This document shows, one piece after another, positions 1 to 32,000 of a stretch of DNA of 32,000 nt; position 1 is the first letter of the stretch, and every line of letters begins with the position of its first letter. Source of the stretch: an uncultured Actinomycetota bacterium (GTDB taxonomy: Bacteria > Actinomycetota > Actinomycetes > Mycobacteriales > Mycobacteriaceae); the NCBI GenBank assembly GCA_963814505.1, contig CAWFDM010000020.1, forward strand, positions 228,993 through 260,992, written 5' to 3'. Below the pieces are notes generated by a model. That model was not told the origin of the DNA, did not search any database, and worked only from the letters and a program-made list of their open reading frames with translations. The translations under genes were made by a program, and so were the position numbers.

Positions 1-291
1 AACGGCAGAGCCGATCTCATCAGACCCTTTCTCGCCAGCCGCAACGCTGCATCGATCGTCATTCCGTATCGGGCCAACCGGGCGATCATCTTCAACTCGG
101 ATCTGTTTCACGCCACCGCCGAGGTGCGGTTCCGCGAGGGCTACCAGAACCGCAGGGTCAACGTGACGATGCTCTACGGCGAGCGCGACGACGACAGGCA
201 TCACCCAAGACTGTCCCGGCACCAGCTTGCGACAGGTCGTGGCACCTTCCGGCCGGCATGGCGTTCCCGCGCGCGACGCCAAGCGCGATGA
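1..291 (+). CDS. 2OG-Fe(II) oxygenase superfamily protein, C-terminal part (5' end outside window)
   Basis: Frame 1 is open from the window edge to TGA 289-291. It is absent from the ORF track because no start codon lies in the window. The translation '...NRAIIFNSDLFHATAEVRFREGYQNRRVNVTMLYG' shows the distal His...Arg strand pattern of 2OG oxygenases. It parallels 'NRMVFFPSHLMHEVRTV' in ORF 957..1664. The stop overlaps ATG 288 (ATGA). Confidence 0.5.
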   Translation, partial: NGRADLIRPFLASRNAASIVIPYRANRAIIFNSDLFHATAEVRFREGYQNRRVNVTMLYGERDDDRHHPRLSRHQLATGRGTFRPAWRSRARRQAR

Positions 292-1013
292 CCTCTCAGC
301 ACGGTCAGGACGCGTTCGTGCTGCGCACGCTCGGTCGGCTCCGGTCGGGCTTCTTCCTGGATTCGGGTGCGTCCGATGGAATCCGCTGCAGCAACACCCG
401 GGCGCTGGAGCAGCATTACGGGTGGAGCGGAATCTGCGTGGAACCCGATCCGGTGTTCTTCCAAAAGTTGACGGGAAGCAGGGATTGCACTTGCGTGAAC
501 TGCTGCCTATACGACTTCGACGGCACCGTGCCCTTCGTGCACGCGGGCACCGTCGGCGGCGTGCGGGATGAGTTGGAACTCGAAATGCTGCCGCACGTTT
601 GGGGCGCGTTGGGGCTGCCCGACGGTGCGCCGCTGCCCGTCGAGCCGGCGTCGTGCCGAACAGCGGCGTCGCTGCTGAACGAGTTCGGTGCTCCGCGGGT
701 GATCGATTACTGGAGCCTGGACACCGAGGGTTCCGAGTTGACGATCCTGCGCAGCTTCCCGTTCAGCGACTACCTAGTCCGGATGCTGACGGTGGAGCAC
801 AACTGGGGCGCCGATCGCGCGGCGATCCGTGAGCTTTTGGTGGGCCAAGGCTTCGTGTGGGTCGCCCAGCTGGTGTGTGACGATGTCTATGTACACAACT
901 CGGTCGCGTGCCACCGCCTAGCCCGCCGATCCCGGGCGCTGCGACGCAACAAGACCTCAACAGCCGCCAGGACGAGGCCGTCGTGCGGCGAGCTGCCGGT
1001 TGCGCCGATGTAG
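258..1013 (+). CDS. FkbM-family SAM-dependent methyltransferase
   Basis: 251-aa ORF. 'GFFLDSGASDG..SNTRALEQHYGWSGICVEPDP' and 'IDYWSLDTEGSELTIL' are FkbM-type methyltransferase blocks. An alternative start, ATG 288, is ATGA-coupled to the upstream stop. Confidence 0.8.
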   Translation: MAFPRATPSAMTSQHGQDAFVLRTLGRLRSGFFLDSGASDGIRCSNTRALEQHYGWSGICVEPDPVFFQKLTGSRDCTCVNCCLYDFDGTVPFVHAGTVGGVRDELELEMLPHVWGALGLPDGAPLPVEPASCRTAASLLNEFGAPRVIDYWSLDTEGSELTILRSFPFSDYLVRMLTVEHNWGADRAAIRELLVGQGFVWVAQLVCDDVYVHNSVACHRLARRSRALRRNKTSTAARTRPSCGELPVAPM

Positions 1014-1664
1014 CAGCGTATGAACGGCGCTGCGGCCCGAGGTGATGAACCACCCGTTGACGGTGAAGCGGCTGTCGACGAATAACCGGCTCGGGCACTC
1101 CACGGTGCGCACCTCATGCATGAGATGACTTGGGAAGAACACCATCCGATTGCGCACCGGCTCGATGTCCATCAGTTCGGTGCCGCGCACCGGGCGCCCG
1201 TCTTGCAGCGTCGTCTCGTACAACGCCAGGTGCCCGCCGCGGTACGGCTTGGGCTCCCGATGCAGGAAATAGACAAAGGTCAAACTGCGCGCGGCCACCG
1301 TAGCGTGGGCATTGTCGGTGTGACATCTGAAGAACTCGCCGTCGTTGGTCGCGGTGACCTGCAGATCGAGTCGGGTGACGGGAAGCAGTGGCAAGCCCAT
1401 CGCCGCGCGCGCACTATCCGCCACACTCAGCAACCTGTGTCCGAACAGTTGCCGTAGCGGACCCGGCTGCGAAATCACCTTCGAACGGCGAACGGCGGTG
1501 TCCACCGCGCCCCGCCCTTCGGAGGTTGAGGTGACCTTGCTAGTCGTGAATTCACCCTCCTGACCGATGACCCATCGCTGCACCAGCTGAACCTGCTGTC
1601 CCGGAAGGAAATCGTCAACCACCAGAACTGCGGCGCCGCGCAGCGCGTCGACTCCCTGATCCAT
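957..1664 (-). CDS. 2OG-Fe(II) oxygenase (prolyl-hydroxylase-like, PF13640-type)
   Basis: 235-aa ORF. HxD is in 'FFRCHTDNAH', followed by 'PKPYRGGHLALYE' and the distal His/Arg in 'MVFFPSHLMHEVRTV'. It has a 57-bp convergent overlap with the methyltransferase tail. Confidence 0.75.
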   Translation of the reverse strand: MDQGVDALRGAAVLVVDDFLPGQQVQLVQRWVIGQEGEFTTSKVTSTSEGRGAVDTAVRRSKVISQPGPLRQLFGHRLLSVADSARAAMGLPLLPVTRLDLQVTATNDGEFFRCHTDNAHATVAARSLTFVYFLHREPKPYRGGHLALYETTLQDGRPVRGTELMDIEPVRNRMVFFPSHLMHEVRTVECPSRLFVDSRFTVNGWFITSGRSAVHTLLHRRNRQLAARRPRPGGC

Positions 1665-1802
1665 CGGTGCGGAAACCTCCTCGCGGTGGGCGAGCAGACA
1701 CAGTCGTCGGGTGTGTCACATCGTAAGTCGCGAGTGCGACGACCGACGCCCATCTGCCGTCGGCATTTGGCGCCCGATGCTTCGGAGCGCTAATTTCCTG
1801 GG

Positions 1803-2804
1803 GTGACTTTCTCAGCTGCTGGTGCAGTCGCACGGTGGATCACCCCCTTCCTCACGGTCGCGGCCGTCGCCGCGATTGGTTTTCTTGCCGGCCCGGTGCG
1901 GGTCGGTCCCGCTCCGGCGGTGCGCCTGGCCAGCGACGGCGACCCGTTGGCCAGCGCCCCCTTCTACGTCAATCCCAACTCGGCGGCTATGCGCGCCGCG
2001 CAGCACGCCGATCCCCCGAGTCCCGAGTTGACCGCCATCGCCAACACGCCGCAGGCGTACTGGATCGTCCCGGGCGCCTCGGCTGGGACGGTCGCAAAGT
2101 ACACGGGCGACGCGAATGCCGCCGGCGCCATCCCGGTTCTGGCGCTTTATGGAATCCCCCACCGCGATTGCGGCAGCTTCGCCGCGGGTGGCCTCGGGTC
2201 GTCCGACGAGTACCGCGGGTGGATCGACACCATCGCAAACGGCGTGGGCGGTTCGCGGGCGGCGATCGTCGTCGAACCCGATGCACTCGCCATGGCCGAC
2301 TGCCTGTCGGGTGACGAGCGCCAAGAACGCTACGACTTGATTCGCTACGCCGTCGACACCCTGACACGCAATCCGGCCGCGGCCGTGTACGTCGACGCTG
2401 GTCACTTGCGTTGGCACAGCGCCGACGACATGGCCGCCAGGCTCAACAAGGCCGGCGTCGGCCACGCGCGGGGTTTCAGCCTCAACACCGCGAACTTCTT
2501 CACCACCGAGGACGAAATCGGTTACGGCGAGGCGATTTCGGCGCTCACGAACGGTTCGCACTACGTGATCGACACGTCGCGCAACGGCGCCGGGCCAGCG
2601 CCCGACTCCACGCTCAATTGGTGCAACCCCAGCGGCCGAGCGCTGGGCACTCCGCCTACCGCGGCTACCGCGGGCGCGCACGCCGACGCCTATTTGTGGA
2701 TCAAACGTCCCGGTGAATCCGACGGAACCTGCGACAAAGGTGATCCGCCGGCGGGCACCTTCGTGACTCAGTACGCCATCGATCTGGCCCACCACGGGGG
2801 CTAG
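1803..2804 (+). CDS. Glycoside hydrolase family 6 endoglucanase/cellulase (CelA1-like catalytic domain)
   Basis: 333-aa ORF with a GTG start and an N-terminal hydrophobic signal/anchor 'ITPFLTVAAVAAIGFLAG'. GH6 blocks are present: 'PFYVNPNS', 'LALYGIPHRDCG', 'VVEPDALA', 'YVDAGH', 'VIDTSRNG', 'YLWIKRPGESDG'. Confidence 0.85.
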   Translation: MTFSAAGAVARWITPFLTVAAVAAIGFLAGPVRVGPAPAVRLASDGDPLASAPFYVNPNSAAMRAAQHADPPSPELTAIANTPQAYWIVPGASAGTVAKYTGDANAAGAIPVLALYGIPHRDCGSFAAGGLGSSDEYRGWIDTIANGVGGSRAAIVVEPDALAMADCLSGDERQERYDLIRYAVDTLTRNPAAAVYVDAGHLRWHSADDMAARLNKAGVGHARGFSLNTANFFTTEDEIGYGEAISALTNGSHYVIDTSRNGAGPAPDSTLNWCNPSGRALGTPPTAATAGAHADAYLWIKRPGESDGTCDKGDPPAGTFVTQYAIDLAHHGG

Positions 2805-2821
2805 TAGGAGGGCCTCGCGGC

Positions 2822-3841
2822 GTGGAACCAGCAGACTTCATCGCCGGGCTTCCCAAAGCCGAGATCCACATTCACCTGGAAGGCTCGCTAGAGCCCGACA
2901 TGCTGTTCGCCTTTGCCGCGCGCAACGGGGTGGACATCCCGTGGCAATCCCCACAGCAGCTGCAATCGGCCTACCGGTTCGACAACCTGGCCGCTTTTCT
3001 GGACCTGTATTACCAAGGCACCCGAGTCCTCGTGTGCGAGCAGGATTTCTACGAGCTCACCTACTCGTACCTGGCACGCGCTCACGCTGACTCGGTGGTA
3101 CGCGCCGAGATGTTCCTCGGGCCACAGAGTTTCCTCGAGCGTGGTGTGGCCCTTTCCGAGGTCATGACCGGCGCCCTGGCAGCCATCGACGCCGCACACC
3201 GCGATATGGGTATCAGCGCCGGGCTGCTGGTCATCGCCCAACGGCACCGCAGCGTCGACGATGCGCTCGATCTGTTACGGGCCATCGAGCCGTGGGCCGA
3301 CCGGATCGCCGGACTGGGGCTGGGCGGCGCGGAGCGCGACAATCCGCCGACTAAGTTTTCCCGGTTCTTCGGTGAAGCACGCCGCCGCGGGTTCCGCGTC
3401 ACCGCCCACGCCGGCGAGGAGGGTCCGGCCTCCTTCGTGCGGGACGCCCTCGACGTTCTCGGTGTCGACCGGATCGACCACGGCGTAGCTTGCATGGACG
3501 ACCCCGCCCTCGTCGAGGAGCTAGCGGCACGCAACATCCCGCTGACCGTGTGCCCCGTGTCCAACGACAAGCTGCAGGTCGTCTCGTCCGTGTCATGCCA
3601 TCCGCTGCCCGCGATGCTGGCCGCGGGCTTAAGGGTGAGCGTCAATTCCGACGATCCCGCGTACTTCGGCGCCTACGTCAACGACTGCCTGCGCCGCTGT
3701 CACAGTCTCATGCATCTCACGCTCGACGACATCATCGAGTTGGCGCGCAACAGTCTAATGTCGTCGTTCGGCACACCGACCGACATCGCTAGATGGCTGC
3801 AGCGGCTCGACGATTACTGCGACAGCGCCGCGAAACGATGA
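2822..3841 (+). CDS. add: Adenosine/adenine deaminase family metallohydrolase
   Basis: 339-aa ORF. 'KAEIHIHLEGSLEP' supplies the metal-binding HxH. 'TAHAGEEG' and 'SVNSDDPAYFG' are adenosine deaminase superfamily signatures. Confidence 0.85.
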   Translation: MEPADFIAGLPKAEIHIHLEGSLEPDMLFAFAARNGVDIPWQSPQQLQSAYRFDNLAAFLDLYYQGTRVLVCEQDFYELTYSYLARAHADSVVRAEMFLGPQSFLERGVALSEVMTGALAAIDAAHRDMGISAGLLVIAQRHRSVDDALDLLRAIEPWADRIAGLGLGGAERDNPPTKFSRFFGEARRRGFRVTAHAGEEGPASFVRDALDVLGVDRIDHGVACMDDPALVEELAARNIPLTVCPVSNDKLQVVSSVSCHPLPAMLAAGLRVSVNSDDPAYFGAYVNDCLRRCHSLMHLTLDDIIELARNSLMSSFGTPTDIARWLQRLDDYCDSAAKR

Positions 3842-4029
3842 CGGAACTCTCCGCCTTAAACGGCGGCGCCCGTGGGGCCGGGACCGGCGCTGGCGCCGCG
3901 GGCGGTAACGGCGGCAATGCCGTGCTGATTGGTGACGGCGGCGACGGCGGTAACGGCGGGACTGGCACGCCGCCGGGCAAGGCCGGCACCGGGGGCACTG
4001 GCGAGCTGCTGGTCGCGCGAACGGAATAA
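3838..4029 (+). pseudogene. PGRS-only fragment (orphan Gly-rich PE_PGRS C-terminal remnant, no PE domain)
   Basis: ATG 3838 overlaps the add stop (ATGA). The 63 codons read '[55 protein letters not shown]', which is PGRS-type GGA/GGN repeat. No PE N-terminus lies upstream. Confidence 0.4.
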
Positions 4030-4192
4030 GCGGGCGCCGTTGCCGACCGCGCGGCGTCTAGTACCCTCTGCCGTCGCAGATATCCGACCCCTCCCCCGCG
4101 CGATCTACGCGCTCGGACGGACGTTTTTCGGCTCACGACCTCGCATAGTTCGAAATGAACGATCCCGCGATCCGCTAACCGGGAGGCAGCAG

Positions 4193-5773
4193 ATGTCGTT
4201 CGTGATTTCGGTACCGGAAATGCTGCAGGACGCTGCGACGGACCTGGCGAACCTCGGCTCGACGATCGGCGCGGCAAACGCGGCCGCGGTGACCCCGACG
4301 ACGGGCGTGCTGGCGGCCGCCGCCGATGAGGTGTCAACGGCGCTCGCGGCGATGTTCAGCGCACACGCTCAGCTGTATCAGGCGGTCAGCGCCCAGGCTG
4401 CGGCGTTTCACAGTGAGTTTGTACAGGCGATGACCGCGAGCGCGGGCGCATACGCCAGCGCCGAGGCCGCCAACGCCGCGGCGGTAGCGAATCCGTTGCA
4501 AACAATCGAGGAACAGCTGCTCCAGGCCGTGAATGCGCCCGCCGAATTTTTGTTGGGGCGTCCGCTGATCGGCAACGGCGCCAACGGGGCACCGGGTACC
4601 GGGCAAAATGGCACGCCCGGCGGAATCTTGTGGGGCAACGGCGGGGCCGGCGGGTCTGGCACCCCTCAAGGCGGACCGGGCGGAAACGGCGGCGCCGGTG
4701 GACTATTCGGTAACGGTGGCGCCGGTGGCGACGGGGCCATACCGCAGGGCACCATCGGCAACGGCGGTCACGGCGGCAACGGTGGCGCGGGCGGCCTGTT
4801 CGGCACCGGCGGAGTCGGCGGCGGCGGCGGGGTCGGCAACGTCGACGGCGGGGCCGGCGGGGCCGGAGGCGCCGGCGGGCTGCTCGCCAACGGCGGCGCC
4901 GGCGGCAATGGCGGGCTCGGCTTCAAGGGCGACGGAGGCGCCGCCGGGGCCGGAGGCGCCGCCGGGCTGTTCGGCACCGGTGGCGCCGGCGGCAACGGTG
5001 GACAGGGCAGCACCACCGGCGGGATCGGCGGGGCCGGCGGCGCCGCCGGACTGTTCGGCAATGGCGGCGCCGGCGGCATCGGCGGCGTCGGGGGCGGCAA
5101 CGGCGACGGAGGCGCCGGCGGGGCGGGCGGCAACGCCGGCTTCCTGGCCGGTGCCGCGGGTGACGGGGGCGCCGGCGGCTTTGCCGGCTTCCAGGGCGGG
5201 GCAGGCGGGGCAGGCGGCGACGCCGCACTGATCGGCAACGGCGGGCACGGCGGCACTGGCGGGCAAGCCTCACCCGGCAACGGGGGCGCTGGAGGAGCAG
5301 GCGGATCCGCCAAGCTATTCGGCCTCGGCGGTGATGGAGGCGTCGGCGGGTTCGGCCTCACCAACGCGGGCGCCGGCGGGACCGGAGGCGGCGGGTCCAT
5401 TTTCGGCAACGGTGGTAACGGCGGCGTCGGCGGCTTCGGCGGCATGATGGGCGGGCACGGCGGAACCGGCGGCAACGCCGGCGTCCTGTTCGGCTCCGGC
5501 GGCGCCGGCGGAACCGGCGGTATGAGCCAGGTCTCCGGGGGTTTCGGCGGTAACGGCGGCACCGGCGCGCTGATCGGCAACGGCGGCGACGCCGGCGCGG
5601 GGGGGTCGGCCCCCGCCGGCGGTCGCGGCGGTCACGGCGGCGACGCCCGGCTGATAGGCAACGGGGGCAACGGCGGCAACGGCGGGATTGGCTTCCCGGG
5701 AACCCTCGGTCCCGGCACCGGCGGCGCCGGCGGGTTGGTGTTCGGTCTGAACGGGATCGACGGATCCTTGTAG
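4193..5773 (+). CDS. PE_PGRS family protein
   Basis: ATG 4193 is preceded by GGGAGG (4181-4186). The PE domain '[32 protein letters not shown]...[19 protein letters not shown]' is followed by about 430 aa of GGAGG/GGNGG repeats. The track ORF start at 3929 is an upstream extension. Confidence 0.9.
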
Positions 5774-5825
5774 CGCAGGCCCAGCGAAGGCCACCCATTC
5801 GAACGGGCAAACCCCGCCCGGCAGC

Positions 5826-6209
5826 TCAGCCCTCCTGGTAGCTCCAACTGCGCAGTTGTCCTGCGATCTCGTCGAGATCGGACATTGCACCGGTGGCCAC
5901 CCCGATCACGAAGTCGAAGCGGTCGTCCTCCGACGCACCAATCCACTGAGCGTTGATGGCCAGGAACGTCCGGCATGCTGTCCACGCAAGTCGCTTGTTG
6001 CCGTCCACCAGCGCGTGATTCCGTGCCAGCGAATGCAGCAGCGCGGCGGCCTTCACGTGGAGATCTGGGTAGGCATCCTGGCCGAACACCGAGGCGCGAG
6101 GCCGCGCCACAGCCGATTCAAGCAAGCCGTAGTCCCTGACCACGACATCCCTGCCAACGGCCTCGCGAGCGATTTCCAGCAGATCTTCGAGGTCCAGGTA
6201 GACGGTCAT
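5826..6209 (-). CDS. doc: Doc (death-on-curing) Fic-fold toxin
   Basis: 127 aa. The Doc motif H-x-L-x-D-G-N-K-R is in 'NHALVDGNKRLA'. The start overlaps the stop of the upstream antitoxin (ATGA). Confidence 0.85.
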   Translation of the reverse strand: MTVYLDLEDLLEIAREAVGRDVVVRDYGLLESAVARPRASVFGQDAYPDLHVKAAALLHSLARNHALVDGNKRLAWTACRTFLAINAQWIGASEDDRFDFVIGVATGAMSDLDEIAGQLRSWSYQEG

Positions 6210-6412
6210 GCGTCCTTAAGGCGCTCCAAAACCCTGGCCTCCTCGCGGACCACGCGCTGCAGCGCCGCGGCGACCTTGGCCTTGTGCGCCCGCCGGGCGA
6301 TGTACTCGTCGATGGCCGATAGCGCAACAGCTTGCATCGATCGGCCTTCGGCGGCGGCCTGCCGGCGCAGCGCTTCTGCCTGCTGCTCGCTGGGGCGCAG
6401 AGTCATTCCCAT
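6206..6412 (-). CDS. Ribbon-helix-helix antitoxin partner of Doc (Phd-analogous)
   Basis: 68 aa. 'LRPSEQQAEALRRQAAAEGRSMQAVALSAIDEYI' is an RHH pattern. It is translationally coupled to doc. Confidence 0.75.
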   Translation of the reverse strand: MGMTLRPSEQQAEALRRQAAAEGRSMQAVALSAIDEYIARRAHKAKVAAALQRVVREEARVLERLKDA

Positions 6413-6420
6413 GACCCTGG

Positions 6421-6439
6421 ATGATACCAGATTGATACC
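6421..6439. promoter_or_regulatory. Tandem TGATACCA boxes (11-bp phasing) just upstream of the antitoxin start; candidate TA operator
   Basis: TGATACCA-GAT-TGATACCA at 6421-6439, 9 nt from the antitoxin ATG (6412) on the minus strand. Confidence 0.35.
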
Positions 6440-7000
6440 ACTGGTGGATGCATGCGCAGCTCGTGCGAACGGCTGACCATGGAAAACGTAGCGCGCAAGC
6501 CTCGGCCTTTAGGACGGGGACACGCCTGTCTGGATTTGTCGGCGACGGCTGTTACGGCGTTGGCCATATCTGAATCCCCCGGAGAGATCCCAAGGTCAGG
6601 ACATCGACCGGCGTCGGGGAAAGTAATCGGCGAGGCCGCGGTAACACCGGCACCTGCGGCGCCCGCAAGGGACAGAGCCGATCGGCGCAAACGCAAAAGG
6701 CCCCCGGCCTACGGCGGCGCTGTGATGAGCGCCGAGACAGCCGGACGTCGGCACGCGCGAATCCCGCGCCTTTAGGCGGGGGACGATGTCAAAGTGATGT
6801 CTAGTGACCATTCAGAGCCCGCGACCAACGGGTTGAGAACAGCTGGCGGTTTTGTTGGCCAGTAGCGGTTAGACGTAGTTGTCGGACCCCTCTGGGAGTA
6901 TCTGGGTAGAGGCATAAAATCACGCAGTGTTATGGCCGTTTTGTTGGTCATTATTGGACATTGATTTCGTAAGATCGGCTGTGGAGGGGGTGCGCAGACG

Positions 7001-7354
7001 GTGGGTTCCCTGCGTGGCGGGAAGCAGTTGACGCCAGAGGTCGTGGCTAAGCGTCTGTGTATCGGGGTGGCCGATCTTCTTGATGTTGGCAAACCATGGA
7101 CTAGCCGTGATGTTGCCGAGGTGCAGCGTTGCAGACCCGATTGGTTGCGGTGTGCGCGCAAGGCGTTGGGCGCGGCGCGAGCTGAGGAGGAACGGCAGCA
7201 GAAGGCGCGCGGGGATGCTGTTCGAGCGCGACAGAAGGGGTTTGAGTATCCACCTGTCGGGTCCGCCGCGACTGAGTTCGCCGACGACTTTGCGAAATTG
7301 AACCTGTTGGAGTTTCTACATAGCGCTCTGGATGCGTCTTCGGCGGAGACCTAG
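7001..7354 (+). CDS. Hypothetical protein (cargo ORF 1 of IS607-like unit)
   Basis: 117-aa ORF with a GTG start about 10 nt after GGAGGGGG. No family was recognised. It ends 3 nt before the next ORF. Confidence 0.5.
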   Translation: MGSLRGGKQLTPEVVAKRLCIGVADLLDVGKPWTSRDVAEVQRCRPDWLRCARKALGAARAEEERQQKARGDAVRARQKGFEYPPVGSAATEFADDFAKLNLLEFLHSALDASSAET

Positions 7355-7357
7355 GTA

Positions 7358-7951
7358 GTGGATTGCGGATTCGATGTCTCCACGTACGCCCGGACTGTCG
7401 AGGAGACCAACCGCGAACGCGTCAAACGCGGCGTGTCGTTGTCGGGACGAGACACCGCTGTCTTCGCTGATTACGGCGGTTACCGTGAGCCCGGGACGTT
7501 GGGAGACTTGTTGGACGCTCCGACTGGCAACACCCGGGCGACCCATGTTTGTGGTGCGGGACTTGCTGCCGAATCGCTCGACGACGCGTGGTATGACCGG
7601 TGGGCGCTGGAAGGCCTCGCCCACGCTCACGTGATCGCTGGTCTAGTGCTGTGCGGTGATATCGCGACTCTGGAAACCATTGCCGGAGTGCCTTTACCTG
7701 ACGTGGCCCTCGACGTAAGGCAGCCGTTTGGTGGCGTCGCCGCGGATGTGCTCTCGTTGGCGAGGGAAGCGCTGCATGCCTGGACTGAGATCGACTGCCC
7801 GGTACTGGATCCCGGCGACGTTGTAGACATGGATGCCCCGACCTCAGCGCTGCCCCGAATGCTGCTGGCCGCCCGGCGACGGTGGGATCAAACCGAACTG
7901 CTGGCCGCGGCGATCGCGGGCCTGGATGTAGAGCTGGTTGTCGATGGCTGA
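7358..7951 (+). CDS. Hypothetical acidic protein (cargo ORF 2 of IS607-like unit)
   Basis: 197-aa ORF with a coding-like codon pattern and lower GC3 than its neighbours. It overlaps the tnpA ATG (7944) by 8 nt. No family was recognised. Confidence 0.55.
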   Translation: MDCGFDVSTYARTVEETNRERVKRGVSLSGRDTAVFADYGGYREPGTLGDLLDAPTGNTRATHVCGAGLAAESLDDAWYDRWALEGLAHAHVIAGLVLCGDIATLETIAGVPLPDVALDVRQPFGGVAADVLSLAREALHAWTEIDCPVLDPGDVVDMDAPTSALPRMLLAARRRWDQTELLAAAIAGLDVELVVDG

Positions 7952-8573
7952 CCACGGCCCAGATGATTACGTGTCCGCGACCTCAGCCGCTCACCGGTTG
8001 GGGGTGTCGACACCTACGTTGCGCCGATACACCCAGGAAGGTCGGCTGCCGGATGCGCGCAGTGCGGGCGGGAGGCGGATCTTGCGGATCGGCGACTTGG
8101 ATGCTATCGCACCTAAACCATCCGCTGGCAAGGCAGTTGGGTATGCACGGGTGTCGTCACGGAGGCAACAAGCTGAAGGTGACCTTGATCGTCAGGTGGC
8201 CCGGCTAAAGGACCGTGACGGTGAGCTAGTCGTGTTCACCGACGTTGCTTCCGGCCTGTGGGACCGCCGCGTGGGGCTGCGGAAAGCGTTGGGTGAGTGC
8301 ATGAAACCGGGTGTGGATCGGCTGTTGGTGGAGCATCCGGACAGGTTGGCCCGGTTTGGTGTCGGGGTGATCGAACATCTGCTGGCGGGCTATGGGGTGA
8401 AGGTCATCTATACCGGCCAGCCGGAGGATGAGTCGGCGGAATCGGAGTTGGTGCGCGACATGCTGGCTATCGTGACCAGCTTTTCCGGGCGGCTGTATGG
8501 GCAGCGGTCGGCGAAGACGAAACGGTTGCGTGCGGCGGTGTCGGCCGAAACCGAATGCGGTGATGCCGCATGA
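7944..8573 (+). CDS. tnpA: IS607-family serine recombinase/transposase TnpA (MerR-like HTH + resolvase catalytic domain)
   Basis: The N-terminal HTH is 'SAAHRLGVSTPTLRRYTQEGRL'. The catalytic-serine block is 'VGYARVSSRRQ', followed by 'LLVEHPDRLARFG'. The stop overlaps the next ATG (ATGA at 8570-8573). Confidence 0.85.
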   Translation: MADHGPDDYVSATSAAHRLGVSTPTLRRYTQEGRLPDARSAGGRRILRIGDLDAIAPKPSAGKAVGYARVSSRRQQAEGDLDRQVARLKDRDGELVVFTDVASGLWDRRVGLRKALGECMKPGVDRLLVEHPDRLARFGVGVIEHLLAGYGVKVIYTGQPEDESAESELVRDMLAIVTSFSGRLYGQRSAKTKRLRAAVSAETECGDAA

Positions 8574-10271
8574 ACAACCAGGAATTGCGTGAGTGGCGTG
8601 GGGTGAAGCCGGTGGCCGCACCGTGCGGGGTAGCGATCAGTGCGCGGTTGCGTACCACCGCGGCCGATGAACCGGTGCTGGACGCGGTGGCCGCACATTT
8701 CGGACGGCTGCGCCGTGCCGACCTCACAGCGGTATGCCGTCTCGAACCAATTAGCTGCTGATCTGAGTCCTGATGAACGTCGACAGGTGCGCCGGGCTCG
8801 GCTTAACGCCCGTAAGAAGGCGTTGACCGCACAATCCTCGGCGCGGTGGGCCAATGCGATCATCACCGGCAACGATGACCAGTACCGGTTGTCCCGTGAC
8901 GCCCAGTACCGCCACATCGTAGGGTTGCGGGCGGCGATCACCACTATCGCGAAACGCCTGGCAGCCCCCACCACCGACACGCTCACAGCCAGTGAGCGCA
9001 AGGCCCGCCGAAAAGCCAAAGTAGCCCAAGGCTATGCGACTCAGCGCGAACGTTTCGCCAAGCAACAACGTCTACAGCAACTGCGTAGTGAGCTCGCCCG
9101 CGTGGAGGCTGATCGATCCGCACACCGGGTCCATGTGGTCGAGGGCGGGAAACGGCTCGCCCACACCCGCCACCACCTCGACGCCGCTGGTCTGACCACC
9201 GATGAGTGGCGTGAGAAGTGGGGGGCGTCGCGCTACCGCATCACCGCGAACGGTTCCCCCGACGAACCGTTCGGCAACCTCACGATCACCGTCACCCCGT
9301 CTGGCGAGGTGAGTCTGCGCCTGCCGAAACCGTTGGAACACCTGGCCAATGCCACCCGTGGCCGCTACGTGCTGTCGTGTCCAGCGGTGTTCACACATCG
9401 CGGGCACGAGTGGGTGCAACGGATCAGCGGCGGAAATTCGGTGTCCTACACCATTACCCACAAACCAGGGCGTTCCGGGCGATATCTCATCGCGGCGTGG
9501 GCGATCCCCGCGGTGCCATATTGGGTGGGCCGCGGCGACACAGCGGCTGGAGACGATGTCTATTCCACGGGCCCAGTGGTGGGAGTGGATCTCAACGACG
9601 GGCACCTGGCGGTGCGCCGGCTGGACGGTCATGGCAACCCCACTGGTCGTGCTGTGCGCATCGATATCGACCTCACTGGCAGCGCGTCACGCCGCGACGC
9701 TCAGGTGCGCCACGCCATCGCCCAGCTGATCGGTTACGCGCAGCAGTTGGGTATCGCTGCGATCGCGGTGGAAGACCTCGACTTCGCCGACGCCCGCACC
9801 GTCGGCCGTGAAACGATGGGCCGCGGCGCGCGTGGGAAACGGTTCCGCCGCACCGTGTCCGGCATGCCCACCGCCGTGTTCCGCAATCGACTAGCTGGCA
9901 TGTGCCACCGCGCGGGTATTGCCGTGTTCGCGGTCAATCCCGCCTACACCAGCACCTGGGGTGCGCAGCATTGGCAGCACCCCTATGAAAACGTCACCCG
10001 ACACCAGGCAGCAGCCACGGTGATCGGGCGTCGCGCCCAAGGCTTTAAGGCCCGGCGACGGAAAGGTGTGACACGCACGCGACCAGAGGATCGCGCCGTG
10101 AGAGCTACCAACCAGACCGGACCCGACAGCCCAACGGTGAACACCAGTAGCCGCCACCGGCCAGGGACACGGGGAACTAAATCCTGCGCACCCAACCGGG
10201 CAAGAATGCGACTACCGGGCCGGGCAACCGTTACCCCGGCAATGGCCAACAACGGCCAACTACGTTTGTAA
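8570..10271 (+). pseudogene. tnpB: TnpB-related IS607 accessory protein, interrupted by a frameshift near 8700-8760
   Basis: ATG 8570 is ATGA-coupled to tnpA and reads 'GVAISARLRTTAADEPVLDAVAAHFGRLRRADL' before stopping at 8761. The rest of the protein ('LSPDERRQVRRARLNARKKALT...GVDLNDGHLAV...IAVEDLDF...NPAYTSTWG..TRHQAAATVIGRRA') lies in another frame (track ORF 8640..10271). The total span of 1702 nt is not a multiple of 3. Confidence 0.75.
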
Positions 10272-10335
10272 CGGTTACCAACCCGCCGTTTGATGTGAGG
10301 GTCGGGAGCAGGGGCTTTGAACCCCGCCAATGCGG

Positions 10336-10379
10336 GGAAGTGCAGTATTCGGTTACTGGAAGTGCAGTAGACGATTACT
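10336..10379 (+). repeat. Tandem 22-bp repeat x2 (GGAAGTGCAGTAKWCGRTTACT) at the head of a conserved PE-gene leader
   Basis: 10336-10357 'ggaagtgcagtattcggttact' and 10358-10379 'ggaagtgcagtagacgattact'. The same tandem occurs in perfect form, inverted, at 14995-15038. Confidence 0.8.
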
Positions 10380-10479
10380 TAGTGCCGCGCCGCAGCGCCG
10401 CCAGACAATAAAGCTGTTCGCACGGGTGGAGGACCGCCGGGCTAGTGACAACCAGGGGCTTGCTGGTAGGTGGACGGAC

Positions 10480-10620
10480 ATGTCGTATGTGATCGCGGCG
10501 CCGCTTATGGATTTTGCGTGGTTGCCGCCCCAGATTAACTCGGCACGGATCTATGCGGGTGCGGGGACGGGGCCGCTGTTTATCGCGGCGTCGGGGGGGG
10601 TGGTGCGAGTCCGCATGTGA
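10480..10620 (+). pseudogene. PE/PPE deletion remnant: 8 PE codons fused in frame to a truncated PPE N-terminus
   Basis: The translation is 'MSYVIAAP' (PE start) + 'LMDFAWLPPQINSARIYAGAGTGPLFIAAS' (PPE N-terminal motif) + 'GGVVRVRM*'. A G8 run lies at 10593-10600, at the second junction. Confidence 0.7.
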
Positions 10621-10736
10621 CGCAGAATCGGCCCGGCACGGTGCCGCGGACCGCGTTCGGATAGGGCGGGGGTGATAGGTCGTTTGTGTTGGCAGTGAAC
10701 AGGATTGAGTGTGTTTCCAGTGAAGGGAGAAGTGTG

Positions 10737-11033
10737 GTGGCTACCCGGTTTATGACGGATCCGCATGCGATGCGGGCGATGGCGGGTCGATTTGAGGCGC
10801 ATGCGCAGACGGTGTCGGACGAAGCCCGCAAGATGTGGGCGTCCTCGCAGAACATCGCTGGCGCTGGCTGGAGCGGAACTGCCCAGGCGACGTCCTACGA
10901 CACGATGGATCAGATGAATCAGGCGTTCAACAACATCGTGAACATGCTGCACGGGGTGCGCGACGGGTTGATCCGCGACGCGAATAACTATGAGCAGCAA
11001 GAGCAAGCGTCGCAGCAGATTTTGAGCAGTTAG
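10737..11033 (+). CDS. WXG100 protein, EsxM/J/K/P/W (QILSS) subfamily
   Basis: GTG 10737 follows GAAGGGAGA. The 98-aa product '[26 protein letters not shown]...WSG...[16 protein letters not shown]' is close to the Mtb EsxM-type sequences as I recall them. Confidence 0.9.
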
Positions 11034-11054
11034 TGACTGTTAGGAGGTTTGGCG

Positions 11055-11339
11055 ATGACGATTAATTACCAGTTTGGCGATGTGGATGCCCATGGGGCCT
11101 TGATTCGGGCTCAGGCGGCGTCGTTGGAGGCCGAGCACCAGGCCATCGTTCGCGATGTGCTTGCTGCCGGCGACTTCTGGGGTGGTGCGGGGTCGGTGGC
11201 CTGCCAGGAGTTCATCACCCAGTTGGGTCGTAATTTTCAGGTGATCTATGAGCAGGCCAACGCTCATGGGCAAAAGGTGCAAACGGCCGGCAGCAACATG
11301 GCCAGCACGGATTCCGCGGTGGGCTCTAGCTGGGCCTAG
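11055..11339 (+). CDS. WXG100 protein, EsxN/I/L/O/V subfamily
   Basis: ATG 11055 lies 7 nt after AGGAGG. The 94-aa product 'MTINYQFGDVDAHGALIRAQAASLEAEHQAIVRDVLAAGDFWGGAGSVACQEF...' differs from my recollection of Mtb EsxN at only a few positions. Confidence 0.9.
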   Translation: MTINYQFGDVDAHGALIRAQAASLEAEHQAIVRDVLAAGDFWGGAGSVACQEFITQLGRNFQVIYEQANAHGQKVQTAGSNMASTDSAVGSSWA

Positions 11340-11351
11340 CCAGAAGTCACG

Positions 11352-11389
11352 GGCGGGTCTAACACGCGAAGGAGCGTGTTAGACCCGCC
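11352..11389 (+). terminator. Perfect 16-bp stem hairpin downstream of the esx pair (intrinsic-terminator-like, no U tract)
   Basis: ggcgggtctaacacgc (11352-11367), loop gaagga, gcgtgttagacccgcc (11374-11389). It starts 13 nt after the esxN-like stop. Confidence 0.6.
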
Positions 11390-11741
11390 TACGGCATGTC
11401 CACGCCGCAATACCGCACGGACACCTGCGAGAGGCGCCAGACCGCGTAGATAGACGAGACCTATTCGCGCGCAGCACAATACGATCCCAACCGGTGTTGG
11501 GTCCGGACGATCCAATTCGTCGCCGCATGATTCGCGGCGACTCAGCTCATCTGGCTTGTTGGGTCAGACCTGATCTGGTAGTTCACTCTTTAATTGCTGG
11601 ACTGCTGCCGACATCACACATTGAAGTGGTGGTCTACTTAGACACCGGATGGCCGGCAAGCATCTGTGGCGTTTATTGGTCGCGGCTAACAGCCCCGCCT
11701 ATGGTACGTGCAGTAGACCGAGGCGAGAGGTTGCAGCTGAA

Positions 11742-12221
11742 ATGCATAAATCGCGGTTGATAGGCGGTGTGCGCACGGCCCTTGTCGTAGTCGGCGCAGT
11801 GTTCGGGGTTACGCTGCTGACCGCTGGTGAGGCAACTGCCGACGACGCGTTCCAGTTGAAGAGCAGATTAGGCAATTTTTGTTTGGACGCCCCGGACGGG
11901 AACCTCTACACGCCGACGGTGATCAACCCTTGCGATGGGTCGCAATCCCAGCGCTGGCATTCCGCCGCAGGCTGGCAGATCGAAAACGTGGCCTTCCCCG
12001 ACGCGTGTCTGGGAAACGCGCCGTTTAGCCAATTGGTGTCCGTCGAGCCCTGTTATTTGCGCAGGCAGCTTTGGAGCATCCAGCCCGACGGCCAGGTCAG
12101 GAGTATTTATGGTAATCCCTGCCTCAGCGTTGACGGCAGTGTGGCGAATCCTGGGACTCAGGTGAGCATTGCCCTTTGCAGCGCCGATAACCCCGCTGAA
12201 GAATGGGATAGCGTTCCGTGA
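11742..12221 (+). CDS. Secreted ricin-type beta-trefoil lectin (Rv1419/sMTL-13-like)
   Basis: ATG 11742. The signal peptide is 'MHKSRLIGGVRTALVVVGAVFGVTLLTAGEATA'. 'QLKSRLGNFCLDAP' and QxW-type motifs (QRW, QLW, EEW) with paired cysteines are present. It closely parallels the Rv1419 sequence as I recall it. Confidence 0.85.
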   Translation: MHKSRLIGGVRTALVVVGAVFGVTLLTAGEATADDAFQLKSRLGNFCLDAPDGNLYTPTVINPCDGSQSQRWHSAAGWQIENVAFPDACLGNAPFSQLVSVEPCYLRRQLWSIQPDGQVRSIYGNPCLSVDGSVANPGTQVSIALCSADNPAEEWDSVP

Positions 12222-12306
12222 CCGCGCGGCGCAATCCGATCCCCTACTTGATCGTCGGACGAATCCGGAAACGATCAGGGGGAATCGAAATTGCGGTGAT
12301 GGCGCC

Positions 12307-14127
12307 GTGACCGAACAACCCGATGATCCGTCGCCACCGCCGAACTCTGGCGACGAGCGCCCGGGGAGCGTGAGCCGGCGGCACCTGCTCGGCGGCGCTG
12401 GCCTATTCGGTATCGGTGCAGCCGCGGGCGCCTTGGCCGCCACAGCGGCACACGGGCCCCGCGGCGGGCACCCGACCGACGACCGCCCCGCCACCCCGCG
12501 TGTTCCGGGCACAACTCGGCAACGCAGCGGCCCGTTGAACGTCATTCTCGTAATACGCGACCAAACGCGGTTCGACTTGCCAGTCGCCGCTGGTTACACG
12601 ACGCCGGCGCTCGATCGATTGGCGCGGCAAGGGACCACGTTCCGTAACCATTACGTCGCATCGGCGATGTGCACGCCGTCCCGCGCCGCTTTCTTCAGTG
12701 GGCATCCACCGCAAGTCAACGGAGTCTTTGATCAGATGGAGACTGGGTGGGTCCCCAACTTGCGACCCGACCAGCCCAATATGGGTTCGATGATGAAGAA
12801 GCTTGGCTTCCAGACCGCATTTTTCGGCAAATGGGAAATGGATCGCGAAATTATTCCCCCCAAGCCGACCGTCAATTATAGCGACGCGCTACAACCCTAC
12901 GGTTTCGATATCTATCAGCCTGATGGCGACAAGGTCGGCGCTCCCAATCAGGGCTACGACACCGATGTCTACACCGGCAGCGAGGGCGTTCGCTGGCTGC
13001 GCAGCAATGTGCCCAAGCTGCGTGAATCCGGCCAGCCGTTCTTCATGATCGTCAGCTACCTCAACCCGCACGACATCATGTACGCGGACGCCAATGTGCC
13101 GGGAACACCCCAAGCGCAAAAAGCTGTGTCGAACGACGCGATCGTCGCGCCGCCGAACAATTCGCTCTACAGCAAGCGCTGGAACACCGCTCCCTCACCG
13201 ACGCTGCAGGAATCCTTATCGGCTCCCGGAATGCCGGCGGCGCTGTCCGAATACCACGTCGGGTGGGAGCGAGTGCTTGGCGAAATTCCCACGAATCGCC
13301 CGGATATGTGGGAGCGATTTAATGACTATTACCTCAACCTTATTCAGGATACGGATCTGAGCCTGCGGCAACTGGAAGATGGCCTCGACGAGCTGGGGCT
13401 CTGGGAAGACACGGTCGTGATCTTCACAGCTGACCACGGCGAGATGGCCGGCGATCACGGGGGCATCCGGGGCAAGGGTCCGATGGCCTACGAAGGCAAC
13501 TCGCATGTTCCGCTGGTTGTTGTCCACCCCAATTATCCCGGTGGCCAATCAACCGAGGCCGTCACCAGCCACCTGGATCTGATGCCATCGCTACCCGGCC
13601 TCGCGGGCGTGTCCCAGGACAAGCGGCGCGAGGCTGTGCAGGGTTTGCCGGGTCACGACATTTCCAGCGTCCTGGCAACAGCAAAGACCGCCGGAGTGCA
13701 AGCCATACGCCCAGGTGCCCTGTTCAACTACGTTGGACCCCTTACCATTGATTCAGGCTACTGCGTGGCCGGCATGACAGAATTGCTCCAAAACAAACCG
13801 GCGCCGCCTTTGACCGACCTTCAAACAAAACTCGGGAAACGTGGATTCATGAGCTTCGTTTTCGACGGTCAGTACAAATTCGCGCGTTACTACGCGCCCG
13901 CTAATTTCAACACTCCCATAACTCTTGAACAAATCCTGCACGACAATGACATCCAGCTCTTTGATCTAAAAAGCGACCCGCTCGAGAAAAACAATCTGGC
14001 CGTTGATCCGGAAAAAAACAAGGATCTCATACTGCGCATGAACGCGTTACTCAACGAGCTTATGAGCAAAGAAGTCGGTAAGAACGACGGCAGCTTCCTG
14101 CCTGAAGCGATTCGCACCCGCCCTTGA
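12307..14127 (+). CDS. Tat-signal formylglycine-type sulfatase (arylsulfatase family)
   Basis: The twin-arginine signal is 'SRRHLLGGAGLFGIGAAAGALAATAA'. The sulfatase motif is 'CTPSRAAFFSG', and 'TADHGEMAGDHG' is also present. GTG 12307 was chosen as the start. The track start at 12169 would overlap the lectin gene by 53 bp. Confidence 0.85.
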   Translation: MTEQPDDPSPPPNSGDERPGSVSRRHLLGGAGLFGIGAAAGALAATAAHGPRGGHPTDDRPATPRVPGTTRQRSGPLNVILVIRDQTRFDLPVAAGYTTPALDRLARQGTTFRNHYVASAMCTPSRAAFFSGHPPQVNGVFDQMETGWVPNLRPDQPNMGSMMKKLGFQTAFFGKWEMDREIIPPKPTVNYSDALQPYGFDIYQPDGDKVGAPNQGYDTDVYTGSEGVRWLRSNVPKLRESGQPFFMIVSYLNPHDIMYADANVPGTPQAQKAVSNDAIVAPPNNSLYSKRWNTAPSPTLQESLSAPGMPAALSEYHVGWERVLGEIPTNRPDMWERFNDYYLNLIQDTDLSLRQLEDGLDELGLWEDTVVIFTADHGEMAGDHGGIRGKGPMAYEGNSHVPLVVVHPNYPGGQSTEAVTSHLDLMPSLPGLAGVSQDKRREAVQGLPGHDISSVLATAKTAGVQAIRPGALFNYVGPLTIDSGYCVAGMTELLQNKPAPPLTDLQTKLGKRGFMSFVFDGQYKFARYYAPANFNTPITLEQILHDNDIQLFDLKSDPLEKNNLAVDPEKNKDLILRMNALLNELMSKEVGKNDGSFLPEAIRTRP

Positions 14128-14304
14128 CGGGCCGGCGCAGGAGACGTCGACGCGGTGCAGGCGGCCATCGAGGCGCGCTTCGACGGGCTGACCGGCCCCG
14201 GCCAAGCGGACGTTGAACGCGGCGTCGGTGATCGGAGCCCACTTCTGGGCGGCGCTGCTGGCCGTGTTGGGCATCGATGCGGTGGTCGACGAGGGTTCGC
14301 TTTG

Positions 14305-14889
14305 TCAAGGAATGAGCGAACCCAACAGCTGAGCCAACAGCTGAGGGAGGACGCTTATCGAGATCCCAATTTCAACTAATGGAACGAATACGAAGAAAAA
14401 TGCAAAAAAAATGGCTACACCTATCAACGGAAGCAGCGGAGCCAACAAGCTTGTTAACCAATTTGCTAACATATTCTGAAAACCTGTCAACAAAGTGCTT
14501 AGCTGGCCCACGGCGGCGTTGAACAAGTTGACCAACTGGTCCCAGACGGCGCCGATACCGCTGCCAATCGAGCCGGCACTCGCAGCCAAGGGCTGCAACA
14601 GCGAGGCGTTGGCGGCCTCAGCGTGGGCAAACGAGCCCGCACTGGCAGTCAAGTGCTGCACAAACTGGTCCTGAAACGCCGCCGCGCGCCCGGCCAGCGC
14701 CTGATACTCCTGGGCGTGCGCCGAGAACAGGTGGGCGATACTGGCCGACACCTCATCGGCGGCCGCGGGCGGCACCGCGACGGTCCGGGCGGCCGCCACC
14801 GCGTGGGCGGCGCTGAGGTTCGAGCCGATGGTTGCCAAATCCGTTGCCGTCGAAGTCATTATCTCCGGCGCCGCGATCAGATACGACAT
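14305..14889 (-). CDS. PE family protein with C-terminal hydrophobic (TM-like) AT-rich tail
   Basis: The PE domain is 'MSYLIAAPEIMTSTATDLATIGSNLSAAHAVAAA...DEVSASIAHLFSAHAQEYQ'. The tail 'LLPLIGVAIFFAFFFVFVPLVEIGISISVLP' is encoded by atypically AT-rich codons at about 14355-14480. Confidence 0.85.
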   Translation of the reverse strand: MSYLIAAPEIMTSTATDLATIGSNLSAAHAVAAARTVAVPPAAADEVSASIAHLFSAHAQEYQALAGRAAAFQDQFVQHLTASAGSFAHAEAANASLLQPLAASAGSIGSGIGAVWDQLVNLFNAAVGQLSTLLTGFQNMLANWLTSLLAPLLPLIGVAIFFAFFFVFVPLVEIGISISVLPQLLAQLLGSLIP

Positions 14890-14994
14890 GTCCGTCCACC
14901 TCCTGGCAAGCCCCTGTTTGTCACGAGCCCCGGCGGTCCTCCACCCGTCAGAACAGGTTGGCTTATTGTCTGGCGGCGCTGCAGCGCGGCATTC

Positions 14995-15038
14995 AGTAAC
15001 CGACTACTGCACTTCCAGTAACCGACTACTGCACTTCC
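14995..15038 (-). repeat. Perfect tandem 22-bp repeat x2 upstream of the PE gene (inverted copy of 10336-10379)
   Basis: 'agtaaccgactactgcacttcc' occurs twice on the + strand (14995-15016 and 15017-15038). This is the reverse complement of GGAAGTGCAGTAGTCGGTTACT x2. Confidence 0.85.
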
Positions 15039-15126
15039 TCGCCACGCGGTGGGTAGCTTGCGTGGTCAGTCAACACCGCCACCACCTCCTCGCCGAGCGA
15101 CTCCCCCCCGCGGCGGGGGCCGCACG

Positions 15127-15155
15127 GTTTAGGACGCGCACAGCGCGTCCTAAAC
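15127..15155. repeat. Perfect 13-bp-arm palindrome (possible bidirectional terminator or protein site)
   Basis: gtttaggacgcgc (15127-15139), loop aca, gcgcgtcctaaac (15143-15155). Confidence 0.4.
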
Positions 15156-15398
15156 GAGTCTTGCATCCCTGTGCCAATCTGCCGTGCAGAAATCATGAGC
15201 CCGGGGCGTCTGAGCGATTATTAGTGAGATACCTTGTGGGGCTGCGGTTTTAGATGATACGGGAAGCAATGGAGTGGGACGATTGAAGATAAAGATTGTG
15301 AGAATGAGCAGAAATTAGGGGATCTGGGCGGTGAACACGGCAAGGCGCCGGTCGGTGAGGCCGGCCGCGGCAGCGCAGCGGCCGATTTCGCATGGGGC

Positions 15399-15686
15399 TC
15401 AGGCGATGCGTTCGATCGTGGCGAGTTTCGAGCCGATGTGCTCACGGGCGGTTTCGGCGTCGTAGTGAGTCTGCATGTTAATGAAGAACATGTCGCTCAA
15501 CCCTAGTGCGCGCGAGAGCCGCAGTGCGGTGTCGGCGCTGATGCCGCGCTTGCCGTGCACGATTTCGTTGATGCGACGAGGCGGTACGTCGATCGTCTTG
15601 GCGATCCGGTACTGCGAGATGCCGAGCGGGTCGAGGAATTCGGTCTTGAGGATCTCGCCGGGGTGGGTAGGTGCGAAGTCTGCCAT
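15399..15686 (-). CDS. higA: HigA-family HTH antitoxin
   Basis: ATG 15686. The 95-aa product reads 'MADFAPTHPGEILKTEFLDPLGISQYRIAKTIDVPPRRINEIVHGKRGISADTALRLSRALG', which is the HigA/XRE signature. GAAAGAG lies upstream. Confidence 0.85.
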   Translation of the reverse strand: MADFAPTHPGEILKTEFLDPLGISQYRIAKTIDVPPRRINEIVHGKRGISADTALRLSRALGLSDMFFINMQTHYDAETAREHIGSKLATIERIA

Positions 15687-15700
15687 GGGATTTCTCTTTC

Positions 15701-15981
15701 CTAGTGATTGTCGACGATTTCGACGTTGCCGGCGCCGTGCGCAGTCCAGGTAAAGCAGATGCGCCACTGGTCGTTGACGCGGCCGCCGTATTGGCCTGCG
15801 CGGCTCCCGGTCAGCTTCTCTAGTCGGTTGCCCGTGGGCACCCGTAGGTCGTTGATGCTCGCGGCGGCGTTGATGAGAACGAGCTTGTTGTATGCGAGCC
15901 TGCTGAGTTCCGGGCTGAGGTTCTTGATGTAGCGGCGCTGCCAGATCGCCTCGGTGTCTTGTCCCGGAACGAGCGGATCAC
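15701..15981 (-). pseudogene. higB: HigB (RelE-fold) toxin, inactivated by a 1-nt frameshift after codon ~8
   Basis: GTG 15981 reads 'VIRSFRDK' and then leaves the frame. The adjacent frame gives 'DTEAIWQRRYIKNLSPELSRLAYNKLVLINAAASINDLRVPTGNRLEKLTGSRAGQYGGRVNDQWRICFTWTAHGAGNVEIVDNH*', ending at 15701. The 281-nt span is not a multiple of 3. No in-frame start rescues the C-terminal part. Confidence 0.75.
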
Positions 15982-16068
15982 TCGGAAGTAGTCCCGGGGC
16001 GAATTACAGTGCACGTCAAAGTTGTCGTCAAGCGGCTCTGAGTAGCCTGCCGAAATCTGAGTTTTCCC

Positions 16069-16113
16069 TGGTGGAGCTAAGGGGACTCGAACCCCTGCCC
16101 CCCACACTGCCAG
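16069..16113 (-). other. 3' half of tRNA-Ala(GGC) (anticodon loop to CCA), att-site-like remnant, copy 1
   Basis: The minus strand reads ctggcag-tgtgg-ggggc-agggg-ttcgagt-cccct-tagctcc-a-cca. This gives a canonical loop C-U-GGC-A-G, a T arm, and the Ala-type acceptor 3' strand (U70 opposite G3). The 5' half is absent: the upstream bases cannot pair with the anticodon or acceptor stems. Confidence 0.6.
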
Positions 16114-16185
16114 AAGCGGGCAGGGTGCCGACCAGGCTCGATAGCAGGCAATTGGGTCTGTAGATGTCGACGTTCAGCGAGTAAC

Positions 16186-16217
16186 TGTCGTCACGGTTGT
16201 CGTCAGGGTTGCCGTCA
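16186..16217 (+). repeat. Three TGYCGTCA boxes at exact 12-bp phasing (arm-type-site-like), set 1
   Basis: TGTCGTCA at 16186, TGTCGTCA at 16198, TGCCGTCA at 16210. The set lies 73 nt from the tRNA-Ala remnant. Confidence 0.6.
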
Positions 16218-16298
16218 ACGGCTCGGATCAGTTCGGCGGAGACCGTGGTTTGTCGGCTGAGCTTCAATCAACTCCGTACAACGACAATCGGTCATCGA

Positions 16299-17957
16299 TC
16301 AGCCCTTTGTGGACACCGAGACGTAATCGACGAGCATCGGCTGCCCGGAAACCGTTGCGGCGGTTGGGCCACCGCCGAACGCGGCCGGGAAACCTCCGCC
16401 CATCGCCACATCCAAGATGATGAAGAAGCCGTGGTGGGTGGCGTTGTCCCAGGCGGCCGCGGGGACCTGGTTTTCGTTGACGGTGAAATAGTTGTTGCCG
16501 TCCAGGTAGTAGCGCAACTGCTCGACGCTCGTACTGCGGTCCAGTTCGACAGCGTAGGTGTGGAAACTCGTTCCGGCGCCCGCCACCGGGCGTTCGCCGG
16601 AGCCGATTCCGGTGGTCTCGTTGAACGGCCCGCCGGGGCTAGTGCCGCCGTGCACAGTGCCGAACACCGAACCGCGGCCGTTGATGTCCTCCATAATGTC
16701 CAGCTCGCCGATGCTTGGCCAGTTGGAGGCACCGACAGGCCGCGCCGCGTCACCGAGCGCCCAAAACGCCGGCCAGTAGCCACGCCCGTTGGTGGTGTCG
16801 ACGTTGGGCTGCTCAATCGACGCCTCGATGCGCAGCACCCCGCCGGGCGGCGCCTGGAAGTCTGTGCGCTGCGTCTCGATCCGGCCCGACGTCCAGTTGC
16901 CGGCGGCGTCTCTGATCGGCTTGATCGCAAGGTGGCCGTTGCCGTCGAGGTAGACGTTGCTGGTGCTGTTGGTCATCGACTCGATTTCGCCGGTGCCCCA
17001 GTTGCCCGCTCCGCCGGGATAGCCGTGGCCCAGATCGTATAGCCAGTTCGAGCCGTTGACCGGGGAGCCGGCGGGGCCCGTGAAGTCGTCACGCCAAATC
17101 GTGGTGAAGCCGGTATCACCAGTGGCCCCGGCAGCGCCGTTGGCGCCGTTGTTCCCGTTGACGCCCGCGTGACCGGCGCTCCCAAACAATCCGGCCGCGC
17201 CGCCCGCGCCTGCGACGCCCCCGGTGCCGCCCGTACCGCCGGCACCAACCACGCCTAAGCCGTTGGCTGGGCCCCCGACCCCACCAGTACCCCCGACCCC
17301 GCCGACACCGCCGGTCCCACCATTGCCGAACAACAGCCCGCCGTGACCGCCGACCCCACCCGCCCCGCCAGCGCCGCCGGTACCACCCATCTGACCCGCG
17401 GCGCCGGCCGCCCCGGTAACCCCAGTTCCCCCGACCCCACCAGTTCCGCCATTACCGAACAATCCCGCCGGCCCGCCGGCACCGCCGGTCTGTCCGGGCA
17501 ACCCAGATCCCCCATCACCACCGTTACCCCACAAAATCCCGCCCGGCCCCCCGGCTTGGCCGGTCCCCGGGACCCCGTTGGTGCCATTACCGATCAGCGG
17601 ACGCCCCAACAACGCGTTGCTGGGTGCATTGATCACGCCCACGACGTCCTGCTCGAGGGTCTGCAACGACGAGGCACCGGCGGCCTCCGCGGCCGCATAA
17701 GCGCCCGACCCCGCGTTGAGGGCCTGCACAAACTGCCGGTGAAACGTCGCGGCCTGCGCACTGATCACCTGAAAGGCCTGCCCATACCCGCCCCACAACG
17801 CCGCAATCGCCGCCGACACCTCATCCCCACCGGCCGCCAACAGCCGCGTCGTCGACACCCGCGCCGCCGCATTAGCCGCATCAATCACCGACCCCAACCC
17901 GACCAAATCCCCCGCCGCCGCCCCCACCGTCTCCGGGCCCACCACCACATACGCCAT
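16299..17957 (-). CDS. PE_PGRS protein with C-terminal GH16 beta-glucanase (laminarinase-like) domain
   Basis: 552 aa. The PE domain '[32 protein letters not shown]' is followed by a PGRS linker. The C-terminal domain carries 'WRDDFTG', 'GRIETQ', 'WPAFWALG' and the catalytic ExDxxE in '[11 protein letters not shown]'. Confidence 0.9.
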
Positions 17958-18153
17958 CAGACAGCTCCCCTGAACTCAGGACCACTCACCACCACCGCAA
18001 CACCGGCGGCGCCATCGCTGGCAAGACACAGCACACTTGCTCGCAGCCCCTCGGCCTTTTGCGCGCGCTGCACCCGTGTTACGAACGCGTCGGCGAAACC
18101 GGCTACGACGGCCATCATCCGAGCACCGTACCATACCTTTTGGTATGGTACGC
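17126..18153 (-). repeat. 1,028-bp direct duplication, copy A (PE-PGRS module + 196 bp upstream)
   Basis: Identical to 19987..21014 at an offset of 2861 bp, except for one substitution (17708 a vs 20569 c, Ser/Ala). Confidence 0.9.
18127..18152. promoter_or_regulatory. Perfect palindrome CGTACCATACC-TTTT-GGTATGGTACG (operator or terminator), copy A
   Basis: 11-bp arms with a 4-nt spacer. It lies 8 nt downstream of the TetR stop and 170 bp upstream of the PE_PGRS-GH16 start. An identical copy is at 20988-21013. Confidence 0.5.
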
Positions 18154-18159
18154 CGGTGT

Positions 18160-18726
18160 TTACGGCCGTAGCATGAAGTCGAGAAATCGTTCGCGCTGCA
18201 GCGGGGGCTGTTTCTTTGGCGTCGGACCGGATAGGTGCAGCAGTCCGATGCCGGCGGCGAACGTTGTAGCAGCCCTTAGTTCGGCCTCTTCGGCGTCAAA
18301 ACCGTAGTCGCAGAACGCCTGTCGCACGACCTTGAGCAGCCGGCGGTCGGCCGAGCGCACCGCGGCCGCGACGGTCTCATCGGAGTGGGCCCATTCGCGC
18401 ATCGCCCGCTCCAGCGTCCAGAGTCGCGGCCTGACTAGCGAAGCCATCATCTGTGACAGCCGCTCCCGCGGCGGAATGTCGCGCATCCGCTCGATATCGC
18501 GACGGTCTTCGTCACGCAAGTGCGCCCAGGATTCGACCAGCGCCCCGCGATAGGCCCCCATATCGGCGAAATGCCAGTAGAAGCTGCCCTTCGTCACGCC
18601 GAGGCATGCGCAGAGCCGATCGAGTTTGAGCGCATGTAGACCCCCCTCGGCCAGGATCGTGTAGCCGGCCTGCAGCCAATCGTCGACCGTCAGTCGAGCA
18701 TTTCCGGACGTGCGGCGGCTCGCCAT
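18160..18726 (-). CDS. TetR-family transcriptional regulator
   Basis: ATG 18726 was chosen as the start. The HTH is 'LHALKLDRLCACLGVTKGSFYWHFADMGAY'. The 188-aa length is typical. The track start at 18867 would overlap the upstream PE_PGRS gene. Confidence 0.85.
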   Translation of the reverse strand: MASRRTSGNARLTVDDWLQAGYTILAEGGLHALKLDRLCACLGVTKGSFYWHFADMGAYRGALVESWAHLRDEDRRDIERMRDIPPRERLSQMMASLVRPRLWTLERAMREWAHSDETVAAAVRSADRRLLKVVRQAFCDYGFDAEEAELRAATTFAAGIGLLHLSGPTPKKQPPLQRERFLDFMLRP

Positions 18727-18859
18727 GGTCCGCAGCCTACGGATCGTGGTCGAGCGGGCCGCGGTGAGGTGTTCGTAGGCGACGCCATAGAACGGCGCGG
18801 CGGCCTGCACCACCAGTAATGGCGATGAAGCCGGGATCGCCGCCCGGCTTAAGGACGCA

Positions 18860-20818
18860 TCAGTCAAGGTTGAATGACAGCTGAGTCGGGGGCTGGGAGT
18901 TGCTGAGGATCAGCACCGAACTCTGGCTGTTCACGTCGTCATAGGGGAAGCCGTAGGCCAGGTTGTTGATGCTGTCCTCGTGGAAGAACTCTGCGTAGTT
19001 GTTCCACCGCCCCCCCGCCGGATAGTAGGCGGCGACGTTGGCCCATTGATCCGACTCGGTCGCCACACCTCGGTTGAACGCCGCGTCGAGTTCGGCGAGA
19101 AACGCCCCTTGTGCGCCCGTGCCGACGAATGGGCCATCGGCGGCGAAGGTTTGCGCCGTTGTGGGCATCGTCATCGTGTACACCGAGGTGCTGCCCCCGG
19201 TGGGGGTCACGCTGTACACGAACTGGTCGCTGGCGTTGACGTTGCCGTGCACCGTGTAGCCGGGGCCGTTGTAGTTGAACTGGTTGGTTTGATAGGTCGT
19301 CCAGAAGTCATTGATCGGTGAATCAAGCCAGGTGGCCAGGGCTCCGGGCTGGACGGTCCGGGGGGACAAAATCCGCACCGGGCTGCCGTTGGCATCGTTG
19401 ACCATCAGTGACTGGAACGCGGACGGCTCCGTGGCCTTGAACTGCTGGAACACTTGGTCCCGCGACAGAGCCAGGCCACTGGTGCCCGAAAAGCCACTGG
19501 AGTTCTGTGTCACCGTGACTGAGAACGGGAACCCGAACTGGTCCACCTGTGTCGTGTTGCCGCCGAAGGGGACTGCGCCGTTTTTGAAGGTCATCTCATA
19601 CCAGTCGTAGACCGTGCTGTAATTCGGATCGGCAGGATTCGCTGGGTTAGGACCCGCCCAGCCCTTGTTGTCGGGGCTGATGGCGATATAGAGCGGCTGC
19701 TTCTCCGACAGGAATATCCGGGCCCCCTCAAGTTCGGGCGGCATCTGGAAGTTGCCCGCCTGGGCGAGAGTGAACGACATATCGGCGTAGTTCACGCCGT
19801 TCTTCGTGAGGTGGTCTGCGGCGTTGGCGGCGTCGTGGTCGATCGCGTGGGCCACGCCGTTCTGGTCGATCCAAGACCATTGGCCCGGTGTCGTCTGGCC
19901 GATTACAGTCACATAGACCTGGTTGTCGCTCAAACCGGTGTTGTTGGTGAAGACGAAGGTTCCGGTGGAGCCGGTGTGACCGGTGCCCCCGGCAGCGCCG
20001 TTGGCGCCGTTGTTCCCGTTGACGCCCGCGTGACCGGCGCTCCCAAACAATCCGGCCGCGCCGCCCGCGCCTGCGACGCCCCCGGTGCCGCCCGTACCGC
20101 CGGCACCAACCACGCCTAAGCCGTTGGCTGGGCCCCCGACCCCACCAGTACCCCCGACCCCGCCGACACCGCCGGTCCCACCATTGCCGAACAACAGCCC
20201 GCCGTGACCGCCGACCCCACCCGCCCCGCCAGCGCCGCCGGTACCACCCATCTGACCCGCGGCGCCGGCCGCCCCGGTAACCCCAGTTCCCCCGACCCCA
20301 CCAGTTCCGCCATTACCGAACAATCCCGCCGGCCCGCCGGCACCGCCGGTCTGTCCGGGCAACCCAGATCCCCCATCACCACCGTTACCCCACAAAATCC
20401 CGCCCGGCCCCCCGGCTTGGCCGGTCCCCGGGACCCCGTTGGTGCCATTACCGATCAGCGGACGCCCCAACAACGCGTTGCTGGGTGCATTGATCACGCC
20501 CACGACGTCCTGCTCGAGGGTCTGCAACGACGAGGCACCGGCGGCCTCCGCGGCCGCATAAGCGCCCGCCCCCGCGTTGAGGGCCTGCACAAACTGCCGG
20601 TGAAACGTCGCGGCCTGCGCACTGATCACCTGAAAGGCCTGCCCATACCCGCCCCACAACGCCGCAATCGCCGCCGACACCTCATCCCCACCGGCCGCCA
20701 ACAGCCGCGTCGTCGACACCCGCGCCGCCGCATTAGCCGCATCAATCACCGACCCCAACCCGACCAAATCCCCCGCCGCCGCCCCCACCGTCTCCGGGCC
20801 CACCACCACATACGCCAT
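18860..20818 (-). CDS. PE_PGRS protein with C-terminal GH64-like beta-1,3-glucanase domain
   Basis: 652 aa. The N-terminal ~285 aa are the same as in ORF 16299..17957. The C-terminal blocks '[17 protein letters not shown]', 'GARIFLS', '[23 protein letters not shown]', 'VRILSPR', 'INDFWTTY' and 'AYGFPYDDV' match the GH64 laminaripentaose-producing glucanase pattern as I recall it. Confidence 0.85.
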
Positions 20819-21014
20819 CAGACAGCTCCCCTGAACTCAGGACCACTCACCACCACCGCAACACCGGCGGCGCCATCGCTGGCAAGACACAGCACACTTG
20901 CTCGCAGCCCCTCGGCCTTTTGCGCGCGCTGCACCCGTGTTACGAACGCGTCGGCGAAACCGGCTACGACGGCCATCATCCGAGCACCGTACCATACCTT
21001 TTGGTATGGTACGC
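19987..21014 (-). repeat. 1,028-bp direct duplication, copy B
   Basis: See copy A (17126..18153). It includes the palindrome at 20988-21013. Confidence 0.9.
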
Positions 21015-21043
21015 GGGTTTTCACACTCCGCGATCGCCGTAAC

Positions 21044-22279
21044 CTATGTAGGTCCGGGCCTGCGGATAGCATCGACAAGTTCACCGGCACGCACTGCCAC
21101 GTTCGACAGCAAGGTGGACGCCAGGCCGTGCGTGTGCTCGACCGACCCGTTGAGGTAGATATCTCCCGGTGCCCCCCCTTTAGGGATCAGACGGTAATCC
21201 CGCGTGACGGCGGGACGTCCATCCAGGTCGAATTCGTAACAGCTGGCCAGGTCTCCCAGGAAACTTCGGATGTCCAGCGGCGCATAACCCGTTGCGTAAA
21301 TTACCGCATCGCAGTCCAGCGTCTCCTGCGAGCGGTTGGCCAGGTGGGAGATGATCAGCCGCACGCCGTCGGGAGATTCTTTTGTGTCACTGACTTCGGA
21401 AGCCTTGTGCGTGAACAGCCGTCGATCGCCGGAGACCCGCTCGGAATACTCGCGCGAGTAGAGTTCGTCGATCAGTTGGGGATCGACGGCTGAGTAATTG
21501 GTCGAGCGATGGTAATCGAGCAGTCGTTGCCGCAGCGGTTCGTCAGCGCCGTAGAAGTCGTCGACGGCCGACGGGTCGAAAATCCGGTTGGCGTAAGGAC
21601 TGTCGTCGGCCACGCTGTAACCATATCGAGTGAAGACCGCATGCACTTGGGCCTGCGGGTAAGTCTCATAGAGGTAGGCGACCACCTCGGCTGCGCTTTG
21701 ACCGGCACCGACGACAGCGAATCGCCTTGGCAAAGAAGAGTTTAGCGTGGCGAGACGATCGAGCAATGTGTGGCTATGCCACTGCCGGGCGCTTTCGATA
21801 ACGCCCGCCGGCAGCACGGGGTGCAGACCGGTACCCAAAACCAAGGCCCCTGCCTGTATCTCACATTCGGGTTCGGCCCGAACCGCAAAACCCGACTCGC
21901 CAGGAGTAACCCCGACAACACGGTGTCCGTAGCGCACGTCCGCATTCACCCGGGCGGCTGCCCACTCGAGATAGTCATGGAATTCCAGCCGGCCGGGAAA
22001 GAGAGTGTGCCGGCCGATGAACTCGACCAGCCGATCACGCTCGCTCAGATAATTCAGAAACGTAAACTCGCTCTTGACATTCCGCAATGTCACAAGGTCT
22101 TTGAGGAAGGGCACCTGCATGCGTGCGCCCGGAAGCAGCATGCCCCGGTGCCACCCGAACCGACGTTGAGTCTCCACGAACACGGCCTGCATACCGCGCT
22201 CAGCGAGCGCGATCGCCAACGCGAGATTCGACGGCCCAAACCCGACACCGAGCAGGTCGGTCCTGTCAGGAGTGGACAT
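21044..22279 (-). CDS. Lysine/ornithine N-monooxygenase (IucD/PvdA/SidA family flavoprotein)
   Basis: ATG 22279. The FAD motif is 'LLGVGFGPSNLALAIAL' and the NADPH motif is 'FAVVGAGQSAAE'. 'FTRYGYS' and 'DAVIYATGY' are also present. The start overlaps the upstream acyltransferase stop by 14 nt. Confidence 0.85.
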   Translation of the reverse strand: MSTPDRTDLLGVGFGPSNLALAIALAERGMQAVFVETQRRFGWHRGMLLPGARMQVPFLKDLVTLRNVKSEFTFLNYLSERDRLVEFIGRHTLFPGRLEFHDYLEWAAARVNADVRYGHRVVGVTPGESGFAVRAEPECEIQAGALVLGTGLHPVLPAGVIESARQWHSHTLLDRLATLNSSLPRRFAVVGAGQSAAEVVAYLYETYPQAQVHAVFTRYGYSVADDSPYANRIFDPSAVDDFYGADEPLRQRLLDYHRSTNYSAVDPQLIDELYSREYSERVSGDRRLFTHKASEVSDTKESPDGVRLIISHLANRSQETLDCDAVIYATGYAPLDIRSFLGDLASCYEFDLDGRPAVTRDYRLIPKGGAPGDIYLNGSVEHTHGLASTLLSNVAVRAGELVDAIRRPGPT

Positions 22280-23072
22280 GAGAACGAACCAACCGTTCGA
22301 GATAGCGTTCACGCACCATCGCCCGGTTGATCAAGACGACGAAATCCGCCATGTCGAAATCCCGATCGTAGGAGGGCTCTCCGCAGATCAACCCGCCGAT
22401 CCGCAGACAGCCCTGCACCATCGGCGGAATACGTACCCGCCCAGGGTCCGGCAATTCGGAGAGAGCTAATCCATTGACCTGAACCGGGTTTCGAGGTACC
22501 ACCCGGTATTGCGGGGGCGCGGGATGGGCGCCGAACGCCGCGTCGCGAACGCCGCGCACCAACGCGCCCCGCGCCCCGCCGCCTTCCATCCGGACCGACA
22601 GGCACCCGATTCCCCATTCGTAGCCGGTGATTTCCTGGTAGCGCAGGATCCCTGCCCACAGCAGCCCCATCACCGCGCCATTGCGGTGTGCCGCATGCAC
22701 GCTTACCCGGCCAATTTCGACGAGTTTGGGGCGCAACTGGTTTAGGCCGCCGATGTCGAAGATGGTGTCGGCGAACAGCCCTCCGGCGGCTTTGGCGCCC
22801 TCGGGTGGCAGCAGTCGGTAGCAGCCCACGATTTGGCCAGTGGTCTTGTCTCTCGCCAGCACGTGATCGCTGTGCGGATCGAACTGGTCGACATCGATCA
22901 TTTCGCCGGTCAGTGGTCCACGAACAGCTTGGGGCAGTGCCGCTCCCATTTCTTCGGCAAACGTCTGATAGCGCAACCGCTGGGCGGCTTCGATGTCGGC
23001 GGGGTCGGTGGAAATCATGACGCTGTAGCGACCGGTATCGGTCGCCGGAATCAGGGTCGCGTCACCCACCAT
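22266..23072 (-). CDS. OlsB/hemolysin-like GNAT N-acyltransferase (Acetyltransf_5-type)
   Basis: 'AQRLRYQTFAEEMGA', 'DVDQFDPHSDHVLARD', 'VGCYRLLPP', 'VEIGRVSVHAAHRNG..LLWAGILRY', 'PPMVQGCLRIGG' and 'DFDMADFVVL' follow the lyso-ornithine-lipid synthase / N-acyl amino acid synthase pattern. An alternative start is ATG 23018. Confidence 0.8.
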   Translation of the reverse strand: MVGDATLIPATDTGRYSVMISTDPADIEAAQRLRYQTFAEEMGAALPQAVRGPLTGEMIDVDQFDPHSDHVLARDKTTGQIVGCYRLLPPEGAKAAGGLFADTIFDIGGLNQLRPKLVEIGRVSVHAAHRNGAVMGLLWAGILRYQEITGYEWGIGCLSVRMEGGGARGALVRGVRDAAFGAHPAPPQYRVVPRNPVQVNGLALSELPDPGRVRIPPMVQGCLRIGGLICGEPSYDRDFDMADFVVLINRAMVRERYLERLVRSHVHS

Positions 23073-23176
23073 GCCGGAAGACTACCCAAACCTGCCTTCC
23101 GCGATGCGGGATTCGAGCGCGGTCCCCCGGTCCTGGACGTCGCGGGAACGCTACCGCTCCGCGGTTACCGACCGGA

Positions 23177-24727
23177 TCACTCGTCGACCGGAGCAAACTT
23201 GCGTTGGCGCGCGCCGATCGCGATGAGTATGGCCGTGCCCACCGCGGCGACGGTCGCGGCGATTGCGGCGGCCACCAGCGCGGCCTGCATTCCATCGGCG
23301 CTCGCCTGCCGGGCTACCCGCGCAATAGCCGGTAGCGCCGGCCGGAAGCCGGCCGGCAGGAAATCGAGTACCCGCAGACCAGCGCCCGCCGACAATCTGT
23401 CGATGAGTTGGTTCACCGGGCCTTGATCGACACCATGGAGTTTGGCGAGCCCCCCTCGGGCGCCGTCGCCCGCGTGCCGGCTGAACAGGGCACCCAGGCC
23501 GGCAACCCCGGCCAAAATGCCGACCTGACGAACCGTACTCACCGCGCCGGTCGCCATTCCGGCATCCGCGACCGGAACGAATTCCAGTGCGATGTCAGAC
23601 GTCAACGCGAACAGGCCACCCAGACCCAGACCGGCCACGATCGAACCACCGATGAAATGCGTCCATTGGATGCTTTCGGTCACCCCGGTCATCAGCCATA
23701 GGCCCGCCGCGATCAGCACTACCCCACCGGATATCGACATCCAGGCCGGGAAGTAGCGTGCGGCGGTCATGGCCAGCGGGGCGCCCAGCACGCACGCGAT
23801 GGTCAGCGGAAGGGCTCGCAGGCCGGCCTGAAATGGGCTGTATCCCAGGGTGTTCATGAAGTAGAGCGCCAGGTAGTTGGTCGAGGCGATCAGTGTCCCG
23901 GCCGCCGCGAAGGCCGCGAGCGATACCCCTGCGAATCCCGGTCGACGCACGACCCGCAGGTCGAGCATTGGGGCGGCCACGCGCGATTCCCACCAAACAA
24001 AAAACATCAGGGCTAGGGCGCAGAACGCGCCGAGCGCCAGGATCAGCGTGCTGGCCCAACCGAGGTGATTGCCTTCGATCAACACATACACACCCGCGAA
24101 CAGCGCAGCCGAGAGCGCGGCCGTGCCGAGCAGGTCGAGTGGGCGGTCTTGCGCGGCGCGGGTTTCCGGAACGAACCACACCGCGATCGCCAGAGCCGCC
24201 ACCCCGATCGGCACATTGATCAAGAAGATCGATTCCCAGCCGAAAGCTACGACCAGTGCTCCACCGAGCAACGGGCCGACAGCGGCACCCGCCCCCATCA
24301 CGGCGCCGTAGATCGCGATGGCTATGCCTCTGCTTCGCTGTTCTGGAAACGCCGCAGCCACCATCGGCAGTGAGACGCCGAGCAACACCGCTCCACCGGC
24401 ACCCTGCAGCGCCCGGCACGAGTTCAGCATCTCGATGCTGCCGGACAGTGCGCAGCCGGCCGAAGCGAGTGTGAATACCGTCATTCCGACCAGGTACAGA
24501 CGCCGCCGCCCAAGTCGGTCCCCCAAGGTGGCCGTCGTGAGCAGCAGCCCCGCCATGGGCAGCGCGTAGGCGTCCACCACCCACTGCAGTCCACTGAGTT
24601 CGGCGTCCAGGGATGCCTGAATGTTGGCAAGAGCGGCCGAGACGATGGTCATGTCGAGCAGCAGCATGAAGACCGCGAGGCAGACCGCCACCATGGTCAG
24701 GCGAGCGGTGGCCCGGGGGGAAACCAC
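23177..24727 (-). CDS. MFS transporter, DHA2 (EmrB/QacA, 14-TMS) type
   Basis: 516 aa. 'LDMTIVSAALANIQASL..LQWVVDAYAL' and 'GDRLGRRRLYLVGMTVF' are present. Many hydrophobic segments run along the whole length. Confidence 0.9.
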   Translation of the reverse strand: MVSPRATARLTMVAVCLAVFMLLLDMTIVSAALANIQASLDAELSGLQWVVDAYALPMAGLLLTTATLGDRLGRRRLYLVGMTVFTLASAGCALSGSIEMLNSCRALQGAGGAVLLGVSLPMVAAAFPEQRSRGIAIAIYGAVMGAGAAVGPLLGGALVVAFGWESIFLINVPIGVAALAIAVWFVPETRAAQDRPLDLLGTAALSAALFAGVYVLIEGNHLGWASTLILALGAFCALALMFFVWWESRVAAPMLDLRVVRRPGFAGVSLAAFAAAGTLIASTNYLALYFMNTLGYSPFQAGLRALPLTIACVLGAPLAMTAARYFPAWMSISGGVVLIAAGLWLMTGVTESIQWTHFIGGSIVAGLGLGGLFALTSDIALEFVPVADAGMATGAVSTVRQVGILAGVAGLGALFSRHAGDGARGGLAKLHGVDQGPVNQLIDRLSAGAGLRVLDFLPAGFRPALPAIARVARQASADGMQAALVAAAIAATVAAVGTAILIAIGARQRKFAPVDE

Positions 24728-24960
24728 CTAATCGGCCTTGATGCGGGTGAAACGATGCAACAGCCAAGCCAAGGGGATTGTCAGCACCAACGTCGCGACG
24801 AAGGGGTAAAGCATCGAGCCAGTTTAGACGTGGGCCCGGACGATGTAGACCATCGCGAATTCCATCGTCACCAGGTGGATCAGGAAGATCTCATAGGAGT
24901 TCTCGCCGAGTCACACGATCGGCCGGCTGCCCGCAACCGGGCATACAACCCCCGGGGGCG
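24728..24960 (-). pseudogene. Acyltransferase-3-family gene remnant (C-terminal fragment with nonsense/frameshift)
   Basis: The minus strand reads '...SRPIV*LGENSYEIFLIHLVTMEFAMVYIV', with TGA at 24911-24913 where the family usually has Trp in 'WLG.xSYxIYLxH'. A tail 'MLYPFVATLVLTIPLAWLLHRFTRIKAD*' follows in another frame. The upstream part is missing. Confidence 0.35.
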
Positions 24961-25112
24961 CCGGGGGCGCCGCCCAAGGCCAGCGGTGCCACCGCCAGTG
25001 CCTCGATCGCCGCATAGCAGCGCGTCTTGACCAACGCCTCGCTGAGCGTGGCCGGCGAGGTCGTGGGCGCGCCCTCGATCGGCGTGGAGCCTGCTGAGGT
25101 CTGAGTTTTCCC

Positions 25113-25157
25113 CGGCGGAGCTAAGGGGACTCGAACCCCTGACCCCCACACTGCCAG
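25113..25157 (-). other. 3' half of tRNA-Ala(GGC), att-site-like remnant, copy 2 (degenerate 3' end GCCG)
   Basis: The minus strand reads ctggcag-tgtgg-gggtc-agggg-ttcgagt-cccct-tagctcc-gccg. About 175 bp, including flanks, is homologous to copy 1 at roughly 80-85% identity. Confidence 0.55.
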
Positions 25158-25230
25158 GAGCGGGCAGGAGCCGCGGCCAGGCACGATAGCAGAGATTTCG
25201 GGCTGTAGATGTCGGTGCTCACGGAGTAAC

Positions 25231-25262
25231 TGTCGTCACGGTTGTCGTCAGAATTGTCGTCA
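25231..25262 (+). repeat. Three TGTCGTCA boxes at 12-bp phasing, set 2
   Basis: TGTCGTCA at 25231, 25243 and 25255. The set lies 74 nt from tRNA-Ala remnant 2. Confidence 0.6.
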
Positions 25263-25320
25263 ACGACCGACTGATGCTAAAGCCACGCAAAGGCCCCAGC
25301 CGGCGGGAACTCGTATCCGT

Positions 25321-25647
25321 TTGTATTACAATGAGCAAGTGGCGGACGACCGGTTCGATCCCGATCTGCTTGACGACGAGAACCCGTTCGAGATCGACGC
25401 CCAAGCCGCCCACCTGTTCAAGCACCCACGCCTGGGCATCGAGGACATCCGCGATGTCTGGGCATCCGACCCGATGTTCTATCCCGCCAAACCTCCCGCG
25501 CACTGGCTGATGGTCGCCGAAGTCGAGGGCACCGTTCTTATGGTGCCCCTCGCCCCCGCCCGCGACGGCAACCCAAAACGCTGTCGCCCCATCGGCTGCT
25601 ACCCCGCCTCCAAACATCTCTCTGACCAATACCGGAGTGACAGATGA
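25321..25647 (+). CDS. Putative BrnT-like (DUF497-like) toxin
   Basis: 108-aa ORF; the start could instead be GTG 25339. 'FEIDAQAAHLFKH..GIEDIRDVW..DP' ... 'GTVLMVPLAP' ... 'RCRPIGCYPASKHLSDQY' loosely follows the BrnT pattern FEWD..K...KHG...E....DP...G..L.V.....R.ISAR.A...E...Y. It is ATGA-coupled to the downstream RHH gene. Confidence 0.55.
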   Translation: MYYNEQVADDRFDPDLLDDENPFEIDAQAAHLFKHPRLGIEDIRDVWASDPMFYPAKPPAHWLMVAEVEGTVLMVPLAPARDGNPKRCRPIGCYPASKHLSDQYRSDR

Positions 25648-25865
25648 ACCAGCCAATGACCCCCGACGAGGAATACGAGTTCTACACACGCCCCGAAAAC
25701 CAGGAACCCCAAGGGCCCGGGCGACGCCGGCTAACAGCCACCGTTCCCGTGCGCTTCCCGCCCGAGCTGTTGGAGCAAGTACGCGCCGCGGCCGCCGCGG
25801 ACGACCGGTCCGTCTCCTCGTGGATTCGCCGCGCGGTCGAACACGAACTTCGCCATCCGGCTTAA
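25644..25865 (+). CDS. Ribbon-helix-helix antitoxin (BrnA/CopG-like)
   Basis: 73 aa. The C-terminal RHH is 'VPVRFPPELLEQVRAAAAADDRSVSSWIRRAVEHEL'. It overlaps the upstream stop. Confidence 0.7.
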   Translation: MNQPMTPDEEYEFYTRPENQEPQGPGRRRLTATVPVRFPPELLEQVRAAAAADDRSVSSWIRRAVEHELRHPA

Positions 25866-26048
25866 ATCTCGTAACCAACGAAGTACCGAGAGACGGCTCT
25901 CGGCGGTACCGGTTTCGAAGTCGTTGTCTGGTTATGCGGCAATGGATTTAGCCGAGATCATCCGGCAAGAACACAGCGTATCCGGCTGGTTCCCGATGAA
26001 TTTCGGCGAAATAACAGCGACTCCAGACCGGGATGCAAGGTCACCTCC

Positions 26049-27317
26049 TTGCGGTCTGGGACTGCGTTTCATCAAGATTGCTTTGTGACTGCCCTCGCGG
26101 ACGCCGTCCTGCCGCTGATCAGGACACGCGCCGAAGTGTGGTGGTGGAACGTCGCCGATGCGCACGGAGCCCGGATGCATGAGGCCGTTACGGCCTTACG
26201 CGAAGCCGCCGAAACCGAAAACCCGACCGTTGTGTTCGCCGTAACTCAGAAGGCGATCGCGTCGGCGCTTAGGGTAATCATGCGCGCCGATGACTCCAGC
26301 GGAATCATCGGTGACGCCTGCCGCGATCTGTTGGACCTTCACCCCCGGATGGCGGAAATAGCCCGTCCGGCCACCGCCCAGTTGGTCGACTGGATGATCA
26401 AATTCCAGTTCGAGAACGAATGTGACTACTTCACGATCGACCCGGTCGCGTACGCGCCAGCTCTTGGGGAGCTGGGCATCGCGAGGTACCGAGCGAAACT
26501 CGATGCGGTCGCAGCAAGTCTCGGCACCCGCCCATCGGACGATCAACGATGGACGGCGCCGCGCGCCGGTGATTGGCACACTCTCGACTGGAACGCGCAG
26601 CGCCTGGCCGTCCTCGATAGAGACGTTGACGCGATCATCCGCATCCATGCCCGAGACCGGCGGTTCGCGGTGTGGCATCAGGACACCGCCGAGGCCCTGG
26701 AGGAAATCGGCCAGATCGACCTCGCGATCGACTGGGCCAAGCAGGCAACCGATTTCGACTCCGGCCACCAGTCGCGGCGGGCCGCAAACTACTGGTGCGA
26801 ACTCCTCGCTAGGTATCGGCCCGACAACCTGCTGGCTGCTCGGGTGGAAGTATTCCGGCGCTGGCCATCGTCGACCACGGCCGCAGACGTCTATCAGGCG
26901 GCCGGCGCCGCGTGGCCTGACTACCGCGAAGACGTGTTCGCGCGCCTGGCACCAATGCCGCCGCGCGACACCGTGGTCTTTGCGCTGGCTCATCTCAAGG
27001 ACATCCCACTCGCCTGGAACGTCGCGCATACCCTTGGCCTCGATGACGACCGCACCTGGAGCGACGTCGCGAAGGCATACGAGAAATTCGACCCTCTCGC
27101 CGTACTGCCGGTACACACCGAGCTGGTGGAGCACGAGCTGGCCGAAGCCAGCGCCCAGCACTACCGAAGTGCCGCTCGACGGCTCAAGAAGATGCGCAAG
27201 CTCGCAGCTGGGTCGGATCGGGCTAACGAGGTCAATGAGCTGATCGCCAACCTTCGCCTTCGATACCACCGTCGGCCTCGACTCCAACTGGAGTTCGATC
27301 GCGCGGGGCTGCCCTAG
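26049..27317 (+). CDS. Large uncharacterised helical protein (start uncertain: 26049/26085/26178)
   Basis: 422-aa ORF with high GC3 and balanced composition. 'RADDSSGIIGDACRDLLDLH', 'DPVAYAPALGELGIARYRAKL' and the C-terminal 'YRSAARRLKKMRKLA...LRLRYHRRPRLQLEFDRAGL' recur in actinobacterial hypothetical proteins as I recall. No function is known to me. Confidence 0.7.
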   Translation: MRSGTAFHQDCFVTALADAVLPLIRTRAEVWWWNVADAHGARMHEAVTALREAAETENPTVVFAVTQKAIASALRVIMRADDSSGIIGDACRDLLDLHPRMAEIARPATAQLVDWMIKFQFENECDYFTIDPVAYAPALGELGIARYRAKLDAVAASLGTRPSDDQRWTAPRAGDWHTLDWNAQRLAVLDRDVDAIIRIHARDRRFAVWHQDTAEALEEIGQIDLAIDWAKQATDFDSGHQSRRAANYWCELLARYRPDNLLAARVEVFRRWPSSTTAADVYQAAGAAWPDYREDVFARLAPMPPRDTVVFALAHLKDIPLAWNVAHTLGLDDDRTWSDVAKAYEKFDPLAVLPVHTELVEHELAEASAQHYRSAARRLKKMRKLAAGSDRANEVNELIANLRLRYHRRPRLQLEFDRAGLP

Positions 27318-27369
27318 CCTAGCGCTTGAGGTATAAGTGGCTCGCATCATCGCCCTGCCGGCGGCTTGA

Positions 27370-27401
27370 CTGTCGTCAGGGTTGCCGTCACAACTGTCGG
27401 C
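27370..27401 (+). repeat. Three TGYCGKCA boxes at 12-bp phasing, set 3 (no adjacent tRNA remnant)
   Basis: TGTCGTCA at 27370, TGCCGTCA at 27382, TGTCGGCA at 27394. Two GTTTTCGACAA repeats follow at about 27434 and 27455. Confidence 0.5.
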
Positions 27402-27473
27402 AGAGCGCAACTGCCGCGATACAGCACTCGTCGTTTTCGACAAGCGGTGCTCGCTGTTTTCGACAACGTCGAT

Positions 27474-27784
27474 TTACCCGTTCCGACGACCGCGGCCGAT
27501 ACGAACATCCAGGGATGATCCCGGCAGAACGGGACCCATTTCCCCCTGGCCCAACACAGCGAACGCGATCACGACTCGACGCTTAAAGCCGATTGTGCGA
27601 AGGCCTGGCCTGATGTCATCACGTGCCCTGCCACGATGCGGGAACGGACCCAGATCGTCGCAGAACGCCACGATCGATTCCGCGTAGGCGCAGCTAGTTC
27701 CGCCGATGCTGCCGCCGCGATGTAGCGGTGCAGCTCAAGGAGTTGATCTTCTGCCTCAGGCGTGAAGACGACGCTGAGGCTCAC
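27474..27784 (-). pseudogene. parE: ParE toxin, frameshifted (~27686-27692)
   Basis: GTG 27784 is GTGA-coupled to the parD stop and reads 'MSLSVVFTPEAEDQLLELHRYIAAAASAELAA' before leaving the frame. The adjacent frame continues 'YAESIVAFCDDLGPFPHRGRARDDIRPGLRTIGFKRRVVIAFAV'. The 311-nt span is not a multiple of 3. Confidence 0.7.
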
Positions 27785-28050
27785 CCAACCCCGGCCTGCT
27801 CGCCGGCAAGACGCGCCCGCACCGCCCGCGCAGAGACCCCCCTCGAAGGATCGGCAATGACGGCGTCGTATGCGGCGGCCACCTCGTCCCGTAACCAGGC
27901 TTCAACCGCTTGATCGCGAGCGAACAAAGCCCGCAGTCCTTCGCGGATCACCTCGCTCTCGCTGGCATATTCTCCCGACCGCACTCGTTCACGCAGCCCA
28001 TCAGCCATGTCGTTGGGGAGTGTGATGCTTAGTTGGCGTGTCGTGCGCAC
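27781..28050 (-). CDS. parD: ParD-family RHH antitoxin
   Basis: GTG 28050 lies 5 nt after GGAGG. The 89-aa product reads 'TRQLSITLPNDMADGLRERVRSGEYASESEVIREGLRAL..RDQAVEAWLRDEV'. Confidence 0.8.
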   Translation of the reverse strand: MRTTRQLSITLPNDMADGLRERVRSGEYASESEVIREGLRALFARDQAVEAWLRDEVAAAYDAVIADPSRGVSARAVRARLAGEQAGVG

Positions 28051-28120
28051 ATCCACCTCCAGAGCGATAGGATTCAATCCTACTCTTGCGTGGGATACTG
28101 CGCACCGAGTGCGATGTTCA

Positions 28121-30454
28121 TCAGGCCTTGACCGTTGAGCCAGCCCCTTGGTCGTCGTCCCGCTCCGGCCGAGGCAGCGGAATGGTCTCGAGCCAACGCA
28201 AATCGACCAGGTCGACGTCGCGCACCCTACGTTCCCGTTCGAACAGTGCCGACGTCTTGGTGAGGACGAGCGTGTAGGGCCGGCCAGACCTTCGCGTCTC
28301 ATGTCGAACCGGTAGTTCATTGCGGTCGATCCGATCGTGTACATGGCGCCGCTTTGGCTCTGCCAAGGGCCAATCCAATTGCTGGCATTGGGGATCGGCC
28401 AGAAACGCGCGGAGCGTGCCGCACAGCTCGCAGGTACAGGTGTCCGGCGCGCAGATCGACCAATCACCGGGATTTCGGGCGGGTCGGGCGAGCCTGGCCG
28501 ACAATCGCTTTCGCGTGATCTGCGCCAGGCCCGCGATCGCACCTACGGTCAGCTGTTCGGGTGCGGCCTCCGCGATGCGGCGCAGCGTATTCATCGCGCA
28601 GCGAAGCTGCTCGTCATCCGCGCTGAGTGCTGCGGACAGTTTCGCACCACCCTCGGTGTCCTCCGCGATCACCGTTCCGACAAGCAGGCCGGCCGCCGGC
28701 GCCGCAAGCTCGTCAAGTGCGTGTGCGCGGCGGGATGGTTGCGGCAGTGAGCCTGCCCGCTCCAGGGCGGCCAGAAGCCACGTGGCGCTCACCCCAAGGA
28801 GATCCCGGGCCACATTCCCAGCTCCGGCTTCTGCCATCGCGCGACACAGCGCGGGCAGTTCAGCGATCCACACACGTCGCTGACCGTCGTGGACCCGGCC
28901 ACGGCGAGCGGTCTCCCACTCGGCCAGAAGTTGCCGAACCCAGTCCCCGCCGTAGCGGTCAGCGGCGGCGGCCAGGGCCGACGCTTCCCGCGCGGAGACC
29001 TGATCGAGACGGAATGGCCTCAGCAGCATCGTCGCCAGCGGCGCATCGTCGAGGCCGAACGCGACGCCGAGGGCTGTGCCGAGTTCTGTCCCATCGCCTG
29101 CTACCTGCTCGTCACTTTCCAGCCGCCTGCCAGCCACGTCAGCCCAGAAGGGCGCCAGCGAACCAGCTCGCTCCCGAGCGCCTGCGAGATCCTTCTCGCC
29201 CAACAGTCCGCACAGCGCGTCCAAAGCCCAACGGGGCGAGCCCTGCGCGCGCACCGCGAAATCGCGACTACGCGGCCACATCACCACAGCCCCCCGCCGA
29301 TACCAGCGGTCCATCGTGTTCCCGTAGTTGCCCATGTAGCCCTCGTACTCGGACGCGTACGGCTGCAACTGTTCACTCGGCGTCGTCGCACACATTTCGT
29401 CGTCCCAAACGCCGGACGCGCCGACTTGGGCCGCCACGCCTGACGAATCGATCGGGGCGGCCAGGGTGGTGCCCCCGTCGAGCAACTCGCCAAGCTCGTA
29501 CGATCCCGTATCCGGCTCGGCTGCATCCTCGTCGTCCTCGTCATACCAACGATGCCGTTGATACGGCTCGTCGCAGCTCCAGGTCTCGTGCACGTCGGCG
29601 AGCGCGAGCACGATCTCGTCGTCCCGCTCCCGTGCAGCGGCACGCAGCACGGCCACCCGACCGGCATCGACACCTTTGAGCCGTTCGAAGCTCAATCCGT
29701 GCTCCGTGTACTCGTGGTCGAGCAGGTAGACCAGACGGTCCTGCGCTTCGAAATGCGTTCGGAGGCAGCTACTTACATCAGCAACAGCGAGCGCATCAAC
29801 CTTGCCGGTCGACGAATCGCCGTCGAGCGACAGGTTGTAGGTGAGCGCGACCCGATGACCGCTCGTCAGGGGAAGCACTTCGTGCTCGCAGTCCGCATAC
29901 AACGCCACGAACGAGAGCAACCGATTCGATGATCGATACTCCTCCCGCCGACCACAATGCTGAACCACCAACGCCCCACCACGACTTGTCGACGGCAGCG
30001 TGACAACCAGCGTGCCGACCATCGCGTCGACCTTCTCCGAGTCCTTGTGCGACGCGAAGAATTGACCCTGTTCGTACATCAAGACCGAGTGCAACTCGGC
30101 TCGCAGGCGGCACCCGTCGGGCAAACCAAGCTCGGCGCGCAGCTCATCCAAGACCGGCACGAGCGTCGTGTTCCAGCGCCGACGGTCGATCCGCACCCGG
30201 CTCTTGGGCAGCTCCCAGGTGTCACGCACCCGCGAGTCGACCAGCGTCTTCTCGCCCAACCCGTACCGGGCCGGCCGGGCGATGCTGCGGAGGCGTTTCA
30301 CCTGCGTCGCGGAGACCGGTAATTCCAACGGGCCGACTCCACCAATCTCGATGATCAAGTCGTCTGGCGCGGCAGTGCGCTGAGCACTGAACTTGGAGCC
30401 GCTATCCAGGGCACCCAGCAATCCGGCCAGACGCATCCTTGGGTCGATCTGCAT
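28121..30454 (-). CDS. 777-aa protein: N-terminal 2OG-Fe(II) oxygenase domain fused to a ~550-aa helical region and a C-terminal Cys cluster
   Basis: HxD is in 'FFASHKDSEKVDAMVGTLVVTLPS', followed by 'GGALVVQH'. The distal His is in 'ALYADCEHEVLPLTSGHRVALTYNL'. The C-terminus has 'CAPDTCTCELCGTLRAFLADPQC' and 'RRHVHDRIDRNELPVRHETRRSGRPYTLVLTKT'. Confidence 0.85.
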   Translation of the reverse strand: MQIDPRMRLAGLLGALDSGSKFSAQRTAAPDDLIIEIGGVGPLELPVSATQVKRLRSIARPARYGLGEKTLVDSRVRDTWELPKSRVRIDRRRWNTTLVPVLDELRAELGLPDGCRLRAELHSVLMYEQGQFFASHKDSEKVDAMVGTLVVTLPSTSRGGALVVQHCGRREEYRSSNRLLSFVALYADCEHEVLPLTSGHRVALTYNLSLDGDSSTGKVDALAVADVSSCLRTHFEAQDRLVYLLDHEYTEHGLSFERLKGVDAGRVAVLRAAARERDDEIVLALADVHETWSCDEPYQRHRWYDEDDEDAAEPDTGSYELGELLDGGTTLAAPIDSSGVAAQVGASGVWDDEMCATTPSEQLQPYASEYEGYMGNYGNTMDRWYRRGAVVMWPRSRDFAVRAQGSPRWALDALCGLLGEKDLAGARERAGSLAPFWADVAGRRLESDEQVAGDGTELGTALGVAFGLDDAPLATMLLRPFRLDQVSAREASALAAAADRYGGDWVRQLLAEWETARRGRVHDGQRRVWIAELPALCRAMAEAGAGNVARDLLGVSATWLLAALERAGSLPQPSRRAHALDELAAPAAGLLVGTVIAEDTEGGAKLSAALSADDEQLRCAMNTLRRIAEAAPEQLTVGAIAGLAQITRKRLSARLARPARNPGDWSICAPDTCTCELCGTLRAFLADPQCQQLDWPLAEPKRRHVHDRIDRNELPVRHETRRSGRPYTLVLTKTSALFERERRVRDVDLVDLRWLETIPLPRPERDDDQGAGSTVKA

Positions 30455-30643
30455 CCGGGCAACGCTAGCCGAGCCGCCGATCGACGTGCTTCGCAGTCCT
30501 CCCGCGCCACACCTATCACGCCTCGCGCCAACCCAGAGCTATCACCGCGTCCACGTCCAGATCCGCCATGGCCGTGACGAAGTCGTCAAGGAGCGGGACG
30601 GTTCAGTCAATGAAGAAAAAGGTTCAGGTAACGACACTCAGCT

Positions 30644-31089
30644 GTGCGAAAAGTGGAGGCAATAGGAAGAAACTCGAACCTCGGTCATCTCTGCAAAAAG
30701 TGGGCTGATCTGCGCAAACGCGTCGACGAATCACCGACGCGTCCACCTGTATCGCGTGAGGACAGGCCAAAACCTCGCTCCAAACGCTTCCTGAGCGCCG
30801 ACGATGTTGCGGACATCGTTGATCGGTATGAAGCTGGCGAGACCACCCAACAGGTCGGCACTCGCTACGGCATTTCCAAAACCCGGGTTGCCACCATCCT
30901 CCGCGAGCGGGGCATCACCATCCGCCGTCAGGGCCTGAACAACGAACAGGCGAAGGAAGCTGGCACGCTCTATGCCGTCGGCAAATCACTGCCTGGCTTG
31001 GTGCTCGTTATGGCGTTTCACACACAACCGTCGCTGCCGCACTTCGGCGCCACGGCGTTCAGTTGCGACGGCGGCCCGGCTGGATCTGA
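30644..31089 (+). pseudogene. Tandem helix-turn-helix DNA-binding protein, frameshifted near 30989-30993
   Basis: HTH 1 is 'LSADDVADIVDRYEAGETTQQVGTRYGISKTRVATILRERGITIRR'. HTH 2 is split: 'LYAVGKSL' lies in one frame and 'AWLGARYGVSHTTVAAALRRHGVQLRRRPGWI*' in the adjacent frame, ending at 31089. The 446-nt span is not a multiple of 3. The start is uncertain. Confidence 0.6.
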
Positions 31090-31292
31090 CATTCGGTCCG
31101 CGATCAAGTACGCGTCTTGACGGACGGTCCCGCGTCGCGAAGGACGCGTGTTTGTGGTGCGGCCTACCGTCGAAGCTGCGCGGTGATCCCGTGCGAGGTC
31201 GACACCGAGATCGCCGAACGAAGTGACGACCCGATGGGGCGGAACAACGGAGTCGGCCAGCTCTGAGGTCGGCCGAGGCTGATACTCGGTGA

Positions 31293-32000
31293 TCAGTCGA
31301 GGCTCTCGAAGTCCGGCAGCTGCCAACTCTTGTCGAAGAAGGGCCGGGTCGGGCCATAGAAGCGGAACCAGACCCACCACCCCTCCGACGCACCCGTATC
31401 CACCCAGTTGCTCTCCAAGCCCGCTGGCGCTTCTGGCCCGAAGTAGATGTCCGCTGAGCCGTCGACATTGACGGTGATTTCGTCGTAGGAGCTGACGGCG
31501 GCCCGGTTAGCCTTGTTCATGGTCATGGAACGGGTGTGCACGTCATAGACGGTGATCGACCAGAACTGCTCAGCGGGCACGTTGGCCGGGACGCGCAATT
31601 TGTAGTTCTTCGAACCGTCCAACCAGTTGCCGTCTTGGTCCTTGAAACTTTGCAGATACCGCTGGCCGCCGGAGGGATATGGCAGATTCATGGCCTGTCC
31701 CGGCCAGGTGCCGAGGTAGAGGTAGTGCAGCCGCTCGTCGAGTTCGGTGTAGAACTCGGATTCCTGCTCGCTTCCTTCCGTCATGTTCAACAGCAGCACG
31801 TTCATCCAGTTCTTTCCCGGATATGCACGGGACCCTGCCAGTCGTGAGTCGAAGCTGGTCGTCTGCGCCATGGCATGACCGAGACGCGCACCTTCTTCTA
31901 AGAGCCGCTTCTGGCGAGCATCCGGCGCGAACGGCTTGCCCTTCTCAATGCCCAGCGGCTTGAGCATGGCCATGAAGACGCGGTCTCGCTCCTGCACCGG
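31293..32000 (-). CDS. DUF1214/DUF1254-type conserved protein (N-terminus outside window)
   Basis: The frame is open to the window end. 'QFWSITVYD', 'NWVDTGASEGWWVWFRFYGP' and the tail 'FFDKSWQLPDFE' are typical of the DUF1214 family. Confidence 0.8.
   Translation of the reverse strand, partial: PVQERDRVFMAMLKPLGIEKGKPFAPDARQKRLLEEGARLGHAMAQTTSFDSRLAGSRAYPGKNWMNVLLLNMTEGSEQESEFYTELDERLHYLYLGTWPGQAMNLPYPSGGQRYLQSFKDQDGNWLDGSKNYKLRVPANVPAEQFWSITVYDVHTRSMTMNKANRAAVSSYDEITVNVDGSADIYFGPEAPAGLESNWVDTGASEGWWVWFRFYGPTRPFFDKSWQLPDFESLD

Follow-up and report, generated by a model that had tools for sequence, protein, structure and literature searches.

What do the two direct repeats at this locus represent, and do they mark the ends of an island? 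The window, by which we mean the whole 32,000-nucleotide stretch of an uncultured Mycobacteriaceae genome analysed here, contains two copies of a repeat at 16044-16220 and 25088-25265. The repeats of about 175 bp given in the preliminary description are real and lie close to where it had placed them; their length is about 177 bp. Pairwise alignment within the window gives 91% identity between 16044-16124 and 25088-25168, and 84% between 16129-16220 and 25174-25265.

Each copy carries on the minus strand the 3' half of a tRNA-Ala(GGC) gene, beginning in the anticodon loop, as had been proposed. Remnant 1 (16069-16113), a putative att core, runs from the anticodon loop, CTGGCAG, to CCA, and remnant 2 (25113-25157) has its 3' end mutated to CCGCCG. 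Alignment of intact mycobacterial tRNA-Ala(GGC) and its 3' flank yields a 90% match over 16014-16113 and a 96% match over 25103-25157, and in both remnants the match ends exactly at the anticodon loop. Positions 25117-25157 are identical (41/41) to part of a gene of Nocardia farcinica, identified as tRNA-Ala(GGC) by ARAGORN. A 38-nt tRNA 3' trailer (16031-16068, minus strand) follows remnant 1 and aligns with the trailer that separates intact tRNA-Ala(GGC) from octamers in two related loci, L188 and L083. In repeat 2, 25 nt of this trailer remain (25088-25112, minus strand) and the proximal octamers are deleted. ARAGORN and Rfam detect no intact tRNA in the window, and no tyrosine integrase was found in it, in agreement with the preliminary description. 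Nor does the window contain any member of a pSAM2-type module (int, xis, repSA, an FtsK/SpoIIIE-type transfer gene and NUDIX). In a closely related strain, no intact tRNA occurs within about 6 kb to the right of the window.

The repeats also share phased octamers. The octamer TGTCGTCA occurs eight times in the window against an expected 1.12, a count reached in 0 of 100 shuffles. Three octamers per repeat in 12-bp phase had been described, and this arrangement holds, although the distances and one of the sequences need correction: the gap between anticodon loop and first octamer is 72 nt in copy 1 and 73 nt in copy 2, and the third octamer of array 1 (16210-16217) is TGCCGTCA rather than TGTCGTCA. 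Array 1 (16186-16217, plus strand) thus reads TGTCGTCA, TGTCGTCA, TGCCGTCA, and array 2 (25231-25262, plus strand) consists of three exact copies of TGTCGTCA; both are candidate distal arms with arm-type integrase sites. The intervening spacers (16114-16185 and 25158-25230, plus strand) are conserved in the family alignment and keep a constant length across the family; the first contains the family-wide block GACCAGGC(A/T)CGATA. A third array had been reported apart from any tRNA piece. It is present and has no core, but it lies at 27371-27402 (plus strand) and reads TGTCGTCA, TGCCGTCA, TGTCGGCA; it also has no spacer, and nhmmer with the unit profile matches the array part of this region only. 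Absent from the preliminary description is a further pair to the left of remnant 1 (16011-16030, plus strand), composed of a degenerate GCACGTCA at 16011-16018 and an exact TGTCGTCA at 16023-16030, again in 12-bp phase. This pair, the putative proximal arm of the left-hand element, is homologous to the octamer pair overlapping the 3' end of the integrase gene in L083 and L188. The octamers were also considered as codons for Asp-Asp repeats; this was rejected, as the frames differ among copies and a usable start codon is absent. A literature search for the octamer returned primer matches only.

Arrays of this kind are widespread. We collected 163 of them from Mycobacterium, related genomes and metagenomes; the collection used the exact octamer pattern, so that the conservation of the octamers is partly an ascertainment effect. 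The associated tRNA halves are of tRNA-Arg(ACG) in 94 cases, tRNA-Ala(GGC) in 50 and other kinds in 19. The layout is fixed: three octamers, about 73 nt, a tRNA 3' half, about 40 nt, and one or two further octamers, with 72-74 nt between loop and octamers throughout the family. Intact tRNA-Arg anchors the arrays in six loci (L029, L034, L049, L116, L130 and L187), and intact tRNA-Ala is present in the related loci L188-L195. Locus L049 equals L029 plus one additional 1-kb element adjoining tRNA-Arg, and in L040 units stand back to back without cargo. In L027 and L088, Ala-type units share an array with Arg-type ones, which is not predicted by simple site-specific accretion at one tRNA. The proposal of decayed tandem islands accreted at one tRNA can be kept in part: tandem accretion is seen in the tRNA-Arg sister class (L029/L049) and decay in the loss of int and xis relative to L083, but the family is dispersed over several tRNAs, and the window locus differs from the relatives' tRNA-Ala locus, which is flanked by PGM and CrcB. 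A conserved 371-aa protein beside some arrays was considered a candidate recombinase and proved to be cargo, the AbiEi-like partner of an AbiEii toxin.

A probable origin of the units is illustrated by their fuller relatives. There, a tyrosine integrase gene extends at its 3' end into the proximal octamers, an excisionase gene adjoins, and intact tRNA-Ala(GGC) lies beside the integrase gene. These homologous units bear out the earlier reading of the repeats as the footprint of a tyrosine-integrase element. In the metagenome locus L083, two tRNA-Ala halves enclose a 10.2-kb element, whose proximal arm adjoins an integrase gene (with one frameshift and one stop) and two HTH_17 excisionase-like ORFs. 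An intact integrase, P0001, is 96% identical to that of L083; its gene ends in two octamers, and intact tRNA-Ala(GGC) follows 38 nt beyond them. Homologues in M. marinum and other mycobacteria belong to modules of RepSA, FtsK_SpoIIIE, NUDIX, HTH_17 and int, and pSAM2-type genes surround the homologous integrases in L191-L195. Integrase remnants adjoin the proximal arm in L065 (Arg class), L074 and L153. The integrase family was found by tblastn with the L074 remnant. Its members have the motif RHSS rather than GH, and a tyrosine-recombinase regular expression therefore passed over them; in the genome loci, this expression and tblastn with a prophage integrase yielded only an unrelated fragment in L046. 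The integrase N-terminus is predicted to form a three-strand sheet and a helix, with full-length lambda integrase as the best fold matches, and Pfam gives no significant arm-binding domain match for it. No distal three-octamer arm lies within the 10 kb examined at the intact-integrase loci L188-L195; L083 and its near-identical contigs are the only loci that combine both arms with an integrase, and their integrase is a pseudogene.

We propose that both repeats are attachment-site junctions remaining from one family of lambda-like (heterobivalent) tyrosine-integrase elements of the pSAM2/AICE type that insert at the tRNA anticodon loop, an explanation that we consider probably correct. The attP core would be the tRNA 3' half carried by the element. 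On its 5' side, a distal arm of three TGACGACA octamers in 12-bp phase would begin about 73 nt from the loop; on its 3' side, a proximal arm of one or two octamers, about 40 nt past the tRNA end, would overlap the end of the integrase gene. Integration would restore the tRNA and displace the old 3' half, and repeated integration would stack the elements, successive ones being separated by units with core and both arms. The octamers are most likely arm-type sites for the integrase N-terminal domain, judging from their position: short repeats flank the core on either side, at a fixed distance, alongside a predicted heterobivalent integrase. Of the features of an att junction, the window retains the repeat matching a tRNA from loop to 3' end; an intact target tRNA and an adjacent integrase are not present in it, and the block at 21040-25088 between the repeats is syntenic chromosome rather than element DNA.

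The fate of the left-hand element can be read from L083. Its cargo comprises higA (15399-15692, minus strand) and a frameshifted higB (about 15701-15983, minus strand), and this higBA pair (15399-15983) occupies the place of int and xis in L083. Window positions 15128-15984 match L083 4546-3690 at 83%, and the 1.9-kb int-xis block of L083 is missing from the window at exactly the corresponding place beside repeat 1. At the level of sequence comparison, this shows that the element to the left of repeat 1 lost int and xis by deletion, while proximal arm and higBA were kept.

The claim that the repeats delimit a 9-kb island does not survive comparison with relatives. Positions 21040-25088 encode, on the minus strand, a lysine/ornithine N-hydroxylase, a GNAT acetyltransferase, an MFS transporter and the 3' part of an Acyl_transf_3 gene, and the block has 81-83% DNA identity and conserved gene order in M. 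decipiens (L196) and a related MAG (L197), neither of which has units at the corresponding place. As indicated by this synteny, about 4 kb of the supposed island is ordinary ancestral chromosome. Of the acyltransferase gene, the 3' 115 codons remain (24731-25088, minus strand); the truncation falls at residue 266 and coincides exactly with position 25088. The left edge of repeat 2 is an illegitimate junction and not an integrase crossover; an illegitimate deletion or rearrangement would have removed the proximal arm of repeat 2 and joined the repeat to the truncated chromosomal gene. To its right lies the cargo of a small element (25321-27317, plus strand) with a 108-aa ORF, a 73-aa RHH/YlcI-like ORF and DUF6880. 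This block is 93% identical in L063, where it also stands beside a homologous unit and has different neighbours. Array 3 would be an arm without a core. The sites in the window are relics, which could act only with a family integrase supplied from elsewhere in the genome.

Several known systems resemble this arrangement. In lambda (arm sites P1, P2 and P'1-3) and in mycobacteriophage L5, the attP core is flanked by multiple arm-type repeats. The units here share with them three tandem repeats on one arm, and with lambda Int the predicted fold of the integrase; they differ in octamer sequence and spacing, in a crossover placed in the tRNA anticodon loop and in the arm role, which here is a predicted one. 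The AICEs offer a further comparison. In pACPL, 21-nt repeats, each of two 9-mers 12 bp apart, stand on either side of the attP identity segment and resemble the arm-type sites of pSAM2 bound by Int (PMC3364876). AICEs integrated in tandem at a single tRNA have been described (PMC2440964; PMC3218068). Relatives of the window units likewise have a tyrosine integrase and adjacent excisionase beside the att site, together with RepSA, FtsK/SpoIIIE and NUDIX genes. An att identity segment spanning the tRNA 3' end, short phased repeats around it (in 12-bp phase, as in pACPL) and tandem integration at one tRNA with a short att site between elements are further common features. Unlike those AICEs, the present family has TGTCGTCA instead of GTCACCCAG-type repeats and targets tRNA-Ala(GGC) and tRNA-Arg(ACG) in mycobacteria, and the window retains no int, xis, rep or tra gene. 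In a 2011 survey, all but one of the mycobacterial AICEs use serine recombinases (PMC3218068). Our scan for serine recombinases returned only two genes, an IS607-like one in the window and another in L043, and neither is linked to units.

Could the units instead be recombination sites of integrase-less mini-elements? Such islands of 0.2-10 kb, with toxin-antitoxin, abortive-infection or other small cargo, would still be mobilised in trans by AICE-type integrases and build up arrays resembling cassettes at the tRNA-Arg(ACG) and tRNA-Ala(GGC) genes throughout Mycobacterium, much as integrase-less derivatives form tandem arrays in the CIMEs of streptococcal ICEs and the cargo-only tycheposons of Prochlorococcus. 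The likeness includes att- or partial-tRNA-bounded elements stacked beside a tRNA gene with small adaptive cargo, whereas host group and integrase family differ and mobility in trans is putative here. For 44 units in 42 genome loci, no integrase lies within the 8 kb examined (the L046 match is a short C-terminal fragment), and elements of 0.2-5 kb bear AbiEii/AbiEi or TA-like pairs. The different neighbours of one cargo block in the window and L063, the extra 1-kb element in L049 and the cargo-free units in L040 point the same way. However, excised or empty forms were not observed, one window unit has lost an arm and another its core, and the arm conservation is biased by the search pattern. 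Moreover, int has been lost repeatedly and independently (deletion derivatives L153, L074 and the window), and integrase-less elements are thereby explained without mobility. We regard this as a tentative, secondary possibility.

The remaining alternatives concern what the octamers or the spacer do, or who brought them. It is rather unlikely that the octamers bind a protein other than the integrase, such as an excisionase, a nucleoid protein, a cargo regulator or a replication initiator (as iterons). In several loci the array is directly upstream of cargo gene starts, in L029, for instance, 8 nt from the start codon of the longest ORF for the AbiEi-like gene, and the Pfam result on the integrase would also fit. 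Yet the distance from octamer to core is constant whatever the cargo, octamers flank the core on either side and extend into the 3' end of the integrase gene, and most octamer-bearing elements lack RepSA. The remnants are very unlikely to stem from ordinary temperate mycobacteriophages integrating at the 3' end of tRNA-Ala, even though the records of M. abscessus prophiGD12-2 and prophiGD05-1 hold the same tRNA-Ala 3' segment at the record end, with two matching places each. The likeness is confined to 34-37 nt of tRNA, spacer and octamers occur in no phage record, and the prophage integrase has no relative in the loci. Searches of phage and plasmid collections with both unit types matched the tRNA part only. 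Among 2.9 million viral contigs, a single one (L007) carries a unit; the first scan of these contigs, with a degenerate octamer pattern, gave mostly perfect coding repeats, and L007 alone was relevant. Finally, a structured, tRNA-like non-coding RNA formed by conserved spacer and tRNA 3' half is the least credible reading. The spacer block TATCGTGCCTGGTC is conserved in all classes and vaguely D-arm-like, but RNAalifold gives only -5.5 kcal/mol with the inherited T arm alone well supported, Rfam and ARAGORN are negative, and the 5' acceptor strand is absent.

The att-junction explanation accounts fully for the window repeats. They add a member to an already known element family and are a well-explained relic of widespread mycobacterial integrating elements, not a new kind of system, in a region that was later rearranged. 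The DNA between the repeats should not be taken for a transferable island. If the tentative proposal of mobilisable mini-islands were true, these would parallel the cargo arrays of integrons or tycheposons, with a tRNA gene as anchor. The pair of candidate integrase and arm sites could become an integration tool for tRNA-Ala or tRNA-Arg. The combination of a tRNA half, about 73 nt and three TGTCGTCA octamers provides a signature by which junctions of integrative elements, as well as variable islets, can be located in mycobacterial genomes, and many of the elements located in this way bear toxin-antitoxin or phage-defence genes.

A repeat search aligned positions 16044–16124 of the window with 25088–25168 (91% identity) and 16129–16220 with 25174–25265 (84% identity). 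Together, these blocks form a direct repeat of ~177 bp whose copies, repeat 1 and repeat 2, lie 9,044–9,045 bp apart, and the repeats reported in the preliminary description are therefore real. Both were said to contain the 3′ half of a tRNA-Ala(GGC), and minus-strand positions 25117–25157 indeed match, in 41 of 41 bases, a gene from Nocardia farcinica identified by ARAGORN as tRNA-Ala(GGC). An intact tRNA-Ala was said to be missing, and ARAGORN and Rfam detect no complete tRNA of any kind in the window. The octamer TGTCGTCA occurs eight times in the window against 1.12 expected, a count reached in none of 100 shuffles. Its sites are 16023, 16186, 16198, 25231, 25243, 25255 and 27371, together with an unrelated one at 8152.

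The repeats belong to a widespread family. In the genome collection, an exact pattern for the octamer array matched 42 loci, almost all of them from Mycobacterium or uncultured Actinomycetota MAGs, with M. gastri, M. simiae and Nocardia higoensis also represented; the metagenome scan added at least 120 loci. In tRNA orientation, the unit comprises three TGACGACA octamers in 12-bp phase (the distal arm), a spacer of ~73 nt with a TATCGTGCCTGGTC block conserved in all classes, a tRNA 3′ half (the core) starting exactly at the first anticodon-loop base, a trailer of 40–60 nt that is often a hairpin, and one or two further TGACGACA octamers in unchanged orientation (the proximal arm). Among the matches listed, 163 arrays had enough flank for the tRNA half to be typed: 50 Ala(GGC), 94 Arg(ACG) and 19 other or none. 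In the same set, the first octamer lies 72–74 nt from the loop in Ala-class units, and for 81 of the 94 Arg-class units this distance is 74 nt. A tRNA-Ala-like half of another kind occurs in one locus, L062. A structured-RNA reading of the unit was unsupported, with RNAalifold giving −5.5 kcal/mol and solely the inherited T arm being well supported.

Repeat 1 contains every part of this unit. Its distal triplet had been listed earlier, but its proximal octamers at 16011–16030 had been missed. Repeat 2 lacks proximal octamers, and the third array (27371–27402) has neither spacer nor core, in keeping with its earlier description as free of any tRNA piece. Each array has three octamers, as described, but they are not uniform: the third in repeat 1 is TGCCGTCA, and the third array reads TGTCGTCA, TGCCGTCA and TGTCGGCA in order.

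No integrase adjoins the unit in any of the 42 genome-collection loci. The metagenome locus L083 (near-identical to L069, L147 and L156) is a 10.2-kb element with a tRNA-Ala half at either end. Its proximal arm carries a tyrosine integrase gene interrupted by a single frameshift and a single in-frame stop, with two HTH_17 excisionase-like ORFs ahead of it; both proximal octamers lie inside the integrase reading frame. A search with the repaired integrase yielded 1,721 homologues (E ≤ 1e-30), of which P0001, 96% identical, is the nearest intact one. P0001 terminates in two octamers, with an intact, convergent tRNA-Ala(GGC) 38 nt on and DAO, MFS, PGM and CrcB genes beyond it. This arrangement, in which integrase and octamers adjoin the intact tRNA-Ala(GGC), supports the proposal that the repeats are footprints of integrase-mediated insertion into a tRNA gene. 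In four mycobacterial genomes, among them M. marinum GCA_028594445.1, an integrase homologue closes an HD, NUDIX, HTH_3, FtsK_SpoIIIE, RepSA, HTH_17, int module, the same set of genes as in pSAM2-type integrative and conjugative elements of actinomycetes (AICEs). One or two octamers lie there about 38–46 nt from the tRNA-Ala 3′ end. Integrase remnants adjoin the proximal arm in L074, L153 and the Arg-class locus L065; that of L153 is an internal deletion fusing residues 1–65 to 374–398.

The integrase alignment (A2) contains seven invariant cysteines (C135, C137, C138, C151, C152, C159 and C160, P0001 numbering) that form an insertion within the core-binding region, a possible metal-binding module. 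In L193–L195 (11395–13804), the AICE integrase is separated from the octamers and tRNA-Ala by genes with AAA_23, MC2 and CTD6 domains, and TIR_2 and Hypoth_Ymh genes occupy this position in L191. Defence-like cargo seems to have a hotspot in the int-to-att interval.

We infer that the octamers are arm-type integrase sites, much as first suggested, because they flank the core on both sides at fixed distances irrespective of cargo and because one integrase family accompanies them across three tRNA specificities. The predicted integrase N-terminus (residues 17–63, pLDDT 70–85) forms three strands and a helix, and the top fold matches of the model, which is only moderate overall (mean pLDDT 63), are full-length lambda integrase chains; both features favor this assignment. 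A parallel is offered by the AICE pACPL, in which 21-nt repeats, GTCACCCAGTTAGT(T/C)AC(C/T)CAG, flank the attP identity segment (PMC3364876). Each such repeat is in effect a pair of 9-mers set 12 bp apart. The pACPL repeats are said to resemble the arm-type sites of pSAM2, which are bound by Int and required for efficient recombination (PMC3364876). Conversely, Pfam detects no significant arm-binding domain in the integrase, which counts against an arm-type role.

The history of the window differs from that first proposed, in which the repeats bounded a 9-kb island within a tandem array at one tRNA. Positions 21040–25088 are 81–83% identical to M. decipiens (L196) and a related MAG (L197), where the gene order is DeaD, Acyl_transf_3, MFS, GNAT, N-hydroxylase, SIP and the homologous block has no units. 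What lies between the two repeats is thus no clean island. The window acyltransferase is reduced to residues 266–380 and stops precisely at 25088, where repeat 2 has its left edge. This edge falls within the tRNA trailer, 25 nt beyond the tRNA and not at the anticodon-loop crossover, and therefore represents an illegitimate deletion or rearrangement junction. Nor is the locus the one at which relatives carry their tRNA-Ala(GGC). In the close strain L067, the ~6 kb right of the window contain DUF1254/DUF1214, acyl-CoA dehydrogenase, SDR and AraC genes and no tRNA, whereas tRNA-Ala(GGC) in relatives adjoins PGM and CrcB. The proposed decay of the elements is upheld. The higBA region (15128–15984) matches L083 4546–3690 at 83% and 16014–16217 matches L083 1756–1552 at 85%, while the 1.9-kb interval with integrase and excisionase genes in L083 is replaced by about 30 bp in the window. 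The element to the left of repeat 1 is thus a deletion derivative, with its proximal arm retained. The cargo block 25113–27360 is 93% identical to L063, where it lies beside a homologous unit with different neighbours. This 2.2-kb homology stops at one shared base (window 27360, L063 148), past which unrelated sequence leads to a coreless octamer array 10 nt on in the window and about 135 nt on in L063.

An intact tRNA-Arg(ACG) anchors Arg-class arrays in six loci (L029, L034, L049, L116, L130 and L187). L049 equals L029 plus one extra 1-kb element directly beside the tRNA, as predicted by successive site-specific integration into a restored tRNA. Ala-type and Arg-type units also occur mixed within single arrays (L027 3639–6167; L088 489–2245), and in L040 (4165–4542) two units stand back to back with almost no cargo between; the mixing of classes is not predicted by simple accretion at one tRNA. 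Cargo between units is small and variable, including an AbiEii/AbiEi-like pair and TA-like pairs; the window carries higBA, a parDE-like pair and a 108-aa/73-aa pair. The toxin genes of both window TA pairs appear frameshifted (higB, 15701–15983; parE-like, 27474–27784), and the antitoxin genes (higA, parD-like) are intact. Among contigs of the viral collection, a unit is present only in L007 (IMG/VR, 5923 bp), which has a phage capsid-like gene at 1229–2443 and terminates in an Arg-class unit (5766–5923). Because it pairs the two, the family may include phage-like or satellite-like members.

Other features of the window include two PE_PGRS glycoside-hydrolase genes, GH16-like (16299–17957) and GH64 (18860–20818). 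Their 5′ ends and upstream regions are identical over 254 nt (17900–18153 and 20761–21014), as part of a ~1-kb duplication (17103–18152 and 19964–21013). A perfect 26-bp palindrome, CGTACCATACCTTTTGGTATGGTACG, lies upstream of both (18127–18152 and 20988–21013) and may be an operator, since a TetR gene is located between them. An IS607-like unit (7938–10271), unlinked to the tRNA units, consists of a serine recombinase ORF with MerR-HTH and Resolvase domains (7938–8573) and a 543-aa ORF with no clear Pfam match (8640–10271). Ricin-lectin, sulfatase and PE genes are bracketed by an inverted repeat of ~170 nt, 91% complementary (10332–10503 and 14866–15042), whose right arm contains the beginning of the PE gene (14305–14889) and the sequence upstream of it. 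A related ENA contig appears to stop close to this repeat.

Overall, the earlier reading largely holds as to mechanism (integrase footprint, arm sites, decay) but not as to structure. Tandem AICEs separated by a short att site at a single tRNA, Mycobacterium AICE remnants and alternative att pairs have been described (PMC2440964, PMC3218068), and a 2011 survey found serine recombinases in all but one mycobacterial AICE (PMC3218068). In contrast to nearly all of those surveyed, the present mycobacterial family uses a tyrosine integrase targeting tRNA-Ala(GGC) and tRNA-Arg(ACG). The TGTCGTCA motif and the abundance of integrase-less mini-elements are also specific to it. It is conceivable, if rather unlikely, that, as cassettes, these mini-elements can still be mobilised in trans.

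Follow-up and report, generated by a model that had tools for sequence, protein, structure and literature searches.

Tandem PE-PGRS-linked GH64 and GH16 glucanase genes in an uncultured Mycobacterium: a shared, predicted export module and a putative common regulator

Why would a mycobacterium carry, side by side, two genes whose products begin with the same PE-PGRS module but end in two different beta-1,3-glucanase folds? The question is raised by a window of 32,000 nucleotides (the whole stretch of DNA analysed here) whose host appears to be an uncultured, environmental, M. gordonae-like slow-growing Mycobacterium. We consider it likely that the genes form a tandem glucanase pair in which PE-PGRS modules replace the usual signal peptides, and that the enzymes would be exported by ESX-5, would attack foreign glucan and would be co-controlled by a TetR-family protein.

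The two reading frames named in a preliminary description of this DNA are present as called, on the minus strand, and encode proteins of 552 and 652 aa (Table 1). Residues 1–277 are identical in both but for position 84, which is Ser in the GH16 protein and Ala in the GH64 protein. The single difference claimed earlier thus stands, the claimed length of ~285 shared residues being slightly generous: the sequences part from residue 278, as abruptly as had been described, and residues 278–285 match only loosely (GxTGxTG). The quoted motifs, ELDIME at residues 418–423 of the GH16 protein and AYGFPYDDV in the GH64 protein, are also there. What the earlier reader missed is that the duplication takes in ~196 bp of the 5' region: the strict block is 1027 nt long, from -196 to +831 relative to the ATG, with 1 mismatch between copies, and BLAST aligns the two copies over 1059 bp at 99.2% identity (-203 to +855; 17103..18160 on the GH16 side). 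The same arrangement occurs on ENA contig L005 (99.9% identical) and on the sister-strain contig L006 (99.1% identical), which excludes an assembly artefact; the length and identity of the repeat exclude chance.

Table 1. Positions of the features of the tandem locus within the window.
Feature	Position	Strand	Basis or remark
Duplicated block, GH64-side copy	19988..21014	minus	-196..+831: upstream region and PE-PGRS module
24-bp palindrome, second, identical copy	20989..21012	minus	-194..-171 of GH64 gene
PE-PGRS-GH64 gene, 652 aa	18860..20818	minus	ORF; Pfam PE E=7e-31, Glyco_hydro_64 E=1.3e-67
PE domain of GH64 protein, aa 4-93	20540..20809	minus	PF00934; YxxxE motif (YAAAE, aa 87-91)
Linker helix and PGRS tract, GH64 protein, aa ~111-277	19988..20488	minus	identical to GH16-protein tract
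GH64 catalytic domain, aa 288-641	18896..19957	minus	PF16483; PDB 9vp9, 5h4e, 3gd0
Catalytic E408 codon	19595-19597	minus	aligns with E->A mutant site of 5H9Y
Catalytic D426 codon	19541-19543	minus	falls on the TQVD of LPHase in alignment
Gene of TetR-family regulator, between the glucanase genes	18160..18813	minus	PF00440 E=2.9e-07; 217 aa as called on ENA contig L005
Duplicated block, GH16-side copy	17127..18153	minus	-196..+831: upstream region and PE-PGRS module
24-bp perfect palindrome, GTACCATACC-AAAA-GGTATGGTAC	18128..18151	minus	-194..-171 of GH16 gene, 8 nt past TetR stop
PE-PGRS-GH16 gene, 552 aa	16299..17957	minus	ORF; Pfam PE E=5.5e-31, PGRS E=3.6e-10
PE domain of GH16 protein, aa 4-93	17679..17948	minus	PF00934; YxxxE motif (YAAAE, aa 87-91); S84
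Linker helix and PGRS tract, GH16 protein, aa ~111-277	17127..17627	minus	PF21526 match
GH16 (laminarinase-type) catalytic domain, aa 282-550	16308..17114	minus	PDB 3dgt, 7eo3; Foldseek
ExDxxE, E418-L-D420-I-M-E423	16689-16706	minus	motif position in GH16 protein

The novelty of the fusions themselves, implied earlier, is not supported. A 2016 paper (Sultana et al., 2016; PMC4758615) had already reported PE-GH64 fusions from M. marinum and M. ulcerans and modelled them, in silico only, on LPHase 3GD9 with Glu154 and Asp170 as the catalytic pair; fusions of PE to GH18 and to GH12 are listed there as well. Both PE-GH64 and PE-GH16 proteins of several Mycobacterium species are already in RefSeq and UniRef. 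A search of the literature found no published description of a PE-GH16 fusion and no experimental work, on secretion or activity, for either type. The window pair extends a set of fusions that the databases and the 2016 paper had already predicted and is not a new kind of system; what is new here is the conserved GH64-to-GH16 tandem, the upstream extent of the shared block, its gene conversion, and the TetR gene with its palindromes. The M. marinum and M. ulcerans proteins (WP_012394280.1 and relatives) have the same order of PE domain, Gly-rich linker and GH64 domain, the last being 77–80% identical to that of the window, but the M. marinum-group gene is solitary, with no GH16 partner in the flanking 8 kb, and its PE module shares only about 68% identity with that of the window.

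The TetR repressor of this lineage, whose gene lies between the two glucanase genes (the longest ORF reaches 18867), would bind the identical palindrome ahead of each of them, and both glucanase genes would then switch together. The palindrome, of which 0 copies are expected by chance, is probably an operator because the exact 24-mer also adjoins a TetR orthologue on contig L088, which is otherwise unrelated: the TetR proteins are 60% identical and no other DNA can be aligned. M. camsae, M. gordonae and the lineage L007 have no TetR gene in their tandem loci, and tandem loci that lack the gene lack the palindrome too. A scan for sigma-70-like promoters, poorly suited to mycobacteria, found none in the shared upstream region. 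The palindrome could instead act as a transcription terminator in hairpin form, or be a mobile repeat of small size, and move together with the end of the TetR gene on its 3' side, a possibility that we take seriously while leaning away from it: both window copies lie 8–31 nt past the stop codon of the upstream gene on the same strand, the L088 copy is likewise downstream of its TetR gene, and the sequence folds as a stable hairpin (dG -23.7 kcal/mol, z -3.6). However, a terminator needs structure and not exact sequence, so the preservation of all 24 nt, AAAA loop included, between loci that are otherwise unalignable counts against it; no U-tract follows the hairpin, the GH64-side copy does not follow a TetR gene, and the absence of the palindrome from the tandem loci without a TetR gene also counts against a terminator.

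Export is the step that the shared module would serve. The PE domain and PGRS linker reported earlier were recovered in both proteins (PF00934, E about 1e-31), and the PE part also matches the NCBIfam LipY model (E=1.4e-26). The PGRS tract is 47% Gly with eight GGxGG motifs and matches PF21526 (E=3.6e-10 for the GH16-protein copy, to which the GH64-protein copy is identical). In the predicted structure of the GH16 protein the PE domain is a helical hairpin (H7-55 and H57-92) and the PGRS tract is without regular secondary structure (pLDDT 70–90). Homologues without a PE domain begin with signal peptides, and their mature domains start at the same residue as the window domains; the PE-PGRS module occupies the position of the signal peptide in the non-mycobacterial homologues. 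This position, and the analogy with LipY, PecA and MMAR_0369, make ESX-5 export of both proteins plausible. LipY (a PE-lipase) and MMAR_0369 (a PE-alpha/beta hydrolase) are PecA-processed ESX-5 substrates that resemble the window proteins in having an N-terminal PE domain with YAAAE, a linker and a C-terminal hydrolase; the YAAAE motif is carried by LipY and PecA alike (PMC6819658), and PecA, which cuts such substrates in the linker or PE region, frees the hydrolase domain from MMAR_0369 (PMC13578627). By the same route, the PE domain with its YAAAE motif would direct both glucanases through the ESX-5 type VII system, a surface protease of the PecA type would then cut in or near the PE/linker region, and the glucanase would stay on the surface or be released. 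The window proteins differ from LipY and MMAR_0369 in carrying a glycoside hydrolase instead of a lipase or esterase, and in having a full PGRS tract, some 165 residues long, as their linker. The window has neither an ESX-5 locus nor genes for a PPE partner or PecA.

Both enzymes would cooperate on foreign beta-1,3-glucan, whether of fungal or oomycete walls or as algal laminarin, the GH64 enzyme attacking insoluble glucan and the GH16 enzyme cutting chains internally. An external target is plausible by analogy. That beta-1,3-glucan is not known as a polymer of the mycobacterial envelope or matrix counts against the idea, which we regard as unlikely, that the exported enzymes act on a polymer of the cell or its community, for example a beta-glucan of a capsule or biofilm, with a role in remodelling or dispersal. 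The same window does hold a GH6 cellulase-like gene, a link between mycobacterial cellulases and biofilm cellulose has been discussed, and a target cannot be read from sequence. The nearest homologues, however, are secreted enzymes of soil actinomycetes with CBM6 or ricin modules, and related species have PE fusions to GH18 chitinase domains; as chitin is not known to be a polymer of mycobacteria, those fusions also suggest foreign targets.

The assignment of the first arm to GH16 is borne out by a match to PDB 3DGT (E=7e-104), on which the predicted model superposes with TM 0.88 (Foldseek E=3e-33, TMt 0.88), and by one to 7eo3 (E=2e-90). The Pfam profile PF00722 did not detect the domain, and the identical protein on L005 bears a precomputed match to PF26113 (GH16_XgeA). 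Across 27 homologues the catalytic and subsite residues do not vary, E418, D420, E423 and W413 are all invariant among homologues, and dN/dS is 0.20–0.29; the alignments show a predicted retaining endo-1,3-beta-glucanase domain of the Streptomyces type, its catalytic residues kept and under purifying selection. It is ~65% identical to the Streptomyces sioyaensis enzyme (3DGT) across the whole catalytic domain and shares the ExDxxE and subsite residues of that enzyme and the actinomycete GH16_XgeA group. Those enzymes start with a signal peptide and in most cases end in a CBM6 or ricin module, whereas the window protein starts with PE-PGRS sequence and lacks any carbohydrate-binding module.

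For the second arm, PF16483 (E=1.3e-67) upholds GH64, the catalytic Glu aligns with the residue mutated E->A in 5H9Y and the catalytic Asp with that of TQVD in LPHase, PDB matches include 9vp9 (E=8e-46), 5h4e and 3gd0, and all Foldseek matches are GH64. E408 and D426 do not vary across 18 homologues, the sugar-binding block around them is invariant too, and dN/dS is 0.32–0.60; the same kind of comparison shows a predicted inverting, laminaripentaose-type domain with kept catalytic residues, under purifying selection. S. matensis LPHase (3GD0) and Paenibacillus PbBgl64A (5H9X) share its PF16483 family, Glu/Asp pair and NTTQVD block; the window domain has a two-residue insertion between Glu and Asp relative to LPHase, and a PE-PGRS N-terminus in place of their signal peptide or CBM.

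Could these domains nevertheless be catalytically dead or lectin-like, the proteins serving without hydrolysis as glucan binders, adhesins or immune modulators in the manner of Rv0315? We think this less likely still. It is true that Rv0315 of M. tuberculosis is inactive despite its GH16 fold and intact ExDxxE (PMC4606783), and its family of 'pseudo-glucanases' (4WZF, 4PQ9) is also a mycobacterial GH16 beta-jelly roll. Yet the window domain is only 23–25% identical to that family and is of a different GH16 lineage. Rv0315, which has a signal peptide, is missing key subsite residues that the window domain retains; it also lacks the Trp five residues ahead of the nucleophile, present in the window domain as W413 ahead of E418 (WPSIGE), where the NWGTGE and SGRIET blocks are kept as well. 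On the other side, a nonsense codon interrupts the sister-strain GH64 gene at position 588, and dN/dS reaches 0.60 in the comparison with L007, which hints at weaker constraint on the GH64 arm; against loss of activity there stand the invariant residues of that domain and purifying selection on both.

The tandem is conserved across several species: the GH64-to-GH16 order recurs in M. camsae, in M. gordonae and in a pair of metagenomic lineages, and it is seen in L007 and in the sister strain. Within a genome, the two modules are 99.2%, 98.4%, 97.5% (M. camsae) and 88.7% (L007) identical at the DNA level in four tandem loci, compared with about 87–90% between species, and PE modules cluster with others of their lineage, not with those joined to the same catalytic domain. 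Both paralogues share a strain-specific allele at each of the sites -153 and -76, and the sister-strain GH16 copy has eight private differences absent from the window. These patterns show gene conversion that keeps the PE-PGRS module and ~196 bp upstream nearly identical within a genome, a feature that the preliminary description missed. A single very recent duplication or fusion in this strain would fit the lone mismatch and the sharp ends of the block on both sides, but it is the least likely reading of all, given the shared-module tandems of M. camsae and L007, the latter with copies diverged about as far as species, the same tandem order in M. gordonae, and the strain-specific and private alleles. 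Gene conversion is known among M. tuberculosis PE_PGRS genes, for example PE_PGRS17/18, where non-reciprocal exchange likewise homogenises PE-PGRS sequence between paralogues. The exchange in the window differs in reaching only the 5' region and the export module of the gene pair, and the block ends sharply at the domain junction because the C-terminal enzyme domains are unrelated.

Both reading frames reported in the preliminary description are present on the minus strand (see table), and their products do share an N-terminus that ends abruptly. The shared part comprises residues 1–277 and not the ~285 first proposed; the single amino-acid difference within it, S84 versus A84, was correctly seen, and the two proteins split from residue 278 onward. 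At the DNA level, the BLAST alignment of the two genes reaches from -203 to +855, counted from each ATG, and comprises 1059 bp with 99.2% identity. A four-way alignment defines a strict block from -196 to +831 with only one mismatch, the nt +249 change responsible for S84A, and confines the remaining mismatches of the duplicated region to its two edges. The block therefore takes in nearly the whole intergenic region 5' of each gene, and it stops where the PGRS linker meets the catalytic domain. This repeat is not an assembly artefact, because the same arrangement is found in an ENA metagenome contig (L005, ERZ25039538 contig_37086; 99.9% identical to the window) and in a second contig from that sample which represents a sister strain (L006; 99.1% identical, layout unchanged). 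An assembly chimera as the source of the repeat can be dismissed, since the arrangement recurs in independent assemblies that include a complete genome.

The assignment of the shorter protein to GH16 holds, on the basis of its match in both sequence and fold to 3DGT, the endo-1,3-beta-glucanase of Streptomyces sioyaensis, and the presence of the ExDxxE motif. Its catalytic domain is ~65% identical to 3DGT over the full length (E=7e-104), more than 30 further GH16 laminarinase structures were matched in the PDB sequence search, and the full-length model aligns with 3DGT in Foldseek at E=3e-33 with a TM of 0.88. The motif reads E418-L-D420-I-M-E423, with W413 of WPSIGE five residues ahead of the nucleophile, and the WPAFW pair and the NWGTGE and SGRIET blocks are kept. 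The substrate-binding residues were inspected because Rv0315 of M. tuberculosis, in which the motif is intact yet the protein is inactive for want of substrate-binding residues (PMC4606783), demonstrates that the motif alone is no proof of activity. Here, the catalytic and subsite residues are invariant across 27 homologues, and an identity of only 23–25% to the Rv0315 family places the domain in a different GH16 lineage; as a precedent for an inactive GH16 protein, Rv0315 was counted against a hydrolytic mechanism.

Among the Pfam models named in the preliminary description, PF00934 and PF16483 were matched and PF00722, on the GH16 arm, was not. Against the isolated GH16 domain, PF00722 gave nothing even at E<=10, the only match being a weak one to PF03935, and a protein identical to the GH16 protein carries a weak precomputed match to the newer model PF26113 (GH16_XgeA). 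As an argument against GH16 the missing match was dismissed in view of the overwhelming PDB sequence and fold matches, and it reflects limited sensitivity of the model rather than absence of GH16. The whole actinomycete laminarinase group escapes PF00722 despite 65% identity to a solved GH16 enzyme and is picked up, weakly, by PF26113 only; scans by PF00722 alone would overlook PE-GH16 fusions.

The GH64 assignment of the longer protein likewise stands, resting on PF16483 (E=1.3e-67, with model positions 5–363 of 370 covered), on solved GH64 structures matched by sequence (9vp9, E=8e-46; 5h4e, E=9e-44; the laminaripentaose-producing enzyme 3gd0, or LPHase, E=5.5e-14) and on the catalytic pair. 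E408 lines up with the one residue whose E→A change separates the mutant 5H9Y from 5H9X, and also with the Glu in the LPHase block 'NWSEYT'; D426 lines up with the Asp of 'TQVDMF'. Both residues are invariant across 18 homologues. The catalytic pair of LPHase is Glu154 and Asp170 according to a 2016 modelling paper (PMC4758615). A fold search with the GH64 model, which is of moderate confidence (pLDDT 66.6), returned GH64 structures only; its active-site loop 133–173 has pLDDT <50, and the model served for fold assignment only and not for active-site geometry. Both catalytic domains are under purifying selection, weaker for GH64: dN/dS between the window and other species is 0.20–0.29 for GH16 and 0.32–0.60 for GH64. 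In the sister strain, a GAG→TAG nonsense change at codon 588 of the GH64 gene cuts off the last 65 residues, including the conserved YGFPYDD block. The sister strain may thus have lost its GH64 arm, unless the change is a sequencing error, and this codon too was counted against a hydrolytic mechanism.

In the common N-terminal module, the PE domain (PF00934, aa 4–93 in both proteins; E=5.5e-31 and 7.1e-31) is modelled, at low pLDDT, as two long helices, 7–55 and 57–92. The end of the second helix carries YAAAE (aa 87–91 in both proteins), a type VII secretion motif of the YxxxD/E form that is spelled the same way in LipY and PecA (PMC6819658), and the PE part is also matched by the NCBI LipY model. 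The PGRS tract that follows (aa ~111–277) is 47% Gly with eight GGxGG motifs, the same in both proteins; PF21526 matches the GH16 protein at E=3.6e-10, the whole-protein score of the GH64 protein falling under the cut-off. Non-mycobacterial relatives begin with ordinary signal peptides, and their mature domains start at the point where the catalytic domains of the window start ('...APAPPTGFTTVW' and 'GTGSFPITFQNNTG' versus the window residues), so that the PE-PGRS module occupies the exact position of a Sec/Tat signal. It is mainly for this reason that we infer that the window proteins leave the cell by the PE route, which would be ESX-5 in slow growers; further backing comes from the LipY/PecA-type motif and from PecA, which has been shown to release the C-terminal hydrolase from the PE protein MMAR_0369 (PMC13578627). 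Within the window, no ESX locus (ESX-5 included) and no PPE or PecA gene was found.

Outside mycobacteria, the closest relatives come from Kutzneria, Dactylosporangium, Actinoplanes, Streptomyces and others; they are secreted enzymes whose GH16 domains are 70–80% identical to that of the window and which usually bear C-terminal CBM6 or ricin modules. A carbohydrate-binding module is absent from both window proteins. For the GH64 domain, identity to relatives in Mycolicibacterium and Streptomyces is 45–65%. A 318-aa protein (P0121, 90% identical) was considered as an ancestral, signal-peptide-bearing 'non-PE' Mycobacterium GH16 and rejected, as its sequence begins within a PGRS tract, the mark of a truncated gene call.

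A GH64 gene followed by a GH16 gene is also found in the complete genome of M. camsae, in a metagenome contig (L007) and in M. gordonae DSM 44160. M. paragordonae, by contrast, has both genes without linkage, and the identity between their PE domains is just 68%. Within a genome, the DNA of the two modules is 99.2% identical in the window, 98.4% in the sister strain, 97.5% in M. camsae and 88.7% in L007, and window and L007 modules are ~87–90% identical for any pair of copies compared. This pattern implies that the shared module predates these lineages and has been re-homogenised to a varying degree. Conversion is directly evident at -153 and -76, where the two copies within a strain carry the same strain-specific base, in the window strain and its sister alike; the GH16 copy of the sister strain moreover has eight private differences, none of which occurs in the window. 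In a tree of PE domains, GH64-linked and GH16-linked modules are intermixed, grouping by lineage and not by cargo. Gene conversion covers the PE-PGRS module together with the 5' region. Conversion among PE_PGRS genes is already known from M. tuberculosis and the mechanism is not new; what sets the present case apart is that exchange is sharply limited to the export module and 5' region of two unrelated enzymes.

In the window lineage only, a TetR-family gene lies between the two glucanase genes. It starts 46 nt past the GH64 stop codon, which makes co-transcription with GH64 plausible; its N-terminal HTH is matched by PF00440 (E=2.9e-07), and all NCBIfam matches to named TetR regulators are sub-threshold. 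Both glucanase genes are preceded, at the same distance, by a perfect palindrome for which the chance expectation is none, and the identity block opens 2 nt upstream of it. The palindrome is not present in the tandem loci that have no TetR gene. A scan of the metagenome collection returned the exact 24-mer once more, in an otherwise unrelated contig (L088), where it follows a TetR orthologue (60% protein identity) at a distance of ~100 nt and precedes an acyl-CoA-dehydrogenase-like gene by 10 nt; that contig has no further DNA similarity to the window. That stem and loop alike are unchanged across this divergence favours a protein-binding site, and the palindrome is probably an operator for the TetR protein, a candidate drawn from sequence. 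The alternative, to which we would give about a third of the weight, is that it is a transcription terminator: the copies follow stop codons, and the element folds stably (dG -23.7 kcal/mol, z -3.6). A sigma-70 promoter scan of the shared upstream region, of a kind that is uninformative for mycobacteria, gave no match.

Fusions of PE modules to GH64 occur in M. marinum, M. ulcerans, M. spongiae, M. camsae, M. paragordonae, M. shinjukuense and M. intermedium, under the NCBI name 'glycoside hydrolase family 64 protein'. PE-GH16 proteins, found in M. paragordonae, M. gordonae, M. camsae and Mycobacterium sp. 23, go by 'PE domain-containing protein' or 'GH16 domain-containing protein'. Among the PE-GH64 proteins, those of M. 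marinum and M. ulcerans were described and modelled by Sultana et al. 2016 (PMC4758615), who also list PE fusions to a GH18 chitinase, a GH12 endoglucanase and a CBD and leave a GH16 fusion unmentioned. The novelty implied earlier for PE_PGRS-glucanase fusions was therefore overstated, the PE-GH64 type having been published in 2016 and both types being annotated in databases. Our literature search turned up neither a description of PE-GH16 proteins nor experimental work on any PE-glucanase, and the GH64 protein of M. marinum did not come up in it as a substrate of ESX-5 or PecA. The window pair thus belongs to an already known class of PE-fused secreted hydrolases, of which the GH16 fusion is undescribed in the searchable literature. 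New, if modest, are the conserved tandem, the concerted evolution of module and promoter region, and the candidate TetR regulon; the surprise for a specialist is moderate, because the fusion class has been catalogued and PE_PGRS conversion is known.

A scan of a genome collection with the GH16 domain gave, among the matches listed, mostly other actinomycetes, the informative ones being M. gordonae and one MAG. In an MFD-series MAG (L051), the GH16 domain of a PE-GH16 gene is broken over two reading frames, by a frameshift or a sequencing error, and no GH64 gene was found within 6 kb of it. In related species, a like PE-PGRS N-terminus is carried, among the matches P0054–P0120, by GH18 chitinase (PF00704), type I phosphodiesterase (PF01663) and PecA-type protease (PF20729) domains, and the module seems to serve as an adaptor for secreted enzymes in general.

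As a mechanism, the PE-PGRS-tagged glucanases would be exported via ESX-5, might undergo PecA-type processing, and would complement one another on foreign beta-1,3-glucan. GH64 enzymes attack the insoluble triple-helical glucan and GH16 laminarinases cut internally. In the window lineage, TetR would control both genes jointly. Export and an external target seem reasonable ideas, if reached by analogy. A broader possibility, which we consider rather unlikely, is that PE-PGRS and ESX-5 provide environmental slow growers with a general export adaptor for enzymes that degrade fungal walls (GH16 and GH64 here, PE-GH18 chitinases in related species), a set that in this lineage a ligand-sensing TetR would induce jointly by way of duplicated operators. 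Host interaction is almost the sole context in which type VII secretion and PE_PGRS proteins have been studied; were this broader idea true, they would also serve attack or feeding on fungi, oomycetes and algae.

In pathogenic mycobacteria, PE and PE_PGRS genes take up much of the genome and are poorly understood, and a biochemical function has been demonstrated for few of them. A well-understood enzyme as cargo offers a simple readout, sugar release, for ESX-5 targeting, PGRS linker function and PecA processing, and the pair amounts to a natural swap experiment in which one module and one 5' region are placed on two different cargoes. Should these enzymes prove to be exported and active, type VII secretion would gain a function beyond the host, the use of or attack on organisms with beta-glucan walls, and this would widen our view of the life of M. 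marinum-, M. ulcerans- and M. gordonae-type mycobacteria in water and soil.

Coordinates of the genes and sequence elements discussed (in the window unless another contig is named)
Feature	Position	Strand	Remarks
GH6 cellulase-type gene	1803-2804	+	
Adenosine/adenine-deaminase gene	2822-3841	+	
Further PE_PGRS gene	3929-5773	+	
MerR-type HTH and serine-resolvase domains	7938-8573	+	
ORF without Pfam match	8640-10271	+	543 aa
Sulfatase gene	12169-14127	+	
Stand-alone PE protein	14305-14889	-	194 aa
Xre/HTH_3-type regulator gene	15399-15767	-	
GH16 protein	16299-17957	-	552 aa
GH16 stretch missed by PF00722	16308-17114	-	
Palindrome, GH16 copy	18128-18151		24 bp (10-4-10), GTACCATACC-AAAA-GGTATGGTAC; -194..-171 of gene
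TetR-family gene	18160-18813		
GH64 protein	18860-20818	-	652 aa
Palindrome, GH64 copy	20989-21012		same sequence; -194..-171 of gene
Monooxygenase, acyltransferase and transporter row	21044-24727	-	
Nonsense codon, sister-strain GH64	L006 ~7907-7909		
PE-GH16 gene of MAG	L051 6001-6799		
Exact 24-mer	L088 4383-4406		

The surroundings of the pair hold several further genes. The GH6 cellulase-type gene (PF01341, E=1.5e-60), whose product has a hydrophobic N-terminus, adds a third glycoside hydrolase, less than 15 kb from the pair. The deaminase gene next to it has its best match in a metagenome (93%), followed by Nocardia and others at ~62%, with no close relative among named mycobacteria; it may have been acquired, and as a taxonomic marker it was dropped as not typically mycobacterial. 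The further PE_PGRS gene lies in the most GC-rich part of the window (0.72–0.75) and has its PE domain at aa 92–182 of the longest ORF, so that the true start is probably ~270 nt further in. The resolvase gene and the ORF that follows it resemble an IS607-type element in layout, and the sulfatase and Xre/HTH_3-type regulator genes lie between this element and the GH16 gene. Directly upstream of GH64, genes for a Lys/Orn N-monooxygenase, a GNAT acyltransferase and an MFS transporter stand in a row that looks like a small hydroxamate-siderophore-type cluster; it is missing from the other tandem loci and kept in the sister strain. The stand-alone PE protein just downstream of the GH16 gene, also kept there, has a strongly hydrophobic C-terminal half that resembles a membrane segment.
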